Shown here piece after piece: positions 1 to 64,000 of a stretch of 64,000 bases of DNA. The stretch's first letter is position 1; the number at the start of each line of letters is the position of its first letter. Where the stretch lies: contig CBDIDH010000002.1 in NCBI GenBank assembly GCA_965277595.1, positions 2,893,737 to 2,957,736 on the forward strand, given 5' to 3'. Below the pieces are notes generated by a model. The model was given only the letters and a program-made list of their open reading frames with translations. It made no database searches and was not told the DNA's origin. The position numbers and the translations under genes are program-made. Source of the DNA: Isosphaeraceae bacterium. Lineage in GTDB: Bacteria; Planctomycetota; Planctomycetia; Isosphaerales; Isosphaeraceae.

Positions 1-735
1 GGCATCGCCGGACCTCTCGCCGGTCCTCCCGAGATCGATTTCGTGATTGTCCGCGAGAGCACGGAAGGGATTTTCGCGTCGCTCGGCGGCGGGATCGTCC
101 TCGGCGATCAGGTGGCGACCGACACCCAGGTCATCACCCGACGCGGAACCGAACGGGTCGTCCGCTCGGCGTTCGAGCTGGCGAGGCGTCGCGGTCGACC
201 CGACGCTCGGGTCACCTGCGTGGACAAGGCGAATATCCTGCGATCCTTCGCCTTCTTCCGCAAGGTTTTCGACGAGGTCGCGGCCGGTTATCCCGGGATT
301 GGCGCCGATCACCTTTATGTCGACGCCGCGGCGATGGAGCTTGTCCGCCACCCCGGCCGATTCGATGTCCTTGTGATGGAAAACCTGCTGGGTGACATCC
401 TTTCCGACCTCGCGGCGAGTTTGATCGGCGGCCTTGGCGTTGCCCCTTCGGCCGACATTGGCGACCGTCACGCGGTCTTTCAGCCCTGCCACGGCACGGC
501 GCCCGATATTGCCGGTCTTAACCTGGCAAATCCGATCGCGGCGATCCTCTCGGGTGTGATGCTGCTTGACTACCTGGCCGAGCGTCACGCCGATCCCGCT
601 CCGGCCGCCGCGGCGCGTCGAATCGAATCGGCCGTTTCCCGGGCGATTGCCTCGGGTGAGGCGTTGACAGCCGACATTGGCGGACGGGCCACGACCCGAG
701 ACGCGGCCGAGGCCATTCTTCGACGGTTGGCCTGA
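1..735 (+). CDS. isocitrate/isopropylmalate dehydrogenase family protein (C-terminal part; 5' end outside window)
   Basis: Frame 1 is open from base 1. The translation contains [21 protein letters not shown] and HGTAPDIAG-type motifs characteristic of the IDH/IPMDH/tartrate dehydrogenase family. Confidence 0.8.
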
Positions 736-859
736 CCGGCGGCTCGGCACTGGAAAGCCAGAGGCCGGATCGGTTATCTCTACAGGGGGAGAACCACGCC
801 GCAACATGCCCCTGGAGTCGTCTCGACTCGAATCGACCCCCCTTGTTGAGGCCCCAACG

Positions 860-1147
860 ATGCCCATGACGGTCGTCCGATGTTCGCTCGCCCGCTGCTC
901 CGAGCCCGCCGCATACAAGATCGCCGCCCAATGGAGCGACGGCAGTTTCTCCGAGCTAAAATCTTACGGGTTTGCCTGCTCCGACCACCTTGGCCCGGTC
1001 TTTCGCAACGCGGAAGGCCGCCGCGAGGACTATGCGGTCGGCCCCGGCGAGGCGCTCGAGGAACTCTCCATTTACAAGTACGAACAGGGCCGCCGCGACC
1101 GCCAGCTACAACGCCTCTGGGGCCTGGAAGAGAATTATCGGTCGTGA
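860..1147 (+). CDS. small conserved hypothetical protein, CCCH motif (paralog of 24226..24510)
   Basis: ATG at 860 inside ORF 677..1147. The core RCSLARCSEPAAYKIAAQWSDGSFSELKSYGFACSDH aligns with the second copy in this window, which supports real coding. Confidence 0.6.
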   Translation: MPMTVVRCSLARCSEPAAYKIAAQWSDGSFSELKSYGFACSDHLGPVFRNAEGRREDYAVGPGEALEELSIYKYEQGRRDRQLQRLWGLEENYRS

Positions 1148-1255
1148 CAATCGAGGCGTGAAACGCACCATCTTCCTTGATAGAATGAAGGTGGTGTGTT
1201 TCATGCCCCGTGGGAAATTGGTGACTTACACCCTTTCAAATCGGAATCACAATCC

Positions 1256-1495
1256 ATGATGGCCGTCAGTTCGATCCGTGAGGCGATCCAGGCTCACCCG
1301 TTCCAACCGTTCACCGTTCGAGTCGCCGATCAACGCAGTTACCTGATCCCTCATCAGGAATTCGTGGCGATCGGACCAAACAACCGGACGGTCGTCGTCT
1401 TCAACCAGGATGGCGGTTGCTCGATTCTGGATATGCTGCTGATCACCGGCATCGACATCGCGCCGCCATCCGAGAATCGCGCTGGATCGCTCTGA
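1256..1495 (+). CDS. hypothetical protein (about 80 aa)
   Basis: ORF 1196..1495 with an internal ATG at 1256. No family recognised. Start uncertain (GTG at 1196 is an alternative). Confidence 0.4.
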   Translation: MMAVSSIREAIQAHPFQPFTVRVADQRSYLIPHQEFVAIGPNNRTVVVFNQDGGCSILDMLLITGIDIAPPSENRAGSL

Positions 1496-1512
1496 TCGAA
1501 GAGACGTCCACG

Positions 1513-2106
1513 ATGACTGGCCCGACGCGGCGAAGAGTTACTATCAGTGACGGCTTGTCTCTGGTGGCCGCGACGGGGGTGGGGCTCGCCGCAGTCCGGA
1601 TCGTGACCTCATCGGAATTCCATACGGGAGCGCCACTCGAACGTCTCATTCTCACAGAGCATTCAGCCTCGTTATTTGTCCTCGTCTTGAACATTACCCT
1701 TCTCGGGCTGCATTTCCGAACTCCTCGTCCCGCGTGGCATGTCCTTTTCCGACGTTCGGGTTTCATTGCGAGTGCTGCCGTTTGCGTGACCCTGATGACC
1801 CGTTGTGTAACCTTTGCTGGCGACCTGCTTTGTTACCGATCCCCCGACAGCCTCGATTTCGAGAACACTTCGGATCTCTTTTTCCACCAGTTCGACGGGG
1901 GGCTGGACTGCGTCGCGGTGACATTCGCGACATCGGTCCTGTGTGCCTGGGTCGTCACGGGCCTGGCGGGATGTCGGCAGGCGGACGCGGGGTGGCTGGA
2001 CCGCGCGGGGCGTGCGGCGGGATGGTACTGGATCGGTTCGGCTGTTGCTTTCAAGTCTTTCGAATGGGGCATGCAGTATCGGCGGGATGGTTGGCCCTGG
2101 TGGTGA
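1513..2106 (+). CDS. hypothetical integral membrane protein
   Basis: ATG at 1513 (MTGPTRRRVTISDGLSLVAATGVGLAAV...). Several hydrophobic segments; no family recognised. Confidence 0.5.
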   Translation: MTGPTRRRVTISDGLSLVAATGVGLAAVRIVTSSEFHTGAPLERLILTEHSASLFVLVLNITLLGLHFRTPRPAWHVLFRRSGFIASAAVCVTLMTRCVTFAGDLLCYRSPDSLDFENTSDLFFHQFDGGLDCVAVTFATSVLCAWVVTGLAGCRQADAGWLDRAGRAAGWYWIGSAVAFKSFEWGMQYRRDGWPWW

Positions 2107-2440
2107 ACCGTCCGTCACGGACGGACCGACCGGCGCAGGTAGATTAACAGGGCAGGGAGGGTAAGATTTCCGCCCTCGGGGGCTCAGCCCGGCGCGAGGT
2201 GGGGGACGATACTACGGTCGGTCAAACCTGCCTCGGGGCCTCGGTGGGAGCCGGTGGGTCGGGGTAGGCACTGTCCGTTTGGGATGCGTCGCGGCTGCTC
2301 AGGCAGCCTCGGCCTCAGGTGGGATCGAACCTGACGGGGCCGCTGGTCGGCCTCGGCGAGGTCGAGCCCGGTCGGCCGGTTGGCAAGGTGTCGCGCCGGA
2401 GTGGCGATGCCGGGTCCGACGCTCAAGGAGGTAACAGGAA

Positions 2441-2914
2441 GTGAACATCGTCACGACCCGCTTCGGCCTGATTCAGGCGTTGGATTCGGAGGTCATCCGA
2501 ATTCCCGACGGTCTGGTCGGGTTCCGTTCGTTCACCCAGTACGTCCATCTTCCCGATCCGGTCGTGGCCGGTCTGTCGTGGTTACAAAGCGTGACCGCGC
2601 CGGAACTGGCCTTTGGCCTGATCGCCCCGCCCCTGGCGGTCAGCGATTACCGGATCGAGCTTCGACCGGGCGACCGGTCGGCGCTGGAGCTGGACGAGGA
2701 GCGCTCGGCGCTCGTCTACGTGATCCTGAACCGCGGCGAGGGAGGGGGCCTGACGGTCAACCTCCAGGGGCCTCTGGTTTTTAACCCGGTCCGTCGGCTC
2801 GGCCGGCAGCTCGTGTTGACATCCAGCCGGTACGCGGTGCGGTTTCCCCTGGAAAGTCCCCCCCAGGCGCCCACCCTGCTGCCCGGTCCGACCCCGCTTC
2901 GAGCGACGGCCTGA
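2441..2914 (+). CDS. fliW: flagellar assembly factor FliW (CsrA antagonist)
   Basis: GTG start 8 nt after AAGGAGG. The translation matches the FliW pattern along its length (IPDGLVGF, WLQSV..ELAF, TVNLQGPLVFN, RLGRQLVL..Y..RFPL). It lies directly upstream of csrA, the classic fliW-csrA arrangement. Confidence 0.88.
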   Translation: MNIVTTRFGLIQALDSEVIRIPDGLVGFRSFTQYVHLPDPVVAGLSWLQSVTAPELAFGLIAPPLAVSDYRIELRPGDRSALELDEERSALVYVILNRGEGGGLTVNLQGPLVFNPVRRLGRQLVLTSSRYAVRFPLESPPQAPTLLPGPTPLRATA

Positions 2915-3023
2915 CCGGTCCAGCAGTCTGTCGGCGCAGACGACCCGAACGAATTGTTATGTCGACGGCGTTGGTCGCGTCGCATCCCTATGGCCCCGTC
3001 GTGGTAACCGAGAGCCCGGGCGA

Positions 3024-3069
3024 CGTGATCACGGAAGGTCACGTGTCTCGTTGGCAGGAGGAAGGAGCC
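3024..3069 (+). promoter_or_regulatory. candidate CsrA binding sites in the csrA leader (GGA in a hairpin loop plus GGA-rich Shine-Dalgarno)
   Basis: CGTGA(3024-3028)/TCACG(3039-3043) stem with a 10-nt loop containing GGA (3033-3035). The SD region CAGGAGGAAGGAG (3055-3067) carries three GGA just before the ATG at 3074. Confidence 0.3.
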
Positions 3070-3073
3070 GAAG

Positions 3074-3343
3074 ATGTTGGTCCTGTCCCGACACCGCGAC
3101 GAAAGCATCATCATTGGTGACGACATCGTCATCACCGTGGTGGATATCCGGGGCGATAAGGTTCGATTGGGGATCGCGGCCCCGATCGAGATCTCCGTAC
3201 ACCGCCAGGAGGTGTACGAAGCGATCCAGCGCGAAAACAAGCAAGCCAGCCGACTGGACCCCCAGGACGCTCGCAAGCTTGAACACCTCAACCCCCCGGT
3301 CCGGCGCGACCTGCGTCGCCCCAGGACCGCCGACGACCTCTGA
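3074..3343 (+). CDS. csrA: carbon storage regulator CsrA (89 aa, long C-terminal extension)
   Basis: MLVLSRHRDESIIIGDDIVITVVDIRGDKVRLGIAAPIEISVHRQEVYEAIQRENK is an unmistakable CsrA/RsmA fold sequence. A strong SD lies upstream. Confidence 0.93.
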   Translation: MLVLSRHRDESIIIGDDIVITVVDIRGDKVRLGIAAPIEISVHRQEVYEAIQRENKQASRLDPQDARKLEHLNPPVRRDLRRPRTADDL

Positions 3344-3589
3344 TCGATCTCGCAGCCGATCTAGGCCAACTTCGGACATGAGTTGAGGCGGCGTGATCCG
3401 TGGCGTTTTCGCCCGGAACACCCCGCGCGGGATCGGACCGGCCGGTGACTTCACCCCTCACCGAACCCGTCCCGCCCCCCTGTCAAGTCAAGGCGCTCGC
3501 AACAGGCCGGACGGACGCCCCTCGGTTCATCCCGAGAGTCGTCCGCCCGGCTCGCTTTATTTCCAGGATGACCGACCTGAACGCTCAAG

Positions 3590-3700
3590 AGTTCAGGGGT
3601 TCTTCTTGTTGTCAGGACAAAGGACAAAGGACAAAGGGCAAAGGGCAGAAGACAGATTTTGTCCTTTGCCCTCTGCCCTTTGTCCTCTTGAACTTGAGCC
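3590..3700. repeat. intergenic hairpin element, GGACAAA/GGGCAAA-type (copy A)
   Basis: Left arm 3628-3653 (AGGACAAAGGGCAAAGGGCAGAAGAC) pairs with right arm 3661-3686 at 23 of 26 positions. Loop is AGATTTT. Extra GGACAAA units lie 5' of the stem. Located between convergent csrA and FHA genes. Confidence 0.85.
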
Positions 3701-3713
3701 ACCCAAGACAACC

Positions 3714-4235
3714 CTAATCCAGATCAATAATCACGTCGTCATCGTGAGTGCCCGGCTTCGAGGCGAGCAGCTTGCGCCAGCCGGCATCGTCATCGCTGTC
3801 ATCGTCAAGGATCTCCAGGGCCTCGGCCTTACCCTCGGAGGACGGGGGCGGGAACCCGGAATCGGATTTCGCGGGCGCGGCCTTGGCAACCGCCACGGGC
3901 CGACCGGTCCCCTTACCAGGGTCCGGTCGTTCCGAAGGGCCAGGGACGTCGTCGGGTCCAAGATAGACCCGCATCTTGTAGCCGCCGAGCGTGATCCGGT
4001 CTTCGGGCAAGAGCGCGGCCCAGCGAATCTTTTGACCTTTGACCTTGGTTCCGTTCGTGGTGGCGAGATCGCGAATCACGAGCAGTCCGTCGGTTTTGAC
4101 GACCACGCAGTGCCGCTTCGAGAGGCTATGGTGATCAATCACGACGTCGCAATAACCCTTGCGTCCGATCACCGTGAGGTCCTTCGTGATCGGAATGGGT
4201 GGGTCCCCGTTACTGGGCACTAGCTCGGCTTTCAT
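3714..4235 (-). CDS. FHA domain-containing protein (173 aa) with acidic C-terminal tail
   Basis: ATG at 4235 inside the long ORF 3714..5426. LTVIGRKGYCDVVIDHHSLSKRHCVVVKTDGLLVIRDLATTNGTKVKGQKI is a typical FHA core. Confidence 0.82.
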   Translation of the reverse strand: MKAELVPSNGDPPIPITKDLTVIGRKGYCDVVIDHHSLSKRHCVVVKTDGLLVIRDLATTNGTKVKGQKIRWAALLPEDRITLGGYKMRVYLGPDDVPGPSERPDPGKGTGRPVAVAKAAPAKSDSGFPPPSSEGKAEALEILDDDSDDDAGWRKLLASKPGTHDDDVIIDLD

Positions 4236-4536
4236 TCGGGTCCGCCCTCTCGCGTGCCGGAAGGGCTCAACCGGCAAGATCCGATCGCCCCTCGCTCCTT
4301 CTATCTTACAACTCATTCCGCAACGTGTGACTTCCCCAAACCGCGCCGACAACCTCCTAAGCTTTTGAAAAGCCAGATTTCTGGTGTCAGACACTCCAGA
4401 AAACTCGTCTCGATTTTTGATCTTTCGCGATCGCCTTGGGTTTTTCCAACACAAGAATTCCGGTTTTCTCGAAGCCTTCCTTGAAACGAGGCCCGATTCT
4501 TCACGGTAAGGCTTCGATTTGAAAAACCTTAAAGTT

Positions 4537-4552
4537 TGGCACGTTTGGTGCT
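4537..4552 (+). promoter_or_regulatory. candidate sigma-54 (RpoN) promoter
   Basis: TGGCACGTTTGGTGCT matches the consensus TGGCAC-N5-TTGCW. It has the invariant GG and GC at the exact GG-N10-GC spacing and sits 170 nt upstream of the Gly-rich protein ATG. Confidence 0.4.
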
Positions 4553-4670
4553 CTTGTAATGTTGTTTTGCGTGACCTGGCAGGGTTCGGACCGTCGTGAG
4601 GACAAACGCCGAAAATTTGAGAAGGCGTTGGGCCAGCTTCGGGTCGGACTCGTATATGCTTGGGTAACCG

Positions 4671-4692
4671 CTCGCCCGACGGGCGAGTTTTT
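4671..4692 (+). terminator. rho-independent terminator-like hairpin inside the 5' leader of the Gly-rich protein gene
   Basis: CTCGCCC-GAC-GGGCGAG followed by TTTTT. It lies between the sigma-54 motif and the ATG at 4722. Confidence 0.45.
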
Positions 4693-4721
4693 CTACAGCT
4701 TTGCGTGGCGGAGTGCTTCCC

Positions 4722-7289
4722 ATGAACCGCTTCTTTGCCTTCGGAGTGGGAGCCTGCGTTGCACTGACCGCGGGTGGTCACCTGAAATCGGCGTCGGCAC
4801 AACAAGACGTGCCGCCGCTGGAACAACCCGCCGCCGTGGCGCCGGACCGTACCCAGACCGACCTCCAGCCGGCCCGCGAGGCCCCCGAGCAACTCGCCGC
4901 GGCCGATCCCGACGTGAATCGCCCCATTCGACCCTTGACCGAAGGGCCTCTCCACGAGGCCTTCCTCTCTCCGGCGAAGGATCGTGACGCGGTTCACGTC
5001 GAGAAGGCCCCTCCCCCGCCGATCGTCGAGCGTCCCGGCGTCGATCCGCCTGATCCCCGCGCCCAGTGGATCGAGGGTTACTGGGAATGGGACACCCCCC
5101 GCAAAGATTACACCTGGGTAACCGGTACCTGGCGCGTCGCGCCTCCGGGCCGCTTCTTCGTGAACGGTTACTGGAAGCGAGACGATCAGGGCTGGTATCG
5201 CGTCCCCGGCTTTTGGTCCGATCGCAAGACCGACCGTCTTGACTTTCGCAAGGACGGCCCGCCGACCGAACATCCCGCCGACAACCCCGGAGAATCTCCC
5301 GGCGCAGACTATTTTTACGTCCCCGGCCAGTATTTTCCCGACGGCGATGGCGTTGTCTGGAAGGCGGGCTACTGGGCGAAGGTCCAGTCCGGTTGGTCGT
5401 GGGTTCCCGCGCAGTGGGTCAAGCAACCCGAAGGCTGGACCTTTCAGGAAGGCTACTGGGACCGAACCCTTGAAGATCGCGGAACCCTCTTCGCCCCGGC
5501 ACAGGTCGCCGCGTCGGCCCGCGATGGCAACACGGTTTATCAGCCCTACACTCAGGTTTCACCTCAGAGTTACGGCCTTCTCTACGGGGCCTTCGGCCGT
5601 CCGAACTCCAACTATGACGGCTACCCCGGTTGCTACTACGACCCGACCGGACGTTACTACGGTTACGCCCAGTATGGCACGATCGGCAACTATTACGGCT
5701 ACCTTGATTACCCTTACTACGGCTCGCTTGGCTATCCCTATATCGCCCAACCCCTGAACTACGGCTACGGCGGGTACGGTAGTGGCTACGGCGGATATGG
5801 AGGCGGGTACGGCGGGTACGGTGGCTATGGAGGTGGTTACGGCGGGTACGGTGGGTATGGCGGTGGTTACGGCGGGTACGGTGGTTATGGCGGCTACGGT
5901 GGATTTGGGCTTGGAGGGTTGTTCGGCGGCCTCTTCGGGTTCGGCTATGGCGGACTCGGTTATGGCGGGCTTGGACTCGGCTACGGCGGCCTCGGCTACG
6001 GCGGTTATGGTGGCTACGGCGGTTATGGTGGCTACGGCGGATTCGGTGGCCTTGGTTACGGTGGTTTCGGCTACGGCGGTCTTGGTTTTGGCGGCCTCGG
6101 CTTTGGAGGTTTCGGCCTGGGACTGGGCCTTGGATTGGGTCTCGGCGGTTTTGGTTATGGTGGCTACGGCGGTTATGGTGGCTACGGCGGTTATGGAGGA
6201 TATGGAGGTTATGGCTACGGCGGCTATGGTCGCGGCGGATACGCCAATGGCGGCTATGGACGTGGTTATGGCAACGGTGGCGGCTACGGCCATCATTACC
6301 CCTTCTATCCTGGTGGAAATCACGGGGGTGGCTACGGCAACGCGAACCATAACAACTTTGCCTCGGCCAATTCCCGGTTCGGTATCGGCGGATCGAACAT
6401 CCGGGGCGGTTCGGTGCTGAACAACCGAAGCGTGGCCATGGGCCGGAATTCAGGAATGATGTCCCCGCCGTCGTCCAGGGCGTATGCGAACCCGTTCATG
6501 CATAACACGTCGATGAGCGGTGCCGGTGGAAATGTCCGGCACGCGGTTGGCGGCAATGGCATGTCCGGTTCGAACTGGCACGCCGGTTACAACGGAGTTC
6601 AGCACTCGGGCCTTCAGCAGCATTCGGCCGCTCGACCCGCGTTCAACTCGGGTCTCGGCAACAACGGACTGAACCACGCGGGCGGCCTTGGTGGCCTTGG
6701 TGCTGGTGGCCTGAACCACGCGGGCGGCCTTGGAGCCGGTGGCTTGAACCACGCGGGCGGCCTTGGCGGTGGTTTGAGCCATGCAGGTTCCGGATACACG
6801 CCTCGGGCCGGGGGTATCGGCGGAGGCCCGGCGATCAGTCGCGGCGGAATGCCGGGGCTGGGGGGTGGAGCGTTGGGAAATCAGGCCCACATGGCGAATG
6901 GGGGCGGTCTGAACCATGCCGGTGCTCTGGGGGCGACGATGCATCCCGGCGGTGGCAATGCGGGACTCGGCGGCCTGGGCGGACGTGGTTTCTCGCCTCC
7001 GGTGCATGCGGGAGGCGGTTACGGCGGTTTTGGAGCCGCTCCGCACATGGGGGGCGGCTTCGCGGCGGCTCCGCACATGGGTGGCTATGGCGGACACGTC
7101 GGCGGTCTCTCACCGGCGCATCTCGGTGGAGGTTATGGCGGTGGAGGTCATGTCGGCGGTTTTGGTGGATTTAGCGGCGGCGGCCACATGGGCGGCGGCG
7201 CGGTCCACATGGGGGGTGGCGGCGGTCATATGGGTGGCGGCGGCGGCCACATGGGTGGCGGTGGTCATGCCGGTGGCGGTCACCACTAA
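4722..7289 (+). CDS. exported YXWGXW-repeat protein with giant Gly/Tyr- and Gly/His-rich low-complexity region
   Basis: ATG at 4722, preceded by GGAG with a 7-nt spacer. Signal peptide MNRFFAFGVGACVALTAGGHLKSASA. W/Y repeats (GYWEWD, TGTWRV, NGYWKRD, AGYWAKV, EGYWD). Then (GYGG)n, (GGLNHAGGLG)n and a C-terminal (GGGGHM)n. Confidence 0.75.
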   Translation: MNRFFAFGVGACVALTAGGHLKSASAQQDVPPLEQPAAVAPDRTQTDLQPAREAPEQLAAADPDVNRPIRPLTEGPLHEAFLSPAKDRDAVHVEKAPPPPIVERPGVDPPDPRAQWIEGYWEWDTPRKDYTWVTGTWRVAPPGRFFVNGYWKRDDQGWYRVPGFWSDRKTDRLDFRKDGPPTEHPADNPGESPGADYFYVPGQYFPDGDGVVWKAGYWAKVQSGWSWVPAQWVKQPEGWTFQEGYWDRTLEDRGTLFAPAQVAASARDGNTVYQPYTQVSPQSYGLLYGAFGRPNSNYDGYPGCYYDPTGRYYGYAQYGTIGNYYGYLDYPYYGSLGYPYIAQPLNYGYGGYGSGYGGYGGGYGGYGGYGGGYGGYGGYGGGYGGYGGYGGYGGFGLGGLFGGLFGFGYGGLGYGGLGLGYGGLGYGGYGGYGGYGGYGGFGGLGYGGFGYGGLGFGGLGFGGFGLGLGLGLGLGGFGYGGYGGYGGYGGYGGYGGYGYGGYGRGGYANGGYGRGYGNGGGYGHHYPFYPGGNHGGGYGNANHNNFASANSRFGIGGSNIRGGSVLNNRSVAMGRNSGMMSPPSSRAYANPFMHNTSMSGAGGNVRHAVGGNGMSGSNWHAGYNGVQHSGLQQHSAARPAFNSGLGNNGLNHAGGLGGLGAGGLNHAGGLGAGGLNHAGGLGGGLSHAGSGYTPRAGGIGGGPAISRGGMPGLGGGALGNQAHMANGGGLNHAGALGATMHPGGGNAGLGGLGGRGFSPPVHAGGGYGGFGAAPHMGGGFAAAPHMGGYGGHVGGLSPAHLGGGYGGGGHVGGFGGFSGGGHMGGGAVHMGGGGGHMGGGGGHMGGGGHAGGGHH
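5757..6300 (+). repeat. in-frame short tandem DNA repeats encoding (GYGG)n/(GLGYGG)n
   Basis: Reiterated GGCTACGGCGGTTATGGT-like units throughout. The same region yields Ala/Thr/Val-rich shadow ORFs in other frames. Confidence 0.9.
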
Positions 7290-7390
7290 TCGCAACGCGA
7301 CGCCAGACGTTAGTTAACAATCGGGCTGTCCTGGAACTCTCCGGGGCAGGCCGATTTTTGTTGGAGCCATTTATCAAGTCTTTGCGAGAT

Positions 7391-7495
7391 GAAGAGGAAT
7401 CCCAGTGAAGGGCAAAGGGCAAAGGGCAAAGGGCAAAGGGCAAAGGGCAAAGGGCAAAGGACAGATTTTATCCTTTGCCCTTTGCCCTCTTCAAC
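7391..7495. repeat. intergenic hairpin element, GGGCAAA-type (copy B), asymmetric arms
   Basis: Seven tandem GGGCAAA units (7410-7458). Only the last about 17 nt (7445-7461) pair with TCCTTTGCCCTTTGCCC (7471-7487). The loop CAGATTTTA resembles that of copy A. Located between convergent Gly-rich gene and purH. Confidence 0.85.
7410..7458 (+). other. canonical G-quadruplex-forming motif (G3-N4)x7
   Basis: Seven GGG tracts separated by CAAA. Five tracts lie outside the base-paired part of hairpin copy B. Confidence 0.5.
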
Positions 7496-7517
7496 TACTG
7501 GCAAGATCGCCATCGCC

Positions 7518-9119
7518 TCAATGGCGGAAATGGCGACGCCCGGTCAGGATCATGGCAAGACCGTGTTCATCACAGGCTTGGAACGTCTCGGCGTCGCGTT
7601 TGGAGCCGCCGGGCTGAATGATGGCGGTCACGCCAGCGGCGGCGGCGGTGTCGGGGCCGTCGCGGAACGGAAAGAAGGCGTCCGAGGCGAGCACAGCGCC
7701 CTGGGCTTTTTCACCAGCCTTGGAAACGGCGATCCGAACCGAGTCCAGCCGACTCATTTGCCCGGCGCCGACGCCGACCAGTTGATTGCCGCGAACCAGA
7801 ACGATCGCGTTCGATCGCACCGACTGACAGACTCGCCAGGCAAAGGCCAGGGCGGAACGTTCCTCAACGGTCGGCGGTCGCTGCGTGGCGACGGTTCCGG
7901 CGGCGGGATCGTCTTCCATCGTGTCCCAGTCCTGAACGAGCAGACCCCCTTCAACCCGCCGGAGGTCAAAGCCAGCCGGTGCCGGGGCTTCGGGACCGAT
8001 CGCGGCTTCCAGGTCCAGTAAACGGACGCTGTTTTTCCAGCTAGGTTTCGTCGTCAGAAGCTGAAAGGCGTTCGGCTCGTATCCCGGCGCGAGGATCGCT
8101 TCGATGAACCGGCCTGGCGTGCAAATCCGCTCCGCCGTGGCCAGGTCCACAACGCGATTCAGGCCGACGATACCGCCAAAGGCACTGACGGGATCACCCT
8201 CGTAGGCCAGCTCAAACGCCTCCGCGAGGCTACCGGCCACCGAGGCACCGCAGGGGTTATTGTGCTTGAGAATCGTCGCGGCCGGCTCGGCGAAGAGGCG
8301 GATCAGGCGCAGAGCGCTATCGAGGTCAAGAAGGTTGTTATACGAAAGTTCCTTGCCGTGGCGGATCTTCGCCGAGGCGAGGTTCGGGCCGGTCGTCGTT
8401 GGCTCAACGTAAAAGGCGGCCCGCTGGTGCGGGTTCTCACCGTATCGAAGGATCGAGCGCCTCGTGAAGGTGGGTGTGAAGGTCGCCGCGAACGCGTCGG
8501 GTTGGGATGCGTGCGACGGAGCGGACTCGCGAGCGAGGTAATCGGCGATTATCCGGTCGTACTGGGCGGTTTTCTCGAAGACGACGGCGGCGAGTCCGCG
8601 TCGAAAACTCTCGGTCGTGCCGCCGAGGGTTTGAAGCTGCTCGATCAGGGCAGGGTACTGGTCGGGGTCGACGACAACGGCGACATGCGCGTGATTCTTC
8701 GCCGCGCCTCGGATCAGGCTGGGGCCGCCGATGTCGATATTCTCGACAGCCTCTTCAAAGGTCACGCCGGGCTTCGCAACCGTCGCCTCGAACGGATAAA
8801 GATTGACGACGACAAGGTCGATCGGCTCAATCGCCTGGTCGCGGAGTGCGTCGAGATCACCGGGGACATCGCGGCGGGCGAGAATGCCGCCGTGGAGCTT
8901 AGGATGCAGGGTCTTGACCCGACCGCCCAGAATCTCGGGCTGGCCGGTGTAGGCGGAGATCTCGGTCACGTCCAGCCCCGCATCGGCGAGCGCGGTGCGC
9001 GTGCCTCCGCTGGCGAGCAGGTGAACTCCTTGCGAGGTGAGGACCCTGGCGAGTTCGATAAGCCCCCGCTTGTCGGAGACACTCAACAAGGCTCGACGGA
9101 TCGTCACCACTGCGTCCAT
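7518..9119 (-). CDS. purH: bifunctional AICAR formyltransferase / IMP cyclohydrolase
   Basis: Full-length match to the PurH pattern ([36 protein letters not shown]-terminal GGSKRD...RHFRH). Confidence 0.95.
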
Positions 9120-9275
9120 TCGACTCGTCCTTCACTCCGGCCCGCACAGGGGCCTTCAAATGCCGATCGTATGAGAGATCCCGGGGAACCCCCCCAGGTG
9201 ATGGCGAAACCCGCCAGCGCCCCTCGCGGAGAGCTGACGGGTTGAATCCGACGTTTGATTGAACGCGTAAGCGTG

Positions 9276-10586
9276 TTATTTCTCAGGCGCGGCATCGGCT
9301 TCAGGTTTTTCCTCGGCGGGAGCGGCTTCGGGTTTCGGAGCGCTGGCAGGCGGAGGAGTGAGCTGGACACCCTCTCGGGGAATTTCACCGAAAGGCAGAG
9401 CTTTCGGGTCGCGCAAGGGAACCGGAAGCGTCTGGCCGATCTCGCGAAGCCCGATGATCATGCCCGATGTCGTCCCAAAATAAAGGCGGTCATTCTGCCG
9501 GTTCGTCCAGGCAAACTCATAGGCCCTCAGGTTCAGCCCGGCCCGTTCATAGGTGGCGCGAGGGTCGGCGATCATCTGTCCGGTGCCACGGTCCACAACA
9601 AAGAGGTCGTTATCCGTGGATTCCAGATAGACCCGCTTCGGGCCGACGCCAAGCAAGCGTCCGCCTCGCGTCGTGTTCGTCCATCGGGGTTTTCCGTTGG
9701 TCGGGTCAACCGACGTCAACTGGCCGTCGGTATTGACGACATAAATGTCGTTGCCGGCGACCATGGGCTCCTGCGTGATGGGCGACCCCGAGGGAAAGGT
9801 CCAGAGAACCTTGGACGTGAAGAGGTCAATCCCGTAGAGGTTGCGATCCGCCGAAGGGGCGATCAAAAGTCGCGTCCCATGCGTGCCTAAACCCTGGCCG
9901 ATCGGGCCTCCGGTCGCGATCCGGTAAAGCATCGTGGATTCTTCCGACATCGCGACATACACCTTGCCGTCGTCGCTGCCGAAGGCCACCATTCTCATCG
10001 CGGGCAGGGGACGGGTCTCAATCGCGCCATTCGCCTGCCAGTTCCAGGCGTCGAGCGGCCTGCTCGAAATGATCGGCTCTTTCTTCTCATTGACCGTCTT
10101 GAGGCCAAAGGCGTAAATCTTGCCATTGGCAAGGCCAACCATCACCCGATCCTCGTCGGCCGCGACCGAGCTACTCGGCAGCGCACCCAGCGGTGCTCGC
10201 CAGATTGTCGAGCCGGTCCGGCGATCGATCGCGTAGAGCTTGTCCAGATTGGTGGCGAAGGCGGCGAACGAGTTGGCCGCGACCGGCCGGGCTCGGGCGG
10301 CTCGCGTGCCGAGGCGGTTGGTCCAGAGGGCCTGCCCCGACTCAGCGTCATACGCGTGGAGATAGCCGCGGTCAGTCTGCGCGAAGAGAAGGCCGTCGGA
10401 CATGCTCAGCCCGAGCAACCGCTCCTCGTTCTGCATCGGGACGATCAGCATGAGCTGACGTTCCAGGCCCACCCGCGCCAGGGCTGTCCGCGTCGGCACG
10501 AGATCGCGCGCCAGCGGAACCTGTGCCCTTGCCGGCAAGGCCGTCGCGAGCATCAGCAGAATCCCCAGAATACATCGACGGGACAT
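9276..10586 (-). CDS. PQQ-like beta-propeller repeat protein (BamB-like), exported
   Basis: Signal peptide MSRRCILGILLMLATALPARAQ. Repeated ...G.LYA.D..TG...W strands typical of PQQ/BamB propellers. Pro/Ala/Glu-rich tail. Confidence 0.7.
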   Translation of the reverse strand: MSRRCILGILLMLATALPARAQVPLARDLVPTRTALARVGLERQLMLIVPMQNEERLLGLSMSDGLLFAQTDRGYLHAYDAESGQALWTNRLGTRAARARPVAANSFAAFATNLDKLYAIDRRTGSTIWRAPLGALPSSSVAADEDRVMVGLANGKIYAFGLKTVNEKKEPIISSRPLDAWNWQANGAIETRPLPAMRMVAFGSDDGKVYVAMSEESTMLYRIATGGPIGQGLGTHGTRLLIAPSADRNLYGIDLFTSKVLWTFPSGSPITQEPMVAGNDIYVVNTDGQLTSVDPTNGKPRWTNTTRGGRLLGVGPKRVYLESTDNDLFVVDRGTGQMIADPRATYERAGLNLRAYEFAWTNRQNDRLYFGTTSGMIIGLREIGQTLPVPLRDPKALPFGEIPREGVQLTPPPASAPKPEAAPAEEKPEADAAPEK

Positions 10587-10713
10587 GGCCCGATCCTTTC
10601 AAAGACCCGCACTCAAAAAGGCGCGCGACACGGTGGATCACCCTACTTCCCTATCCGACGTCTGCCCTTCGGTCAAGCAAACGCGGCTGAGATTTTCGGT
10701 TTCTCATCCAGAT

Positions 10714-11742
10714 TTATTCTAGCGCTCTCGGGTCATTCAGGTCGAGGAGGCCGGGTGCATCCTCCGGGTCGTCCGGCTCGGAACCATTGACGAACTCGGG
10801 CATCGGCGGTTCGGGTGCCCCCTTGAGACAGACTGGACAGGCGTCGGCGATCCCTCGATACGGCTCGGCGCAACGCGGACATAGGCCCGCCGCGCGTCGG
10901 AGTGTCGGCAATGAGGCGCGCAGGCTCGCCCCTTCGGGTGTCGCGTCGAGATTTTCGGCCACCCGACCCGCCAACGCAGCGACCTCCGGGCCGACCGACC
11001 CCGCGCGGAGCCTTCGATGAATCAAGAGCATGAACCATTTCGCCAGGTCGCGGTCGAGCGTCTGAAGCGTTTCCAACTCGATCAGCGGTTTCAAGTCATC
11101 GCGAAGATCCAGCACCCGTTCCGGCTCATTGACCCCCCGCGCCGCCTCGATCTTGCCCAGCAATTCCTCGCGAGCGGCTCTCTGCGCCTCAATAAGTTCG
11201 CTGCCGAGGCGACTGGCCTCGGGTTGATCGGGATGAGCATCCTTGAACGCGTTCAGAAGGTTGGCGGCGTCATCCCAGCGACGCTCGCGGATCGCCTCTC
11301 GGATCGTTTCCGATACGTCGGGATCTGGTAAGTGCACAAACTTCGGCTGGCCTGTTGCCTGGGCCGTTTGACTCTCAAGAACCGCGGCGATCCGCTTCAG
11401 GGATTCCGCCTGATTGGTCTGAATCCGCAAAAACAGCGCGAGGGCGCCCAGAAGGCTCGACAACAGCAAGGCCGCGGCAATGGCGCTCAATCCCAGAAAC
11501 AGGACAGGCATCACGGGCCGATCGTTCGTCGCGAAGAGAATGATGAGAATCGAGATCAAAAGCGTCGGAATGACCGCGTAACGCAGGGCCGCGGCCTGGG
11601 CGTCGAGGGAGACGGGAGCCCAAAGGTTGCGAGCCTCGGAATTTTCCGGGGTTTCATGCTCAAGGGACGAACCATCCTTGAGCAACCCGTCATCGCCAGT
11701 GTCCTGTAGCTCGGTCATGATCCTCTCATTATCGCCGGACAT
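10714..11742 (-). CDS. hypothetical membrane protein with C-terminal CxxC...CxxC zinc-ribbon-like motif
   Basis: Two hydrophobic helices, a coiled/charged region, then CPRCAEPYRGIADACPVC. Start uncertain (ATG at 11742 or 11718; the track start 11910 would overlap the rimI-like gene). Confidence 0.5.
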   Translation of the reverse strand: MSGDNERIMTELQDTGDDGLLKDGSSLEHETPENSEARNLWAPVSLDAQAAALRYAVIPTLLISILIILFATNDRPVMPVLFLGLSAIAAALLLSSLLGALALFLRIQTNQAESLKRIAAVLESQTAQATGQPKFVHLPDPDVSETIREAIRERRWDDAANLLNAFKDAHPDQPEASRLGSELIEAQRAAREELLGKIEAARGVNEPERVLDLRDDLKPLIELETLQTLDRDLAKWFMLLIHRRLRAGSVGPEVAALAGRVAENLDATPEGASLRASLPTLRRAAGLCPRCAEPYRGIADACPVCLKGAPEPPMPEFVNGSEPDDPEDAPGLLDLNDPRALE

Positions 11743-11860
11743 CTCCGAAAAATCGAGCAAGCAGGCGACTTCGAAATGCGTCGCGGGCCGCGCGGCGAGG
11801 GCCATCCCTGGTCCCCGCCGCGCGACCCGCTTTATCTTGGCTCGGTTCAACGAGTTCAGG

Positions 11861-12391
11861 TCAGTTCTCGAACTGCTTGGCGATCCGATTGACGGGGACG
11901 TGTTCGTCAAGAACCGATTCGTCGAGCAGGTAGTTCATCAGGTAAGCATCCTCGCCGGTATCGGCGAAGTGTTCGCGGATGACTTCCATCGCTCGAAAGC
12001 CCTGGATGCGGAAGAAGAGCTGCGCGGAGAGGTTCGTCTCGCGGACGCTCAGGGCGATCCGGGTCCGTCGATGGCTCGACAGCTTGCCGACGAGCTTCGC
12101 CAGCATCTGCCGGCCGATCCCGGTCCGTCGAAATTCAGGATGGGTGGCGAAATCGAGGACGTGGAGCTTGTTCTTGTGAAGCTCGTAGATCATGAAACCG
12201 ACAACGCGCTCGCCGTATTCGGCGACCATGCCGATGCAGTTTCGCTGGCGGAGGACGCGGAGAAACTCCTCCTCGCACCAGGGATATTCGAAGCTGGCGT
12301 GCTCGATGGCCAGGACCTCGGGCATGTCGCGGCGAATCATCCAGCGAATATGGACGCGGACCTGAGCCTTGGGCGTCGGGACCGTGCTCAT
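11861..12391 (-). CDS. rimI: GNAT family N-acetyltransferase, RimI-like
   Basis: ATG at 12391, 4 nt after GGAAGGAGG. Contains the acetyl-CoA motif region HPEFRRTGIGRQML and the overall RimI pattern (EYPW..E.F, YELHKNKLHVLDFA). Confidence 0.78.
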   Translation of the reverse strand: MSTVPTPKAQVRVHIRWMIRRDMPEVLAIEHASFEYPWCEEEFLRVLRQRNCIGMVAEYGERVVGFMIYELHKNKLHVLDFATHPEFRRTGIGRQMLAKLVGKLSSHRRTRIALSVRETNLSAQLFFRIQGFRAMEVIREHFADTGEDAYLMNYLLDESVLDEHVPVNRIAKQFEN

Positions 12392-12899
12392 CGAGCCTCC
12401 TTCCATGGAACGGACTCTTGGACGGACGGTGACCATCCCCCGCGAGGGGCGGCCGCAACAATCCTGATACTGGCAAATTCGGAACAGACCCGCTTCAGTC
12501 GAGCACAGCGCGGCGGACTCGAAGACCGGCGGGGAACACCCACGACCTGACCTCAAACCGGGCCGACGATTCCCTTCGGTCCTCTCCCGGTTGATCAAGG
12601 CCCCGGGGTCGTTCCCCCCGGAGCGATGCGGATTCTAGCGAACCCCCTCCCGAATGCCAAGATCGCTTACGAGCTCGCGATGGTCGTCACTGGCTCTCTG
12701 GCATCCCCCATCAAGTCCAACCGATCCGGCTGTCGCGAGTCTCCCCACGCCACCCAGTCACAGAATATCGGCCGCGACGAAATGGATCGTGAGGATTGTA
12801 TCGATATCTCGCGCGACTGGCGTTGGAAGAGTTAACGTCTGACCCGAAGTCCCCGACGAAAGCACGAAGCGGGCGGGCGGATCGGTGCACGCGCTCGAT

Positions 12900-13847
12900 T
12901 CAAAATCGGCCAAACGAATAGGCGCGATTCGCCACGTCAAAATCAAGGTCCGCTAGTCCCACGTTCAGCTTGAGGTCAAGGTACGAGTATTGCTCGACCA
13001 GTTCGGGCGAGGCGCCGGGGAGGCTGGGCCAGTCAAACGCCTCGTAACGGATCGGAAGTCCATGTTCCCGAGAAATGTAGAGGCGGACCACGTGATAAAG
13101 GAAATGAGGCTGGCGGGACGGGTGAACCGTTTCGATCATCGTGCAACCATGAGTGCCGATCCGAACGTTCGGATTGAAGGCGATGACCGATTCCTCGGGC
13201 GTGAGTTCGGCGTCCCAGTGGCGAATGACCGTCTCGATCAGAGCGCCGAGACCGGCCTCGGTGATCGGGTGTCGGCATTCTTCCATCGCCATCTCGCCTA
13301 TTGGGTCGAGAGCCATCGTTCCGGCGAGAAATTTACCGATTCCCATGTCGTGGGCCATGACCTTGCCACCGTTTTGACCGGCGACGTAAATGGCCTCACG
13401 CCCCTTGTCGGGTGTTCGAAACTTGAAATAGATGCTCGCCGGATCTTTACGCGCTTTCATGTCCATGATGTGCGCGTGCAAGAGCTTGCCGTCCACTCGC
13501 TCGCGTTTCTGAAAGGTGCAGGTATAGTCGCGCACGCCTTCATATTTGATCCGGCAATCCGCAATCGCCCTCTTGGCCCTGGAGACCGAATCAACCACGG
13601 CCTTCTCGGTCGTCAATGGCGAGGTGGATGTCGTGGTACGGGTCGCGACCCGGGGCGTCTTGGCCTCAACCAGGCCCGACTCGGCCCGAGGGGCCAATGA
13701 TCCAACTCCCGAGAATGTCAGGCCGGCGACGGTCGAGGCCACCCAGAGCACCGAACGGTTCCCGCGATGAGTCATCCAGCCCAACGGGGGCGAAGCCTCG
13801 TTCTTCGTTCCGCGGAAATCGACCGGGGTCCGCGAGGCAATCGCCAT
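12900..13847 (-). CDS. DUF1571-like exported protein
   Basis: My recollection of the DUF1571 family pattern (YTCTFQKRERVDGKL...IYFKF...GREAIYV...). A signal-peptide-like segment starts at the alternative ATG 13775. Confidence 0.5.
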   Translation of the reverse strand: MAIASRTPVDFRGTKNEASPPLGWMTHRGNRSVLWVASTVAGLTFSGVGSLAPRAESGLVEAKTPRVATRTTTSTSPLTTEKAVVDSVSRAKRAIADCRIKYEGVRDYTCTFQKRERVDGKLLHAHIMDMKARKDPASIYFKFRTPDKGREAIYVAGQNGGKVMAHDMGIGKFLAGTMALDPIGEMAMEECRHPITEAGLGALIETVIRHWDAELTPEESVIAFNPNVRIGTHGCTMIETVHPSRQPHFLYHVVRLYISREHGLPIRYEAFDWPSLPGASPELVEQYSYLDLKLNVGLADLDFDVANRAYSFGRF

Positions 13848-14271
13848 GGCAAATCCTTTTTTGACGCCCGACCTTACCTTAAGATTCAGGTCGAGCGGAC
13901 GCGTCAGGCGTGATGGCCATCCCCTTCGGAATGACTCGTTGGGAAAAATGCGATCAATTCGATGCTCTGGACCTTCGTCAAAAAATTCCAGGGCAACCGA
14001 ACGGCTCGAAACTCCTCGGAGACCCTTGGAAATCGGGTTCTGGAGCGAGCATGCAAGAGAGGTCCGGGATCGGGCTGAAGCGTTCCAGCCCGGGACGCTG
14101 ACCGTCGCCCGGCATTGTATAGCAACTCACAGGCCAATAAACTGGATGGGCGATTTTGTCAATCTTGCAGAAGAGATGGGTCAAGGCGAACAACGGTAGG
14201 GGTCGGGGGACCTCATCTTTTGTTATCTTTACACGTCAGACACGCGCGATTTTACAAGAATTGAGAGCAGT

Positions 14272-14949
14272 ATGTCCGTTGCTCAGTTTACGATCGAACC
14301 CGTTCAATCGGCCCCCTTCGCCGAGATGTCGTACATCATCTGGATCGTCGGCCGCGACGAGGCCCTGGTGATTGATCCCGGGTTTGACGTTCCCGCAATC
14401 CTCGACGTCTTGAAACGCGAGCGCTTGCGTCCCGTCGGGATCTTGAACACGCACGGCCACGTGGACCACATTGCCGGCAACGCCTCGTTGAAGCAACTCT
14501 TTCCCGAGGCTCCGCTGGTCATCGGCCGCAACGAGGCTCACCTTCTGACCGACGCCGAGGCGAACCTGAGCGCCCCGTTCGGCAGTCCGGTCGCCAGTCC
14601 CGAGGCCGATCGGCTCGTTGATGACGGAGAGCGCCTGGAGTTGGCCGGCTTGACCTTCGAGGTCCGCGAGATTCCCGGCCATAGCCCTGGATCGGTCGTC
14701 TTCGTCTGCGAGCAGTTCGCCAGTCCGTTTGTGTTCGGAGGGGATGTTCTCTTCTCAGGCTCGGTGGGCCGGACCGATATGGGAGGAAACTCAGCGCAGC
14801 TCTTCGCGGGAATTCGCGCGAAGCTTTTCAACCTTCCCGACGGCACGATCATCTTCCCCGGTCACGGCCCGCCCACGACGATCGGCACCGAGAAGGTGAC
14901 CAATCCGTTTGTCGGGGAACGAAGCCGCAACCTTCGAGGGCCGTCTTGA
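14272..14949 (+). CDS. MBL-fold metallo-hydrolase (glyoxalase II-like)
   Basis: HGHVDHIAGN metal-binding motif, GHSPGS and GDVLFSGSVGRTD, typical of hydroxyacylglutathione hydrolase-like proteins. Confidence 0.85.
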   Translation: MSVAQFTIEPVQSAPFAEMSYIIWIVGRDEALVIDPGFDVPAILDVLKRERLRPVGILNTHGHVDHIAGNASLKQLFPEAPLVIGRNEAHLLTDAEANLSAPFGSPVASPEADRLVDDGERLELAGLTFEVREIPGHSPGSVVFVCEQFASPFVFGGDVLFSGSVGRTDMGGNSAQLFAGIRAKLFNLPDGTIIFPGHGPPTTIGTEKVTNPFVGERSRNLRGPS

Positions 14950-14961
14950 ACTGAGATCGCA

Positions 14962-15666
14962 TCAAGATCGGGTTTTCCTCGACCAGACGATGGCGCCCAC
15001 CGCAAAGGCACCGAAGACGAACAGGGTTCCCGGCTCGGGAACGGGCGAGACCGTCAGCGTTCCGCCGGTAAACCCGTCGCTTGAGAAGGCGTCGGGTGCC
15101 GTGCCCTTTGCATTGAAGAGTGTCGTCAGCCCCCCCGAATAAAGGACGACCCCGGTCGGAAGTCCGAAGTACGAGGCCAGCGTCGGATTGACAACGCTGA
15201 AGAAGGCCCCGCCTTGCTCTTTCAGACCTCCACCATTCAGCGACTGCACATACGACGGGTCGGTGAAATGACCGGTCAAAAGGTCGGAGGTCGTATTGAT
15301 TCCGAGAGAGGGAATCATGCCGCTGAGCGTCAACACTCCTCCGGGAGCGAAGGTCCACTGCGTCGACGATCCGCCTTGAAAATTCCCGGTCGAGAAGTTG
15401 AGTTCGCCCCCGGTGAGGTTCAGCGTCGTGCTCGGCCCGTGCAGAGGGGTGTTCAGTCCCGTCACGGAATTCACGCCGATGTTTTCGCCCACAAGCGGCG
15501 ACTTCCCCCCAGCGTATCCGATCAGACCCGTCGCCGACTGCGGGCCGAGCGTGAAGCCCAGATCCGCCGCATGTGCCCGAGGGGCGGCGACTCGGCCGCT
15601 CAAGAGAACTGTTGCCAGGGCCGCCGCAAGTCGAAACCGTCGCGTCCGATTTGACCAAGTGACCAT
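14962..15666 (-). CDS. PEP-CTERM sorting domain-containing exported protein
   Basis: Signal peptide from the ATG at 15666. C-terminus VSPVPEPGTLFVFGAFAVGAIVWSRKTRS = PEP motif + TM helix + basic tail. Confidence 0.8.
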   Translation of the reverse strand: MVTWSNRTRRFRLAAALATVLLSGRVAAPRAHAADLGFTLGPQSATGLIGYAGGKSPLVGENIGVNSVTGLNTPLHGPSTTLNLTGGELNFSTGNFQGGSSTQWTFAPGGVLTLSGMIPSLGINTTSDLLTGHFTDPSYVQSLNGGGLKEQGGAFFSVVNPTLASYFGLPTGVVLYSGGLTTLFNAKGTAPDAFSSDGFTGGTLTVSPVPEPGTLFVFGAFAVGAIVWSRKTRS

Positions 15667-15966
15667 CGCGCGTAAACTCCCTGGAAAATCCGCGAAGGTC
15701 GTCCGGTCCGAACGGGCGATCCTGATCCTTGACCACACGTCTCTTCAGCCCGGGACGTTTCCCTCGTCGAGACCTAGATTCGGATTCGTTTGACCTTCGA
15801 AATCAGGTTTTCCCCACAACATGGCTCATTCTGCGTAACTTGATGGAAATTCACGAGTTAATGAGATAAGGATTGCCGGTAAAAATGACTTTTCGGGTTG
15901 TGCGGATTGTGAAGCCGGGCCGGCCCTTGATCGGCATTTCACGTTTTGTTCCGGGTGAATCGCGTC

Positions 15967-16689
15967 ATGAAGATCTGGGCAATTAGCGACCTGCATCTTT
16001 CCATGGCCCGGCCCCTGGACCGTGAAAAATTCGCGGGGCGCTGGCGAGATCACGCCGCGAAGGTCGCGCGGGAGTGGCGCCAGGCCGTCGGACCCGAAGA
16101 TCTGGTCCTGATCCCGGGAGATGTCTCGATGGCGAGAAATCATCGCGAGGTTCAGCCCGATCTTGCCTGGCTTGATCGACTACCAGGTTCCAAGGTAATT
16201 TCCGCGGGCAATCATGACGGCTGGTGGAACACCGCCGCGAAGGTTCGGCCAATGCTCCGAAAGTCGCAAATGACGGTCGGTGGCGATGCGATCGCCACGC
16301 ATGGCGTCATCGTCTGCGGAACTCGAGGCGCACCGGTTCCGTCCGACGCTCTCGATCTTCAAGGGCGGAACTCTCTCGATCGAGAACTCAGCGCGCTGGA
16401 CCGAGCCCTGGCCGCCGCGATCGCGCTCCGGCAAGCGGCTGAGCCTCTCTTTGTGCTCTGGCATTTTCCGCCATTCGACCAGCATCAGCGCGCCGGCCCT
16501 TGCGTCGAGCGATTCGAGCGCGCTGGGGTCACCGCGTGCGTTTACGGCCACCTTCATATTGAAAGTCAATGGTCGCTCGCCGTTCAGGGCGAGATGAACG
16601 GCGTTCTCTATGCATGTGTCGCCGCCGACGCGATCGGCTTTCGCCCACTCCATATCTTCAATTCAAGCTCCGGTGACGATCGGACTTGA
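15967..16689 (+). CDS. metallophosphoesterase family protein
   Basis: MKIWAISDLHLS (DxH), LIPGDVS (GD), SAGNHD (GNHD/E), VYGHLH motifs. Confidence 0.78.
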   Translation: MKIWAISDLHLSMARPLDREKFAGRWRDHAAKVAREWRQAVGPEDLVLIPGDVSMARNHREVQPDLAWLDRLPGSKVISAGNHDGWWNTAAKVRPMLRKSQMTVGGDAIATHGVIVCGTRGAPVPSDALDLQGRNSLDRELSALDRALAAAIALRQAAEPLFVLWHFPPFDQHQRAGPCVERFERAGVTACVYGHLHIESQWSLAVQGEMNGVLYACVAADAIGFRPLHIFNSSSGDDRT

Positions 16690-17004
16690 TTTTTATCCAG
16701 GCCCTCCGTGAGATCGCCGACGATTTATTTCGTCCGTATTGGAGTGGTAATTGGCCTTCCCATTTTTACAGAGGAGAGTCGCGAAAGGGCGGCAAGGTTG
16801 ACAATCTGGTCTGGTCAAGCGAGGATGAAAAAATTCGCCAAAAAATTTATAAAACCAATGCCATCCAAGATTTCCACGTTACCACGTATTCGTGTTCAAG
16901 TGGCTGGCATGTAACCTGCTTTTACACAAGGAGAACCCTCAATCCGGAGCGGTCTGACGCTGAGGGACTTGACAACCCGTCCTGACACCTGGTGGGAGCC
17001 TTCC

Positions 17005-17199
17005 ATGTTGGTTTTGAGCAGGAAGCTTGGTGAGAAGATCGTTATCGGAGACAACATCGTCGTCACCGTGGTCAAGATTGACCGCAACCAGATTCGCCTG
17101 GGCATTGAAGCGCCTCACGACATTCCTGTTTATCGTGAAGAAATTTCGCCCAATCGAGCCGGCAAACCCGTTGTCGATCAGGCGGCGTTGAGTCTTTGA
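17005..17199 (+). CDS. csrA: carbon storage regulator CsrA, second copy (64 aa)
   Basis: MLVLSRKLGEKIVIGDNIVVTVVKIDRNQIRLGIEAPHDIPVYREEI. ATG at 17005 after GGGAG. No fliW adjacent. Confidence 0.9.
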   Translation: MLVLSRKLGEKIVIGDNIVVTVVKIDRNQIRLGIEAPHDIPVYREEISPNRAGKPVVDQAALSL

Positions 17200-17220
17200 A
17201 AAGGAATCGCTCGACGTCGA

Positions 17221-18114
17221 TCAGCATGGATCAGACTTGGATGGTGGATTCGGCCATACGGAACGCAAGCTCTCCGCAATACGCGTGACGGATTCTTCGT
17301 TGGAAAGATTGGCCAGGGAATCACAACCTGTCATGGGCTCCGCGGTGACCGGGCCATCATAGCCAGCTAGGGCCAGAACGTGCAGCAGTCGACGCGATTC
17401 GACCGCGCCATGCTCTCCTGGCAGGCCTCGCCTGCTGTCTTGAATAGCGGCTCGATCCACGCCGGCTGAACTTGGTAGATCGGCGAGGTGAACCCAGACG
17501 ATCCGCTCAACGCCCCACGCAAGCCCTGCCTCGATCGATTCGCCCGCCGCATGGAGATGAAAGGCGTCAACCAGAATTCCCAGGTTTGGCGCTTCCTTCC
17601 AGGCTTCCCCCAGAACTCTGTCAAGATCCGCGAGCCGCGTGACAAAGGGCCGTCCACGCCCAGTCCGTGACGAGGCGACGCCGATAACCTCCAGCCCCAG
17701 CCGAATCCCAAAGCCTTCCAGCACCCGGGCCATCTTGCCGATCCGATCCATGTGCAGAAGGGTCGTCGCCTGCACGTCAAGGCTCGGGTCGGTTCCTGGC
17801 GTTTCGGGCATGACCCACGTCCCGGTTCGAACGACTCCGAGAATCGCCGCGGCCTCGGCGTGATACGGAAGGCGATTCAGGCCATTGGCGAACTCGTCGG
17901 CTCCGCCGCGCCAGTTTATGGGCAATGGAAAGGCTCCGCCTCGAAGGCCGAGATCGTCCATTTCCGCTCGAAGTGTTCGCGGGTCGGTCCCGGCGTCCAG
18001 AATGTCGCGTACGAGCAGGTCAACCCCGCCGAATCCGGCCCTGGCGGCAAGATCGATCGCCTGCCTCGCATCGAGATCGAGGCCCGCCGCGCGTGAATTG
18101 AAGCTTGGAAACAT
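17221..18114 (-). CDS. sugar phosphate isomerase/epimerase (xylose isomerase-like TIM barrel)
   Basis: Length and pattern of the AP-endonuclease-2/xylose-isomerase-like TIM barrel family (GFGGVDL..., LGLEVI..., VHLAD). Confidence 0.75.
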   Translation of the reverse strand: MFPSFNSRAAGLDLDARQAIDLAARAGFGGVDLLVRDILDAGTDPRTLRAEMDDLGLRGGAFPLPINWRGGADEFANGLNRLPYHAEAAAILGVVRTGTWVMPETPGTDPSLDVQATTLLHMDRIGKMARVLEGFGIRLGLEVIGVASSRTGRGRPFVTRLADLDRVLGEAWKEAPNLGILVDAFHLHAAGESIEAGLAWGVERIVWVHLADLPSSAGVDRAAIQDSRRGLPGEHGAVESRRLLHVLALAGYDGPVTAEPMTGCDSLANLSNEESVTRIAESLRSVWPNPPSKSDPC

Positions 18115-18356
18115 GAGAGAGAATCCAGTCTGATCCTCAGAACAACAATGCGGCCGGATCGGCCCCGGGTCAGACAGGCTATCGGGTCTTCAGGAACTGG
18201 CCAAGGGGGATAAACCGGGAAATCGGGCGGACCCAGGCCTTGGCGCGATCGGGCGAAACCTTGAGAATCGAGAGCCCGGCTTTGCCGGAAGAGTCCGGGG
18301 GTGGGGGTCTTGCGCCCCTGGACCGGCGGGCACGCGCGGCGAGGCGTTGAATCGAT

Positions 18357-21107
18357 ATGGTGGCGACCTGGATCGAGGCGGCGGCGAAGGGGCGGCTGGG
18401 TGGACCCGTCCGCGCGGGGATGTGGTCGTCGGTTGTCCTGGGAACTCACCCGATCGAGACCGATCAGGAAGTCTGGGTCGAACTCTCGGCCGACGACGTG
18501 GTCCTCGGCCCCTTGCCCGCCTACTGGATCGAGAACAAGGGGGTCAATAGCCTCTGGCACGTGCCGATTCCGCCACAGGCCGTGGGCGCTCGCCTGCATT
18601 ATCGATCGGCCGCCCGTCGTGTCGGTTCGGAAACTGTTTACAGCAACTATCAGGATACGGTCGTCCGCCCGAACCTGCCCGATCGGACCGAGTCGGCCGA
18701 GGTCATTCCGCTCGGCCCCGAGGGGCTCGTCGGCAACCGGATGATGACCGCCAAGATCGACGCGAGAGGTTCAACCTACGACATTTACTTCCCCAGCGTC
18801 GGTCTCCATTCCGACGTCCGCCCGGCCGAGGGCGACCTCCCGCAAAGCCGTTCGCATTTCCGGGCGATTGTCGGCGGCCTGGCGATCGGTCGCCGCCTCG
18901 ACTGGTTCACCGAACGCCTGACCTGGGAAGCCTTTCAGCATTATCAGGGGGCGACGAACCTCTTGATGACAGAACTAACCTGGCGCAATGGGCCGATCCG
19001 CGTCTTGACGACCGATTTTGTCGCCATGGGCGACGGCCTTCCCAGAACCGCGGGCGGAACCGCCTCGTCCGGCCAGTACCTCAAGCGGTTTCAGGTCAAG
19101 AACGAAGGACCCGAAGCAAGGCGAGCCCTCTTTGGCGTTTATGTTCAGGCTGAAGTCAACGGCGGGGTCGGCGAGCCGGGCCTGAGCTGGCACGATGGCG
19201 ACCTGACCTTGCTGGCGACGAATCGCGGCCACGCTCACTCCAATCGAAAGCTCGCCCGCGATTCCACCGTGGAATTCGCCATCGCCCTCGACGGCCGGGG
19301 CGAGGTTCACTGTGAACCGACCGGCGCCAACGAGGCCATTCTCCTCCGCTGGCTCGAACTGCCGGCTGGAGAATCGGTCACCGTCGATCTCCTGGTCAGT
19401 GGCGCTTTCACGGGCTGGCGTGGCGATCCGGGAACCTTCGAGCACTGGCTCCGGCCCGCCCTGGCCTGGTTCCGCGGCGCCGACCTTGACCTGGTCGAAC
19501 AGACCACGGCTCTCGAATGGGATGCCTTCATCGAACCCTTGCCAAGCACGCATTACCCGCGCCCGGCCTACGCCGTGAGCCTCCGACGGAGTGCCCTGGC
19601 CGCGGCCCTGCATGCCGATGCGACCTGGGGCGCCGTCGCCTCGGGTTTTGATCGCGGCCTGAGCGCCTATTGCTGGCCCCGCGAGGCGATTAGCGTCGGC
19701 GCCACGTTCGACCGGACGGGTCATCCCGAGATCGGCCGGAGCGTCTATCAGTGGCTGGCCAAGGTCCGCGGCCAGAACCGGCCCTATGCCTACTGGTTCC
19801 AGAAGTACACGATTGACGGCGGTCCCGAATGGGAATCTCCGGCCGTGGACCAGACGGCGATGATCCCCTGGGGCCTTGAACAGCATTTCCTCCGCACCGG
19901 CGATTTCGACCTCGTCGCCGCATCCTGGCCGATGATCGAACAGGCCGCCGCGGTCTCCTTCGGCGCCTCGGGACACCCCGGCCTGAGGTTGATCGACGGA
20001 CTCAACCTGATCAATTCCGCCGGAATCTGGGACCATCGCTTCGGAGCCTTCCTCTATGCAAATGCCAGCGTCGTCGCCGGACTGAAGGCGGCCTCGCGGC
20101 TCGCCGACCGCCTGGATAAGCCCGAACACGCTCGCCGATGGGCCGACCAGGCGGCTCGAATCTGGGAACAAGGGGTTCTGGCCGAGTCAACTCCCCACCA
20201 GCCCGACGTGCCCGGCCTGGTGGATGCCGAGTCGGGCCGTTTTCTCGATGCCCGACGGCTCTCGACCCTTCGAGGGCTCTGGACCGACCATCCCCACCTG
20301 CTCATTGACCGGTCGATGGCGCTGGATATCAGCATGCTCGGCCTGGTCGTCCCGTTTGGCCTTCTGCCGGCGTCCGACCCCCGAGTCGTCCGCACGGCCG
20401 AGGCTATCCTCCGCTCCAGCGTCGTCAGCGGCGAACCCAACGCCCTTTCGCGACGCTCGATCGAGCCAACGCGGTCGGGCCGAGGCGAGGTGGCTCCCGA
20501 TCGCCAGGTCCAGGACGTTTCCAGCCTGGCGACGCTCTGGATGGCTCGCTACCTGATCCGCCTGGGCCGCGAAACCGGTCAGGGGCGGCACTGGAACCGG
20601 GCGCTCGCGATGCTCGACACGGTCATCGGCCGCCTCTTGCCCCTTGGCCTGAGCATGCGAACGGCCCCTCGGTCGAACGATCAGACCGTCCGGTTTGTTT
20701 CAGGCACCAATTCCGGAGTCTGGGGCCTGCATGCGATGCTCAACGAGACCATCCTCGACTTCGCCGGTCTCGATTACGAGGCCCACGATCGTACCCTCAC
20801 GCTCGATCCCGCCTTGCCGAGTGCCTGGCCACACACTGGCCTGACTCAGACCTTCGCCTGTGGCGAGATCGCCTATCGGCTCGAACGGCCGATCGGCGGG
20901 ACGGTCTTTCAACTTAGCCTCAAGGCCCGATTAGCGCACGCCGTCACACTTCGGGTCGGCGTGACATGCCCCGGCCTCGCCGAACCTGGTCCCTGGCAGT
21001 CCTCCGCGGAGTTGCCCCCGCCCGACTTCAATCCCAGAACGGGCCGACTTACCTGGTCGGTTGCTCTCCCTCAGGGAGATTCGGTCTGGAGCTGGACTTG
21101 GGGTTAA
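18357..21107 (+). CDS. glycoside hydrolase family 15-like (glucoamylase/glucodextranase-like) protein
   Basis: N-terminal LVGNRMMTAKIDARGS..YFPSVG. Catalytic-domain-like YCWPREA, YAYWFQKYTIDG, DQTAMIPWGL. Large (916 aa). Confidence 0.65.
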   Translation: MVATWIEAAAKGRLGGPVRAGMWSSVVLGTHPIETDQEVWVELSADDVVLGPLPAYWIENKGVNSLWHVPIPPQAVGARLHYRSAARRVGSETVYSNYQDTVVRPNLPDRTESAEVIPLGPEGLVGNRMMTAKIDARGSTYDIYFPSVGLHSDVRPAEGDLPQSRSHFRAIVGGLAIGRRLDWFTERLTWEAFQHYQGATNLLMTELTWRNGPIRVLTTDFVAMGDGLPRTAGGTASSGQYLKRFQVKNEGPEARRALFGVYVQAEVNGGVGEPGLSWHDGDLTLLATNRGHAHSNRKLARDSTVEFAIALDGRGEVHCEPTGANEAILLRWLELPAGESVTVDLLVSGAFTGWRGDPGTFEHWLRPALAWFRGADLDLVEQTTALEWDAFIEPLPSTHYPRPAYAVSLRRSALAAALHADATWGAVASGFDRGLSAYCWPREAISVGATFDRTGHPEIGRSVYQWLAKVRGQNRPYAYWFQKYTIDGGPEWESPAVDQTAMIPWGLEQHFLRTGDFDLVAASWPMIEQAAAVSFGASGHPGLRLIDGLNLINSAGIWDHRFGAFLYANASVVAGLKAASRLADRLDKPEHARRWADQAARIWEQGVLAESTPHQPDVPGLVDAESGRFLDARRLSTLRGLWTDHPHLLIDRSMALDISMLGLVVPFGLLPASDPRVVRTAEAILRSSVVSGEPNALSRRSIEPTRSGRGEVAPDRQVQDVSSLATLWMARYLIRLGRETGQGRHWNRALAMLDTVIGRLLPLGLSMRTAPRSNDQTVRFVSGTNSGVWGLHAMLNETILDFAGLDYEAHDRTLTLDPALPSAWPHTGLTQTFACGEIAYRLERPIGGTVFQLSLKARLAHAVTLRVGVTCPGLAEPGPWQSSAELPPPDFNPRTGRLTWSVALPQGDSVWSWTWG

Positions 21108-21350
21108 TCGGCGCGTCAACGTGTTGGAAGTTGAACGCTCATTGGAATGAAAAAACCCCACCGACCCGTATTGCAACGAATCGATGGGGCCGGAACAGAG
21201 AAGAGGCCGGATGATCGAGGCCGATGCCTCGGTCGGTCAGAGAGGCGTTAGCGAATGGCATCATGACCGACGCCTTGATCCTAGCAGATCTTTTGAGGCT
21301 GTCAATATGGAAACAAGGGTTCTTTAAAAAATCCTTGTCTCATAAATTTT

Positions 21351-24179
21351 TTATCTGACGATGCGGGCAATCCGGAACGTGTTCGGGCCGGCGATCGCCT
21401 TGTGGGGAAACTGGTAATACCGAGCCGTGTCGGTCTCGGGATCGATCAGAAAACCAGGTTCTTCACGGACGTGGAGACGTGCTCCGTCCGCGGTATTCTC
21501 GACCCGAGTCAGTGTCCAGCCGCGAGTCAGGCCGTCACCGTGCCGGATCAAAAGAACGCGTCCCGCGAGCGAATCAGGATCGGGCAGGGGGCTGTCGGAC
21601 TCGAACCAGCCGTGGCTCTTTTCCGAGACCTGTCGAGCGGCCCAGACGATTCGACCGATCGCCGGATTGATTCGAACCACCTGCCCCGCGCACGCGGCGA
21701 AGGTGCCACCGGCCAGGACCAGGCCAGACCCGTTCAACCGAACGCTCAGGCCGTCGGTTTCCAGGCTCCGGCCATCGGGAAGCGTGGTTTTCAACGCCTT
21801 TCCCGGCGAGAGGTTGACGCACACATAGTCCAGGCCATCGGCGGTTTCCAGATAAATGACGACCATGCCCGCCGTTGAGGGGACGAGACCGACCCGGGTC
21901 AAGGGCGGAATCGCCGCCGAGACCGGCTCGAAAACGGTCAAGAAAATGCTTCGAATCGGCGCACCGTCCGCGGATTGATGACGCACGATCAACGACCCCC
22001 GGACGGACTCGTCGCGCGGTGCCAACGGCTGTGCCCCCGCGAGGTCCGGGCTTGTCGCGGTGATCGCCGTAAGTGGCGTGCTTGTCAACAGATGAATTCT
22101 CAAGGGGCCGGGAGCGGCGTTCAGGCCAGGATTTGCGAGCCAGGCTTGCGCGGGGCGTGAAATGACCCCTTGCGAAATCGGATGAAAGTTACCATATGAC
22201 TGGACGAACCAGCGTCCGTCGCTGGCGCGGGCGGTCGGAAGGACGCTCAGGCCGGGTGCCAGAAGCGAGTCGGGGCCAGGGGTCGTCGGTACGGAGAGAC
22301 GCCAGCGCGGGGACGAACCTGAGGAACTTTGAAAAAGCTCGTCGTGCCGCGTGCCACCGGAAACCTCGAAGACACTGATCGCGTATCGCGCCCGGGCGCC
22401 CGCCGAGGCGATGAGAGTCTGGCGATACCGCGTCGTGGAAACCGGATACGCTCGGGGGTCGTCGAGCGTCACGACCTGAAAATCGGGATCGGCCGCGAAA
22501 AAGAGGAAATCGCCCCCGGGAGCCGGTTCGCGGGCGCCTGCCGGCGATTCGCGCTGGTTCAGGCCGTCGACAACAACCGTGTTGCGGCTCACGCTCGCCC
22601 GATCAAAGCCGGAGGCCAGCCCAGGCCCCTCGTCAAGGTCGCCCAGAACGGTTCGACCGCCGACGGAAAGCCGAAGCGCCTGCCGCTCGATCTGGTCGGG
22701 GCCTGGAGTGTCGAGCCCGCGTAGCTCAAGGTCGACGGCGTTCTCACCCTGACCAATCGCGAGCCGGGCCAGACCCAGGCCGCCGAGCAAGATCGGAGCG
22801 CGGGGGATCTTGGCCAACTCTGGATCTGGCCAAGAGGCCAGGACAACCCCCGAGGGTTCCGCGCGTTGGTCGGTCAGCACGGCCGAGCCGGCGTGTCGAG
22901 CCAGGGCAAGCATTGGCGGGTCGGGCCGAGCGGCGAGAAGGCGGTCGAGGTAACCGTCAAGCTGGCCAATTACCCGGCGATGCGAGGTGAGCGTCCCCTC
23001 GCGCCAGAACCCATCGTGATAAAACCCGCGCATCGCGAATCGTTCGAGTCGACCGAGGGCGTCGGCCACGTAGGTCGGATCATTGAGCAGACGACCGACC
23101 GCGAGAATCCCGCGATCGACGTGCAAGGACGCCTCGGTCAACTCATCGGTCTGCCTCCGAGCGAATTCGGCCGAGGCTCGAAATAGATTTTCCTCAATGA
23201 TCTTGTTGGGCTCGACTTCCTTGAGCAGACGTCCCGCCTCGGCCAGCGCGGGATCTTCGCGGATCAGGGCATAGGCAATGACCAGGTTCAAGGGGACGTT
23301 CTGGCTGCCGGTCCATTCCCACTTGCCGGTTTGATAGCCGCGTCGATAGGGCGGTGGAAGGTCGGCCTTGTCAAAATACTTCGGAGAGTTGGGCTGATCG
23401 TAATGAGTTGCGTAAGCCGGATAGGTCTGAGCGAATCGCAGGACGATCGTTGCCGTTAGACGTGCAAGTCGGCTATCTTTACGCTCAAGAGGCTGCTCGT
23501 GATAGCGTACAGCCGCGTAAAGCGCGGTTTTGGAGAGAATCTCGCGGGCCTGGTCGTCGCGTTTCGCCGCGAGATAAAGGCGTTCGTCAGGATAGCGCTG
23601 ACGTTCAGGTTCAACCTCGTGATAGGGATATTTGTGAATCACGCCCGGGAGGACTTCGACCGTGTCTTCGGGATCGCCCTTCTTGTCGTCCTTGGCCTCG
23701 GGTTTATCTTCCTTCGGCTCTTTCTTCTCCTTCTTATCGTGATCTTTCTCCTCGTCCTTATCCTTATCCTTATCTTTAGGTGGATCTCTGGGCTTTTCGG
23801 GCTCCTCGACAACCTTGCCTTTCTTTTTGTCGAGATCCTTCGGGATCGATGCGCCACAGGCGCGGCAAAGGAGTTCCTGGGGTCGAGTGACGGACCATGT
23901 CAGGGGTTCGTCGGCCTCGCTGACCTCGCAGACGGGACATCGGCAGAAATGAATCCCCGCCTGCGTGGGAACGAGGTCGGCGACGGCCTGGGGGCTCAGA
24001 ATCAAGAGGGCGTGGGCGTTCGGACTGGCCCAGAAGTTTGATTCCCAGGCGTCGGGAAGTTCGAATCGCTGGAAGGGATCGGCGCGAGGGGGTTCGGCGC
24101 CCCAGCAGTCGTCGCGGACGGCGAGAACAACACTCACCAGAATCAGGAAGCATCTCGTGGTCAACACGGCGGGCTCCAT
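21351..24179 (-). CDS. heparinase II/III-like (polysaccharide lyase-fold) protein with N-terminal Cys cluster and K/D/E-rich insert
   Basis: N-terminal hydrophobic helix, then CRCPVC...CRAC. A low-complexity KDKDKDKDEEKDHDKKEKKEPKEDK insert. The C-terminal segment FDRASVSRNTVVVDGLNQRE resembles the Hepar_II_III motif. Confidence 0.45.
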   Translation of the reverse strand: MEPAVLTTRCFLILVSVVLAVRDDCWGAEPPRADPFQRFELPDAWESNFWASPNAHALLILSPQAVADLVPTQAGIHFCRCPVCEVSEADEPLTWSVTRPQELLCRACGASIPKDLDKKKGKVVEEPEKPRDPPKDKDKDKDEEKDHDKKEKKEPKEDKPEAKDDKKGDPEDTVEVLPGVIHKYPYHEVEPERQRYPDERLYLAAKRDDQAREILSKTALYAAVRYHEQPLERKDSRLARLTATIVLRFAQTYPAYATHYDQPNSPKYFDKADLPPPYRRGYQTGKWEWTGSQNVPLNLVIAYALIREDPALAEAGRLLKEVEPNKIIEENLFRASAEFARRQTDELTEASLHVDRGILAVGRLLNDPTYVADALGRLERFAMRGFYHDGFWREGTLTSHRRVIGQLDGYLDRLLAARPDPPMLALARHAGSAVLTDQRAEPSGVVLASWPDPELAKIPRAPILLGGLGLARLAIGQGENAVDLELRGLDTPGPDQIERQALRLSVGGRTVLGDLDEGPGLASGFDRASVSRNTVVVDGLNQRESPAGAREPAPGGDFLFFAADPDFQVVTLDDPRAYPVSTTRYRQTLIASAGARARYAISVFEVSGGTRHDELFQSSSGSSPRWRLSVPTTPGPDSLLAPGLSVLPTARASDGRWFVQSYGNFHPISQGVISRPAQAWLANPGLNAAPGPLRIHLLTSTPLTAITATSPDLAGAQPLAPRDESVRGSLIVRHQSADGAPIRSIFLTVFEPVSAAIPPLTRVGLVPSTAGMVVIYLETADGLDYVCVNLSPGKALKTTLPDGRSLETDGLSVRLNGSGLVLAGGTFAACAGQVVRINPAIGRIVWAARQVSEKSHGWFESDSPLPDPDSLAGRVLLIRHGDGLTRGWTLTRVENTADGARLHVREEPGFLIDPETDTARYYQFPHKAIAGPNTFRIARIVR

Positions 24180-24225
24180 CCCATCGGAAGACTTTGGCGG
24201 CGGTCGGGGACGTCGGCGATAGACT

Positions 24226-24510
24226 TCAATCGTGATCGGGTAGGCGCTTGAGCTTGGCGTCGCGGTTGCCTGGGTTCAACCGATAAAGGCCGACCGTGCC
24301 AAGGGTTTCGCCCTCGGCGAGGGAAAGCCCCTGACGATGGATCTGGGCCAGGGCGAGCTGCGAGTTCCGATGATCCTCGCAGGCCAGACCATAATTTTTC
24401 AGCTCATGACTGGTGCCGTTGCTCCAGGGGGCGGCCACCTTGTAAACGGCTGGGTTCGAGCACTGAGGCGCATAACATTTCGGCTGATAACGAAACGCCT
24501 TGATCTCCAT
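24226..24510 (-). CDS. small conserved hypothetical protein, CCCH motif (paralog of 860..1147)
   Basis: ATG at 24510. KCYAPQCSNPAVYKVAAPWSNGTSHELKNYGLACEDH aligns with the copy at 860..1147 (21 of 37 core positions identical by hand alignment). Confidence 0.6.
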   Translation of the reverse strand: MEIKAFRYQPKCYAPQCSNPAVYKVAAPWSNGTSHELKNYGLACEDHRNSQLALAQIHRQGLSLAEGETLGTVGLYRLNPGNRDAKLKRLPDHD

Positions 24511-24843
24511 CGCAACCTGAACCTCCTGCCCGTTCTCCGCGGACAACTTGCTCGCTCGCTCGATCACGATCGTAGCCGCCGACCCGAAAACGTGCAAGCG
24601 AGGCAACGCTCAGGCTGGTTTCCTTCTCGATCCCGATCGTGGATTGCAGACCAGTCTCCGAAACGTGGAGAGAGACTCGTAACGTTGCGCTCGCTCACTT
24701 CCGCGCCTTTCCTCGATTCTCGAACCGTCTTGAGTAGAAACGAAGCCCGAACTTGTCGCGATTGCCGGAAGTCGGGCAATCTGATAACGTCCCGCCCTGG
24801 CTCTTGGGGGCATGTCGGATGCGGGGCGGGCAAGGGAGGCTCG

Positions 24844-25686
24844 GTGGTGAACGACCCCGATCGCGATTCCGGACGCTCGGTCCGGTTCGTCGGAGACCTT
24901 GACGACGCCTGGGTCGCCTCGATCGCCAATGCGCTCCCCGCGGCGACCGAGCGGGTCCATTGCGCTGGTGATCTGCCCGAGTCCGTGTTGAATCCTGTCC
25001 GTTCGCCTGACGTCCTTGTTACCCATCGCGCCATTCTGACACGAACGGATGCCGACGGACTGGCCCGACTGAGGTCAGAAGGAACAAGGCCGTGGGTCGT
25101 CCTCTGTCACGGTCCGCATGTCCGATACGCGGATCTCGATCGCTGGGCCGGGCTCTTTGATGCAGCCGTTCCCGAAGCCACGGCGCCCGAGACAATTCGC
25201 CGCCGGCTCGGTCCTTTGACAGACTCAATCGACCGACCCTCGACGATCGGTCCCAGGCCGCGAATCGCCGTCGTCAGCGCCAACGTCGCGATCCGGCAGA
25301 TGCTCGCCGAGGTGAGCGAAGGAGCCGGTTACCCGATCTCGACCGCCCGCGACCTTGATGAAGTGGCGGCAAGCCTCCCGGTCGTCTGGGATCTCCCTTT
25401 GCTGGAACCCGACTGGAGCCTGAGACTTGCGCATCGGAACTCGACGAGCCCGCTGATTGCCCTGCTTGGATTCGCGGATCGCGCGATCGTCACCGAGGCG
25501 AAGTCGAACGGGGCCTCGGCGTGTCTGGAATTGCCCGTCGATCTCGGCGACCTGATCGCCGTTCTTGATCGATTGACGTCGTCGAGAGGTGAGCCGCCTC
25601 ATGACCTGCCGCCGTCGCCCGTCTCTCGGCGACGTCAAGGCGTGGGCACTGGCGGTGGCCGAATCGGGGCGCGACGCCTAGAATGA
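24844..25686 (+). CDS. hypothetical protein with two degenerate receiver (CheY-like) domains
   Basis: GTG at 24844, 4 nt after GGGAGG. Alternating beta-alpha pattern twice (VRFVGDL..., RIAVVSAN...VVWDLPLL...LIALLGFA). The acidic pocket is incomplete. The stop overlaps the mfd ATG (ATGA). Confidence 0.4.
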   Translation: MVNDPDRDSGRSVRFVGDLDDAWVASIANALPAATERVHCAGDLPESVLNPVRSPDVLVTHRAILTRTDADGLARLRSEGTRPWVVLCHGPHVRYADLDRWAGLFDAAVPEATAPETIRRRLGPLTDSIDRPSTIGPRPRIAVVSANVAIRQMLAEVSEGAGYPISTARDLDEVAASLPVVWDLPLLEPDWSLRLAHRNSTSPLIALLGFADRAIVTEAKSNGASACLELPVDLGDLIAVLDRLTSSRGEPPHDLPPSPVSRRRQGVGTGGGRIGARRLE

Positions 25687-28600
25687 ACGACGCGCCCGAC
25701 GCCGTCGGCGGTTATTCCACCCAGTCCTCGCCATCGACACGAATGCCCGATCGATCGCCGCCGAAAATGGCCCCCGTGCAAGGCTTGAAGGACCTGACCC
25801 GGCTGGTTCAGGGCGCGCCCGGCTTTCCCGAAGTCCTCGCCGCGCTCAAGAATGGCCGGAGCGCCACGATCGACGGCGCCTGGGGTTCGGCCGGTCCGCT
25901 CGCCGCGGCAGGGCTGGCTCTCCATGCGCCGTCGACGCTTGTCATCGTGATGGCGCACGTCGGCGATGTCGATGATTTTCGCGACGACCTGGCGACCTTC
26001 TCGGCCTTGAATCCCGAGGTCTTTCCCGCCTGGGACCGCTCGCCCCGCGAAACGGCCGCCGCGGGATCGGCCGGCGACGAGGTCTTCGGCCGAAGGCTCC
26101 GAATTGTCAAACGGCTCGCGGGCACGCTCGCGCCTCGCGTGGTCGTGACGACCTTGCAAGCGCTGATGCAACCCGTGCCGACGCCCGAGGCCCTCGCCCT
26201 TGCCTCGCGGACCATCCGCGTGGGCGATCTCAGCCCGATCGAAGACCTGACGGCCTGGCTGAGCGATCGGGGTCTGTCGCGGGCCGAGGTGGTCGAGGTC
26301 GGCGGAGAGTTCAGCCTGCGCGGAGGAATTCTCGACATCTATCCGCCCGATGCCTCGGAACCGGTGCGGATCGAGTTCTTCGGCGATGAGGTCGAGTCGA
26401 TCCGTCCTTTTGACGCCGAGACGCAGAGGTCGCTCGAACGCTGGGATTCGGTGACGATCACCAGTCTTCCGACGCTCGACGACCCGAGCGCGCTCGGTCA
26501 CGCGGCCGATGCCTTTCCCGGGTCAACCTGGGTTGTCCTGCTTGAACCGACCGACCTCCGCGACGAGGGGCGCCAGTACCTCGCCCGGGTGGCCGACCCT
26601 CGCGGACTCTTCACCGTCGAGAACACACTGGCGAGGCTCATCAAGTTTCCCTCGACCACGCTGTCAACGCTCGCCGCGACTTCGATGGAAACGACCTGTC
26701 ATCTCAGGATCGAGAGCGTCGAGCGGTTCTCGGGTGACTTGAATCGGGTCAAGGCCGAACTGGATGGCGCCTCGGCGGGCGATCGGGTCCTGATCGCCTG
26801 TCACAACCAGGGCGAGGTCGACCGCCTCGGCGAGGTCTTCCGCGATACGGTGGTTGCCCGCGAGGGCCGGTTGCAGTTGACCCTCGGCAGGCTCCGCGCA
26901 GGGTTCCACATGACCGACGCGGGAACGCTCGTCATCAGCGATCACGAGCTTTTCGCGCGCCCCGAGGTCCGCCGGCCGGTCACCCGGCGGCGGTATGAGA
27001 GTCGGGCGATTGATAGTTTCCTGGATCTGAACGAGGGGGACCTGGTCGTCCACGTCAGCCACGGGATCGCGCGGTATCGAGGGCTGCAACTGGTCGAGCG
27101 GACTCAGGAGCATTCGGAGGAAACGCTCCTTCTTGAGTTCGCCGAAGGGACCAAGATGTACGTGCCGATCGCCAAGATCGATCTCGTGCAAAAATATGTC
27201 GGCGGCGGTCGGGGCGATCCGCCGCTTTCCAAGCTAGGGTCGTCAAGCTGGGAAAAGCGGAAGAGTCGGGTGGCCGAGGCCGTGGTCGACCTCGCCGCCG
27301 AGTTGATCGATATTCAGGCCGCTCGGGCGAGTCAACCGGGAATTGCCTACCCGGCCGAGGACGGCCACTGGATGACCGAGTTCGAGGCGGCCTTTCCCTA
27401 TCAGGAAACGCCCGATCAACTCACCGCCATCGAGGCCGTCAAGCTCGACATGGCGAAGCCGAGGCCAATGGATCGACTCATCTGCGGCGACGTCGGCTAT
27501 GGCAAGACCGAGATCGCGATGCGAGCCGCCTTCAAGGCGGTTGACGCGGGCAAACAGGTCGCCGTTCTCGTGCCGACAACGATTCTGGCCGAGCAGCACC
27601 ATCGCAGTTTTTCCGCGAGGATGGCCGAGTTCCCGTTTTCCATCGAGGTCGTGAATCGGTTCCGGCCTCGTTCCGAGATCAAGGACGTCTTGAAGCGCGC
27701 CGCGGCCGGTTCGGTGGATGTCTTGATCGGAACGCATCGAATCGTGCAAAAGGACGTGAACTTCAAGGAGCTGGGCCTGGTCGTCATTGACGAGGAGCAG
27801 CGGTTCGGGGTCGAGGACAAGGAGTGGCTCAAGTCGCTCCGGGCGACGGTCGACGTGCTCACCCTTTCGGCCACGCCGATTCCGAGAACGCTGCACATGA
27901 GCCTGCTGGGCATCCGCGACATCTCCAACCTGGAGACCCCTCCGCCCGACCGCAAGGCGATCGAAACCCGCATCCTCCGTTACGATGCCGAGACGATCAA
28001 ACGAGCCGTCCACCGTGAGTTGAACCGCGACGGCCAGGTCTATTTCGTCCACAACCGGGTCCACGACATCCATCAGGTCAAGGACAAGCTTCAGGCGATC
28101 GTTCCCGAGGCCAGGATCACCGTCGCGCACGGCCAGATGGGGGGCGAGGCGCTCGAAAAGGCGATGGTCTCGTTTTTAAAACGCGAGTTCGACATCCTCG
28201 TCGCCACGACGATCATCGAGTCGGGCCTGGACATTCCCAACGTCAACACGATCTTCATCAACGAGGCGGATAAGTACGGACTGGCCGACCTGCACCAGCT
28301 TCGGGGCCGGGTGGGTCGCTACAAGCACAGGGCGTACGCGTATCTCCTGCTCGAATCGGATCGGCCGGTCACGCCGAACGCCGTGAAGAGGTTGAAGGCG
28401 ATCGAGGAGTTCACCGAACTCGGCGCCGGGTTCAAGATCGCCCTGCGCGATCTGGAAATCCGAGGGGCGGGAAATATCCTCGGGCCGGAGCAATCGGGAC
28501 ATATTGAAAGTGTCGGCTATGAGCTATATTGCTCGCTGCTGGAATCGGCCGTGCGGACGTTGACCCGGCAGCCCGAGAAGCCAAGATTTGATTGCTCGAT

Positions 28601-29135
28601 CGAGCTGTCGTGGCTGGCGTTTTTGCCTCGCGATTATGTGCCCGGGCCTCGGGTCAAGATCGAGCTTTATCGGCGCCTTGGTCGGACCCGCAGCCTCGAA
28701 CGGCTTGCCGACTTCCGTCAGGAATTGATCGATCGCTTCGGCCCGTTGCCTCCTCAGGCCGAGCACCTCATGACCGAGGCCGAGCTACGCATTCTCGCCG
28801 AGCGCTGGGGTTTGGAACGAATCCACGTCGAGGACGAGTACGCCGTCCTGACGTATCGAAGCGCCCGGCGGATCGAGAAGCTTGCCCGGCTTCGACCGGG
28901 TCAGATTCGCGTCGTCGACGAGAAATCCGTTTACGTCCCACTTGAGGATAAGAGGCCGCACGGCTCGATCGTCGCGCCGATCCTTCAAGCTCTCTTGAGC
29001 GCCAACGAATCAATCCCCCCGCCTCCGAGGCCCGAACCGGTCAAGGTGGAACCCCCGCCGCGACCCCTGGAGAAACCGGCGAAAACCATGAGCCTCCGCG
29101 ACCGAGTACGAACGCGGAAAGCGAATGACGTCTGA
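25683..29135 (+). CDS. mfd: transcription-repair coupling factor Mfd
   Basis: UvrB-homology N-terminus, CarD-like domain (GDLVVHVSHGIARY), SF2 helicase motifs (GDVGYGKTE, DEEQRFGV, QLRGRVGR) and TRG/D7 C-terminus. 1150 aa. Confidence 0.96.
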   Translation: MNDAPDAVGGYSTQSSPSTRMPDRSPPKMAPVQGLKDLTRLVQGAPGFPEVLAALKNGRSATIDGAWGSAGPLAAAGLALHAPSTLVIVMAHVGDVDDFRDDLATFSALNPEVFPAWDRSPRETAAAGSAGDEVFGRRLRIVKRLAGTLAPRVVVTTLQALMQPVPTPEALALASRTIRVGDLSPIEDLTAWLSDRGLSRAEVVEVGGEFSLRGGILDIYPPDASEPVRIEFFGDEVESIRPFDAETQRSLERWDSVTITSLPTLDDPSALGHAADAFPGSTWVVLLEPTDLRDEGRQYLARVADPRGLFTVENTLARLIKFPSTTLSTLAATSMETTCHLRIESVERFSGDLNRVKAELDGASAGDRVLIACHNQGEVDRLGEVFRDTVVAREGRLQLTLGRLRAGFHMTDAGTLVISDHELFARPEVRRPVTRRRYESRAIDSFLDLNEGDLVVHVSHGIARYRGLQLVERTQEHSEETLLLEFAEGTKMYVPIAKIDLVQKYVGGGRGDPPLSKLGSSSWEKRKSRVAEAVVDLAAELIDIQAARASQPGIAYPAEDGHWMTEFEAAFPYQETPDQLTAIEAVKLDMAKPRPMDRLICGDVGYGKTEIAMRAAFKAVDAGKQVAVLVPTTILAEQHHRSFSARMAEFPFSIEVVNRFRPRSEIKDVLKRAAAGSVDVLIGTHRIVQKDVNFKELGLVVIDEEQRFGVEDKEWLKSLRATVDVLTLSATPIPRTLHMSLLGIRDISNLETPPPDRKAIETRILRYDAETIKRAVHRELNRDGQVYFVHNRVHDIHQVKDKLQAIVPEARITVAHGQMGGEALEKAMVSFLKREFDILVATTIIESGLDIPNVNTIFINEADKYGLADLHQLRGRVGRYKHRAYAYLLLESDRPVTPNAVKRLKAIEEFTELGAGFKIALRDLEIRGAGNILGPEQSGHIESVGYELYCSLLESAVRTLTRQPEKPRFDCSIELSWLAFLPRDYVPGPRVKIELYRRLGRTRSLERLADFRQELIDRFGPLPPQAEHLMTEAELRILAERWGLERIHVEDEYAVLTYRSARRIEKLARLRPGQIRVVDEKSVYVPLEDKRPHGSIVAPILQALLSANESIPPPPRPEPVKVEPPPRPLEKPAKTMSLRDRVRTRKANDV

Positions 29136-29205
29136 TCGCGGTTGGCATGCCCGAGTTCGCGAGGCTCGTCGACAAGTCGAAGACGATAGATCGGGGAAAA
29201 ATCCT

Positions 29206-30825
29206 TTAGTTCGTGTTCGGAATCAACGTGATCTTGTCCGGTGACGATGGGTAGGCATTTTGGTCGGTGACACCATTGTTATCATCATAAATGTGGAACC
29301 CGCCCGTCCCCACGGCATGGGTTGCCGACAGAGTCCCGTCGGCATTGACAAGGAACGCCATCGCGAAGTCGATACCACCGAGAGGATTCCCGGAGGAGTC
29401 TGTTGGACTGGTGATATCAAGCTCTGGTTGGTTCGGCGTGGTGTAAAACTGTCCGACAAAGGGCACATTGATGCCGCCAGGCCAGTTCGTGATGGTGAGC
29501 CCACCCGTCACGGAATAATATCCCGGAGAGATCAGGGTCGCTTGAATCCCCACCAGATAAATATTCTTTGGCTTCGAAGGCGTGGGGGTCAGCGAGATCG
29601 GATTTCCATTGCCGTCGGTGAGATCATCGACGAGGGTTCCCACATAGTCCGTGTAGAGACCGGGGGCGGAGGTCGGCGTGGCCGTGGGGGGCGGAGTGGA
29701 ACCTGGAGAGATGAGCGTGGGCGGTGGGGCGTTCGTTCCACCGACGTGGTACGCGAAGAGGTCATAATCGAGAGCGAGGCTGTCGTACTCGAACGCATAG
29801 ATCGGAAGGGTCGAGACGGGCGTTCCCGTGCCATAGGTGAGCAGGTAGGTTTCCGTGGAAACCGTTCCCTGAAACTGGATCTCCGGGGCGAGCGGGCTGG
29901 AGTCATACGTGCTGAAATCCTGGCCGTTGCCCGGGGCCAGGGTATAACTTGTCCACGGCGACGATTCGTTCCAGCGAAACTGGAAGGTAATGCTGTTCAA
30001 GGTGGTTTCGTTGTCGATCTGAACGTTTTGCAAAACCGGGGCCGCCTGGGTTGGTCCGGGAGCGAGCGTTCCCGTCTGGACGTAACCGGTGATTTGCCTG
30101 TCACCGTGCGAAGGGTCACCGAACTGGACGATGCGGACCCCGCCTGGCGCGTCGATGATCCACTGGCCCGTTGAAGGCCGGTAGACGGCAAGCTCGGTGT
30201 GGCCAACGCCGTCATAATCACCGGGCGCGGGAATGTCGCCTCTCGCCGGGTCGCCGAACTGGTAAACTTCCAGGCCACGGGGGCCGGCGATCAGCCATTG
30301 GTCGGTGGCGGGGCGGAAGACAGCGAGTTCCGTGGTCGCGGTCCCGTCGTAATTGCCCGGCACCGGGACGTCACCGTGCGCCGGGTCGCCGAACTGAACG
30401 ATATTCGACACGGGTTGATCAAGGATCCATTGATCCGTTCCAGGCCGGAAAACGGCAAACTCCTGGATGTTCGGGATGAGGTACGCGCCGGGCACCGGGA
30501 TGTCACCGTGGGCAGGGTCTCCGAACTGGGTGATAACCCCATTGTTTAAGATCCACTGGCCGGTGCCGGGGCGGTAGACGGCGAGTTGCATCGACTCGGT
30601 ACTATCAAACTGGTTATAAACGCCCGGGACGGGAATATCACCCGCGGCCGGGTCGCCAAATTGCTCGATGAGTGTGTTTTCTTTGGCGGTTTTAATGATC
30701 CACTGATCCGTGGCCGGGCGGAAGATCGCGAAGTCGGATGTTGTCGCGCTCATCAACCCGCGGGTTTCGAGGGGAATAACTGAGAATGGATAGGCACGAC
30801 TCGTCTTCGATTGCCGCCGACTCAT
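29206..30825 (-). CDS. FG-GAP/VCBS-like repeat protein (beta-propeller-like), probably exported
   Basis: Five to six tandem ~45-aa modules, FRPxTxQW(I/L)...QFGDPxxGD(I/V)PVPG(x)Y. C-terminal half unassigned. Confidence 0.55.
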   Translation of the reverse strand: MSRRQSKTSRAYPFSVIPLETRGLMSATTSDFAIFRPATDQWIIKTAKENTLIEQFGDPAAGDIPVPGVYNQFDSTESMQLAVYRPGTGQWILNNGVITQFGDPAHGDIPVPGAYLIPNIQEFAVFRPGTDQWILDQPVSNIVQFGDPAHGDVPVPGNYDGTATTELAVFRPATDQWLIAGPRGLEVYQFGDPARGDIPAPGDYDGVGHTELAVYRPSTGQWIIDAPGGVRIVQFGDPSHGDRQITGYVQTGTLAPGPTQAAPVLQNVQIDNETTLNSITFQFRWNESSPWTSYTLAPGNGQDFSTYDSSPLAPEIQFQGTVSTETYLLTYGTGTPVSTLPIYAFEYDSLALDYDLFAYHVGGTNAPPPTLISPGSTPPPTATPTSAPGLYTDYVGTLVDDLTDGNGNPISLTPTPSKPKNIYLVGIQATLISPGYYSVTGGLTITNWPGGINVPFVGQFYTTPNQPELDITSPTDSSGNPLGGIDFAMAFLVNADGTLSATHAVGTGGFHIYDDNNGVTDQNAYPSSPDKITLIPNTN

Positions 30826-31064
30826 TGAGTATTTTCCGCCTTGATATGTGCCGATTCGAAGGATCTTGTGCCTCGTATTTCCTCGTTCGTTAAAAACTTA
30901 CCAGGAGATGACGAATTCGACAATTTGCCAGTTTGTAAAACGACCTTTTCCATCCTCGGCATGCTCACTGTTTGAAGCCAACCGATGAAAAATGACGACA
31001 AGAATCGACGTTATCAGAAGGATATCGCGACTGTTTTTACCGAGTTCGAGCGAAAGAGGGATCG

Positions 31065-31532
31065 ATGAACTGGATCGCCTGTGCATTTCTCTCGGCACTC
31101 TTCGCGGGGTTAACGGCGCTTCTGGCGAAGATCGGGGTTCAGAATGTCCCGTCGAACCTGGCGACGCTCGTCAGGACGGTCGTCATTGTCGCCTTCGCGG
31201 GGGGAATCGTCGTCGCCCGAGGAGAGTTTGAGCAGGTCCGGGCGATCTCGGGGCGATCGTGGACGTTCCTGGTCCTTTCGGGAGTGGCCACGGGGCTCTC
31301 GTGGTTGTTTTACTTCGCGGCCTTGAAGATGGGACCGATCTCGGGCGTGGCGCCGATCGACAAGCTCAGCTTCGTGATCGCCATGACCCTGGGGTTCGTC
31401 GTCCTCCGCGAAGAGGTCCGACCGCTGACGCTTGTCGGCGCTGCCCTGATCGTCCTGGGCGTCTTGCTGACGATCCCGACGGTTCAGGAACGACTCGTCG
31501 GGCCGCCTGGAACCGTCAGTCCGCGGAAATGA
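31065..31532 (+). CDS. EamA/DMT-superfamily small membrane transporter
   Basis: 155 aa with about five hydrophobic helices. N-terminus MNWIACAFLSALFAGLTALLAKIG is typical of single-EamA-domain proteins. Confidence 0.7.
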   Translation: MNWIACAFLSALFAGLTALLAKIGVQNVPSNLATLVRTVVIVAFAGGIVVARGEFEQVRAISGRSWTFLVLSGVATGLSWLFYFAALKMGPISGVAPIDKLSFVIAMTLGFVVLREEVRPLTLVGAALIVLGVLLTIPTVQERLVGPPGTVSPRK

Positions 31533-31843
31533 CGGAGTGGACGGCCTTTCCGTGAAGGGGCATCATCGGGAGTGTTCAGCAGGATTCAAAAGACACGGAC
31601 CAGAGCCTCGGAATTTTTGCGGAAGACGCCTTGCGAGGTTTTCCGGTTATGGATAGCCTGCCGGGGCCTTGTCAGCACGTCACACGGCCAGATCCGGCGC
31701 CCCCTGCTTTCCGCACCTTCCGAGACGCCATTGAACGCGGCGTGAGTCGTACCGAGGCCCTCCAGGGATGGAACGCCTTTGATCGACACGCCCCGTTCGT
31801 GTTTCACGAAGAGACCTGTCTCCAAGGACGGAGAACGCCGAAA

Positions 31844-34800
31844 ATGAACCGCCACGTCGTCGCCGGAATGCTTGGTCTGGCCCTGGCGGGCTGCTCGCTC
31901 GACCGCTCGCTCTCTTCACGCACGAGACCGACCCTCGCGCCGGTCGAGCTAACGCCCCCACTCAAGACAATTCACGAGACGATTAACCAGGAAAATCCAG
32001 GCGTCGATACCGACATGGTACGCGCCGGACACCCCGTCGCCGCGACAAGCCCGATGCTCGCCAGCGCCACCGTTCCGACCCCGACAGCCCCGCGCCAGCC
32101 TGTCGCGACGGTTCAGGAACCGACGCTCGCGATTCCCCCACAAACGCCCGCGCCCGTGACCGAAGCCCCCGAGCCGAATTCCGTGACGGTCCAGACGCCT
32201 CCCCGCCCGGCACCTGCCCCGGAATCGACACCGACACCTGAACCCGCACCGGCACCGCCGACGGATGCCACGCCGCGACCCCAACTCGCCACGGTCAACG
32301 GAACTCCAACAGGCCGGGAACGCCCCGCGCCGTTTGCTCGGCTCTTTGGTCGGGCCAGACCGCGCGCCAGGGCGACTGCACCGGCCCAGGTCGTGGCGAC
32401 CTCGCCCGCGGAAACCGCGACAGCCGTGGCGGTGGCCACCCCTTCCGCCGATGCGGCGGTCGAAGTCAAGACCGAGGTCAAGCCCGACGCGCCGAAGTTT
32501 GACCGCCCCGCGCCCGATCCCGAGATGACCGCGCCGATCGAGGCCGATCCACCCGCACAGGTTCAGACCGAAAGTCCGGCCCCCGCTGTTCCTGAATCGA
32601 CCCCCGCGCCGGTCGTCTCCGTCCCTCCGGCGCAAGGCAATCCGCTCCTGGAACCCCCGCCGGTTGCCTCGGCGTCCGCCCCGCCGCAAGCGGCGCCGGT
32701 CGTTTCAGCACCGGCACCGGTACCGGCACCGGTTTCTGTTTCGGCTCCTGCTCCTGCTCCGGCTCCTGCTCCGGCTCCCGTGCTTGTGAATCCGCCTGAG
32801 GCGCGGGGGGCGGCCCCGGTGGTCGTCGACTTGCCTTCGGTTGAGTCGGCGACACCGAAGGGGGTCAGTCGAGACCCGCTCCTCGGCGCCAACCCGGACA
32901 TCATGCCCGACCTCAATCTCGGATCGACGCCCAAACCACCTGTCAACGACGCGGCGGTCGCGCCCGCTCAGGCCCCGGCCGCCTTGCCTGTCCCGGACCC
33001 GGTTCCGGCTCCGGCCCCGGTTCCAGCGCCGGAGCCTCTCGCCGCGGAGCCGACACAAACACCGGCCCCGGCCCCGGCCAAGGTGCTCGCGGCGAAGACG
33101 GATGAGGCCGCGCTTCCCGGACCCGTCGAGAGTCCGGCCGAGTCAGCCGCGTCGGCCGCTCCGCCCGTGATCCACCTCGCGCCGCCGACCGATCTGGAAT
33201 CGTCACCGGCCCAGACCGAACCGGCTCCGACTCCGTCTCCGGCCGCTCCCGGGTCGACCTCGGCCGACCCCTTGCTCGGGCCGAACCCCGAAGTCATGCC
33301 CAGCATCGAGACGCCGCCGGTTCGCAAGCCGGCCGCGGAGACTCCGCCCGTCTCGGCGCCCGCGACCTTGGAAAAGTCCACCTCGGCCGACCCTTTGCTC
33401 GGGCCGAACCCCGAAGTCATGCCCAGCATCGAGACGCCGCCGGTTCGCAAGCCGGCCGCGGCAACGCCGGGTGTTTCCCTGCCGACCGACCCGGCCGCGA
33501 CCCCCGCGAAGGTTGAACTTCCCGCCGCGGAAGCGTCGAAGGACGCACCCTCGGCGTCTCTTGAAAGCCAGGGCGCGGCGATGACTCCCACGCCGATTCC
33601 ATCGCTCTCGCCCTCCGTGCCGACCGCGGGCGAGACGCCGACACCGATCCCGCCTGCCTCGGCCCCAAAGCCCGCGCCTCCCGCTCCGGCGAGCGACCCG
33701 ACACCCAAAACCAACGAACCCAAAACCACGACACGCGACCCGTTGCTTGGTGCCGACCCGGACATCATGCCGACGATCACCCCTCCGCCCGCCAAGAAAG
33801 CGGAAACGATCGCCGAGCCGGTGGAATTACCGCCGCTCTCGCAACCCGGAGCCTCGAACACCGTCGCGCCCGAGCGGGCCTCAGGCTTTGCCTCCATGCC
33901 CGTCTCGGCACCCGGCGGACGTGACACCAACACCAACACGAACGATGCCCAGACGGTTCGCCCCCCTTTGAAAATGCCCGACGAGCCGACCGCCGTGCGA
34001 TCGAAAGCGGCGACTCGAACGGTCTTCGTGCTCGGGCAGCCGGTCGCCTGGGTCGGCGATGAGATCATCACCTTGCATGAACTTCGAGTTGTCTTTCGCC
34101 AGCGATGCAAGGGAATGGCGCTCAATCAACTTTCGGAAGACGACCTTTACCGGGCAAAAAAGACGATCTTGAATGACATGATCGACCGCGCCATGGTTCT
34201 TCAGGAAGCCAAGCGCGAGTTGAAAGATCCCAAGAAATTCCAGAAGTTCATGGAGGTCGCCGACCTTCAATTTTACGAAGAGGAAGTTCCGACCCTGATC
34301 CGGCAGGCCGGGGTTGCCAACATCCACGAGTTGAAAAAGAAAATGACGGATCGTGGCGAGTCGCTCGATGAGATCCGCGAACAATTCCGCCTTGAGTTCC
34401 TCTCGCGGGGCTACATGGAGCAAAAGCTCGGCCCGAAAATGAAGGTAGACCTGCTTGAGATGCGGGATTACTACAAGGCTCACCTGCGCGACTTCGACCA
34501 GCCCCCCCAGGTCACCTGGCGCGAGGTGCTGGTCGAGGTCGACCGCTGCAAGAGCCAGGCCGAGGCCCGAGCGAAGGCCGATGCTCTGCTGGCCCGACTC
34601 CGACACGGTGAAGACTTCGCCAAGCTCGCGTCGACCGAGAGCCACGGCCCGAACCGATCGGCCGGAGGACTCTGGAAGACCTCGCCGGGAAGTTACAGCG
34701 TCCCCGCCGTGAACTCGGCGCTGGAGACCCTGCCGATTGGCCAGATCAGCCCGGTGATTGAAGGCCCGACGAGTTATCACATCCTCATCGTCGAGGCCCG

Positions 34801-34990
34801 CCGCGCGGCTGGACCCGCCACGTTTGCCGAGGTCCAGGACAAGTGCTCGAACGCGATCCGCCGCAAGAAGATCAACCGCGAGACAACCGCGTTCATGGAC
34901 AAGCTTCGAAGCCATACCGTTGTCCGCACGGTCTTCGACGATCCCGACGTCACTCGAACCTCGGCCGAATCGGTCAGCCCCCGCCGTTGA
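31844..34990 (+). CDS. lipoprotein peptidyl-prolyl isomerase (SurA/PpiC-like) with ~750-aa Pro/Ala-rich spacer
   Basis: ATG at 31844. Lipobox LALAGC. The C-terminal region has a SurA-like chaperone segment and a PpiC rotamase (FAKLASTESHG...GGLW...GQISPVIEGPTSYHILIV). Confidence 0.75.
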   Translation: MNRHVVAGMLGLALAGCSLDRSLSSRTRPTLAPVELTPPLKTIHETINQENPGVDTDMVRAGHPVAATSPMLASATVPTPTAPRQPVATVQEPTLAIPPQTPAPVTEAPEPNSVTVQTPPRPAPAPESTPTPEPAPAPPTDATPRPQLATVNGTPTGRERPAPFARLFGRARPRARATAPAQVVATSPAETATAVAVATPSADAAVEVKTEVKPDAPKFDRPAPDPEMTAPIEADPPAQVQTESPAPAVPESTPAPVVSVPPAQGNPLLEPPPVASASAPPQAAPVVSAPAPVPAPVSVSAPAPAPAPAPAPVLVNPPEARGAAPVVVDLPSVESATPKGVSRDPLLGANPDIMPDLNLGSTPKPPVNDAAVAPAQAPAALPVPDPVPAPAPVPAPEPLAAEPTQTPAPAPAKVLAAKTDEAALPGPVESPAESAASAAPPVIHLAPPTDLESSPAQTEPAPTPSPAAPGSTSADPLLGPNPEVMPSIETPPVRKPAAETPPVSAPATLEKSTSADPLLGPNPEVMPSIETPPVRKPAAATPGVSLPTDPAATPAKVELPAAEASKDAPSASLESQGAAMTPTPIPSLSPSVPTAGETPTPIPPASAPKPAPPAPASDPTPKTNEPKTTTRDPLLGADPDIMPTITPPPAKKAETIAEPVELPPLSQPGASNTVAPERASGFASMPVSAPGGRDTNTNTNDAQTVRPPLKMPDEPTAVRSKAATRTVFVLGQPVAWVGDEIITLHELRVVFRQRCKGMALNQLSEDDLYRAKKTILNDMIDRAMVLQEAKRELKDPKKFQKFMEVADLQFYEEEVPTLIRQAGVANIHELKKKMTDRGESLDEIREQFRLEFLSRGYMEQKLGPKMKVDLLEMRDYYKAHLRDFDQPPQVTWREVLVEVDRCKSQAEARAKADALLARLRHGEDFAKLASTESHGPNRSAGGLWKTSPGSYSVPAVNSALETLPIGQISPVIEGPTSYHILIVEARRAAGPATFAEVQDKCSNAIRRKKINRETTAFMDKLRSHTVVRTVFDDPDVTRTSAESVSPRR
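33257..33475 (+). repeat. near-identical 123-bp in-frame tandem duplication
   Basis: ACCTCGGCCGACCC(C/T)TTGCTCGGGCCGAACCCCGAAGTCATGCCCAGCATCGAGACGCCGCCGGTTCGCAAGCCGGCCGCGG occurs at 33257 and again at 33380. It encodes TSADPLLGPNPEVMPSIETPPVRKPAA twice. Confidence 0.9.
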
Positions 34991-37133
34991 TCGAACAAGG
35001 TGTTTGTGATCGTTCGAGCCGATCGGCTTCGCGGTTGTCGGCCTCGGCATTCGTTGAATCGTGTCGGATGGCATGCGCCTGGGCGCGTCGGCGAAACGCC
35101 GCGGCATCGCGCGGATCAATGCGAATGGCCTCGGAATAATCGGCGATCGCCCTGGCGTGGTTGCCCGCCTTGAGGTAGGCGTCGCCTCGGGCGAGAAAGT
35201 CCGCGCCGGAGATCGGTCGGAAGGCGGGATCTTGCACGGCGTTCGGATCAAGGGCCAGGGCTTGTCGAAAATCGGCGTTGGCCGAGGCGATGTCGCCCAG
35301 CTTGACCAGGAGTTCCGCTCGGCAGACGTACGGTTCCGACCAGCCCGGCGCGAGGCGAATGGCGGCGCCAAAGTCCTGAATTGCCCGACGATTCTGACCG
35401 TTTCGGGCCAGGACCCAGCCCCGGCATTTGTAGGATCGGACGAGGCTCGGGTCGAGGGCGATCGCGCGGTCAAAGTCCGCCAGCGCGAAAGGGTCCTGGA
35501 CGCGCTGGAGGTACGCCTCGCCTCGCATGTTGTAGGCCCAGGCGTGCCCGGGAGCGAGCCGGATCACCTCGGTATACATGTCGATCGCCGCATCGAGATG
35601 ATTTTGCGAAAGCTGTTCCCAGGCCGAGCGCATCCGGGCCTCGATCGCCTCGGGGCTTATCGCCCAGCGCACCGGAACGAACGTCCGATCCCCGGGGCGA
35701 ACGTACGCGTCCTGGTCGTACAGGACCTCCGCGCCTCGCTTGACCTGAACTCGATGGCGGCCGCCGCCGAGGTTGACCCGACCCGTCCGCCGCGAATCGA
35801 TCTGGATCGACTCTCTATCGACTCGGAGTTCGACTCCCATCTCAAGAACCTCGACGACGATCGTCCCTGGTCTCGTCGCCAGTCGAACGGCGAAGACGCC
35901 CGCCAGAACCGCGAGCAAGAAAATCAGGGCCAGAAGCCGACGCCGATTCAACCAGCCATTGCGTTTAACGGACCGGCTGCCGCCGATCGTGCTGGACGGG
36001 GCCGTCCAGGTCTCGCTCCCTCGCGCCTGGGACGAAACAGGGTTCGCGATCGCCGTCCCGAAGTCGGAGGGAGGGAGGTCCGGTAGCCGCGTCCAGTCGG
36101 AAAGATCGGCTATCGACGCGAAGGCTTCGGCCGCGCGGAAGGGGGCAAGGGCCTCGGCCACGGCGGCGGCGGTGGGAAAACGGTCTTCCGGGCGTTTCGC
36201 CATCAACCGGCGGACGACCGAACCCAGGCCCCGAGGGATGCCCGGCCGGAGCGCCTCGACGGGCGCGGGGTCGATCTCGCGGTGCTTGACCAGTTTTTCC
36301 AGAGGCGTGCCACCGGGAAAGGGGGGACTTCCGACCAGGAGGAAGTAGAGCGTGCAGCCGAGACCGTACAGATCCGACCGCGCGTCGGCCTGGCGGATGT
36401 CCATCGCCTGCTCGGGCGCGAGGTAGTCGGGCGTCCCCAGAACGGAGCCGATTTGTGTCAACTCGTCGGCAACACCTTGAGGCGCAAAGGCGAGGCCAAA
36501 GTCGAGAACCTTGACGACCCCGTCCTCGTCGGCCCTGAGAAGGTTAGACGGCTTGATGTCGCGGTGGATCAGACCTCGATCGTGGGCATGCGCCAGGCCC
36601 AGAGCGGCCTGTCTGGCCACCTCGGCGGCGGCGGCCGAGGAGAGCGGACCGCGATCGCGTACCAGACGCGCCAGGTCAAGCCCGACCACGTACTCCATGA
36701 CAAAGTAGTGGACCCCCTCGGCCTCTCCCGCGTCAAAGGCGGTGACGATGTGAGGGTCGGAGAGTCGACCGGCCAGCTCGACCTCGCGATAAAAGCGGCC
36801 GACGGCGTCGGGGCGCGACAGCCATTCGTGTCGGATGATCTTCAGGGCGACCAGCCGCTTCATCCGGCGATGACGAGCCTTGAAGACCGTTCCCATCCCG
36901 CCCTCGCCCAGAGGCTCAAGCAAGACGTACGCGCCCAGCCAGAGCCCCGACCGATCGCCCTGTAAAAGCCGGTCGATCTGGTAGCGCGTCAGCCAGGCGC
37001 GACCGACAAGCTCCTCGGCCAGGAACGTCGGATCGTCGTCCGAGGCGTGGGCGGAATCTCGAACCTGGGCGATCTGATCGTCTGTCAGCAAGTCGGCGGC
37101 GGCAAGGGCGTCAATGAGGTCGCGACTGGTCAT
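34974..37133 (-). CDS. serine/threonine protein kinase with TM segment and C-terminal TPR repeats
   Basis: Hanks kinase motifs (GEGGMGTVFKA, HRDIKPSNLL, DFGLA, GTPDYLAPE), a hydrophobic segment (LLALIFLLAVLAGVFAV), then TPR-like repeats. ATG at 37133 preferred over the TTG at 37157. Confidence 0.9.
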   Translation of the reverse strand: MTSRDLIDALAAADLLTDDQIAQVRDSAHASDDDPTFLAEELVGRAWLTRYQIDRLLQGDRSGLWLGAYVLLEPLGEGGMGTVFKARHRRMKRLVALKIIRHEWLSRPDAVGRFYREVELAGRLSDPHIVTAFDAGEAEGVHYFVMEYVVGLDLARLVRDRGPLSSAAAAEVARQAALGLAHAHDRGLIHRDIKPSNLLRADEDGVVKVLDFGLAFAPQGVADELTQIGSVLGTPDYLAPEQAMDIRQADARSDLYGLGCTLYFLLVGSPPFPGGTPLEKLVKHREIDPAPVEALRPGIPRGLGSVVRRLMAKRPEDRFPTAAAVAEALAPFRAAEAFASIADLSDWTRLPDLPPSDFGTAIANPVSSQARGSETWTAPSSTIGGSRSVKRNGWLNRRRLLALIFLLAVLAGVFAVRLATRPGTIVVEVLEMGVELRVDRESIQIDSRRTGRVNLGGGRHRVQVKRGAEVLYDQDAYVRPGDRTFVPVRWAISPEAIEARMRSAWEQLSQNHLDAAIDMYTEVIRLAPGHAWAYNMRGEAYLQRVQDPFALADFDRAIALDPSLVRSYKCRGWVLARNGQNRRAIQDFGAAIRLAPGWSEPYVCRAELLVKLGDIASANADFRQALALDPNAVQDPAFRPISGADFLARGDAYLKAGNHARAIADYSEAIRIDPRDAAAFRRRAQAHAIRHDSTNAEADNREADRLERSQTPCSINGGG

Positions 37134-37330
37134 TGTCAAGAACGTCCCCGGCGGCAAAGGGGGGTTAAGTTGCTTGATCGGGGTTTCGAAACACGTTCTC
37201 CCCGAATTATCATGCCACCGCAGACGTTGATTTCACGAATTTTCAACCGAAGTCACGAGAAACGGCGTGTCAAGGTGAGCAAGTCCGGTCCTTCGCGTTT
37301 GGCCCGGACCTGCTCGATGAATTGGGCGAA

Positions 37331-37534
37331 TCACTGATGGTCATAAAAGCCGTGGTCGCACTTGCAATAGTTGCCCGATCCTCGAAACTTCGAACAATCG
37401 CACTTCCGGCACTGGCCGTAGCCGTAGGCCGTCGAATTCCGGGCCTCGACCGGCAGGACCGTGAAAAGGCTGCCGAGAAGGCTAAGAACGGCCACGGCCA
37501 CGAGCTGAATCGAACGACGCCTTGCATGGGTCAT
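37331..37534 (-). CDS. small exported Cys-rich peptide (67-aa precursor, ~36-aa mature)
   Basis: ATG at 37534, 9 nt after AAGGAG. Signal peptide MTHARRRSIQLVAVAVLSLLGSLFTVLPVEA. Predicted mature peptide RNSTAYGYGQCRKCDCSKFRGSGNYCKCDHGFYDHQ. Confidence 0.5.
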   Translation of the reverse strand: MTHARRRSIQLVAVAVLSLLGSLFTVLPVEARNSTAYGYGQCRKCDCSKFRGSGNYCKCDHGFYDHQ

Positions 37535-37694
37535 CCTGGCAAACTCCTTGGATTTGGGAAACAAGGTCAGGTGAGCGGTCGCCCGCGTCAGGCGGTCAAC
37601 CGGACGAAGCTTCGTTTTCAAACCAGCGGACTCGAAACGCATCAGGGATTCATTGATGACTTCACAAGAAGGAACCGATCCGACAAGCCGAGGC

Positions 37695-38261
37695 TCAATC
37701 GCCGACAACGCCAAGGCCCGCCGCGGCAAGACTGGAGTCTCCGCCCCAGTTATCGTTGGCGAGTTGATTTCGGGTCGTCAGCGTGCTCAGGCCAACTTCC
37801 GAGGAATAGGTGCTTGAGGCGGCCGTGGTTGGATTCACGACCGTCGTCGGCGTGGTTCGGCCACCGGCGTGAGCGGCCAGGTAAAGGACGTCGTAAAGCA
37901 TGTCGTACTGAAGCTGAGCCGTCCCCCCCTTGAAGTTGGCGATGGCGGAAAGCCCATCACGCTTGAGGAAGTTGTTCAGGTTCGAGATTGAGGTTAACTG
38001 GCCGATCACGTTGCCGGCCGTCGCGGTGCCGTGATGGACGGCGATCTGAACGTAGGCCGAGAGCAAGGGCTTCGCGAAGTAGGCCGCGATCGCCTGGTCG
38101 GCCGCGATCACCTGGCTGGCGGTTACCGTGGAGAGGACCTGTCTTGATTCCAGACCTTCGACCCCAGGCCGTGAACGGCGCGAGGTTGTTGCGCTGACCT
38201 GGGTGGTTGAGCTGGCGCGTTCGATCGTCGCGGAGCCGGCGAGGTTGTCATCGACGTTCAT
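37695..38261 (-). CDS. hypothetical protein (188 aa) with N-terminal RR...GLESRQVLS motif
   Basis: ATG at 38261 after AGGAG. Ala/Thr/Ser-rich; no family recognised. Confidence 0.5.
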   Translation of the reverse strand: MNVDDNLAGSATIERASSTTQVSATTSRRSRPGVEGLESRQVLSTVTASQVIAADQAIAAYFAKPLLSAYVQIAVHHGTATAGNVIGQLTSISNLNNFLKRDGLSAIANFKGGTAQLQYDMLYDVLYLAAHAGGRTTPTTVVNPTTAASSTYSSEVGLSTLTTRNQLANDNWGGDSSLAAAGLGVVGD

Positions 38262-38341
38262 CAAGGTCTCCTGGTTTTCGAGAAGCGAGGTCGTGGTTTG
38301 TCTCCGACCGACGGGGGTCAAACTCAAATCGTCGATCCTCA

Positions 38342-38365
38342 TACGGACGACTTGAAAACTGTTCC
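38342..38365 (-). promoter_or_regulatory. candidate ECF-type promoter (GGAAC-N15-CGTA) facing the 188-aa gene
   Basis: The minus strand reads GGAACagttttcaagtcgtcCGTA, about 75 nt upstream of the ATG at 38261. It lies in the gap shared with the divergent ECF sigma gene. Confidence 0.3.
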
Positions 38366-38446
38366 AGCAAATCACAAAAAAATTTTGTCGGCCCGGGCGC
38401 GCCGTCTCGCTAGACTCTTTTTGAACAATCGGAGGGGACTCGAACT

Positions 38447-39205
38447 GTGACGAGCGACGGACCCGAGGCGCGCATCAGCCAGATTTCAACCCTCTGGGCC
38501 GAGGTGCTTCGTGCCCATGAAGGGCCGCCCGATGAGGCTCGGGAAGCTCAGCGTCTTCTTTTGCAGCGATACGCGGCGCCGATCTACCGCTACCTGAGAG
38601 GAGCCTTGCGCGATCCCGATGCCGCCGACGAGGCATTTCAGGACTTCACCCTCCGATTCGTCCAGGGCGACTTCCGCCGTGCCAACCCCGAGCGCGGTCG
38701 CTTTCGCGCCTTCTTGAAAACCGTGCTCTATCATCTGGTGATCGACCACCAGCGACGGTCTCGGCGGCAGCCGTCGACGCTGACGATCGACCCGGCCGCT
38801 TCGCCCGAGATCACGCAGATCGAAGCGGACCTTCGATTCACGGCCGCCCTGCGCGAGGAACTGATGAGCCTGGCCTGGGAGGCTCTCGCCAACCTTGAGC
38901 GTCAAACCGGCGACCCGCTTCATACCATTTTGCGAGCCAGGACCGAATTTCCCGATCTTCGCTCTCATGAGCTGGCGAATTGGCTCGTCGGTCGGCTCGG
39001 TAAAAACGTCTCGCCGCAATGGTTCCGCAAGAGGCTCAGTGAAGCCCGAGCGAAGTATGCCGACCTCTTATTGTTGGAAGTAGCCCGATCACTGCCGGAG
39101 ACCGCCACCGTGGCCGATCTCGAAGACGAGTTGATCGACCTGAAACTGATCGAGTATTGCCGGGACGCCCTGTCAAGGTGGCGCAAGAACGCGCCCCTTT
39201 CGTGA
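38447..39205 (+). CDS. ECF-type RNA polymerase sigma factor
   Basis: Region 2-like LLQRYAAPIYRYLRGALRDPDAADEAFQDFTLRFV...FRAFLKTVLYHLVIDHQRR and a region 4-like helix-turn-helix (LRSHELANWLVGRLGKNVSPQWFRKRLSEARAKY). GTG start. Confidence 0.7.
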   Translation: MTSDGPEARISQISTLWAEVLRAHEGPPDEAREAQRLLLQRYAAPIYRYLRGALRDPDAADEAFQDFTLRFVQGDFRRANPERGRFRAFLKTVLYHLVIDHQRRSRRQPSTLTIDPAASPEITQIEADLRFTAALREELMSLAWEALANLERQTGDPLHTILRARTEFPDLRSHELANWLVGRLGKNVSPQWFRKRLSEARAKYADLLLLEVARSLPETATVADLEDELIDLKLIEYCRDALSRWRKNAPLS

Positions 39206-39243
39206 GCCCCTGGTGCTGACGATCCACCCGAACCGAGGGCGCG

Positions 39244-39353
39244 GGAGAATTGCGAAGTCCCGATCACCAATGGCCGATGACCGATAAATTCCGCCTCCTT
39301 GGCCATCGGCCATTGGTCTTTGGTCATAAAAAAGAGAGACTTCGCAATCCTCC
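39244..39353. repeat. intergenic hairpin element, GATGACCAATGGCC-type (copy C)
   Basis: Outer boxes GGAGAATTGCGAAGTC / GACTTCGCAATCCTCC are inverted repeats. The inner arms contain CATCGGCCATTGGT and its complement. Confidence 0.8.
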
Positions 39354-39456
39354 TGACCGAGGGTGTCGCGGCGTTGCGGCGCCGGGGCCGTCCCGGTAGC
39401 ATGGTCGCATTCGATAGTCGACGAGGGCCGAGCGGCCGAGTCCCTCTGGAGAGAGC

Positions 39457-40299
39457 GTGTCGGTCCGACCCGACATCGCGTCGGGCCTGACGGATGACGC
39501 GTTCATGGCACTGGCAACCACACGATCGACGCCCTTGCCCGTTGGCGACGCCGAGCCGCCACTGGATACGACGATTCAACTCGTCACGCCCGAGCGGATC
39601 GTCTTTCAATATCCGCTGGCCGGTCCGTTTCGAAGAGCCTTCGCGTTCCTGATCGACCTCGCGCTGCTCTCCGCGCTGGTCTTCGTGGCCTTCATGCTCG
39701 CGTGGATCTTGTCTCTGAGCGGCACGGTCTCGGGATTTGGTCCGGCCCTGGTGATCTATTTCGTGTTGACCTGGGGCTATGGTTCCGGCTGCGAGGCGTT
39801 CTTCAACGGGCAGACGCTCGGCAAGCGCGCGGTTTCGATCCGGGTCGTGACCGAAGAGGGAATTCCGATCACCGGCGCCCAGGCGGTCCTTCGCAATCTC
39901 GTGGGGACGGTGGATGGTTTCTGGGCCTTCTTCTTCATGCTCGGCCTGACGAGCATGCTGTTGACAAAGCGTTTTCAGCGGCTTGGCGACCTCGCCGCGG
40001 GGACGATGGTCGTCGTGGAAAAACGCCCGAAGCGTTCGGGCGTGGTCCGGGTTCAGGAACGCGCGATCGAGGCCCTCTTGCCCTGGCTCCCCTTGCGGAT
40101 CGCCGCGGGGCCGGAACTCTCTCGGGCTCTGTCCGATTACGTGAAACGCCGGGGCCTCTTCAGCCCGCCGCTCCGCGAGGAGATGGCCGCGCCTCTGGCT
40201 CGACCGCTTCGCGCCCGGTTCGGCCTCTCGGCCGAGGCCTCGACATCGTCTGACGCCGTGCTCTGTGCCGTCTATCACCGCATCTTCCTCGGGGAGTGA
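39457..40299 (+). CDS. RDD family membrane protein
   Basis: GTG after GGAGAG. FRRAFAFLIDLALL..., GQTLGKRAVSIRVV...LRNLVGTVD is the RDD domain pattern. Confidence 0.8.
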   Translation: MSVRPDIASGLTDDAFMALATTRSTPLPVGDAEPPLDTTIQLVTPERIVFQYPLAGPFRRAFAFLIDLALLSALVFVAFMLAWILSLSGTVSGFGPALVIYFVLTWGYGSGCEAFFNGQTLGKRAVSIRVVTEEGIPITGAQAVLRNLVGTVDGFWAFFFMLGLTSMLLTKRFQRLGDLAAGTMVVVEKRPKRSGVVRVQERAIEALLPWLPLRIAAGPELSRALSDYVKRRGLFSPPLREEMAAPLARPLRARFGLSAEASTSSDAVLCAVYHRIFLGE

Positions 40300-40306
40300 C
40301 CGGACG

Positions 40307-41308
40307 ATGAGGGTTGCGGATCGCCTGGAGAAACGCGAGACGACCTGGCGCGAGCTGGACATCCTTCTCGCCAAGCTCGCCTCGGAACCGCTGAAGCGCG
40401 CCAGTGCGTCGGAGGTCATCCGCCTTGGCGAGCTGTATCGATCGGCCTGCACCGACCTGATGCTGGCCGAGGCGCACGACATGCCCAGAGACACCGTGAA
40501 TTACCTTCACGGTCTCGTCGGCCGGGCACACAATGCGGTGTATCGCGGCAAGGGGTTCCGGTTTTCCGACTGGGGCGCCGTGCTTTTTGGAGAGGTCCCC
40601 CGACGCCTTCGATCGGACCCGGCCTTGCGGCTCGCGGCGCTGGTCTTTTACGGCGGCTTTCTCGTCTGCGCGCTTCTGGCCGCCGGTCGACCGGGCTTTG
40701 CCCAGAAGATCGCCGGGGAAGACTTCGTCGCGAACGTTGACACCATGTACGAACAGCCGATCGACACCGTTCGCAAGGATGGCGCCGACACGCTGATGGC
40801 CGGCTTTTACATCCAGCACAACGCCTCGATCGGCATCCGATGCTTCGCCTGGGGCCTCTTTTTCGGCCTGGGAAGCCTTTATGAGTTGATCTCGGAAGGG
40901 ATGGTCCTCGGCTCTCTTTTTGGACACATGGCCACAAGCCCGAACGCGCGCAACTTCTACACGTTCGTCACCGCTCACGGACCGTTTGAGCTGACGGCGA
41001 TCGTCTTTTCCGGTGCGGCCGGACTGCGACTCGGCTGGGGCCTGATCGACACGCAAGGAGAGTCCCGAATCGATTCGCTGCGCCGCGAAGCACGCCGATC
41101 GTTGCCGATCGTCGGCGCCGCGGTCGTCCTCTTCATCTTCGCCGCCTTTCTGGAAGGGTTTGTCTCGCCATCGAAGCTGCCGTACCCGTACAAGGCGGCC
41201 ATCGCCATCGCCAGCGCCTCGATGCTGGTCGTGTACATAACCATCGGCGGCCGGGCTTTAACCACGGCCGAAGCGGGCACACCGCCAAGCCCGGGACGAT
41301 CTTCTTGA
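40307..41308 (+). CDS. stage II sporulation protein M-like (DUF95) membrane protein
   Basis: ATG 8 nt after the RDD stop. N-terminal soluble helix region, then multiple TM helices with HGPFELTAIVFSGAAGLRLG, typical of SpoIIM/DUF95. Confidence 0.7.
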   Translation: MRVADRLEKRETTWRELDILLAKLASEPLKRASASEVIRLGELYRSACTDLMLAEAHDMPRDTVNYLHGLVGRAHNAVYRGKGFRFSDWGAVLFGEVPRRLRSDPALRLAALVFYGGFLVCALLAAGRPGFAQKIAGEDFVANVDTMYEQPIDTVRKDGADTLMAGFYIQHNASIGIRCFAWGLFFGLGSLYELISEGMVLGSLFGHMATSPNARNFYTFVTAHGPFELTAIVFSGAAGLRLGWGLIDTQGESRIDSLRREARRSLPIVGAAVVLFIFAAFLEGFVSPSKLPYPYKAAIAIASASMLVVYITIGGRALTTAEAGTPPSPGRSS

Positions 41309-41342
41309 CCCCCTTTTTTGCACGATCCGGGAGCGCACCTCG

Positions 41343-42125
41343 TTGGCCGACGACCAGACGTTGATCCAGATCCGCGAACGATCGTTTCTTGACGTGCTCG
41401 ACCTGGCCCTGGTCGTGATCCGGCGCCGGCCGCTGACGCTCGGCCTCGCCGCGGTCGCGGGCGTGGCTCCCTGCATCGCCCTGAATGCCCGGCTGACGTC
41501 GGTTCCCGAATTCAACTCGCTCTGGTATGTTTACCTGCTCGCCATCGAGGCCCCCTGGGCCACCGCTCCGCTCACGGTCGTCCTCGGCGCCTTGATGTTT
41601 GGCCAGAGGCCGACGCCCTGGGGCGTCTTCAAGACGCTGGTGAAAGGGCTACCGGCCTTGTTCCTGTATCAGTTTTTGCTTCGGATCGTGCTGATTGTGT
41701 TTCCGGTCCTTTACCCGATCGTCCCCACGCGGCTCGCCTTCCTCAACGAGGTGATCTTGCTGGAGCGTGGGCGAACTCTGGGTGTGATCCGGCGGACATC
41801 GACCCTCTGCGGCACTCGCGGGGGCGACCTGTTTGGTCAGTGGATCGCTCAGATCCTTTTCGGCCTTCTGTTCGTGACCTGTTTCTGGTTCGGCACCGGG
41901 TCGATGATCTCGGCACTCATGACGTCGGAAGTCACCTGGGATCGACCCGAACTCGCCGCGATTTACGGCCAACGGTTTCAGGTCGGCGTCTGGCTCTCGA
42001 TCACCTTCTTCGGCGTCGCCCGATTCTTGACCTACATCGATCATCGCATCCGGCTCGAAGGCTGGGAGGTCAGGCTCCGCCTCCGCGCCGTCGGTCGACA
42101 GCTTGAGGAGGCCGCGCGGTGGTAA
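41343..42125 (+). CDS. hypothetical integral membrane protein
   Basis: Six or so hydrophobic segments. Sits inside the MoxR-associated operon. TTG start. Confidence 0.55.
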   Translation: MADDQTLIQIRERSFLDVLDLALVVIRRRPLTLGLAAVAGVAPCIALNARLTSVPEFNSLWYVYLLAIEAPWATAPLTVVLGALMFGQRPTPWGVFKTLVKGLPALFLYQFLLRIVLIVFPVLYPIVPTRLAFLNEVILLERGRTLGVIRRTSTLCGTRGGDLFGQWIAQILFGLLFVTCFWFGTGSMISALMTSEVTWDRPELAAIYGQRFQVGVWLSITFFGVARFLTYIDHRIRLEGWEVRLRLRAVGRQLEEAARW

Positions 42126-42907
42126 CGCTCGTCTCGGCCTTCACGCTCTGGGCGGCTCTCGCCGCGACATCGACACCCATAACAACGCCACGGCCTGAGC
42201 CTGGCGCGGTCTCGGTTCCTCCCGTTCTCAAGAGCGAGTCGTTTCCCTGGTATGACGCCACGACGGGGCGAGTCAAGCCGATGCTCTCTTGGGAACTTCG
42301 GTTTGGCTGGCTCAACTCCACGCTGGACTGGATCGGGGAACGGCTCATGGCGATCGTCAACTGGTTCCGCTGGCTCAATCGCTGGCGCCTTCCCGGCGTC
42401 GCGGGGGCCGGAGACCTGCTCATGATCGGCCTGGCGATGCTCTTTCTGACGCTCGTTCTGGTCGTGCTTCTCGAATTCCTTCGCCGGTATCGACCGCTCG
42501 CCGGACAGGATGCGGCCCGACGCGCGTTGATTCAAACCGGCTCGGCGCAGCGAATCGAAGGTCTGCCCGCGGGTGTCCGCCTGGATGCGGGCGATCCCTG
42601 GATCGAGGCTCAGAAGCTTCGTGAACGGGGCGATTACGCGGGCGCCGTGGTGTATCTGTTCGCGCATCAGCTTGTCGCGCTTGATCGTCTCAAACAGCTT
42701 CGCCTGGTTCCCGGTCGGACCGGCCGACAGCTTGTCCGGGCCGTCGCCGATCGACAGCTTCGAATGCTCGTCGAGCCAACGCTCCGGCTCTTCGAAGCCT
42801 TTTACTACGGCCATCGCGTCCCCTCGGCCGAGGCGTTCGAGGCCGTCTGGTCGAACGCCCTACAGTTCCAGACGCGACTGACGACCGGATCGGAGGCCGG
42901 TCGATGA
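42119..42907 (+). CDS. DUF4129-like domain protein
   Basis: GTG overlapping the upstream stop. TM helix, then the C-terminal pattern GRTGRQLVRAV...LRLFEAFYYGHRVPSAEAFEAVW, as in DUF4129. Confidence 0.6.
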   Translation: MVTLVSAFTLWAALAATSTPITTPRPEPGAVSVPPVLKSESFPWYDATTGRVKPMLSWELRFGWLNSTLDWIGERLMAIVNWFRWLNRWRLPGVAGAGDLLMIGLAMLFLTLVLVVLLEFLRRYRPLAGQDAARRALIQTGSAQRIEGLPAGVRLDAGDPWIEAQKLRERGDYAGAVVYLFAHQLVALDRLKQLRLVPGRTGRQLVRAVADRQLRMLVEPTLRLFEAFYYGHRVPSAEAFEAVWSNALQFQTRLTTGSEAGR

Positions 42908-44067
42908 TCGGGCGTTTCGGATCGGCCGTTCTGTCTCTGACGCTCCTTGCCTGTCTCGGCTGCGGCATGCCGACGGTGGATACTACCTATGGTCGATCGT
43001 TCTCGTCGAGCATCAACGGCACCGGCGCCTTTCTCCGCCTCTTTCGCGAGGCCGGGCATGAGGTTCGACCCGCCTTCCGCCTGACCGACGAGTTGAGCGA
43101 TTGGGCCGACGTCATCGTCCGGTTCGCCTCGAAGCCGGGGCCGATCTCGAAGGACGAGGCCGACTGGTATGACTCCTGGTTCGAGAACGGGACCGACCGC
43201 CGCCTTATCTATATTCCGCGCGACTATGACGCCTCCTCGGAATACTGGACGCGAGCCCTCGCCGGACTTCCGAAAACCGCGACTCCTCGCCTCCGCGAGC
43301 GGATCGAAGAGGCCCGCGCCGACGCGGCCTTGTGGTCGAAAGAACTGCCGCCGCATGACTTTGACGTTGCCGACGCCAATCACTGGTTCAGCGTGGAAAC
43401 CGGCCAAAACGTCCAGGTTTGCAAGAAACTCTCGGGTGACTGGTCTTTAGGCATTGACCCCCAGAAGGCCGCCCTGACTCGCCGCGAGCCGATCAAGGCG
43501 AAGAACGGCGAGGTGCTTCTTGAAGGCGACGGTAAGGCGATGGTCGTCTCGCTTGATCGCGACGATGGCCGCATCCTCGTGATCGACGGCGGAACCTTTC
43601 TGCTTAACCTGCCGATGGTCGAGCCCGCGCGCTGGCCGCTGGCGAAGCGAAGTCTCGCCTGGGCCTGCGACGACCTTGAGCCTGACTTTGAGACGGTTCC
43701 GCCGAGACGTTCCCGACGTCGCGTCGCCTTCGTCGAGGGTGGCTTCGTTCTGGCAAAAGGGTCGGGTGCGCCGACGATCTTCGCGCTTCTGAACGTCGCG
43801 CCTCTGGGGCGAATCGCGGCGCAGTTGTTCGCGCTCGGCCTGGCCGCCTGCCTCGCCCGAGCGCCGCGTCTCGGTCGCCCCCGGTCTCCCGAGGTCTCCG
43901 ACGCCGATCGTCCCGTCGCGCATCCCGAGGCCCTCGGCGCTCTCCTCGCGCGGACCAAACAGGCCCGCGAGGCCCGATCGATCCTCGACGCCTATCAGCG
44001 CTGGCGTCAGGTCGGGCCGGCCAACCGGCGGGAACCACCGAAATCAACCGACCACACGCGACTCTGA
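42904..44067 (+). CDS. DUF4350-like domain protein
   Basis: ATGA overlap with the upstream gene. N-terminal lipoprotein-like signal (LLACLGCG). GTGAFLRLFREAGHEV...DVIVRF...LIYIPRD resembles DUF4350. C-terminal TM. Confidence 0.55.
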   Translation: MIGRFGSAVLSLTLLACLGCGMPTVDTTYGRSFSSSINGTGAFLRLFREAGHEVRPAFRLTDELSDWADVIVRFASKPGPISKDEADWYDSWFENGTDRRLIYIPRDYDASSEYWTRALAGLPKTATPRLRERIEEARADAALWSKELPPHDFDVADANHWFSVETGQNVQVCKKLSGDWSLGIDPQKAALTRREPIKAKNGEVLLEGDGKAMVVSLDRDDGRILVIDGGTFLLNLPMVEPARWPLAKRSLAWACDDLEPDFETVPPRRSRRRVAFVEGGFVLAKGSGAPTIFALLNVAPLGRIAAQLFALGLAACLARAPRLGRPRSPEVSDADRPVAHPEALGALLARTKQAREARSILDAYQRWRQVGPANRREPPKSTDHTRL

Positions 44068-44178
44068 CCCCCTTTTTTTTCCTGGTATGGAACGACTTCG
44101 AATCGTGATCATCCCTCGCGGCCATTCCGCCTCGCGAGATTTTCCAGAGAACCCAGACACACGCCGAGATCCCCCCGC

Positions 44179-45255
44179 ATGAATGACCCGGAACAGCCTG
44201 AACTCATCTTCTTGACGGAACCGGACGCCTCGACCGAGCCGACGCCGGAACCCTCGGTCGATCGGCCCGAAGATGCGAGCCCTCCGGCCGCTCCCCCGGC
44301 CACGAACCCCGTGGCCGACTGGGCGGCGCGTGTTCTCGGCGAGATCAACAAGGTTTACATCGGCCAGGATGCCCTGGTTCGCGGAGTCCTCGCGGCGCTC
44401 CTGGCCGACGGCCACGTCCTCATCGAGAGCGTGCCCGGCCTGGGCAAGACCCTGCTCGTCCGAGCCCTCGGCCGTGTCCTCGGCTGCGCATTTAACCGGA
44501 TTCAGTTCACGCCCGACCTGATGCCCTCGGACGTGACCGGCTCGCCCGTTTACGACGAACGCATCCACGACTTCCGGTTTCGCCCGGGACCGGTCTTCAC
44601 CCAACTTCTCCTCGCCGACGAGATCAACCGGGCGCCCGCGAAAACGCACTCGGCGCTCCTGGAAATCATGCAGGAGGTCCGCGTCACCGTCGACGGCGTC
44701 GGCCATCCCATCGACCGCCCCTTCCTCGTCATGGCGACCCAGAATCCGATCGAGTCCGAGGGAACCTATAACCTTCCCGAGGCGCAGCTTGACCGCTTCC
44801 TCTTCAAGCTCGTCGTTGACTATCCGACCGAGGCCGAGGAAACCGACATCCTCCGCCTTCACACACGCGGCCTCAGCCCCGATGGACTTCTGAACGACGC
44901 GGTGCGGACCGTCACCGATCCGGTCGAGGTGTTGGACATGCAGCGCCGTTGCGGCGAGGTGCTTGTTGACGACCACGTTCTCGGTTACATCGCCGGAATC
45001 GTTCGCAAGACCCGGCAATGGCCGACGTTTTCCCTGGGCGCCTCGCCACGCGCGGGCGTCGCCGTTCTCCGGGGCGCCCGAGCCCTCGCGGCGCTCGACG
45101 GTCGCGATTACGCCCTGCCCGATGACGTTCAGGAAGTCGCCTTGCCCGCCCTTCGCCATCGGGTCATCCTGACCCCCGAGGCCGAGGTCGAAGGCCGGAC
45201 CGCGGATGAGTTGCTCACCGAGTTGATCCGATCCGTGGAGGTTCCCCTCCGATGA
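44179..45255 (+). CDS. MoxR family AAA+ ATPase
   Basis: Walker A ESVPGLGKT, FNRIQFTPDLMPSDVTG, Walker B LLADEINRAPAKT, ATQNPIESEGTYNLPEAQLDRF. Confidence 0.93.
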   Translation: MNDPEQPELIFLTEPDASTEPTPEPSVDRPEDASPPAAPPATNPVADWAARVLGEINKVYIGQDALVRGVLAALLADGHVLIESVPGLGKTLLVRALGRVLGCAFNRIQFTPDLMPSDVTGSPVYDERIHDFRFRPGPVFTQLLLADEINRAPAKTHSALLEIMQEVRVTVDGVGHPIDRPFLVMATQNPIESEGTYNLPEAQLDRFLFKLVVDYPTEAEETDILRLHTRGLSPDGLLNDAVRTVTDPVEVLDMQRRCGEVLVDDHVLGYIAGIVRKTRQWPTFSLGASPRAGVAVLRGARALAALDGRDYALPDDVQEVALPALRHRVILTPEAEVEGRTADELLTELIRSVEVPLR

Positions 45256-46568
45256 TCTGGCCCGGCCGAAGGCTGGCGCTGGCCTTGTTTGTCCCGGGCC
45301 TTCTGTCCCTGGGCCTCTTCGTCACCGAGACGCTCTGGCCGGCAATCGTCGGGCTGGATCTGGCAATTCTCCTGATCGCCGTCGGTGACCTTCTCACCTT
45401 GATCGGCGCGGGACGATTGCGGGCCGACCGACGTTGCGGAGGCGTCGCCAGTCTGGGCGAGGCTCAGGAGATCGAGCTTACCCTGGAAAACCTCGGCCGA
45501 TCGCGTCGCCTGATGCGTCTTCGCGACGACGTTCCCGACACGTTCACGGCGGAACCGGCCGAGTTCGTTGTTCTCGTCCCCCCGGCGAGCCTCGCGGTTC
45601 TTGTCTATCAGGTCGTGCCCCGAAGACGAGGGACGTACGCCTTTCGCCGGGTCGACGCCCTTGTCGGCAGTCGCCTCGGGTTCTGGCAGCGCTCGGTTTG
45701 GGTCCCTTGCGAAACCGAGGTTCAGGTCTACCCCGACGTCCGCCAGATTGCCCGGTATACGGTGCTCGCCCGACGCGACAAGCTGAGCATGCTCGGCGTT
45801 CGCGGGTCTCGAAAACTCGGCACGGATAACGAGTTTGAACGGCTCCGCGACTACAACGAAGGCGACGAGCCCCGCCACATGGACTGGCGCGCCAGCGCCC
45901 GACGTCGCAAGCTGACGGTCCGGGCGCATCAGGTCAACCAATCCCAGCGCCTGATTTTCCTGATCGATTGTGGTCGGATGATGGCCGGCGACACGGGCGA
46001 AGGGCTCTCGCCGCTCGACCACGCCCTGAACGCCATGCTGATGCTGGCTCATGTCGCCCTGATTCGCGGCGATCAGGTCGGTTTGCTGGCCTTTTCCGGG
46101 TCGGTGAAGGCGTATGTTCCTCCGGGCGGCGGCCCGAAACGAATCAACCGGATTGTCCACAGCGTCCACAACCTCTTTCCCGAGATGGTCGAGCCGCGCT
46201 ACGATCGGGCCTTCGTCGAGCTGGAAAAACGGTGTCGTAAACGCTCCCTCGTCATCCTGATGACGAACATCTTTGACGACGTGAACGCTCAGATCGTCGG
46301 CGATCACCTGAGCAACCTCGTCGGCAAGCATTTGCCGATGGGTGTTTTTCTCCGCGATCACGACATCTTCGCCCTGGCCGACAACGCCCCCGAGTCTGGT
46401 CCCGGTCTTTACACCGCCGCCGCCGCCGCCGCCCTGCTGAACTGGCGCGAGCGCGCCGTGGCCGGGTTGAGGCTGCGCGGCGTCTTGACGCTCGACGTTT
46501 TTCCCTCGGATTTGACCGCGCCGCTGATCAATCAATATCTACAGATCAAGGCGCGACACTTGCTTTGA
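45252..46568 (+). CDS. DUF58 domain-containing protein (VWA-like MoxR partner)
   Basis: ATGA overlap with moxR. Two N-terminal TM helices. FERLRDYNEGDEPRHMDWRASARR is the DUF58 signature, followed by a VWA-like region (IFLIDCGRMM). Confidence 0.85.
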   Translation: MIWPGRRLALALFVPGLLSLGLFVTETLWPAIVGLDLAILLIAVGDLLTLIGAGRLRADRRCGGVASLGEAQEIELTLENLGRSRRLMRLRDDVPDTFTAEPAEFVVLVPPASLAVLVYQVVPRRRGTYAFRRVDALVGSRLGFWQRSVWVPCETEVQVYPDVRQIARYTVLARRDKLSMLGVRGSRKLGTDNEFERLRDYNEGDEPRHMDWRASARRRKLTVRAHQVNQSQRLIFLIDCGRMMAGDTGEGLSPLDHALNAMLMLAHVALIRGDQVGLLAFSGSVKAYVPPGGGPKRINRIVHSVHNLFPEMVEPRYDRAFVELEKRCRKRSLVILMTNIFDDVNAQIVGDHLSNLVGKHLPMGVFLRDHDIFALADNAPESGPGLYTAAAAAALLNWRERAVAGLRLRGVLTLDVFPSDLTAPLINQYLQIKARHLL

Positions 46569-47223
46569 TCGGGTCGAGAATGCGTACCCGACGCCCTTCG
46601 ACCCGAACTTGCCCCGCGGCATAAAGCGCGATTGCCTCGGGAAGTGCGTCGCATTCGGCCTCAAAAACGCGGGCGGCCAGGGTTTTGGGTGTGTCGTCAA
46701 CGAGGACGGGAACCGTGCGCTGAAGGATGATCGGGCCTGTGTCGTAAGCGTCATCGGCGAAGTGGACGGTGCAACCGCTGATCTTCACGCCGGTCTCGAT
46801 CGCCGCCGCGTGAACGGCCTCGCCATGAAACCCCTTGCCGCTGAAGGCCGGGATGAGCGACGGATGGACGTTGATGACCTTCCCCTGATAATCCTTCGGA
46901 ATCCGCACGAGCGAGAGAAATCCACCAAGGATGACCAGGTCGGCCCCGCTCTCGCGGATCGGGTCGAAGACCGCTCGGCTGAACTCCGCGAGGGTCTTAC
47001 CTGATCGAATGGCGACCGTCACGGGAATTCGCGCTGCCTCGGCCCTCTCGATCGCGCCGACATCGGGGCGACTCGACACGACCCGGACAATGTCGGCCTT
47101 GAGTGATTGAGCTTTGATCCGATCGATCAGGTTTTGCAAGGTCGTGCCGCCCCCCGAGACGCAGACGGCCAGCCGGATCGGCGGATCGGCGATCGGCGGT
47201 TCGCGGGGCGGATTTCGATCCAT
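46546..47223 (-). CDS. purN: phosphoribosylglycinamide formyltransferase
   Basis: ATG at 47223. RLAVCVSGGGTTLQNL, LILGGFL, NVHPSLIPAFSGKG, SGCTVHFADDAYDTGPII. Confidence 0.9.
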   Translation of the reverse strand: MDRNPPREPPIADPPIRLAVCVSGGGTTLQNLIDRIKAQSLKADIVRVVSSRPDVGAIERAEAARIPVTVAIRSGKTLAEFSRAVFDPIRESGADLVILGGFLSLVRIPKDYQGKVINVHPSLIPAFSGKGFHGEAVHAAAIETGVKISGCTVHFADDAYDTGPIILQRTVPVLVDDTPKTLAARVFEAECDALPEAIALYAAGQVRVEGRRVRILDPIKASVAP

Positions 47224-47272
47224 CGTCGGAGCATCCGGGAAAGAGAGTTGACGCGCGATTTTGAGGTCTGCT

Positions 47273-50113
47273 TCAGACCCTGGAGCCGATCTCGGTAAGA
47301 ACCCAGGCGCAACGTTCGCAGAGCGTGGGATAATCGGCATTCGCGCCGACGGTTGGACGCAAATTCCAGCAACGCTCACACTTCGGATACGACGACTTGC
47401 GGGCCTGAATCTGAAGCGCAGGCAAATCCAGTCCGGCCGAGGCCTCTGTGGACAAGTGGTCGACGATCTCAAGGTCAGAGACCATGAGCAGGGTCGTCAA
47501 GAGCGCGCGGTTCTCAATGAGAAGCGTTTTCAGGTCGGCGTCGTCGGTCTTGAGGCTGACGACGGCCTCCTGGGCGCTGCCGATCGCTTTGGCGGCCCGG
47601 AGTTTTTCGAGAACGCGGAGGATCTCGTCGCGGACGGCCAGAAGGTTTTCCCAGCGCTTTTCGCGGTCCGGGTCATCGAAACTCGGATCGGCCTCGGGCC
47701 ATTCGGCGAGGTGAACACTGAACGGTTTGTTGGTCTCTCCGGGCAGGAAATCCCAGAGTTCCTCGGCCGTGTGCGGGATGATCGGCGCGAGCAAGCGCGT
47801 CAAATCCTCAAGCAACCTGGCCAGAACAAATTGTGCGGCGCGGCGGTCAAATCCAGCGGGCAACTCGGCGTAGAGGCGATCCTTGAGCACATCGAGATAG
47901 AGACTTGACAAGGTCACCGAGCAAAACTGATAGATTCGCTGGTAAACCTTGTAAAACTCGAACGATTCATACGCCGCGCGGACATCGCGGATCAGGTCAT
48001 TAAGCTGCCCGAGCGCCCAGCGGTCAATCTCGTGAAGCGTCGCCAGGTCGACCGAACGGGGATCGAACCCCGCGTAGTCGTTCAGGTTCCCCAGCAGGTA
48101 TCGGAAGGTGTTGCGAATCTTTCGATACGCTTCCGACATTTCCTTGATACCGCGCTCGCTCATCCGAACATCGTCGGAATAGTCCATGCTGGCGACGTAG
48201 AGCCGCAAGACATCGGCGCCATATTGCTCGGTCGCCTTCACGGCCGAGATCGTGTTGCCGACAGACTTGGACATCTTTTCCCCCTTGTCGTCGACGACGA
48301 ATCCATGCGTGAGCACGGTTTCAAAAGGGGCGCGGCCGGTACTGCCGACCGACGTCAGGATTGACGACTGGAACCAGCCGCGATGCTGGTCCGAGCCTTC
48401 CAGGTACATGAACGCGGGCGAACCGCCGAGGCCATAGCTCGGCTCGTCGAGCACCGCCCGGTGGCTGGAACCGGACTCGAACCAGACGTCGAGGATGTCG
48501 CCTTCCTTGCGAAAGTCCGTGCCGCCGCAATCGGGACAGGATGCGCCTGGCGGCTTGAGCTCCTCGACGGGTCGTCGGAACCAGGCATCGGCCCCTTCCT
48601 CGCGGAAGAGGTCGCGGAAGTGCCGGGCGGTCTCGGCGTTGAGAAGCTGCGTGCCGCAGATCGTGCAGCCGAGGGCGGGGATCGGCACGCCCCAGGAGCG
48701 CTGTCGGCTGATGCACCAGTCGGGGCGAAGCGAGACCATCGCGTCGATCCGCGACCGGCCCCAGGCGGGAAGCCAGGTCACGCCGTCGATTGCCGCGAGG
48801 GTTCGGCCACGAAGGTCGTTGCGATCAACACCGACGAACCATTGCTCGGTCGCCCGGAAAATCACCGGCTTCTTGCAGCGCCAGCAGTGCGGATAACTGT
48901 GCGCGAACGAGAGATCATGATAGAGGTTGCCCGACTCGCGAAGGTGCGCGATAACGACCGGATTGGCCGCGAAAACCGTCTTGCCGACGAGCCAATCGGG
49001 AGCCTCCTCGGTGAATCGGCCTCCGGCGTCGACGGGACTCAGCGTCGGCAGTTGATACGCGCGGCCGGTCTGATAATCCTCGGCTCCATGCCCCGGCGCG
49101 GTGTGAACAAGGCCCGTGCCGTCGTCGACGGTCACATACGCCGCCAGAACCACCGGGCTGGTTCGGTCGATGAACGGATGCCGGTACGTCACGCCTTCGA
49201 GGGTTCGTCCCTTGACCCGGCCGACCTCCTGAAAATCCGAGACGTTTCGCAAGGCCATGACCTTCGAGACAAGATCCGCCGCGAGGACGGTCTGGACGGT
49301 CTGGCCTGAGGTCGGATCGACGTAACGGACCCCCGCGTAATCGAGGTCGGGATGCGCGGCGATCGCGACGTTGGCGGGGAGGGTCCAGGGGGTCGTCGTC
49401 CAGATCATCGCCTGCCAGGGGGCATCACCCCACGATTCGGGCAGGCCCGCGACGACCGGAAAATTGACATATAGGCTGGGCGAGATCTCGTCCTTGTACT
49501 CAAGCTCGGCCTCGGCGAGCGCCGTGCGGTCGGTGATACACCAGTGGATCGGTTTGAGCTGCCGGAAGACGTAACCGCCTTCCAGGAGGTCGGCCAGGAC
49601 GTCGATGATTCCAGATTCGTAGCGTGGATCGAGAGTCAGATAAGGGTTTTCCCAGTCGCCGGAAACGCCGAGTCGCTTGAACTGATCGCGCTGAATGCCG
49701 ACCCATTTCAGGGCCTCGACATGGCAGAGTTCGCGAACCTCCTGATGGCTCATCGACGCGGCTTTTGAGCCGAGGTCTTTCATGACCTTATGTTCGATTG
49801 GCAAGCCGTGACAGTCCCAGCCGGGAACATAGGGGCTGTCAAACCCTCGCATCGTGAGGGATCGGGCGACGAAATCCTTGAGCACCTTGTTGAGGAGGTG
49901 CCCCATGTGAATCTCGCCGTTCGCATACGGGGGGCCGTCGTGAAGGACCTTTCGGTCTCGGCCGAAGCGCGATCCGCGAAGGCGTTCGTAAAGGCCGGAC
50001 TCTTGCCAGCGGGCCTGAATCTGAGGCTCACGCGTGGTCAGGTTGGCCTTCATCTCGAACCGGGTCACCGGCAGATTCAGCGTCTCTTTGTAAGGCCTGG
50101 CGTTGGTGGACAT
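47273..50113 (-). CDS. ileS: isoleucine--tRNA ligase
   Basis: ATG at 50113. HDGPPYANGEIHMGH (HIGH), KMSKS, and a C-terminal zinc finger CERCW...CERC. About 946 aa. Confidence 0.96.
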   Translation of the reverse strand: MSTNARPYKETLNLPVTRFEMKANLTTREPQIQARWQESGLYERLRGSRFGRDRKVLHDGPPYANGEIHMGHLLNKVLKDFVARSLTMRGFDSPYVPGWDCHGLPIEHKVMKDLGSKAASMSHQEVRELCHVEALKWVGIQRDQFKRLGVSGDWENPYLTLDPRYESGIIDVLADLLEGGYVFRQLKPIHWCITDRTALAEAELEYKDEISPSLYVNFPVVAGLPESWGDAPWQAMIWTTTPWTLPANVAIAAHPDLDYAGVRYVDPTSGQTVQTVLAADLVSKVMALRNVSDFQEVGRVKGRTLEGVTYRHPFIDRTSPVVLAAYVTVDDGTGLVHTAPGHGAEDYQTGRAYQLPTLSPVDAGGRFTEEAPDWLVGKTVFAANPVVIAHLRESGNLYHDLSFAHSYPHCWRCKKPVIFRATEQWFVGVDRNDLRGRTLAAIDGVTWLPAWGRSRIDAMVSLRPDWCISRQRSWGVPIPALGCTICGTQLLNAETARHFRDLFREEGADAWFRRPVEELKPPGASCPDCGGTDFRKEGDILDVWFESGSSHRAVLDEPSYGLGGSPAFMYLEGSDQHRGWFQSSILTSVGSTGRAPFETVLTHGFVVDDKGEKMSKSVGNTISAVKATEQYGADVLRLYVASMDYSDDVRMSERGIKEMSEAYRKIRNTFRYLLGNLNDYAGFDPRSVDLATLHEIDRWALGQLNDLIRDVRAAYESFEFYKVYQRIYQFCSVTLSSLYLDVLKDRLYAELPAGFDRRAAQFVLARLLEDLTRLLAPIIPHTAEELWDFLPGETNKPFSVHLAEWPEADPSFDDPDREKRWENLLAVRDEILRVLEKLRAAKAIGSAQEAVVSLKTDDADLKTLLIENRALLTTLLMVSDLEIVDHLSTEASAGLDLPALQIQARKSSYPKCERCWNLRPTVGANADYPTLCERCAWVLTEIGSRV

Positions 50114-50192
50114 GCGCAGTCGTTCAAATTTCTTTGAAGGGACAGAGAAGAATACGTTCGGCGCTTCAGGTGCGCCCCTGGTTTTCTGAGTC

Positions 50193-51032
50193 TTAGAAAG
50201 AGGCCACGTCCAACCGTTCCAGCACCCGGCTGACGATCGTTCGAAGCTTCGCCTCGGCCTGTTCGGCCACGGCCACGATTTCCTCGTGACTGACCGGCAC
50301 CAGGGCATCGGCCAGGCAGATGTCCGTGACGATCGAGAAGCCAAGAACTTTAAGCCCGGCATGAACGGCGACGAGAACCTCGGGAACGGTCGACATGCCG
50401 ACGACGTCGGCGCCGATGCCGCGAAGGTATCGGTACTCGGCGCGCGTTTCCAGGTTCGGACCGGTCACCGCCACATAGACTCCGCGATGCGCCACGATGT
50501 TCGCTTCGAGCGCGGCCCGAAGCGCCTGATCTTGCAAGGTCTTGTCGTAAGGTTCGATCAGGTCGGGAAATCGAGTGCCGAGCCGATCGTCGTTTGGACC
50601 AATCAGAGGATTGAGGCCGGTGAGGTTGATGTGATCCTCGATGACCACGAGGTCGCCCTTGCGGTGCATCGGGTTCAGACCGCCGGCCGCGTTCGAGACG
50701 ATCAGGATCTTGCAGCCGAGTTCCTTCATGACCCGGATCGGAAAGGTCACCTGCGCGGGGGTGTAACCCTCATAAAGGTGGAACCGCCCTTCCATCGCCA
50801 TGACCGTCTGGCCAGAGAGTTTGCCGCAGACGAGTTGTCCCGCGTGGCCGAGAACGGTGGACCGAGGAAAGAAAGGGATCTCGGGATAGGGAATCGTGGC
50901 CTCGGCGACGATCTCCCGGGCGAGGGCGCCCAGACCCGTGCCGAGGATCAGGCCAACCCGGGGCGTGCCCGACCAGCGCGCCCGGACGGACGCGCTCGCC
51001 TGTTGAACGTCTACCCAGCGATGATGCGGCAT
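50193..51032 (-). CDS. purine nucleoside phosphorylase (trimeric PNP/PunA type)
   Basis: ATG at 51032. LILGTGLGALA, GHAGQLVCG, MEGRFHLYEGY, VSNAAGGLNP, GPNLETRAEYR, GADVVGMSTVPEV. Confidence 0.87.
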   Translation of the reverse strand: MPHHRWVDVQQASASVRARWSGTPRVGLILGTGLGALAREIVAEATIPYPEIPFFPRSTVLGHAGQLVCGKLSGQTVMAMEGRFHLYEGYTPAQVTFPIRVMKELGCKILIVSNAAGGLNPMHRKGDLVVIEDHINLTGLNPLIGPNDDRLGTRFPDLIEPYDKTLQDQALRAALEANIVAHRGVYVAVTGPNLETRAEYRYLRGIGADVVGMSTVPEVLVAVHAGLKVLGFSIVTDICLADALVPVSHEEIVAVAEQAEAKLRTIVSRVLERLDVASF

Positions 51033-51178
51033 CGGGGCCGGGTCGGTGGCCAAGGGGCGACGACTCCTCTCGAATCGAATCCGACCGGAAAGACAAGAGA
51101 CAGCCACGCTCCGACGCGAGCCGACTCGCTAGGTGGCGATATTTGTCGGCGCTCGTCCGATCGTTGGAGCCGAGTCGG

Positions 51179-51607
51179 TCAGAACCGGCGAAGCAGGCGG
51201 ATAAATCGGGGATCGTGGCGGAGGGACTTCAGGTCGGGGTCGCGGCGAAGGTGGGCATAATGCCGATAGCCGAGTTCGAGCGCCCGTTGCAGGGCCGCGA
51301 TCGCCGGGTCGGTCATCCCGAGCAAGGCATAGCTACAGGCCAGGTTATACCAGGGGATCGCCCGATCGGGTAAGAGGCGGACAAGCCGGCGGTCCATCTG
51401 GAGCGCCCGGCCGTAATGCCCCTTCGCGGCGAGGTTATTGGCGTGGACGCGCAGAGCGTCCGCGAAAAAGGGATCACGTTCGAGAATCCGGCCGAGAAAT
51501 TCCAGCTCAAAATCGAGCTGGCTTTGCTCGCGGAGTCGTCGCGTGGAGGTTTCGGGAGCCTGGCCCTCGGAAGAGGGTTCGCCCGGACGTTCATGGGGTG
51601 CGGCCAT
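51179..51607 (-). CDS. TPR-like repeat protein (142 aa)
   Basis: WYNLACSYALLG...AIAALQRALELGY...DPDLKSLRHDPRF is the typical terminal TPR motif. Confidence 0.6.
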   Translation of the reverse strand: MAAPHERPGEPSSEGQAPETSTRRLREQSQLDFELEFLGRILERDPFFADALRVHANNLAAKGHYGRALQMDRRLVRLLPDRAIPWYNLACSYALLGMTDPAIAALQRALELGYRHYAHLRRDPDLKSLRHDPRFIRLLRRF

Positions 51608-51969
51608 CGTTGTGACGCTCCCTTTCCCGGCTCATGCCTTGGTGCCCCCAGATTCCCCCGATCTTCCGCGCGCGGGGAACCGGTGCGTTGCAAAGCACAA
51701 AGGATAGCCGGAATGAGTCTCGGCCGACAAGCAAAAGTTCACGAAATCGCAAAAGAACGTTGTCCAAAGCGACACTTCGACCCACTCTTCCCACCCCAAA
51801 ACGATCTCACCGCGGTGGCATTGTGAGAATCAAGCCCGTTCCAGAGTCTTCCCATTGATTCCAAAAAGGTGCGGAGCAGTCTGTCAACTTCCACGCGAGC
51901 AAACTGTCCCGCGATCAGACCACTCCGCGTTTTTTGAGAACCTTGGGATTTCGTCAGGGACGGTCGGCG

Positions 51970-52332
51970 TCAAAGTTCCTCGTCTTCGGCGTCGTCTTCT
52001 TCATCGTCATCGAGGTCGTCGAGATCGTCGTCGTCATCGAGATCCTCGTCGTCCTCAACGTCAATGTCGTCGATCTCGTCGTCGAGGTCCTCGTCGAAGT
52101 CTTCCTCGTCGTCGTCTTCTTCGAGGTCGTCGTCGAGGTCATCCTCGTCGTCGAGATCATCGTCGAGGTCGTCGTCTTCCTCGTCGTCGTCGACGTCCTC
52201 GTCGAAGTCCTCTTCCTCTTCACCCGGATGACGGTCGTCGATCACGGGGGGGGCAGACCGATCGACCCAGCTTGGGGCGAGAGTGGTCGGCTTTTCGAGG
52301 AGTGTCGCCAGCGATTCCAGACGGTCCCACAT
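51970..52332 (-). CDS. hyper-acidic protein (35-aa N-terminal head + ~85-aa Asp/Glu tract)
   Basis: ATG at 52332, 9 nt after GAGGA. The third codon position is mostly C in this frame (GAC/GAT/GAG/GAA/CTC), consistent with genome codon bias. Competing plus-strand frames give poly-Val or poly-Arg nonsense. Confidence 0.6.
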   Translation of the reverse strand: MWDRLESLATLLEKPTTLAPSWVDRSAPPVIDDRHPGEEEEDFDEDVDDDEEDDDLDDDLDDEDDLDDDLEEDDDEEDFDEDLDDEIDDIDVEDDEDLDDDDDLDDLDDDEEDDAEDEEL

Positions 52333-52541
52333 TGGGTCGGTCCTCAGGCCAAAAGTTCCAAGGGGGTTCGCCCCACCTCAGTGCAATGCGATGCGATGCG
52401 AAAGCCGGTCAAGCCCACCCTCTTGATCGCCGAGATTGCCGCGATCGGAGACATAGAGGTAGTCAAGGCGGCGAATGATTGTCAAGCGGGGAATTCATGG
52501 AAATCGTCTTACCACAACAGTATCGATCAATCGCCGGGCGA

Positions 52542-53543
52542 TCATGAGAGCCGGACGACCTGGCCGGTCGAGGCCGACCGGGCAATCGCCTCCAGAAGAC
52601 GGACCGTATCGACGGCCGCTTCGGCCGGGCAACAAAGAGGCGTCTCGGCGGTGATCGCGGCCACGAAGTTGCCGTCAATCGTTTCGGTCGCCTCGGAAAG
52701 TTCGACACGTTGCGCGGGGGCCGAGCCGATCTGCTCTTCAAGCGATTCCTCAGTGACCCGAATCCGACCGCCTTCGCCGAACAAGGTCAGCTCGAACGCG
52801 GAGGTCGCTGAAACGCCCGAAATCGCGAGCGTGGCCGGAGTTCCGTCGGCTAGTCGAATGGCCGCGGCGGTAACCAGGTCAAGCCCCGATTCCAGGCGGT
52901 TTTGCACCGCGGCGGCTTCCAACGCGACCTGACCGGTCACCCAGATCAGGGCGTCAATCAGGTGGTCGCCCGAGTCCGCGAGAATCCCGCCTCCAGCGAG
53001 TTTGGGATCAAACCGCCACTGGTTCTCATCGCCTCCGTGAGACTCAAGCCACGGTTGCGCCAGAACTCCGGTCACCAGTCTGAGAGGCCCGACCGCCCCG
53101 TCGGCCAGGCGTTTGCGGGCCTCGATCAGGCTTGGCCTGAGTCGGAACTGATGGCCGACGCCCACCTTCAGATTACGACCGCGCGCCAGGCCAGCGATGT
53201 CGACCGCTTCCTGAACATTGGTCGAGAGTGGTTTTTCAATGAAAACGTGGCAACCGGCCTGCAAGGCGTCCATCGCGGGGCGGTAATGGGCGACGTGAGG
53301 CGTGAAAATGGCCACGGCGTCGGGCGAAAGCTGGCGGACAAGGTCGCGCAGGTCGGCGAAGATTTGCGCCGGGGCCTGCCCCTCAACGCCGGGGACCTGA
53401 GCGGCCAGGGCGCTGGCTCGATCGGAGTCCGGGTCAGCGCAAGCGACGACCGTGACGCCGGGCAGGGCGATCAGGCGGTCAAGATGCACACGCGCCGCGT
53501 GGCCGCAACCGGCGATTCCGATCCGAAGGGTCGTGTTGGACAT
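52542..53543 (-). CDS. Gfo/Idh/MocA family oxidoreductase
   Basis: ATG at 53543. Rossmann N-terminus LRIGIAGCGHAARVHL, EKPL motif (FIEKPLS). Confidence 0.85.
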   Translation of the reverse strand: MSNTTLRIGIAGCGHAARVHLDRLIALPGVTVVACADPDSDRASALAAQVPGVEGQAPAQIFADLRDLVRQLSPDAVAIFTPHVAHYRPAMDALQAGCHVFIEKPLSTNVQEAVDIAGLARGRNLKVGVGHQFRLRPSLIEARKRLADGAVGPLRLVTGVLAQPWLESHGGDENQWRFDPKLAGGGILADSGDHLIDALIWVTGQVALEAAAVQNRLESGLDLVTAAAIRLADGTPATLAISGVSATSAFELTLFGEGGRIRVTEESLEEQIGSAPAQRVELSEATETIDGNFVAAITAETPLCCPAEAAVDTVRLLEAIARSASTGQVVRLS

Positions 53544-54028
53544 TCCAGGCCACTCCAGAGTCGACCGCTCGGCCCCAAAACTCCGCCTTTCGCGGGACGC
53601 CACCATCCCAGCAATCGCCCGCCCCCGAGTCAAGTGATTATCGGACCTGGTCAAGCCCTAATCCTCGATTTCCAGAGGAGGTTGCGAGGACGCCCGGCGT
53701 GTGCGCCCCCCTCTCGGGCCACGGGGGTAATCTACCACGCTTCCCTTCTCTTGCTCGGGAATCGCCAAGATTCTTCGATTCCGGTGGTCTTCGGGACGCG
53801 GGCCGTTCATTTAAGTCCTCGTCCCACAAGAACCAGGGTCGATATCGCCTCACGATCTCAAACGAGACGAGGTCGGAAGGCCCTCGAAATCTCCGATCAC
53901 CGCGACCATGATGAAACCGGGTGGTTAACCCTCTTCTTAAAAGGCCCTTTGCAACGCTCAAGAACCGCCGAGGTTGACTCCCCTTTTTTCGCCGTCACTT
54001 TTTAACCCAGGTCCAGCGAGCCAGGCCG

Positions 54029-55405
54029 ATGAATCAGTCTCCAAAATCGTCGCGGTCTCCGTCACGGCGTCGTTTTCTCAAGGGGACGGCGAAGCTGGCG
54101 GCGGCCGGTTTTGCCTTTCCGGCGATCGTCCCCGGCTCGGCGCTCGGGCGCAACGGCAAGGTCGCCCCGAACGAGCGAATCAACCTCGGCGTGATCGGCA
54201 CGGGCAACCAGGGGTTTAACGACCTCCGGTCCTTTCTTCGGGACGAGCGCGTCCAGATCGTCGCCGTCTGCGACGTGAACCGTGAAAGCCCCGGCTACTG
54301 GGATGGCAAGATTGGCGGTCGAGAACCCGCGAAACGGCTTGTCGACGAGCATTATTCCAGGGGTGAGAACGCCAGGGGCTGCGCGGCTTATGTGGATTTT
54401 CGGGAGATTCTGGACCGCGAGGACATCGATGCCGTCGAGGTTTGCACGCCCGACCACTGGCACGCGATCCCCGTGATTGAAGCCTGCAAGGCGAAGAAGG
54501 ACATTTATTGCCAGAAGCCGCTTGCGCTGACCGTGGCCGAGGGGCGGGCGATGAGTTTTGCCGTGAATAAACACAAGGTGATCTTTCAGACAGGGAGTCA
54601 GCAGCGGTCCGACCCGAATTTCCGACGCGCCTGCGAGATCGTGCGCAACGGTCGCATCGGCAAACTCCAGACGGTCCGCGTGGGCCTGCCCGGCGGCCGA
54701 TCCGACTACGCGAAATCGGGCGACCACAAGGCCCCGCAACCGGTTCCCGACGGGTTCGAGTACGAACGCTGGCTCGGACCCGCGCCCGAGGCTCCCTACA
54801 CCCCCGCGCGTTGTCACGTCAATTTCCGCTGGATTCTTGATTATTCAGGAGGTCAGGTCACCGACTGGGGCGGCCACCATCCCGACTGTGCCCAGTGGGG
54901 CATGGGAACCGAGTTGACAGGCCCCGTCGCCTTCCGCAACGTGAAAGGGTCGTTCCCTCCCGACCCGCTCTGGAACACGGCGACCGAGTTTTCGTTCGAG
55001 GCCGTTTACGAGAATGGCGTCAGAATGCTCATCTCCAACACGGAAAAAATGGGCGTGACCTTCAACGGCTCCGAGGGGACCGTCCACGTCAACCGGGGCC
55101 ACTTCGAGACTGATCCCGTCTCGCTTCGAGACACGGTGATCGGTCCCGACGAGATCCACCTTTACAAGAGCGACGACCACTTCCGCAACTTCATTGACTG
55201 CGTCCTCTCGCGCGAGCCGACCGCCGCGCCGGTTGAGGTCGCGCACCGATCGATCACGATCTGCCACCTCGGCAACATCGCGATGCGCCTTGGCCGTACC
55301 GAACTGCGCTGGGACCCGAGAACCGAGCGCATCCTCGGCGACGATGAGGCGAACGCGATGCTCAGCCGACCGTATCGCGACCCCTGGAAACTCCCCGAAG
55401 TCTAG
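54029..55405 (+). CDS. Gfo/Idh/MocA family oxidoreductase with Tat signal
   Basis: The twin-arginine signal SRRRFLKGTAKLAAAGFAF, INLGVIGTGNQG and YCQKPL are typical of periplasmic planctomycete Gfo/Idh/MocA proteins. Confidence 0.87.
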   Translation: MNQSPKSSRSPSRRRFLKGTAKLAAAGFAFPAIVPGSALGRNGKVAPNERINLGVIGTGNQGFNDLRSFLRDERVQIVAVCDVNRESPGYWDGKIGGREPAKRLVDEHYSRGENARGCAAYVDFREILDREDIDAVEVCTPDHWHAIPVIEACKAKKDIYCQKPLALTVAEGRAMSFAVNKHKVIFQTGSQQRSDPNFRRACEIVRNGRIGKLQTVRVGLPGGRSDYAKSGDHKAPQPVPDGFEYERWLGPAPEAPYTPARCHVNFRWILDYSGGQVTDWGGHHPDCAQWGMGTELTGPVAFRNVKGSFPPDPLWNTATEFSFEAVYENGVRMLISNTEKMGVTFNGSEGTVHVNRGHFETDPVSLRDTVIGPDEIHLYKSDDHFRNFIDCVLSREPTAAPVEVAHRSITICHLGNIAMRLGRTELRWDPRTERILGDDEANAMLSRPYRDPWKLPEV

Positions 55406-55496
55406 ATTTCGGTTCGCTTCGACTGGCTTCGTTTTCCAAAAACGCCATGCCTCGGCCGAGGTCCAACGGGGTGAACGCCCTGGAAGTGAACGATTG

Positions 55497-56738
55497 ATGC
55501 GACGACGAAACCTTCTGCACCTGTTCCTCATTCTCGCGCTCGGGTTGGTTCCCTCCTCAAGTCGACTTCGCGCGGCTGAGGCTGAACCGGCGCCGGCGCC
55601 TTTGCCGGAGTTCACGCCCTGGGATGTCAAGGCTCTTGAGAAAGCACCGTCGTTCGAGTGGCTCGACCGATCGGGCAAGGTTCATGCCTTGACGTATGAG
55701 GCGGAACCCTATCAGGGGAAGAAGACCCGGGTTTTCGCCTATTACGCCTCACCGTTGACGCTGGGTGTCGAGAAAGAGCGCGGGAAACGCTTTCCCGGGA
55801 TGGTTCTTGTCCACGGCGGGGGCGGTCATGCCTTCAGCCAGTGGGCGCAACTTTATGCCGAGAAGGGTTACGCCGCGATCGCGATGGACCTGGACGGTCA
55901 GACCGGTGAAGGCGCGGCCCTGACACGATCCAAAGAGGGAGGACCGCCGCAGGACGACCGCACCAAGTTCCACCGATCCGACCTTCCCGACAGGGATCAG
56001 TGGTCCTATCACGCCGTTGCCGACGTGATTTTGGCGCATTCGCTTCTGCGCCAGTTCGAGGAGGTTGACGCCGATCGGACTGGTCTGATCGGCATCAGTT
56101 GGGGAGGCTATTTGACCTGCATCGTCGCCGGCCTTGACCAACGCTTCAAGGCCGCCTTGCCGTTGTATGGTTGTGGATTTCTACGCGATCATAGCGCCTG
56201 GACCGACTCACAGTTCGCGACGATGTCGCCGGAATGGTCGGCGCGTTGGGTCAAGCTCTGGGACCCCTCGTCCTACGTCGGGTCGGCCACCATGCCGCTT
56301 TTCTTCGTGAACGGGACGAACGACTTCGCCTATCCCCTGGACAGCCACGCGCGAACCTACGACCTCGTCCGTGGCCCGAAAAACATCCGGATCGAGGTCG
56401 GCATGAAGCACGGCCATATCTTTAACGTGAACGAGTGCTTCCTTTTCTTCAATCACCATCTCAAGGGGGAGCCCGCACTTCCCCGGGTGACGCGCCTGAA
56501 GATTGAAGGAGACGAGATCGTCGCTGACCTGGAATCTCCGACAAAGCTGGTTTCCGCCGAACTGTGTTACACGACGGGTCCGGAACGCGAGAACGGGTCG
56601 CGTTCCTGGATCAGGAAACCCCTGCGGGTGGAAGGCCAGCGAGTTTCCGGCGCTCGACCCCCCGCCGAGGCGACGGTTTCCTTCGTGACCGTGACCGACG
56701 ACCGAGGCGCGATGATCAGTAGTGAGCCAGGGCATTGA
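55497..56738 (+). CDS. exported alpha/beta hydrolase (dienelactone hydrolase / acetyl-xylan-esterase-like)
   Basis: ATG at 55497 with signal peptide MRRRNLLHLFLILALGLVP. VLVHGGGGH. Nucleophile elbow GISWGG. Confidence 0.75.
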   Translation: MRRRNLLHLFLILALGLVPSSSRLRAAEAEPAPAPLPEFTPWDVKALEKAPSFEWLDRSGKVHALTYEAEPYQGKKTRVFAYYASPLTLGVEKERGKRFPGMVLVHGGGGHAFSQWAQLYAEKGYAAIAMDLDGQTGEGAALTRSKEGGPPQDDRTKFHRSDLPDRDQWSYHAVADVILAHSLLRQFEEVDADRTGLIGISWGGYLTCIVAGLDQRFKAALPLYGCGFLRDHSAWTDSQFATMSPEWSARWVKLWDPSSYVGSATMPLFFVNGTNDFAYPLDSHARTYDLVRGPKNIRIEVGMKHGHIFNVNECFLFFNHHLKGEPALPRVTRLKIEGDEIVADLESPTKLVSAELCYTTGPERENGSRSWIRKPLRVEGQRVSGARPPAEATVSFVTVTDDRGAMISSEPGH

Positions 56739-56786
56739 CCCCGGATCGAATGCCTGAGTTCCGCCAGGGTGTGAGATCGAGGCACT

Positions 56787-58337
56787 TTAGTTTTTGTTGG
56801 CGATCGCGCGATCGAGAAGGTTGCGGGTGATCTTCCGGACGCGGTCATCAGGACCGTGGGGGCGGGTCCAGTGGGTCCAGGGTAGGGTATGACCGGGGGG
56901 AGAACTCAAGCCTTGCGACCAGAAGATCGTCGAGGCATTGAAGACGAAGTTGCCTTTCGGGCCTGGATAAATCGTGGCCGCCCAGCGCTGGGGTGTGTCG
57001 CCGCCGACGAGGGCCGTTCCCGCGCCGACGATCTCCAGGCCGGGCAGATCGGCCGGGGGATCGCCGTGGAATTCCCAGCCGATCAGGCCGGGGATGCGGT
57101 CGCCTTTTCGCATGCCGGTCCCCTGAAAGATCCAGTGATCGGGCCGGGTGCAGATCCAGTCTCCGCCGCCGTTGACCGGCTCGACGTTGCGGGCGCCCAT
57201 GAGATAACCTTCGTCCGGCCCCCGTTCGGGAAAAGGTCCGTGTTCCTTTTCGCGCTGTTGAGCATAGACGTATTGACTGCCATACGGCCCGCCGCGCGAC
57301 ATGATCCGGTTGGCTCGTCCGTCGGTCGATGGCCGCGAGGGGGTTACCCAGCAGACGGCATTGCCCGAGAGAAAGAGCAGGCTCACGCCCGAATCGCGCA
57401 GGGTGATCGCGCTTTCATACTGGCGAATATCCCAGTATTCATCGTGGCCGACGCTGATGAATGCCTTGCACTTCAAGCCACGATCGGCGCGGATCATGTC
57501 GCTATTGCCGCAATAGGTAACGTCGTAACCATGTTCTTCGAGAAAGTAGCTGAGCGGAAATTCGAAGGGCAAGAACTCACCCGATCCCACCGTGAGCGGG
57601 TCGTTCACCACCCCCTGAAACTGCGATTCGCGGCCGTAAGGGCGATCAAAACTGACGTCGGCCCAGGGGCCTTGAACGCCTTTTGGATGCGTGTAGACGG
57701 AATAATGCGTTGGCCAGCGGTTATAGGCTTGCCAGGTGTTGTCCGAGCATTGAACGAGGATATCCGCGGGCCGGTCGTCGCGGACAATGAAGATGAGGTA
57801 ACTCTGCCAGGGAGCCGTCGACTCATCGGGCGGAAGCACCGAGAGCCGTCCCAGATAGACGCCGCTCAACCAGTTTTCCGGTACGGTGAACTTGGTTGTG
57901 GCCTTCCACTGGCACTCGTGCAGGTCTCTCGGGCCGGGTTGAGGAACGGCCTGGGCCTGCCCTTCAAAAGGGCCAAGCGTGGTCAACAGCCGGGCGCCTC
58001 GACCGCCGTAATATCCCATTCGAAAGATCTCGATCTGAAACCGGCGCGGGGGATCGGTTGAGACGTTGATGTCGAAGGACTCGCCCGCCTTGACGCTTTG
58101 TTTTGAGCAATAACCCTCGATCCAGCGACTCCGAAACCCATTCAAGGAATCGAGGCGGACTCGGGTCAACTGCCAGTCGGTCGCGCCGACTTGGGCATTC
58201 TCTCGGGCGATGAGCGTTGCCTCTCGACGCGGTTCCTCGGCCCGAATGCCCGAGTTCGCAAGAAGGACCAGGAGACAGGCGGTAATCGTGGATCGGACAT
58301 TCCTTCGACGAACTGTATTCGCGTGCGTGATGTCCAT
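56787..58337 (-). CDS. N,N-dimethylformamidase beta-subunit-like (DUF6605-type) exported protein
   Basis: Signal peptide. Segments SDNTWQAYNRW and ISVGHDEYWDIRQY match my recollection of this family. Not verified by search. Confidence 0.45.
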   Translation of the reverse strand: MDITHANTVRRRNVRSTITACLLVLLANSGIRAEEPRREATLIARENAQVGATDWQLTRVRLDSLNGFRSRWIEGYCSKQSVKAGESFDINVSTDPPRRFQIEIFRMGYYGGRGARLLTTLGPFEGQAQAVPQPGPRDLHECQWKATTKFTVPENWLSGVYLGRLSVLPPDESTAPWQSYLIFIVRDDRPADILVQCSDNTWQAYNRWPTHYSVYTHPKGVQGPWADVSFDRPYGRESQFQGVVNDPLTVGSGEFLPFEFPLSYFLEEHGYDVTYCGNSDMIRADRGLKCKAFISVGHDEYWDIRQYESAITLRDSGVSLLFLSGNAVCWVTPSRPSTDGRANRIMSRGGPYGSQYVYAQQREKEHGPFPERGPDEGYLMGARNVEPVNGGGDWICTRPDHWIFQGTGMRKGDRIPGLIGWEFHGDPPADLPGLEIVGAGTALVGGDTPQRWAATIYPGPKGNFVFNASTIFWSQGLSSPPGHTLPWTHWTRPHGPDDRVRKITRNLLDRAIANKN

Positions 58338-58490
58338 GAATGGCCTCTTTGTCGGTCGTCTCGGTCGAGCCCGCGTCGTCTTGACTGAGTATCCCCGGTC
58401 GCCGGGTCGAACTCAAGGACGCCCGGCTCCCTGGATATCATCGAATCCGGAAACGATGGCGTCTTTCCAAAATGTCATGCCGTGACATGT

Positions 58491-58603
58491 CAGGAAAATC
58501 GCAAAGTCCCGATGACCGATGCCCGATGACCGATGAATTCCGCTTTTTGGCCATTGGTCATCGGCCATTGGTCATCGAAGAGACTGACTTTGCAATCCTC
58601 CTG
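58491..58603. repeat. intergenic hairpin element, GATGACC-type (copy D)
   Basis: Outer boxes CAGGAAAATCGCAAAGTC / GACTTTGCAATCCTCCTG. Inner arm CGATGACCGATGCCCGATGACCGATGAA pairs with the complement of GGCCATTGGTCATCGGCCATTGGTCATCG at about 24 of 28 positions. Confidence 0.85.
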
Positions 58604-58718
58604 CGTGGCATCTCCCCAGCCTTGACCGCGTCTCGGCACCCGGGATACGATCGCCGGAGCCAAGCGAGGCCGCGCGGAACCGACGTGGATTCCATGCCTG
58701 GAAACGGAGTTCCGCGCC

Positions 58719-60278
58719 ATGAACAAAAAAGAGGCGGACGCGTTTCCGAAGGTTGAGCGCGGTAGTTGGACGCTCTGGACTCTACTGGCGATCGGCCTCT
58801 TGACGCGACTTGCGGGGCTCGGTCAGCCGATTGTCGAGAACTACGTCGGCCGGCAGGTGCCGACGGCGATGGTCGCCCGAAACCTCGATCGGGACGGTAA
58901 TTTTCTCAAGCCCAAGCTCGACGTCGCCCCTCTGCCGAACCTCTTTCTGGTCGAGCCGCCGATCTTCGCGGGCCTGGTTGTTCTTCTTTGCCGAACCGGT
59001 CTGCCGCTTGAAGAGGCCGGGCGGATCGTCTCGGCACTGGGGATCGTATTTGGGGCCTGGGGTTTGTACGGGTTAACGGCTTGCCGAGACGGGAAAAGCG
59101 CGGGCCTGGCGGCGGTGGCGGTCTTCCTGGCCATTCCGGTCACGATCCGGTACGGCCGGGCCTTTCAGCCCGATGCGCTGATGCTCGGCTGCCTGATCGC
59201 GGGCTTGCGATGCTGGGACAGTTTTGAGCGCGTTGGTGGCGTCGGACGACTTGTCGCGGGCGTTGGCTTGATCGCGACAGGGCTGGCCTTGAAGGTGATC
59301 TCGGCGTATGTCTTGATCCCACTGGTCGCGGTTCTGATCCGAGATCGCAAGTCGTGGAAGATCGCTCTCGTCGCCGCGACCCTGATTCCCGCGGCGCTCT
59401 GGTATCTTCATGCCTGGGAGCTGATCCAGGGGGGTCAAGGTTCACGAGCCTCGGCCGATAACGGCGGGATCTGGCTCGGCCTGCTCTGGCCGAGAGCCTG
59501 GCTGAAAATGGAGACCTATCGGAACGTCGTCCGGTTTCTTGGCATCCGGGCCTTCACGCCGATCGGCCCGCCGCTGGCCCTTCTGGGGTTTCTCAAGTGG
59601 CCGAAAGAGGGTGACAGGTTCTGGCGTGTCTGGGGCGTCTCGGCCCTGGCGGGACTGGCCGTGCTGGCGGCGAAGCTGCATCATGAATACTACTGGCTGG
59701 CAGTCGCGCCGGTCGTCGCTGTGGGCCTGGCGAGGGTCTTGACCGAGCTGATCCGTGGAGGCTCAAAAGGGAAGGCCGCGCTTCTGGGTCTTGGATTTTT
59801 CGGTCTGACTGTCTTCTTTTCGATATCCACCTGGAAGACGCCGACGGAGTGGTTGACGCTGCGGGAGGCATCGGCCGAGGTCCGCGAGATCGTGCCGGTT
59901 GACGATTGGGTCGTGGCGCCCGAGGCCCTGCTCTTCGAGGCCGATCGACGCGGCTGTCGGCTCGAACTCTCGGGCGAGGCGGCCCGGCGAGCGGCGGGCG
60001 AGTGGGGAGACGCGCTCAAGGGCGACGACTCCGCCGCGCTCGTGGAATTCTATCGAGGCAAGGGGGCTCTCTACTTCGCCGACGTCCGCCCCGACCCGAT
60101 CGATCCGAGGCGTCTGGCCTTGCATCAGGCCATCAAGGGCCGATACAAGGTGCTGGTAGACCGCCCCGGGGTCTTGATCGCCCGCCTGACTGGAACTGGA
60201 AGAGAGGACCCCTCGCATGGCAGAGACCCCGGCCGAAACGCCCGCGATCACGCCACGGAAGGCCGTCACCGTCCTTGA
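58719..60278 (+). CDS. ArnT/PMT-like membrane glycosyltransferase (GT39/GT83-like)
   Basis: About 11 hydrophobic helices. The N-terminal pattern LLAIGLLTRLAGLGQP...E..VGRQVPTAMVARNL is typical of 4-amino-4-deoxy-L-arabinose-transferase-like enzymes. The 3' end overlaps the panB start by about 60 nt. Confidence 0.65.
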   Translation: MNKKEADAFPKVERGSWTLWTLLAIGLLTRLAGLGQPIVENYVGRQVPTAMVARNLDRDGNFLKPKLDVAPLPNLFLVEPPIFAGLVVLLCRTGLPLEEAGRIVSALGIVFGAWGLYGLTACRDGKSAGLAAVAVFLAIPVTIRYGRAFQPDALMLGCLIAGLRCWDSFERVGGVGRLVAGVGLIATGLALKVISAYVLIPLVAVLIRDRKSWKIALVAATLIPAALWYLHAWELIQGGQGSRASADNGGIWLGLLWPRAWLKMETYRNVVRFLGIRAFTPIGPPLALLGFLKWPKEGDRFWRVWGVSALAGLAVLAAKLHHEYYWLAVAPVVAVGLARVLTELIRGGSKGKAALLGLGFFGLTVFFSISTWKTPTEWLTLREASAEVREIVPVDDWVVAPEALLFEADRRGCRLELSGEAARRAAGEWGDALKGDDSAALVEFYRGKGALYFADVRPDPIDPRRLALHQAIKGRYKVLVDRPGVLIARLTGTGREDPSHGRDPGRNARDHATEGRHRP

Positions 60279-61044
60279 TTTCGCGCGATGGAAGACGCAA
60301 GCGAGGAAGATCAGCGTTCTGACCGCGTATGATTATACGATGGCCCGACTGCTCGACGCGGCGGGGGTTGATTGCCTGCTCGTCGGCGATACCCTGGGCA
60401 TGGTCGTTCAGGGGCGCGAGACGACCTTGCATGTCACGCTCGACCAGATGATTTATCATATCGAGATGGTCGCCCGAGCCAGCGCGCGGGCGCTGGTCGT
60501 CGGCGATTTGCCGTTTGGAAGTTATGAAATCTCGGTACAAAAGGCCGTGGAATCGGCCGTCCGGGTCATGAAGGAGACGCGGTGCCAGGCCGTGAAGCTG
60601 GAAGGGGGCCGACGCGCCTCGGCGGCGATCCGGGCGATTGTCGAGGCGGGGGTGCCGGTCATGGGCCATGTCGGCCTGACCCCGCAATCGGTCCACAAGC
60701 TCGGCGGGTACAAGGTTCAGCGCGATGCTGACTTCCTTCTCGACGAGGCTCGCGCCGTGACCGACGCCGGGGCCTTCGCCGTCGTTCTCGAATGCGTTCC
60801 GGCCGAGGTCGCATCGACGATCACCGCCGCCTTGCCGATTCCCACGATCGGTATCGGCGCTGGTCGCGGGTGCGATGGCCAGGTGCTCGTCACGCCTGAT
60901 TTGCTCGGCCTTTTCGAGGGGTTTCGCCCCAAATTCGTGCGACGCTACGCCGACCTCGCCAGCTTGATTCGCGAGGCCGCGGCGACTTATGTTCGCGATG
61001 TCGGCTCGGGGAATTATCCGGGAGACGATGAGAGTTTTCGGTAA
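60217..61044 (+). CDS. panB: 3-methyl-2-oxobutanoate hydroxymethyltransferase
   Basis: ISVLTAYDY, LLVGDTLGMVVQG, VGDLPFGSY, VKLEGG, VMGHVGLTPQS, LECVP, IPTIGIGAG..CDGQVLV. Confidence 0.94.
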   Translation: MAETPAETPAITPRKAVTVLDFARWKTQARKISVLTAYDYTMARLLDAAGVDCLLVGDTLGMVVQGRETTLHVTLDQMIYHIEMVARASARALVVGDLPFGSYEISVQKAVESAVRVMKETRCQAVKLEGGRRASAAIRAIVEAGVPVMGHVGLTPQSVHKLGGYKVQRDADFLLDEARAVTDAGAFAVVLECVPAEVASTITAALPIPTIGIGAGRGCDGQVLVTPDLLGLFEGFRPKFVRRYADLASLIREAAATYVRDVGSGNYPGDDESFR

Positions 61045-61073
61045 GGAAGAGGTCGTGAAGGTTATCTCGGTTG

Positions 61074-61160
61074 GGCAATTTGATGACCAATGACCGAGGA
61101 CCGAGGACCGAATCAATCCTGGATTTCGGTCCTCGGTCCTCGGTCATCGTGACTTTGCCA
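61074..61160. repeat. intergenic hairpin element, GACCGAG-type (copy E)
   Basis: Perfect 22-bp stem TGACCGAGGACCGAGGACCGAA (61091-61112) / TTCGGTCCTCGGTCCTCGGTCA (61125-61146). Outer GGCAA..GATGAC / GTCATC..GACTTTGCC boxes. Located between convergent panB and the FeeM-like gene. Confidence 0.88.
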
Positions 61161-61163
61161 GGC

Positions 61164-62027
61164 TCACGCATCGTCGGCTGATTCGAGCCAGCGGGGAGGG
61201 CTGCCGAGCAGCGCGACCGAGCGAAGGACTTCCTCGACGATCGGCTGACCGCCGAGATTTGCCCGATCGGCGAAGACGCGGGCGTGGTCGGGACTGCGCG
61301 GGGGTGGGGCGAGAATGGAGTCGGCAATCGGCTCGGCGAAGAACTGGTCGTGCTTGCCGGGGACGTTCGCAAGCAAGGTATTGGGATCAAAATAGTAGGC
61401 CTCGGCGGGGTGGTCGTTGACCGACGGATAGGACTGTCGCGAGCCGACCTGAATGGCGCCCATGACCTTCCGGTAAAAACCGGCATGGCGGGGGTTCACG
61501 GTCAAGGCCCAGGTATCGCCCCCCTGGCGAAGATGGTACTGGAGCATGAACCGGATCAGGGCCATGAAGACCGGGAGAAACTCGCGCGGGGACAGGTCGC
61601 GATCGGCGAGACTGGTGACCTCGCCGAGTCGTCGCCCCTCGCGGCGGAGCGAGTCGACCTCGGGAGCAAAAATCGATTCCATCGGCAGGCCGAGAAGCCG
61701 GGTATCGGCGACGAGCGAGAAGGTGGCGACGATGCGGGCGCCGTCTTTGGCCACGAAGGTGGTTGTGCTCGGAAGGATGTGAAACGGGGTGAACCGGCAA
61801 AGGGGGGCGTCGGGACTATCGTAGCCGCGAGTCTGATAATTGATGGCGAGCAAGGCGAAGGCTTGCTCATAATCCGAACTGTTCCGGGCCATCCCAACCT
61901 CGATCGGTCGACCGGGGATCGCAACGGTGATGGACCGGGGGGTCAGGTCGACGCCGGGAAGAATCGAAGCGCGAACGGTCTCGCTGTCGGACGCGTCAAG
62001 CGCCCGGGCAACCGGGGAATCTGTCAT
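61164..62027 (-). CDS. FeeM-like N-acyl amino acid synthase / GNAT-fold acyltransferase
   Basis: ATG at 62027. SDYEQAFALLAINYQTRGY, TTFVAKDGARIVATFSLVADTRLLGLPMESIF, REGRRLGEVTSLA and a RFMLQY helix resemble the FeeM/autoinducer-synthase-like fold family. Not verified. Confidence 0.5.
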   Translation of the reverse strand: MTDSPVARALDASDSETVRASILPGVDLTPRSITVAIPGRPIEVGMARNSSDYEQAFALLAINYQTRGYDSPDAPLCRFTPFHILPSTTTFVAKDGARIVATFSLVADTRLLGLPMESIFAPEVDSLRREGRRLGEVTSLADRDLSPREFLPVFMALIRFMLQYHLRQGGDTWALTVNPRHAGFYRKVMGAIQVGSRQSYPSVNDHPAEAYYFDPNTLLANVPGKHDQFFAEPIADSILAPPPRSPDHARVFADRANLGGQPIVEEVLRSVALLGSPPRWLESADDA

Positions 62028-62308
62028 CGTATTGGAGCCGCTTTCGAGGGGAGCGCTTTTCTTGCGCGGGGAGGCCGACGGCCGTCGTCGGCATCCGTCC
62101 CGGAGCATGGTGGGCGTTCTTGAGATCAGGCTCGCGGAAGGACTTGATCAGAGCCAAAACGTTTCGACCGGCCTGGTCGGTCTCGGGTCTCTTGATTCCG
62201 CGGCGTCTTCCGCCCACACCCGAAGCCTAGGCCCGAGCCGAACGGTGGTCAAACCTGTTCGTGACCGGGGTGATGATCAGAAACCCCCAGAGCCGTCGGC
62301 CGCGATCC

Positions 62309-62791
62309 TCAGCGCGTTGAGGGGGTCTTCGGGCCAGGGTCGCGGGGCGACGGGGGCAAAGTCGCGGGGCCGTCAATAATCGCGGTGAAAAGGCGGACGG
62401 GGCAGCGTGTCGAAAAGGAGAGGCGGACCAGCGATTTCTTCTGTCGGCCGGGCTGAACGGCGACAATCTCGGCCTCGACGCTCTCAATGGTCGTCGGGCC
62501 GCCGAGGCTGAAAAAGAGGGGGCAATCGCGGGGCGGAAGGCGGTCAACTTCCACCGCGGCGCCGAACTCGCCGACGTCGAGAAGTCGGGCCTCGGCCTCG
62601 TGGAAATCGCCTTCGGCCCACCAGCCGATCCAGCCGCGCGGATCAAGAGCCGTGAACCGAGGCACGGCGCGACGCTCGGTCGGTCCCGTGGGCCGGAGCG
62701 CCGACGGAAACGTGCGATCAAGGCCCTTGCGGGGCCGTTCGAACGCGGTCAAGGGTTCGGTTCTTTCCCGCCCCTCATACTCTTCGGACAT
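62309..62791 (-). CDS. PilZ-like domain protein
   Basis: RRAVPR (RxxxR) followed about 30 aa later by DVGEFGAAV (a D-x-S/G-x-x-G variant), then a beta-barrel-like alternation. Confidence 0.45.
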   Translation of the reverse strand: MSEEYEGRERTEPLTAFERPRKGLDRTFPSALRPTGPTERRAVPRFTALDPRGWIGWWAEGDFHEAEARLLDVGEFGAAVEVDRLPPRDCPLFFSLGGPTTIESVEAEIVAVQPGRQKKSLVRLSFSTRCPVRLFTAIIDGPATLPPSPRDPGPKTPSTR

Positions 62792-62878
62792 CCGCCAGTC
62801 CTCGCAAATCGCCTGTACGACGTCGTACCCGACGAAATCATCGTAGCCCCGAGCTAATCGGCTGCCATCCTTGCTCCT

Positions 62879-64000
62879 TTAGATTTTATCGAGGTTGTTG
62901 CCTTCTGGCGACATCGGGGCGTGTGACAGCCTGGCTTCGCGGCGTAGATCGGCCACGACTTGCCAGAAAAGTCCAAGAGCCAGCCACATGTGACAACCGA
63001 CCCCCCGCGCGTCGGGTCGCGCCGTGACAATCAACGACGCCGCGGCCGTGACGGCAAGCAGCAAGGGGCGTTGATTGAGAAAGAGCGCCGCGGGAAGCAT
63101 CCAGAGAAAGTAATGGTTCCAGCAGATCGGCGTGGCCGCGAGCATGAAAATCGAGGTCAAGGCAAAGATCGCCAGCCACCCTCGGCCCGGTTCAACCCGC
63201 TCCGCCTGACCGACCGAAATCAGCCAGCCCACGGCCAGGATCACCAAAATCAGCCACCAGGTCATCCAGATCCAGTTCAAGGGAAGACGCGTCAGCGAGA
63301 TCGAGGTCCAGTCGCGCTTGCTCGACGGCGGAAGATCGCCGAAGGTTCGCGCCAGAACAATCGGCAGGCTCTCGTTGTTGGGCCGGAGATCGGTCCCGCG
63401 ATCGACGAGATGCCACGGTTTTTCACGACGGCTGACCCAGTCCGCCTGCGCCCGGACCTCCGCCAGGGCGGGGCGCCAGCCGACCGCCGCGACGACCAGC
63501 GTCAGGCCAAGGACAACCGTCAAGGCCATGCCCCCAAGCACGTCACCCGATCGCCTGCGGGCAAGCATCGTTCCCCAGTGCGCGATCGGCAAAATTTTGA
63601 TCAGCCCGGCCATTCCCACGAGGCTGGCGCCGGTCAGGCCACGCCCCTGCTTCGCGGCGAGCAGACCCGCCGAGACCAGGAAAATGTTGATCGGGTCACT
63701 CTGGCCGAGAATCAGGGCATCAACAAAAAAAGGCGTCACCAGCAGCCAGGGCAAGACTTGCCGGATCGGCCGGACATGGCAGAGTTTCCGCAAAATTCCC
63801 GGCAAGGCGATCACGGCGGCGATCGAGAGGGTCGCCCAGACGGCGACGGCCACGCCGAGCGGCAGGCTCGACAGCGGCGCGAGCAGGACGTGAAAGGTGA
63901 TCGGATACCTTGGCTGCGCCCGAACGTGCAAGGCGCCGGTCGTCCAGAGCAACCGCGCCGCTCCATAGGGATATTTGAAGTCGCTTCCTCGATTCGCGCC
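62879..64000 (-). CDS. GT87/DUF2029-like membrane glycosyltransferase (5' end beyond window)
   Basis: Polytopic membrane protein. The frame stays open upstream of the TTG at 63952 (…DFKYPYGAARLLWTT…) to the window edge. ILGQSDPINIFLV and GLIKILP resemble DUF2029/GT87. Confidence 0.55.
   Translation of the reverse strand, partial: GANRGSDFKYPYGAARLLWTTGALHVRAQPRYPITFHVLLAPLSSLPLGVAVAVWATLSIAAVIALPGILRKLCHVRPIRQVLPWLLVTPFFVDALILGQSDPINIFLVSAGLLAAKQGRGLTGASLVGMAGLIKILPIAHWGTMLARRRSGDVLGGMALTVVLGLTLVVAAVGWRPALAEVRAQADWVSRREKPWHLVDRGTDLRPNNESLPIVLARTFGDLPPSSKRDWTSISLTRLPLNWIWMTWWLILVILAVGWLISVGQAERVEPGRGWLAIFALTSIFMLAATPICWNHYFLWMLPAALFLNQRPLLLAVTAAASLIVTARPDARGVGCHMWLALGLFWQVVADLRREARLSHAPMSPEGNNLDKI

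Follow-up and report, generated by a model that had tools for sequence, protein, structure and literature searches.

Gene structure and domain layout

The window analysed here is a 64,000-nt stretch of contig CBDIDH010000002.1 of an Isosphaeraceae bacterium, and all positions refer to it. The longest reading frame at the locus lies on the forward strand, from a TTG at 4701 to 7289 (862 aa), and the probable start is the ATG at 4722, which gives 855 aa plus the stop codon. The bases of a Shine-Dalgarno-like GGAG just upstream recur in many orthologues as a conserved in-frame 'GGV' immediately 5' of the Met. On inspection of the frame and its protein, the reading frame and each feature listed in the first-pass annotation proved to be present. 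The features are as follows.

4537–4552 (+): candidate sigma-54-type promoter, TGGCACGTTTGGTGCT, with GG at −24 and GC at −12, 185 nt upstream of the ATG
4670–4693 (+): 5' leader hairpin, GC-rich and trailed by a T run, terminator-like in the terminator scan, about 30 nt before the ATG
4710–4713 (+): Shine-Dalgarno-like GGAG, 8 nt before the ATG, read from the sequence
4722–7289 (+): coding sequence, 855 aa plus stop
4722–4799 (+): Sec-type signal peptide, aa 1–26, predicted cleavage after SASA
4800–4937 (+): variable Pro/Ala/acidic linker, aa 27–72, differing in length and sequence in alignment A1
4938–5591 (+): folded head, aa 73–290, with a conserved EGPLHEAFLSPAKD...PPxPIxERPG lead-in and two WXXGXW-type beta-hairpin blocks
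5592–5756 (+): conserved Tyr-rich segment, aa 291–345, ...GRPNxxYDGYPG...YYGYLDYPYYGxxGYPY, with many invariant columns in alignments A1 and A3
5757–6290 (+): Gly/aromatic tract, aa 346–523, of GYGG, GGLGY (three), GLFG (two) and GLGLGL units
6291–6320 (+): conserved island 1, HHYPFYPGGN (consensus HxxPFxPGG in A1 and A3)
6459–6497 (+): conserved island 2, MSPPSSRAYANPF (family consensus GVxPPPSSRPFANPF)
6573–6647 (+): conserved islands 3 and 4, NWHAGYNGV ... HSAARPAFN (H634 and R638 invariant in A1)
6666–6923 (+): GLNHAGGLG-type units, three exact and two degenerate (GLSHAG, GLNHAGALG)
7044–7286 (+): Gly/His/Met terminal region with six HMGG units and the end GGGHH
7326–7359 (+): intrinsic-terminator-like hairpin plus T5 from the terminator scan, 37 nt past the stop codon

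The N-terminus, MNRFFAFGVGACVALTAGGHLKSASA followed by QQ, has the basic n-region, hydrophobic core and AxA-like site of a signal peptide, and residues 2–18 are helical in the AlphaFold model. A lipoprotein reading of the lipobox-like 'VGAC' was ruled out, the Cys at position 12 not being kept in orthologues. Beyond Sec, we found no outer-membrane, lipoprotein or secretion-system signal in the protein; the Sec signal alone puts it in the periplasm, and a site at the cell surface or in a matrix is an assumption.

Model confidence is low in the linker (pLDDT < 50 for residues 19–61). The head is confidently folded in the predicted structure (pLDDT 84.9), with 16 short strands in hairpins (pLDDT around 90 in AlphaFold2) and five [WYF]xxGxW motifs at residues 114–250. 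A structure comparison of the predicted model found no solved relative of the head. Its role is probably to attach the protein to some component of the envelope. The Tyr-rich segment behind it holds the last acidic residue of the protein, D329.

The tail (526 residues) is 44% Gly, contains 29 His, 15 Met and 12 Arg, and has no Asp, Glu or Lys at all. In the full-length AlphaFold2 model residues 310–855 have a pLDDT of 25–33, and a single 3-residue helix is nearly all the secondary structure they show; the conserved islands gain no confidence in it that would suggest docking on the head. The tail thus joins predicted disorder to regularly placed aromatic residues in a Gly/polar spacer, the arrangement of disordered sticker-and-spacer proteins. 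Residues 346–545 are 57% Gly and 20% Tyr, residues 346–523 (about 180 of the tail) are devoid of His and Met, and an Asn/Ser/Met-rich stretch occupies residues 546–650. None of the 10,844 long frames of this genome exceeds this protein in Gly content, which reaches 63% in the richest window of 150 aa. The first-pass description, in which a Trp/Tyr repeat domain and an extreme low-complexity tail are joined in one exported protein, is therefore borne out.

The same annotation had regarded the underlying DNA as a slippage-prone tandem repeat, and this holds only in a moderate sense. Tandem Repeats Finder reported many arrays of 9–33 nt (5763–6230, 6693–6766 and 7174–7261) and, in the GLNHAGGLG region, a 33-nt unit in 2.2 copies with 92% match, but the longest exact repeated word measures 38 nt, and 22 different DNA versions encode the 33 GYGG units. 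Because its repeats are synonymously diverged, the Gly/Tyr tract is not simply a young product of slippage.

Conservation of the tail among Isosphaeraceae

Orthologues (E < 1e-100) were found in 45 of 60 Isosphaeraceae genomes and the gene order, fliW-csrA, an FHA gene, the gene studied here and purH, is conserved. Cultured relatives that carry an orthologue include Singulisphaera acidiphila DSM 18658 and Paludisphaera borealis PX4. This is a real gene, vertically inherited in soil planctomycetes of the family Isosphaeraceae. A search of the literature on WXXGXW/YXWGXW proteins, Isosphaeraceae or planctomycete glycine-rich repeats and Singulisphaera proteomes returned no paper on this protein family.

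In 18 of 20 long-contig syntenic loci no stop interrupts the frame over 400–700 residues until it reaches a conserved C-terminus, a Gly-rich run followed by two residues out of H, R and M (GGGGHR, GGGHH, GGGGRR, GGHMR, GGSMR); the other two orthologues, L039 and L047, terminate early. Loss of the low-complexity region from orthologues, which had been named as the sign of a non-functional expansion, is thus not what we see, and the region is also kept in most intact database homologues. On this comparison the tail is not a one-off expansion. The head alone is represented by about 2,900 representative clusters, and of 100 distant proteins with a homologous head, 94 have a low-complexity tail with a net positive charge. 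Together, the open frames, the conserved end, the islands and the synonymously diverged GYGG units suggest that the tail is translated and under selection.

Orthologous proteins range from 691 to 1046 aa and their tails from about 385 to 700 residues, with variable tract lengths between four short conserved islands (alignments A1 and A3). The Gly/aromatic tract spans 93–184 aa in 15 orthologues vs about 190 aa here, the longest among those measured, and the last tail segment spans 166–398 aa. The proteins of four Singulisphaera genomes (870, 922, 955 and 1046 aa) differ in the copy number of repeat units, in line with the length variation that the first-pass annotation thought possible; the units are lineage-specific. 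Composition is held more closely: most orthologue tails have 0–4 acidic residues, their Gly fraction is 26–44%, and Met makes up 1–10% of the last segment. Within these bounds Tyr, Phe and Trp swap for one another, and His and Arg contents are anticorrelated (r = −0.82), His falling to 0–2% where Arg reaches 6–10%; direct His-to-Arg exchanges are seen between Singulisphaera species. Because Tyr/Phe/Trp and His/Arg interchange, what selection maintains seems to be a Gly spacer that bears aromatics and cations, and not the particular chemistry of Tyr or His.

The wide variation in tract length could also be expected of a mostly neutral low-complexity appendage, in which the head and islands are functional and the Gly tracts are filler drifting by replication slippage. 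The lineage-specific repeat units, the early ends of L039 and L047, and the fact that the longest and purest Gly/Tyr tract is the one in this genome would all agree with that. We nevertheless consider it very unlikely, given the strict exclusion of acidic residues and of Lys and the steady Gly and aromatic fractions across many genera, the His/Arg compensation and conserved C-terminus, which point to selection on composition, the synonymous divergence of the repeats, and the use of the same motifs by other secreted proteins.

The exchange of cations bears on a second alternative. His-rich and Met-rich bacterial metal-handling proteins exist, and by analogy the HMGGGG and GLNHAG repeats might bind Cu, Ni or Zn as a periplasmic or surface metal buffer that shields the envelope or stores metal. 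The His and Met of the tail, free of competing carboxylates, the six C-terminal HMGG units and the Met retained in the last segment of orthologues would suit such a role. However, His is swapped for Arg in many orthologues and, because of this, His ligands are not required family-wide; moreover, the 346–523 tract offers neither His nor Met, and no metal-resistance genes adjoin the locus. A metal buffer is thus an unlikely explanation, and the proposal of the first-pass annotation that His tracts bind metal does not hold as a family-wide function.

Its companion proposal, Tyr-specific cross-linking, fares no better for the family, since orthologues carry Phe or Trp in place of Tyr. The same substitution weakens the view that the Tyr/Gly tail is an interfacial glue for attachment or cell-to-cell aggregation, perhaps hardened by Tyr oxidation, as Phe and Trp lack an equal oxidative chemistry. 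Other aromatic-rich biological adhesives exist, and here the export signal, the high Tyr content of the tract and the cationic, aromatic character of the tail would be in keeping with such a function. So would the growth of Isosphaeraceae as chains and aggregates (PMC5352709). Against it, the neighbourhood contains no linked oxidase or peroxidase gene and no secretion route past Sec is evident, and we hold an adhesive to be improbable.

The repeats also affect the public record. Frameshifted or truncated gene calls result from them in many metagenome assemblies, which is an annotation hazard. The gene sequence occurs in three public runs only, all metagenome-like; their contigs break within the Gly/Tyr repeats and give no cover over 6320–7400, which does not count as a finding.

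Relation to known repeat proteins

The closest described relative of the head is PF12779, 'WXXGXW repeat (2 copies)', named 'YXWGXW repeat-containing protein' at NCBI, with which it shares the [WYF]xxGxW motifs in predicted beta-hairpins. Like the 855-aa protein, members of PF12779 are exported and have no known function or solved structure. The query scored 16.4 bits with its N-terminal 349 aa and 16.9 bits with residues 60–349, below the 18-bit gathering score, and the full-length protein matched no Pfam family at E ≤ 1, PF12779 included. Nevertheless, 39 of 61 aligned homologues match PF12779 at E ≤ 0.01 (best 2.5e-12), precomputed matches are recorded for several relatives, and some close relatives bear the NCBI name. 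The conserved unit found here differs from the Pfam description: the domain is larger, at about 220 residues, it has a lead-in motif of its own, and the Gly-rich tail behind it lies outside that description. One WXXGXW hairpin pair of the head also gave a weak local match to BcpO (NF037971), a lipoprotein of CDI systems; a relation was ruled out, with 14–15 bits vs a cut-off of 80, no lipobox and a neighbourhood free of CDI genes.

The tail recalls plant class I glycine-rich cell-wall proteins, in which a signal peptide likewise precedes long GGX/GYGG tracts with about 60% Gly and regular Tyr, and which have been proposed as structural proteins of wall or matrix. A signal peptide and a tract with more than 50% Gly are both found here (57% in residues 346–545). 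There is no sequence homology, the tail having no Pfam family, and the likeness is one of analogy; the bacterial protein differs further in its folded N-terminal domain, its islands, its His/Met and Asn-rich modules and its aromatic swapping. The GGLGY units, together with GGLGF variants, are shared with lamprin and other GGLGY matrix proteins (elastin-like proteins and insect chorion), in which repeats of this type drive self-assembly. One orthologue weakly matches Lamprin (PF06403, E = 0.0093) and the full-length query does not match it in the Pfam search; as far as the sequences go, the two have a short motif in common and are not related by descent.

A further likeness is to the Gly/Tyr/His-rich structural proteins of animals (squid suckerins, histidine-rich beak proteins and the Nereis jaw protein) and to aromatic-sticker low-complexity domains (FUS-like, GLFG nucleoporins): Gly spacers bearing aromatics and His, very few acidic residues, disorder, which is predicted here, and a modular build. 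These comparisons concern composition only; all the proteins named come from eukaryotes, and in most of them there is no folded domain to serve as an anchor.

Some plant and arthropod Gly/His-rich peptides are antimicrobial, and the export signal and the cationic, Gly/His-rich repeats parted by conserved short motifs could by analogy suggest a precursor cleaved at the islands to release such peptides. This is hardly credible: the locus has no linked genes for a protease, immunity or export, 12 Arg and 29 His in 526 residues make for a very low density of charge, and the large folded head would be left without a role.

Transcription and a possible envelope material

The sequence TGGCACGTTTGGTGCT agrees with 10 of 11 sigma-54 consensus positions. 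The whole genome has only 125 such sites, or about 0.003 for every 400 nt on a single strand, and encodes rpoN and about 10 sigma-54 activators, with no activator gene within about 190 kb of the locus. A motif with at least 9 of 11 matches lies upstream of 7 of 28 orthologues, vs 1.17 expected from shuffles (maximum 6); it is strong in some genera only and absent in several. Transcription probably starts from the candidate sigma-54 promoter, which would imply signal-dependent expression. The 5' leader, with its terminator-like hairpin, has no Rfam match, and the 3' hairpin fits a single-gene transcript lying between two opposite-strand genes.

Tracts of GYGG, GLGYG and HMGGGGG recur in other signal-peptide proteins of the same genome, whose Gly/Tyr/His proteins include two of 207 and 234 aa. 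One small protein of this kind accompanies the large gene in 27 of 45 genomes and is absent from all 15 genomes without it; these are raw counts, with no correction for phylogeny, and the co-occurrence may be no more than the mark of a single clade. Because the genome's promoter scan found no sigma-54 motif in front of the small Gly/Tyr genes, a regulon shared with them is unsupported.

The structural role in envelope or matrix that was first proposed remains a likely reading in general terms, with the location conjectural. In its specific form, to which we give somewhat less than an even chance, the protein would be an exported envelope or matrix scaffold made of a WXXGXW head and a cohesive, polyanion-binding disordered tail. 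Gly would serve as flexible spacer and the regularly spaced aromatics (Tyr here) as cohesive stickers, while sparse His/Arg plus Met would lend a weak positive charge, in the case of His responsive to pH and metal. Such a tail may self-associate and bind anionic envelope polymers and, with the small secreted Gly/Tyr/His proteins, could give rise to a coat or an intercellular matrix of gel-like nature. Should the tail prove cohesive, the sticker-and-spacer principle known from low-complexity proteins of eukaryotes would be seen at work in the envelope or matrix of a bacterium as well, and the large, uncharacterised WXXGXW family would gain a first functional handle.

A wider version, which we think rather unlikely, is that most Isosphaeraceae build an unrecognised multi-protein envelope or matrix material from acid-free, disordered exported proteins of Gly, aromatic and His (or Arg) residues. 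The large protein would be anchored by its WXXGXW head, the small ones would co-assemble through aromatic and cation-pi contacts, and the material would be sigma-54-induced and, in His-type species, switchable by pH or metal. If true, bacteria would have here an equivalent of the glycine-rich wall proteins and condensate-forming low-complexity domains of eukaryotes. Little work has been devoted to exported proteins of bacteria in which a disordered Gly/aromatic region is very long, conserved and free of acidic residues, and the orthologues described here form a series of natural variants in the aromatic residue (Tyr, Phe or Trp), the cation (His or Arg) and the length of the tail.

Gene layout and protein architecture

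The protein is encoded by a single long open frame on the + strand (window 4701..7289). We took the ATG at 4722 as the start, giving 855 residues, because GGAG lies 8 nt upstream of it and the same bases form an in-frame 'GGV' that is conserved ahead of Met in many orthologues. The frame and the composition of its product bear out the first-pass annotation, which had described a signal peptide, Trp/Tyr repeats and Gly/Tyr, GLNHAG and HMGG tracts; the 'at least four' GGLNHAGGLG units reported there comprise three exact GLNHAGGLG-type units and two degenerate ones.

Features of the 855-residue protein (window 4722..7289, + strand)
Residues 1-26: Sec-type signal peptide (MNR, hydrophobic core, SASA, with QQ following)
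Residues ~27-72: Pro/Ala/acidic linker
Residues 73-290: Trp-rich; [WYF]xxGxW motif present five times
Residues 291-345: Tyr-rich conserved segment
Residues 346-523: almost pure Gly/aromatic tract
Residues 546-650: Asn/Ser/Met-rich stretch
Residues 649-734: the five GLNHAGGLG-type units, two of them degenerate
Residues 761-855: Gly/His/Met C-terminal region with six HMGG units, last residues GGGHH

Gly and Tyr account for 57% and 20%, respectively, of residues 346-545, and no other of the genome's 10,844 long frames has a 150-residue window as rich in Gly (63%). Tandem Repeats Finder detected many arrays of 9-33 nt beneath the low-complexity tracts.

The AlphaFold2 model of the N-terminal head (residues 60-349, 61 sequences; mean pLDDT 84.9, pTM 0.82) consists of two blocks of short beta-hairpins. 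The Pfam WXXGXW profile (PF12779) scores 16.4-16.9 bits against the query, just below the 18-bit cut-off, and hits 39 of the 61 homologues in the alignment. The head is related to this uncharacterised family but divergent. Foldseek found no structural relative of the head in the PDB (best E 0.15), and a PDB profile search returned low-complexity noise only. In the full-length AlphaFold2 model, residues 310-855 (pLDDT 25-33) have almost no secondary structure apart from a single three-residue helix (583-585) and are predicted to form a long disordered tail. When the N-terminal 349 residues were searched exhaustively, 2,942 representative clusters matched, and the head therefore belongs to a large family. 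Of 100 remoter homologues of the head, 94 have a tail with net positive charge. The family plan is therefore a folded head rich in Trp with a long, basic and disordered tail behind it, and the Isosphaeraceae version is its Gly-rich form. Two head paralogues without the Gly-rich tail are encoded elsewhere in the genome, L002 (C2:274664-275815, 383 aa) and L003 (C1:280010-281110, 366 aa); one of the pair finishes in a short Tyr/Gly/Pro stretch, and in the other only half of the head is left, joined to a C-terminal part of another kind.

Conservation and compositional rules of the tail

The frame spans 691-1046 residues in 18 of 20 long-contig loci, where its C-terminus is a run rich in Gly with two residues drawn from H, R and M as the last ones (for example GGGGHR, GGGHH, GGGGRR or GGHMR). 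The other two, L039 (genome G008) and L047 (G039), stop early in unrelated, non-Gly text, and many short database entries (470-600 aa) likewise finish in out-of-frame-looking text. The likeliest cause of these early ends is a frameshift or an assembly error in repeat DNA, so that truncated gene calls are frequent for this family in metagenome bins. Alignments of intact orthologues revealed four short islands kept in the tail: HxxPFYPGGN, GVxPPPSSRPFANPF, W..NGV and H..ARPAF. Conservation of the frame, islands and C-terminus across more than 20 genera indicates translation of the tail and selection on it, and this answers the refuting condition set in the first-pass annotation, orthologues entirely without the low-complexity region as a sign of non-functional expansion. 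In the only three public runs containing the 5' half of the gene, contigs break inside the Gly/Tyr repeats and window 6320-7400 is uncovered, although these dips may be filter artefacts.

The 526 residues of the query past D329 contain no Asp, Glu or Lys (230 Gly, 52 Tyr, 29 His, 15 Met and 12 Arg). Orthologue tails mostly have 0-4 acidic residues and no Lys, with 10-25 acidic residues in a minority of database homologues as well as in loci L046 (10) and L052 (19); Gly makes up 26-44%. The aromatic fraction is steady and its type shifts, from Tyr in the query to Phe in many orthologues and Trp in Paludisphaera-like species. In the last tail segment, His and Arg together stay at about 9% and are anticorrelated (r = -0.82, 15 orthologues). 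Direct His-to-Arg swaps within one repeat unit are seen between Singulisphaera species. The Gly/aromatic tract is the longest measured in the query, ~190 aa versus 93-184 aa in other orthologues; the two middle inter-island segments are near-constant (medians ~65 and ~58 aa) and the last segment covers 166-398 aa. Proteins of 870, 922, 955 and 1046 aa in four Singulisphaera genomes have nearly identical heads and differ in the copy numbers of lineage-specific units. The variation of repeat length expected between relatives was thus observed. The Gly/Tyr tract is no recent product of slippage: the 33 GYGG units are encoded by 22 DNA versions, and exact repeated words reach 38 nt at most.

By these rules of charge, Gly content, aromatic type, His/Arg balance, length and DNA, what selection seems to maintain is an acid-free Gly spacer carrying aromatic and cationic residues, rather than Tyr or His chemistry as such. 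The strictness of the composition weakens the possibility that the tail is largely neutral filler, which we consider quite improbable. Metal buffering, in line with the metal binding suggested previously for the His/Met tracts, is unlikely given the replacement of His by Arg among orthologues, and so is an adhesive based on Tyr chemistry, as the Tyr residues once proposed for cross-linking are replaced by Phe or Trp. A peptide precursor is scarcely credible. Our tentative preference is for an exported envelope or matrix scaffold, in which the head would dock onto an envelope component, the disordered tail would self-associate via aromatic contacts, and its His and Arg would bind anionic polymers. 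The resemblance to plant glycine-rich wall proteins noted earlier holds for composition and short motifs and not for descent, as do those to GGLGY-repeat matrix proteins and Gly/Tyr/His animal structural proteins. We found no paper on this family, whose value lies in the conserved tail rules and the natural variant series of its orthologues.

Distribution, neighbourhood and putative control

A word-indexed search with residues 60-340 yielded 122 relatives, the best ~65 of which come from genomes and metagenomes of Isosphaeraceae (protein lengths 470-1046 aa, listed identities 54-85%). Orthologues (E < 1e-100) are present in 45 of 60 Isosphaeraceae whole genomes; named relatives come from Singulisphaera, Aquisphaera, Paludisphaera and Tundrisphaera, alongside numerous soil metagenome bins. 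The order fliW-csrA, a small FHA-domain gene (opposite strand), the large gene and purH (opposite strand) is kept in 13-18 of 20 long-contig loci, and the gene is therefore vertically inherited and not mobile. The FHA gene is its upstream neighbour in 15 of the 20, which may reflect a functional or regulatory link. In the window, this gene (3714-4232, - strand) encodes a 173-aa protein with an acidic tail and is transcribed divergently from the large gene.

A sigma-54 promoter motif, TGGCACGTTTGGTGCT (window 4537-4552), agrees at 10 of 11 positions, and the genome-wide frequency of such sites is ~0.003 per 400 nt on a single strand. A motif with a score of 9/11 or better precedes 7 of 28 orthologues versus 1.17 in shuffles. 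Most of these motifs are at similar distances from the assigned start, roughly -90 to -165, with one at -282, and apart from them the leaders show no alignment. The genome encodes rpoN and about ten activators, none of them near the large gene. Sigma-54 control is likely in the query lineage. Downstream of the motif and 30 nt 5' of the ATG, a terminator-like GC hairpin with a T run (window 4670-4693, + strand) could act as an attenuator or stabiliser; the leader had no match in Rfam. Another terminator-like hairpin lies 3' of the stop codon. Hairpin elements with arms of tandem heptamers (AAGGGCA/AAGGACA and complement; window 3590-3700 and 7391-7495) flank the FHA and large genes at convergent gene ends, with 13 matches in the window versus 0.03 expected by chance. 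A third copy (C1 ~786062-786140) is located just upstream of a 234-aa Gly/Tyr gene.

Companion proteins in the genome

The genome encodes other signal-peptide proteins with motifs of the large protein.

Small signal-peptide proteins sharing tract motifs
C1:786548, + strand: 234-aa protein with HHGGFGGG, GYGG and GLGYG tracts
C2:1939863-1940483, - strand: 207-aa protein with HMGGGGGHMGGG, GGYGGYRGG and GGLGYGG tracts and a Tyr-rich C-end
C2:382673-382960, - strand: small protein, one of the group with GYGG, GLGYG and HMGGGGG tracts

Among the 60 family genomes, the 207-aa protein was matched in 27 of the 45 with the large gene and in none of the 15 without it; some 20 matches are near full length, in frames of ~170-400 aa. 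This co-occurrence (Fisher's p = 3e-5 by genome and 0.001 by genus, uncorrected for phylogeny) fits a multi-protein material, or it may mark no more than a shared clade. Two of the three small proteins have the C-terminal motif TPGDGYRYP.YYNP....YYPV.R in common. Three paralogous exported proteins of ~590 aa (C2:675926-677686, - strand; reverse-strand frames starting at 1307538 and 4472802) contain extended (GGM)n tracts, Met/Gly low complexity of an unusual type.

Follow-up and report, generated by a model that had tools for sequence, protein, structure and literature searches.

The locus described here, in a window of 64,000 nucleotides from Isosphaeraceae bacterium, carries an ECF-type sigma factor gene transcribed divergently from genes for a 188-aa protein, a 67-aa cysteine-rich peptide and a membrane Ser/Thr kinase, and raises the question of whether the two small proteins belong to the signalling machinery or are among its outputs. 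The original prediction proposed that one or both act as an exported cue for the TPR domain of the kinase, which would in turn control the sigma factor. We find that the locus is an ordinary planctomycete sigma/Ser-Thr-kinase signalling pair, and that what is new in it is a conserved divergent ECF-type promoter, TGTAACA-N15-CGTATG. Each of the four predicted ORFs was found at its coordinates (Table 1).

Table 1. Features of the sigma factor/kinase locus, in positions of the 64,000-nucleotide window.
Feature	Position	Strand	Basis
Hanks-type Ser/Thr kinase, 719 aa	34974..37133	-	Pkinase E 8e-46, TPR families E 1e-24 (Pfam)
Kinase TPR repeats, residues ~490-690	about 35034..35666	-	Pfam E 1e-24
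Kinase TM segment (single), residues 397-422	35868..35945	-	hydrophobicity
Pkinase domain, residues 69-322	36168..36929	-	Pfam E 8e-46
Stem-loop (12+2 bp), no U-tract	37277..37315	-	RNA fold of 37134-37335(-)
67-aa mini-protein, signal peptide and C-terminal Cys5His2	37331..37534	-	AAGGAG 9 nt upstream of ATG
Cys/His mini-domain GYGQCRKCDCSKFRGSGNYCKCDHGFYDH, residues 38-66	37337..37423	-	family alignment
Orphan 188-aa protein	37695..38261	-	AGGAG Shine-Dalgarno, GC3 0.76
N-terminal motif R28-S44, RRSRPGVEGLESRQVLS	38130..38180	-	Arg-rich and LE-x-LE-x-R-x-x-LS type
ECF-type promoter CTGGAACAGTTTTCAAGTCGTCCGTATGAGGA	38336..38367	-	PWM score 26.2
ECF-like sigma factor, 252 aa	38447..39205	+	Pfam Sigma70_r2 E 6.7e-9

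In the sigma factor, a long linker joins the sigma2 domain to a sigma4-like HTH, which is followed by a C-terminal extension of ~40 aa. Its predicted ECF-type identity is borne out by a Sigma70_r2 match of 35.9 bits against a Pfam cut-off of 24 bits, which supplies the sigma2 domain of an ECF (group 4) factor, and by structure: in a Foldseek search of the PDB with the AF2 model (pLDDT 85.5), the best 11 matches are all ECF sigma factors, spanning both domains over 176-203 aligned columns (SigL, AlgU, SigE, SigH, SigK, RpoE, SigW; probability 0.87-1.0, E-values only 0.017-0.3). No Pfam or NCBIfam sequence HMM detects sigma4; judging from the model, we have moderate confidence that a sigma4 HTH is present and that regions 1.1 and 3 are lacking, the layout of an ECF factor. 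By sequence, the protein belongs to a large planctomycete family of ECF-like sigma factors, ~250 aa long and conserved over their full length; its full-length homologues number at least 226 (45-56% identity, alignment A1), and the A1 profile matches the ECF sigma factor 6dxo in the PDB (E 6.6e-4). The family has an N-terminal segment with invariant T15 and W17 and a conserved Cys in the C-terminal extension. Region 2.2 of the window sigma factor is DPDAADEAFQDF, in which the acidic DAADE is retained (family consensus DPDAADELxQEF).

The kinase runs from an N-terminal helical region through the kinase domain, a TM segment and a beta-rich spacer to the TPR domain, and its Pkinase and TPR matches agree with the membrane Ser/Thr kinase that had been proposed. 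Its catalytic motifs are intact (VALK95, HRD190, DFG211, APE239), as in Hanks-type kinases, and because the single TM segment lies between kinase domain and TPR part, the latter is predicted to be extracytoplasmic. The gene is divergent from that of the sigma factor, 1.3 kb away, and an anti-sigma-like gene, already said to be missing, is not visible anywhere across the region. Both small proteins were tried and rejected as ASD- or ZAS-type anti-sigma factors (H-x3-C-x2-C in ZAS): the 188-aa protein lacks both cysteines and a TM segment, the hydrophobic segment of the peptide is preceded by just 6 residues, and neither protein gave a family match.

Pairing of sigma factors with Ser/Thr kinases, which the original prediction regarded as a planctomycete theme, is documented (PMC7826278; PMC8999054) and recurs in the related loci, where a kinase domain lies within 10 kb of the sigma gene in 54 of 80, and a kinase gene directly adjoins it in 29 of 80 (10 divergent, with gaps of 100-300 nt, and 19 co-directional). 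An orthologous pair in locus L011, with identities of 50% for the sigma factor and, over the full length, 38% for the kinase and with the same kinase architecture, is directly divergent, with nothing between the two genes and a promoter copy 148 nt upstream of the kinase start. Neither small protein occurs in the 80 sigma-family loci searched by tblastn; conserved synteny of the small genes with sigma/kinase pairs, chosen beforehand as the refutation test of the original prediction, is essentially absent.

The nearest known counterparts include the ECF43 systems of Vibrio parahaemolyticus (EcfP/PknT) and Xanthomonas citri (EcfK/PknS), in which the sigma factor is activated by direct Thr phosphorylation (PMC8999054; PMC13147305). 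As in ECF43, the window sigma factor has a membrane Hanks kinase encoded beside it, an anti-sigma factor is missing, and putative target genes for the envelope or secretion are close by (PMC8999054; PMC13147305). ECF43 provides the only demonstrated phospho-activation of a sigma factor, and there Thr replaces the acidic DAED of region 2.2 (Ser/Thr, STTA; PMC8999054), whereas the window sigma factor retains DAADE and falls outside ECF43, so that this mode of activation is not simply transferable. It is also ~70 aa longer than ECF43 factors, through its N-terminal segment, long linker and Cys-containing C-terminal extension. It resembles the planctomycete kinase-associated groups ECF59-62 and ECF217 in taxon, Ser/Thr kinase partner, lack of an anti-sigma factor and DAED-like motif (PMC7826278; PMC8999054), in a comparison of features.

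The promoter motif was first seen as an enriched dyad, and a PWM was then made from 10 sites, which picked up 6 more independent sites that matched in position and orientation. With the final PWM, TGTAACA-N15-CGTATG occurs on the strand opposite the sigma gene, at most 350 nt upstream of its start, in at least 16 of 81 loci, where 0.43 would be expected from background; about 80% of the family loci are without the motif at the threshold applied. On the sigma gene's own strand there are no matches in the 81 loci, and thus no sign of classical autoregulation. The window copy (-35 TGGAACA at 38366..38360, -10 CGTATG at 38345..38340, spacer N15) lies directly upstream of the 188-aa gene and is directed away from the sigma gene; it is a single strong copy, the next-best PWM match across the 64-kb window scoring 12.1. 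The leader between promoter and 188-aa gene is ~70 nt, and the -10 overlaps an in-frame ATG lying upstream, which favours the annotated start of the 188-aa protein. SigW-type ECF promoters read TGAAAC-N16-CGTA. The family motif shares with them the two blocks, an AAC-containing -35, a CGTA -10 and ECF-typical spacing, and differs in its -35 (TGTAACA or TGGAACA) and 15-nt spacer. Its position, conservation and ECF-like architecture suggest that it is read by the adjacent sigma factor. The genes downstream of it in other loci encode mostly exported proteins, including LE-x-LE-x-R proteins in L006, L045, L043 and L067 (followed in L006 by a kinase, as in the window) and His/Gly-rich LysM+TIG proteins with Sec signals in L017, L028, L037 and L054. 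A divergent TGTAACA-N15-CGTATG promoter with exported targets was not found described in the literature searched.

The first gene behind the window promoter encodes an orphan, in line with the prediction that it has no recognised family: the 188-aa protein has no match in Pfam or NCBIfam, matches only itself among 5.8e9 proteins, and has no relative in 91 loci (tblastn, phmmer). It begins with 27 polar residues and the motif RRSRPGVEGLESRQVLS, continues with a helical core and ends in a Ser/Thr-rich tail. Of the two small proteins that had been described as exported, the peptide does have a signal peptide; the 188-aa protein has no hydrophobic one (maximum KD19 1.38), and its putative export draws on the N-terminal motif only. 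Motifs of the type RR…LE-x-LE-x-R-x-x-LS occur at the N-termini of planctomycete extracellular proteins, and 13 long ORFs of the related loci, which contain PKD, RTX, beta-helix and cadherin domains, have the motif close to their N-termini. Both small ORFs are gene-like in GC3 (0.71-0.76) and have good Shine-Dalgarno sequences, the GC3 of the 188-aa gene (0.76) being in line with that of adjoining genes. The stretch at 37.0-38.5 kb has a GC of 0.58-0.61, below its neighbours.

NCBI annotates the peptide in a longer, 103-aa form (P0002), but its closest homologue, P0003 (83% identity in the C-terminal domain), supports the 67-aa start. The signal comprises RRRSIQ, a hydrophobic region and VEA, the hydrophobic segment covering residues 7-31; RRRSIQLV followed by a strongly hydrophobic region is Sec-like, the Tat motif being S/T-R-R-x-F-L-K before a mildly hydrophobic region. 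The peptide belongs to a small, previously undescribed family, with 43 representatives at E<=1e-3 among 1.84e9 proteins and the ligand pattern C-x2-C-x-C-x9-C-x-C-x-H-x4-H; G40, C42, C47, C59 and H61 are invariant, and G38, C45, C57 and H66 at least 90% conserved. RR-type signals occur in 13 of 41 members, several of them canonical (RREFLK, RRNFLK, RRQFL), and some members are matched by NCBIfam and Pfam Tat-signal models; 11 of the 41 have no signal peptide, and most carry Tat or Sec signals. The Cys5His2 mini-domain, for which Pfam, NCBIfam and the PDB gave no sequence match, is modelled by AF2 at pLDDT ~87, and its best Foldseek fold matches are zinc knuckles, non-significant at E >= 1. It is short, Cys-rich and beta-hairpin-like, as are zinc-knuckle and zinc-ribbon domains (MetRS zinc-binding insert, RanBP2-type zinc fingers), and differs from them in ligand pattern and in that most members are exported. 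The mini-domain probably binds metal.

Between the peptide and kinase genes, a predicted stem-loop begins 16 nt past the peptide stop codon and is present in both MFE and centroid structures; a terminator scan requiring a T-run did not call it. It is possibly a terminator, an attenuator or an mRNA-stabilising element. The small genes and the kinase gene are a putative operon.

We consider it somewhat probable that sigma factor and Hanks kinase form the signalling pair and that the small genes are its sigma-dependent outputs, probably not conserved signalling parts, an appearance that the conserved ECF-type promoter before the 188-aa gene gives them. The kinase occupies the usual place of an anti-sigma factor; with its TPR domain it would respond to something beyond the cytoplasmic membrane, and it would activate the sigma factor by phosphorylation. 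The active sigma factor would use the family-specific promoter between the divergent genes (TGGAACA-N15-CGTATG, minus strand, 38340-38366), which would then drive two lineage-specific genes, for the orphan 188-aa protein and the 67-aa Cys5His2 mini-protein, both products being presumed exported envelope proteins; possible read-through past the strong hairpin into the kinase gene would amount to positive feedback. This account must be tempered by the ~80% of family loci without the motif, by the DAADE motif of the sigma factor, by the hairpin and the 197-nt gap 3' of the peptide gene, which make co-transcription of the kinase only possible, and by the orphan status of the 188-aa ORF, which makes its expression putative.

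The small ORFs may instead be unrelated passengers in an expanded intergenic region, recently acquired or arisen de novo, the 188-aa one possibly never a protein. The orphan ORF, the lower GC (0.58-0.61) at 37.0-38.5 kb and the many unrelated contexts of the peptide family would all fit, and with dozens of ECF sigma factors and kinases in planctomycetes (PMC7826278 gives about 40 ECFs per genome), proximity by chance is not unusual. We nevertheless think this unlikely, given the good Shine-Dalgarno sequences and GC3 of 0.71-0.76 of both ORFs, a sigma-family promoter whose position is just right for driving the 188-aa gene through a ~70-nt leader, and the same promoter before LE-x-LE-x-R proteins in four other loci. 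Moreover, a 45-nt promoter-like element that lies divergent from the ECF sigma gene of locus L001 is present in a further copy at the peptide homologue of that locus, a second, independent link between peptide and ECF promoter. That one or both small proteins are exported and serve as autocrine cue or co-sensor by binding to the TPR domain of the kinase, with the kinase controlling the sigma factor, appears very unlikely. The 188-aa protein has no relatives, the L011 module and 9 other divergent pairs leave no room for intervening genes, and the peptide family is found mostly elsewhere, other members adjoining ABC/FtsX, ceramidase/HEAT or WD40-TPR genes without an ECF/kinase pair nearby; on these points the original prediction was not sustained. 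Only one member besides the window peptide, that of L001, is near such a pair, and the kinase there lacks a TPR domain, with only ~45 residues beyond the membrane; the 11 of 41 members without a signal peptide also speak against a cue. In favour of a cue are the common peptide-binding role of TPR domains, the position of the small genes just before the kinase gene and in its orientation, the compartment that the peptide would share with the TPR domain, and the location of P0003, likewise 2.5 kb from an ECF sigma factor and kinase. Such binding would be compatible with sigma-dependent expression, the two then forming a feedback loop.

Two further roles, that of a RiPP precursor for the Cys-rich peptide and that of an unconventional anti-sigma factor for either small protein, are largely excluded and extremely improbable. 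The kinase domain does give weak matches to LanL/LanKC lanthionine synthetases, confined to their kinase parts and sub-threshold (89 vs 650 bits), and the peptide contains Cys, Ser and Thr; however, the lyase and cyclase domains that flank the kinase in class III/IV lanthipeptide synthetases are absent, the C-terminal half consisting of TM and TPR, the N-terminus of the peptide is a hydrophobic signal peptide unlike a RiPP leader, and the invariant Cys/His pattern persists in members without a nearby kinase. Neighbours of ECF sigma factors often encode anti-sigma factors, but in both small proteins an anti-sigma domain, a layout of cytoplasmic N-domain and TM segment, and co-conservation with the sigma family are all missing.

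A further reading is distinctly unlikely as a whole. The peptide would be the founding member of an undescribed, mostly Tat/Sec-exported Cys5His2 family (G-Y-G-x-C-x2-C-x-C ... C-x-C-x-H-x4-H), a periplasmic metal binder whose gene an ECF promoter would switch on in two or more unrelated ECF-sigma/kinase circuits of planctomycetes, and the module would be a kinase-driven envelope response to metal stress or for metal buffering. Such a role is conceivable because several other targets of the sigma family are His-rich secreted proteins. If it were true, the peptide could also feed back on the outside domain of the kinase.

The original prediction paired an ECF-type sigma factor with a membrane Ser/Thr kinase across two small genes, and all four open reading frames were found as it had placed them (see table). 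The kinase has one transmembrane segment (residues 397-422) and its VALK, HRD, DFG and APE motifs are all intact, which together suggest an active Hanks kinase that crosses the membrane once, its TPR domain predicted to face outward. Pairing of sigma factor and kinase was borne out in a comparison set of 80 loci carrying relatives of the sigma gene, drawn from species-representative genomes other than that of the window. In 54 of these 80 loci a kinase domain is encoded within 10 kb of the sigma gene; in 29 it directly adjoins that gene, being co-directional and downstream in 19 and divergent in 10, with an intergenic gap of only ~100-300 nt. Locus L011 comes closest to the window, with an orthologous pair: the sigma factor is 50% identical, the kinase is 38% identical over its full length with an equal architecture (N-domain/kinase/TM/spacer/TPR), and the sigma and kinase genes diverge directly from each other with no gene between them. 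The pairing itself is an already known theme.

The window sigma is one of a large planctomycete family, with at least 226 proteins of ~250 aa that are 45-56% identical over their full length. Region 4 was not detected by any sequence model; an AlphaFold model built from 31 homologues (pLDDT 85.5) has ECF sigma factors as its top 11 Foldseek matches, with both domains covered. Kinase-linked groups in the literature are ECF43, 59-62, 217, 267 and 283 (PMC7826278), and direct phospho-activation has been demonstrated for members of ECF43, in which a Thr takes the place of the acidic DAED motif in region 2.2 (PMC8999054; PMC13147305). By contrast, the window sigma retains DAADE and is therefore not ECF43-like. 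Thr15 and Trp17 in the N-terminal segment are invariant across the family, and Cys238 in the C-terminal extension is conserved; we infer that these are candidate regulatory sites. How kinase-linked ECF sigma factors beyond ECF43 are activated, and what they target, is still an open question (PMC8999054).

The gap between the sigma gene and the 188-aa gene is 185 nt long and reads CTGGAACAGTTTTCAAGTCGTCCGTATGAGGA on the minus strand. Upstream of sigma genes of this family an enriched dyad was first seen, corresponding to a two-block promoter element, TGTAACA/TGGAACA-N15-CGTATG. A position weight matrix (PWM) from 10 initial sites found six further independent sites alike in place and orientation (L017, L026, L028, L037, L042, L054). 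The final matrix matches in 16 of 81 loci on the strand opposite sigma, no more than 350 nt upstream of the start of the sigma gene, against 0.43 predicted by the background rate, and has no match on the sigma strand in these 81 loci; weaker versions occur in L011 and L006. The 64-kb window has a single strong copy (score 26.2, next best 12.1), and the PWM scan found none upstream of the peptide or kinase genes. A scan for sigma-70-type promoters returned nothing above chance, and a search of the intergenic regions against Rfam returned no relevant structured RNA. The peptide stop codon is followed by a strong hairpin of 12+2 bp that lacks a U-tract.

Genes behind this promoter in other loci give a first outline of a regulon of exported proteins, several being His-rich or bearing an N-terminal motif of an Arg-rich stretch plus LE-x-LE-x-R. 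Proteins with this motif occur behind the promoter in four loci: in L006 a 1188-aa cadherin/Big_9 protein is followed by a kinase, in the gene order of the window; in L045 the protein is 1648 aa long; and in L043 and L067 distal promoter copies precede giant proteins. In L011 it is the kinase itself that lies behind the promoter, and L012 and L044 have other secreted proteins in this position. L017, L028, L037 and L054 have His/Gly-rich LysM+TIG proteins with Sec signals, which may be metal- or cell-wall-related targets. These LysM+TIG proteins are conserved and secreted, with a Gly/His-rich N-region of up to 24 His in runs such as HHNHHGHHNHHNHHH. Placement of the promoter ahead of further sigma-factor-like genes in L019, L053 and L043 hints at sigma cascades; the gene in L043 is an ECF sigma with a 978-aa kinase after it.

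The 188-aa protein has no family match in Pfam or NCBIfam, found only itself in a word-indexed search of 5.8e9 proteins, and yielded no relative by tblastn against the fetched loci or by phmmer (E<=10) against every six-frame segment from 91 loci. It was originally called exported; it has no classical signal peptide and no hydrophobic segment, and it does carry the recurrent planctomycete N-terminal motif, an Arg-rich stretch and then [LV]E-x-LE-x-R-x-[LV]-L-S. Many proteins with this motif are giant, and their PKD, RTX, beta-helix or cadherin domains identify them as extracellular, so that export of the 188-aa protein is plausible. The motif appears to be an export or sorting signal, uncharacterised and without a hydrophobic core. 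Literature searches with strings of this motif and of the peptide motif described below found no paper.

The 67-aa peptide has no matching family in Pfam, NCBIfam or PDB sequences; weak FAM221 and L37e matches were set aside as noise. Its closest homologue, P0003, is 83% identical over the C-terminal 35 residues. When 1.84 billion representatives were scanned in full with HMMER, 43 small proteins matched at E<=1e-3. They share, at the extreme C-terminus, the motif G-Y-G-x-C-x2-C-x-C-x2-F-x-G-x-G-x2-C-x(1-4)-C-x-H-x4-H, in which G40, C42, C47, C59 and H61 are invariant and at least 90% conservation is seen for G38, C45, C57 and H66. Export signals among 41 members are of twin-arginine type in 13, Sec-like in 17 and absent in 11. 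For the domain as modelled by AlphaFold (pLDDT ~87), Foldseek returned nothing significant from the PDB, the resemblance to zinc knuckles being non-significant. Two members, P0130 and P0160, have two or three tandem Cys/His mini-domains separated by Thr/Pro-rich linkers, and this repetition shows the mini-domain to be an independent folding unit. A first scan of JGI metagenome contigs found no relatives, and a second found one locus, L091.

Genomic contexts of the peptide family are heterogeneous, with neighbours that include a dynamin-like protein and an ABC/FtsX transporter (L083/L084), a ceramidase/HEAT protein (L088/L089), a WD40-TPR protein (L091) and a HEAT protein (L082). In three loci a HEAT-repeat (HEAT_2) gene lies directly beside the peptide gene, an adjacency that could be chance, since these genomes hold many HEAT proteins. 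An ECF sigma and a kinase lie near the peptide gene only in L001, the locus of the closest homologue; both are of families different from those of the window pair, and the kinase has almost no extracytoplasmic part. Ahead of its kinase domain is a ZAS-like H-x3-C-x2-C motif, HVEECAHCQQAL, as if an anti-sigma-type zinc motif had been fused to a kinase. L001 also has two copies, 82% identical, of a 45-nt promoter-like element, one divergent from the ECF sigma and upstream of an LRR/HEAT operon, the other preceding the peptide gene by 35 nt, offering an independent parallel to the link between promoter and peptide in the window.

Locations of the module genes, associated elements and compared features (L numbers denote other genomic loci carrying relatives of the sigma factor or the peptide)
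Feature	Location	Strand	Description
Kinase	34974..37133	-	719 aa; Pkinase residues 69-322, E 8e-46; TPR repeats ~490-690
Hairpin	37277..37315
Peptide	37331..37534	-	67 aa; good Shine-Dalgarno sequence; hydrophobic N-terminal segment; GC3 0.71
188-aa ORF	37695..38261	-	AGGAG Shine-Dalgarno sequence; GC3 0.76, like neighbouring genes
Sigma	38447..39205	+	252 aa; Sigma70_r2 match
SurA/PPIase-like protein	31631-34990	+	1119 aa
Membrane-protein genes	39457-42907	+	downstream of sigma
LE-x-LE-x-R motif, window	38130-38180 (188-aa protein) and 29209-30897	-
LE-x-LE-x-R motif, elsewhere	L006, L011, L015, L035, L037, L039, L043, L045, L046, L063, L067
LysM+TIG protein	L017:~8700-9770, L028:~1460-2400, L037:~8810-9730, L054:~670-1710	-	behind promoter, Pirellulales-type loci
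Sigma-factor-like gene behind promoter	L019:~8280-9300, L053:~8450-9770, L043:~8690-9330	-
HEAT_2 protein beside peptide gene	L082:681-1514, L001:5576-6331, L088:3428-7567
L001 kinase	L001:2229-3494	+	N-terminal ZAS-like motif
L001 45-nt element	L001:4153-4197 / 6500-6544		two copies

Genes flanking the module in the window (PPIase, RDD, SpoIIM-like and others) were found in none of the 80 sigma-family loci. The SurA/PPIase-like protein begins with a Pro/Ala/Thr-rich low-complexity region of ~750 aa with internal repeats, and the last 17 nt of its gene lie within the convergent kinase gene. Downstream of sigma, a run of membrane-protein genes on the same strand, whose ends overlap or lie close together, encodes an RDD family protein, a SpoIIM-like protein and two without a family name, ~260 aa each; none is conserved in other sigma-family loci.

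The original prediction cast the 188-aa protein and/or the peptide as an exported cue that the TPR domain of the kinase senses in order to control the sigma factor. That model is not supported, because the small genes have no synteny with sigma/kinase pairs elsewhere; as judged from these comparisons, neither gene is conserved as part of the module. That they lie between the sigma and kinase genes is peculiar to one genome and does not make a new kind of system. Readings of the small genes as a RiPP or as an anti-sigma factor were rejected on domain content. The conserved promoter reverses the likely direction, placing the small genes downstream of sigma, where they are probably genome-specific output genes. 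As outputs, they would be reached when an envelope signal acts on the kinase through its TPR domain and the kinase, by analogy, activates the sigma factor; active sigma would then read the divergent promoter, transcribing the 188-aa gene and, with no second promoter between, the peptide gene. Transcription past the hairpin into the kinase gene, if it occurs, would amount to positive feedback, as the same promoter directly fronts the kinase in L011. A metal-related envelope function, based on the recurrence of Cys/His-rich and His-rich exported targets, is speculation.

Several by-products of this analysis are of some value, among them the regulon outline and the LE-x-LE-x-R motif. The undescribed Cys5His2 family brings a small, uncharacterised group of Cys/His mini-proteins to attention, and the family promoter, as a candidate target promoter, joins the regulon outline and the candidate regulatory residues of sigma as a testable handle on one large planctomycete family of kinase-linked sigma factors.

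Follow-up and report, generated by a model that had tools for sequence, protein, structure and literature searches.

The SWIM finger (PF04434), defined by the signature C-x-C-x(n)-C-x-H, sits inside large cytoplasmic proteins, and cross-braced treble-clef fingers such as the RAF-1 C1 domain (CRD) place more than four ligands in interleaved order on a short chain. HiPIP, the copper storage protein Csp1 (TIGR04401) and the formate-dehydrogenase-region Tat target (TIGR02811) are small twin-arginine proteins whose Cys-based metal site is assembled before export, the Tat pathway being one that carries folded, cofactor-loaded proteins. The metallothioneins SmtA and BmtA are small, Cys/His-rich, metal-binding peptides of the cytoplasm that hold Zn3-4 clusters. 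In the reducing cytoplasm of Methanosarcina, cysteine-rich mini-domains are expected to be metal sites. We analyzed a short gene in a 64,000-nucleotide stretch of an Isosphaeraceae genome (the window) whose predicted product has points in common with all of these. The best explanation of the evidence as a whole, which we consider reasonably probable, is that the product is exported and forms a Cys5-His2 mini-finger stabilised by metal, that it belongs to a family not described before, and that in this lineage it is probably linked to an ECF sigma factor and a kinase.

The reading frame runs on the minus strand from an ATG at 37534 to a stop codon at 37333-37331, and its translation is MTHARRRSIQLVAVAVLSLLGSLFTVLPVEARNSTAYGYGQCRKCDCSKFRGSGNYCKCDHGFYDHQ. 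The gene and its parts are the following.

37331 to 37534 (stop codon included), minus strand: gene for the 67-aa precursor, recognized from its translation, GC3, synonymous divergence from the metagenome contig L023 and ~35 homologues.
37544 to 37549, minus strand: Shine-Dalgarno-like AAGGAG, 9 nt 5' of the ATG, read directly from the sequence.
37442 to 37534, minus strand: predicted signal peptide, residues 1-31, MTHARRRSIQLVAVAVLSLLGSLFTVLPVEA, in which a hydrophobic h-region lies between a twin/triple Arg n-region and the V-x-A motif for cleavage, read from the sequence.
37334 to 37441, minus strand: predicted mature peptide, residues 32-67, 36 aa, deduced from the V-E-A site.
37334 to 37423, minus strand: conserved Cys5-His2 core domain, residues 38-67, GYGQCRKCDCSKFRGSGNYCKCDHGFYDHQ, delimited by alignments A3, A4 and A5 and by the AF2 model.

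The precursor opens with an RRR n-region, followed by a hydrophobic stretch of ~19 residues and by V-E-A at -3 to -1. The mature peptide has the ligand pattern C-x2-C-x-C-x9-C-x-C-x-H-x4-H (five Cys and two His in 36 residues) and six aromatic residues. An earlier note on this DNA had described a good Shine-Dalgarno sequence, a basic and hydrophobic signal peptide ending in VEA, and a 36-aa peptide with five Cys (CxxC, CxC, x9, CxC) and two His, and each of these is present as described. In several homologues (P0013, P0016, P0019, P0026 and P0029) an AxA site abuts the GYG core directly. The database gene call, P0002, is 103 aa long and starts further upstream than the 67-aa form; because the homologues begin near the RR motif, we judged this start to lie too far upstream and the 67-aa model to be the better one.

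The codon-position GC of the peptide gene (0.56/0.48/0.72) resembles that of neighbouring genes. Its nearest homologue, P0003 on the 6.9-kb contig L023, has 28 of the 30 core residues in common with it, the core in this comparison being GYGQCRKCDCSKFRGSGNxCKCDHxFYDHQ. At the codon level 13 of the 30 are identical, 15 differ synonymously, one of them a Ser written TCG in one sequence and AGC in the other, and 2 differ non-synonymously (dN 0.078, dS saturated). The two signal peptides are almost unrelated except for RR-x-x-IQ. Judged from this alignment, the mature peptide is under strong purifying selection and the ORF is a genuine gene, the pattern lying far beyond chance. A non-functional chance ORF in GC-rich DNA would be in keeping with the shortness of the frame, with the failure to find a paralogue in the 7.56-Mb genome of the window, and with a single-sequence six-frame search of 60 related genomes that returned chance matches only and no relative or orthologue. 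Against it stand the overwhelmingly synonymous divergence of the core from L023 and the seven residues that are invariant family-wide across Bacteria and Archaea, and this reading is effectively refuted. One match from the 60-genome search, L015, proved to be a nucleoside-diphosphate kinase and was set aside.

Exhaustive searches among roughly 15 billion proteins recovered about 35 relatives. A phmmer search of 1.84 billion cluster representatives gave 18 matches at E<=1e-3. With a profile, 24 matches were obtained among 5.8 billion proteins, all of them metagenome singletons without a Pfam domain; their source labels read 'uncharacterized Zn finger protein' in one case and 'hypothetical protein' in four, the rest being unnamed. 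Four further copies, from Falsiroseomonas sp. HW251, a Brocadiaceae MAG, an unclassified MAG and a Methanosarcina MAG, were detected with a subfamily profile. When 401 planctomycete genomes were scanned in six frames with a profile, only the window copy and one other were found, and a two-sequence alignment search of genome and metagenome contigs for related loci returned nothing. The sole match of a back-translated Cys/His DNA pattern across 185,579 species was a 22-codon frame, VCGRCDCSSGRPTGSGCKCDHL, in a Caulobacteraceae MAG (L024:7063-7128), which also shares CDCS and GSG; it has no signal peptide, lies directly after the stop of a membrane-protein gene and is probably a chance match. By these comparisons the family is real and phylogenetically wide, covering Bacteria and a Methanosarcina genome, and it is extremely sparse.

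The family is described by a motif that we define here as G-[YF]-G-x-C-x(1-4)-C-x-C-x2-[FY]-x-G-x-[GS]-x2-C-x(1-4)-C-x-H-x4-H, located at or near the C-terminus. The window peptide, which was the query, fits this motif and scores 54.7 bits against the family profile, with all invariant columns present. In an alignment of 30 domains G40, C42, C47, C57, C59, H61 and H66 are invariant and C45 and G52 nearly so, as is F50 (F/Y) in a 15-member alignment; four to five aromatic positions are conserved. The C57-C59 spacing is 1, 2 or 4, and the domain nearly always ends one to three residues past the last His. Two metagenome proteins carry the domain in tandem, P0008 (167 aa) with three copies and P0011 (149 aa) with two, joined by TEPTNA-type linkers. 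The first copy in P0008 is without the cysteine equivalent to C45, which shows that this ligand is dispensable. No model in the Pfam and NCBIfam scans covers the family, and in the literature we found no paper with its motif strings, nor one on exported SWIM-like or Tat Cys-rich peptides. The alignments thus place the peptide in an undescribed, very rare protein family. The earlier note was right to recognize no curated family, and its proposal of a secreted-peptide gene, for which it had named conserved Cys spacing in homologues as the test, is supported by the ~35 proteins that keep the Cys/His positions.

From these data we infer metal binding, a fold type, an export route, a mode of regulation and a physiological role for the peptide. 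The last 30 residues make up a mini-domain, G-Y-G-x-C-x2-C-x-C-x2-F-x-G-x-G-x2-C-x(1-4)-C-x-H-x4-H, ending at or next to the C-terminus, and this most likely folds around bound metal, with zinc as the default guess. The AF2 (AlphaFold) model, with a core pLDDT of about 80-85, has a β-hairpin (F50-C57) followed by a short helix that holds both His. In the proposed fold a knuckle, β-hairpin, knuckle and short helix would follow one another, as in treble-clef or SWIM fingers. A set of seven ligands matches neither one nor two standard tetrahedral sites, which counts against the metal-stabilised reading; since seven are present, we suggest one full tetrahedral site together with a second that would be incomplete, either three-ligand or sharing a bridging ligand. 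A search of solved structures and curated families gave no significant match, and the best sequence and fold matches in the PDB, none of them significant, are all zinc modules.

A secreted peptide of this size might instead be held together by disulfides. On that reading two disulfides would form after export, leaving the His residues and the fifth Cys for receptor binding, and the product would be a bacteriocin-like toxin or an extracellular signal. The signal peptide, the small mature size, the strongly hydrophobic, Sec-like signal of the window copy, the eight relatives with Sec or lipoprotein signals, and the surroundings of the distant member P0016 (on contig L026), where other small Cys-rich ORFs with secreted products line up with a Gly-rich peptide, all speak in its favour. 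We nevertheless consider it improbable. The Cys count is odd and the two His are invariant; 11-12 members have no signal peptide, among them the 58-aa protein of Methanosarcina, a strictly anaerobic archaeon; many others carry Tat signals; and the core layout in the AlphaFold model resembles treble-clef and ββα fingers. For these reasons metal binding is favoured over a disulfide knot, and the preference for metal already voiced in the earlier note holds at the level of the family. Moreover, no immunity, export-pump or processing gene is conserved near the gene in the loci compared, and the core is extremely conserved, unlike fast-evolving toxins.

We next compare the proposed metal-binding mini-domain with the described fingers. 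Among PDB sequences the RAF-1 C1 domain comes closest (E 0.65-1.1), with C-x-C-x-K-F-x2-G-x2-C-x2-C-G-x-x-F-x-x-H aligned. As in C1 fingers, more than four ligands are interleaved along a short chain, and by this analogy two cross-braced sites may be envisaged. There was no match to the Pfam C1 model (of the H-x12-C-x2-C-x(13/14)-C-x2-C-x4-H-x2-C-x7-C type), so the peptide is not assigned to the C1 domains. Three family members also matched FAM221A/B (PF14753, about 109-148), an uncharacterised eukaryotic family, weakly (E 0.015-0.2). We take this as no more than a lead: all matches are below the cut-off, neither the window peptide nor its genome has one, and the literature is uninformative on FAM221 function.

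The SWIM finger has the local pattern C-x-C-x2-[FY]-x3-5-G-x2-C in common with the family, with another ligand two residues on, and the predicted hairpin-then-helix topology appears to be the same. When the family profile was aligned by hhalign with 14 planctomycete SWIM fingers, taken from Isosphaeraceae and related genomes, a probability of 86% and an E value of 5e-6 (5.1e-6) were obtained over 15 columns only. This alignment places C45-x-C47, F50, a Gly and C57 on the CxC..f..g..C of SWIM and stops before the defining CxH. The segment C45-x-C47-x11-C59-x-H61 fits the SWIM signature literally, but hhalign pairs the third SWIM Cys with C57 rather than C59, and C45 is the least conserved of the ligands. 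Three family members gave sub-threshold matches to the SWIM HMM (E 0.013-0.29; best 11-15.5 bits against a gathering threshold of 19.6), and the window peptide gave none at E<=1. The family differs further in having three extra invariant ligands (C42, H61/H66) and the GYG motif, and in being a free-standing domain of ~30 residues that is often exported. We therefore do not count the domain as a SWIM member, although its sequence appears to have the knuckle-hairpin-knuckle core of SWIM; we see in it a new family of fingers that would work as SWIM and treble-clef fingers do.

The same features bear on the suggestion of the earlier note that the peptide is metallothionein-like, by which it would serve as a periplasmic metal buffer or detoxifier. 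It is small, Cys/His-rich and predicted to be exported, and an ECF sigma gene of a kind that often controls metal or envelope stress is its neighbour. With five Cys in 36 residues, however, its capacity would be at most 1-2 ions per peptide, and the scans of Pfam and NCBIfam gave no likeness to SmtA or BmtA, which are Cys-richer. The sparse, fixed ligand pattern, the invariant His, the conserved aromatics and the defined hairpin-plus-helix fold that is predicted point to a structural site of the finger type rather than a thiolate-cluster buffer, so that this suggestion is unsupported and a metallothionein appears very unlikely. On the other suggestion of the earlier note, a signalling peptide, the data speak neither for nor against.

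Export signals in the family are of several kinds. Of 33 members, 11-12 lack a signal. Among the roughly 21 with one, it is of the Sec or lipoprotein type in 8, and in 12-13 twin arginines immediately precede the h-region, which we count as a twin-arginine signal; the RR, Sec or lipoprotein signals of the homologues sit at the same place as the signal of the window peptide. Canonical RR signals occur in relatives (MNRREFLK, MERRQFIG, MKRRQFLRL and TRRKALK), near-consensus Tat motifs in P0006, P0021, P0026, P0029 and P0033, and P0005 passes the TIGR01409 Tat model with 26.4 bits against a cut-off of 16.7. TatC (PF00902, E 5.8e-57) is encoded in the genome of the window. Tat substrates carry a motif of the type S/T-R-R-x-F-L-K ahead of an h-region of moderate hydrophobicity. 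The window signal itself, with the motif RRR-S-I-Q-L, matches neither TIGR01409 nor PF10518, and its h-region is among the most hydrophobic of the family, with a maximum Kyte-Doolittle mean over 12 residues of 2.63. This very hydrophobic h-region favours Sec for the window copy, and the eight relatives with Sec or lipoprotein signals indicate that Tat is not obligatory for the family. The possibility of Tat export raised in the earlier note thus stands at the family level and finds no Tat model behind it in the window signal; for the window peptide we regard Tat export as a serious possibility, in view of the relatives with twin-arginine signals, the match of P0005 and the presence of TatC.

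In the mechanism that we propose, the signal peptide would be cut after VEA31 and a free-standing peptide of ~36 residues released into the periplasm. Since the sites are thiolate-based, the peptide would probably be loaded with metal in the cytoplasm and exported folded by Tat; as an alternative for the window copy, Sec export could be followed by metal loading in the periplasm. Family members match the HiPIP, Csp1 and TIGR02811 models through their Tat signals, and this likeness does not go beyond the signal peptide: the mature domain, 2-5 times smaller, has no relation to theirs, and RR signals are present in only about 40% of the peptide family, unlike in that group.

The Tat signals also raise the idea of a redox-active metal centre, such as a rubredoxin-like Fe(Cys)4 site, a small Fe-S cluster or a Cu site. 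On this view the peptide would be a miniature electron carrier or redox sensor of the periplasm that leaves the cytoplasm in folded form through Tat, as HiPIP and Rieske proteins do. Such signals are typical of cofactor-bearing redox proteins, five Cys and two His are available, and C-x-C-x-H-G-[FY]-Y-D bears a superficial likeness to the Rieske box II, CPCHGS-x-Y. Yet no redox partner, cytochrome or oxidoreductase is conserved beside any member, no rubredoxin, HiPIP or Rieske HMM is matched beyond the Tat signals, a domain of 30 residues is smaller than any known Fe-S carrier, and the variation of the C57-C59 spacing among 1, 2 and 4 is rarely tolerated by cluster-binding loops. We accordingly hold a redox centre to be doubtful, and distinctly so.

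The signal peptides and the loci likewise bear on whether the gene encodes a RiPP precursor with a modified Cys-rich core, for example one with thioether or sactionine links. The peptide is small and Cys-rich, and P0003 has a very weak match to a sactipeptide model (E 0.13). Neither the surroundings of the window gene nor 10 homologous loci contain a radical-SAM, lanthionine (LanM), YcaO or other maturase gene. In place of a conserved leader the proteins start with divergent Sec/Tat signals, and the combination of an invariant core with variable leaders is the reverse of what RiPP families have. This origin is in our view extremely unlikely.

Returning to the metal-stabilised finger, we examined its gene neighbourhood, in which the following features lie around the peptide gene.

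37695 to 38261, minus strand: orphan gene of 188 aa from the ORF list, co-oriented with and upstream of the peptide gene.
38447 to 39205, plus strand: ECF-type sigma factor gene, candidate regulator (Sigma70_r2, E 6.7e-9; ECF superfamily model, 37.3 bits, just under the cut-off).
34974 to 37157, minus strand: Ser/Thr kinase with TPR repeats (Pkinase, E 8.5e-46, and TPR families), co-oriented and downstream.
37277 to 37315, minus strand: predicted strong RNA hairpin of 12+2 bp with no U-tract, about 15 nt 3' of the stop codon (RNA fold, -25.7 kcal/mol), the only hairpin kept in the centroid.

On the minus strand the 188-aa orphan is thus followed, after a 160-bp gap, by the peptide gene and, after a 173-bp gap containing the hairpin, by the TPR kinase; the sigma gene is divergent, 185 bp upstream of the orphan. 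The hairpin is a possible transcript end or stabiliser according to the RNA fold. Neither a consensus terminator nor a convincing sigma-70 promoter was found on the strand of the peptide gene, and there was no Rfam match around it. The orphan has an N-terminus of the LESRQVLS type, with a basic stretch ahead of these residues, and lacks a classical hydrophobic signal; no Pfam model matches it, and among 5.8 billion proteins it has no homologue but itself. The six upstream regions that we compared contain a single ECF-promoter-like match, GGAACAGTTTTCAAGTCGTCCGTA (38342-38365, minus strand; GGAAC-N15-CGTA), which lies about 80 nt upstream of the orphan gene. Across the peptide and orphan region (37000-38600) GC dips to 0.57-0.60, compared with 0.64-0.70 in the flanking genes. 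The MoxR gene of the window is 78% identical to the MoxR of an Isosphaeraceae MAG, in agreement with a planctomycete of this family.

A divergent sigma gene lies beside the peptide cluster in all three of the closest members (the window, L139 and L023). On L023 the order is kinase and ECF sigma on the minus strand, then LRR, HEAT and peptide genes on the plus strand. On L139 there is a partial minus-strand gene whose N-terminus, MDRHELDAHLSQMSTAWT, carries the signature of the family of the window sigma; the peptide gene comes after a gap of 149 bp and has a HEAT protein behind it. The genome of the window has 36 sigma-r2 genes in 7.56 Mb, which puts only about 3% of positions within 3 kb of such a gene, and linkage in three of three loci by chance is unlikely, with the limitation that this test was post hoc. 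The 27-nt element GTGAGAAACCTCGSCRGCCAACGRAAT occurs exactly twice on L023, where none is expected by chance: at 4161-4187 in the sigma-divergent gap and at 6508-6534, 45 nt before the peptide ATG, both copies lying within a similar stretch of about 55 nt. From its sequence and placement this repeat looks like a duplicated promoter or operator, and its presence in both places suggests co-regulation in L023. The element is absent from the window, no motif common to the upstream regions of the three closest loci was found, and orthologous sigma loci in other Isosphaeraceae have other neighbours and no peptide gene. For these reasons, control of the peptide gene by an ECF sigma factor in this lineage is put forward as a lead only. 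If the lead is correct, the peptide would be wired to the adjoining ECF-type sigma and Ser/Thr kinase module and would be made in an envelope or metal-stress response. The window sigma itself (N-terminus at 38447-38520; L143-L149) is one of a family of Isosphaeraceae proteins, about 250 aa long, that occur in multiple copies, three of them in this genome; ahead of region 2 the family has the conserved N-terminal signature M..E.E.HLSQI.T.WT.V..AH.G.P.

No protein partner proved to be conserved. The likeness between the kinases of the window and L023 is a generic 38% only, the two complete sigma genes of these loci cannot be aligned, the HEAT proteins of L023 and L139 are unrelated to each other, and the window has no counterpart of the coiled-coil protein that neighbours the P0026/P0029 subfamily. 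The neighbourhoods of more distant members are unrelated. In the 'SRGGC' subfamily (P0026, P0029; L029:2098-2478, L031:5564-5884, L029:161-856, L119:4503-4961) this coiled-coil neighbour, common to both members, is secreted and has a length of about 100-126 aa (pairwise E 2e-6), and the P0026 and Falsiroseomonas loci encode secreted proteins with repeated C-x2-G-[DN]-R-E-A-C motifs; no such neighbour of either type occurs in the window. Around P0016, on a low-GC contig (L026:2394-5334), a row of small genes includes three for further Cys-rich proteins with signals (124, 99 and 122 aa) and one for a Gly/Ala-rich peptide of 92 aa, and may be an island of secreted peptides.

An extended version of the metal-stabilised reading would take the family to be free-standing, zinc-finger-like mini-proteins of ~30 residues that are loaded with metal in the cytoplasm, exported folded by Tat and then act as diffusible metal carriers or redox-labile reporters, made in the planctomycete lineage under, and possibly feeding back on, an ECF sigma and Ser/Thr kinase envelope-signalling module. 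We consider this version rather unlikely; if true, these mini-proteins would be by far the smallest Tat cargoes known.

For now the peptide represents a well-supported orphan family without an assigned function. It is a deeply conserved Cys/His domain family with cytoplasmic and exported forms, found in Bacteria and Archaea and absent from every curated library, and it exemplifies the small exported proteins that annotation systematically misses. Through its recurrent linkage to ECF-type sigma genes it provides an entry point to sigma and kinase signalling in Planctomycetes, which is poorly understood. If the peptide is indeed metal-binding and Tat-exported, it would provide a minimal model for thiolate metal sites that survive in an oxidising compartment and a test of the smallest possible folded Tat cargo.
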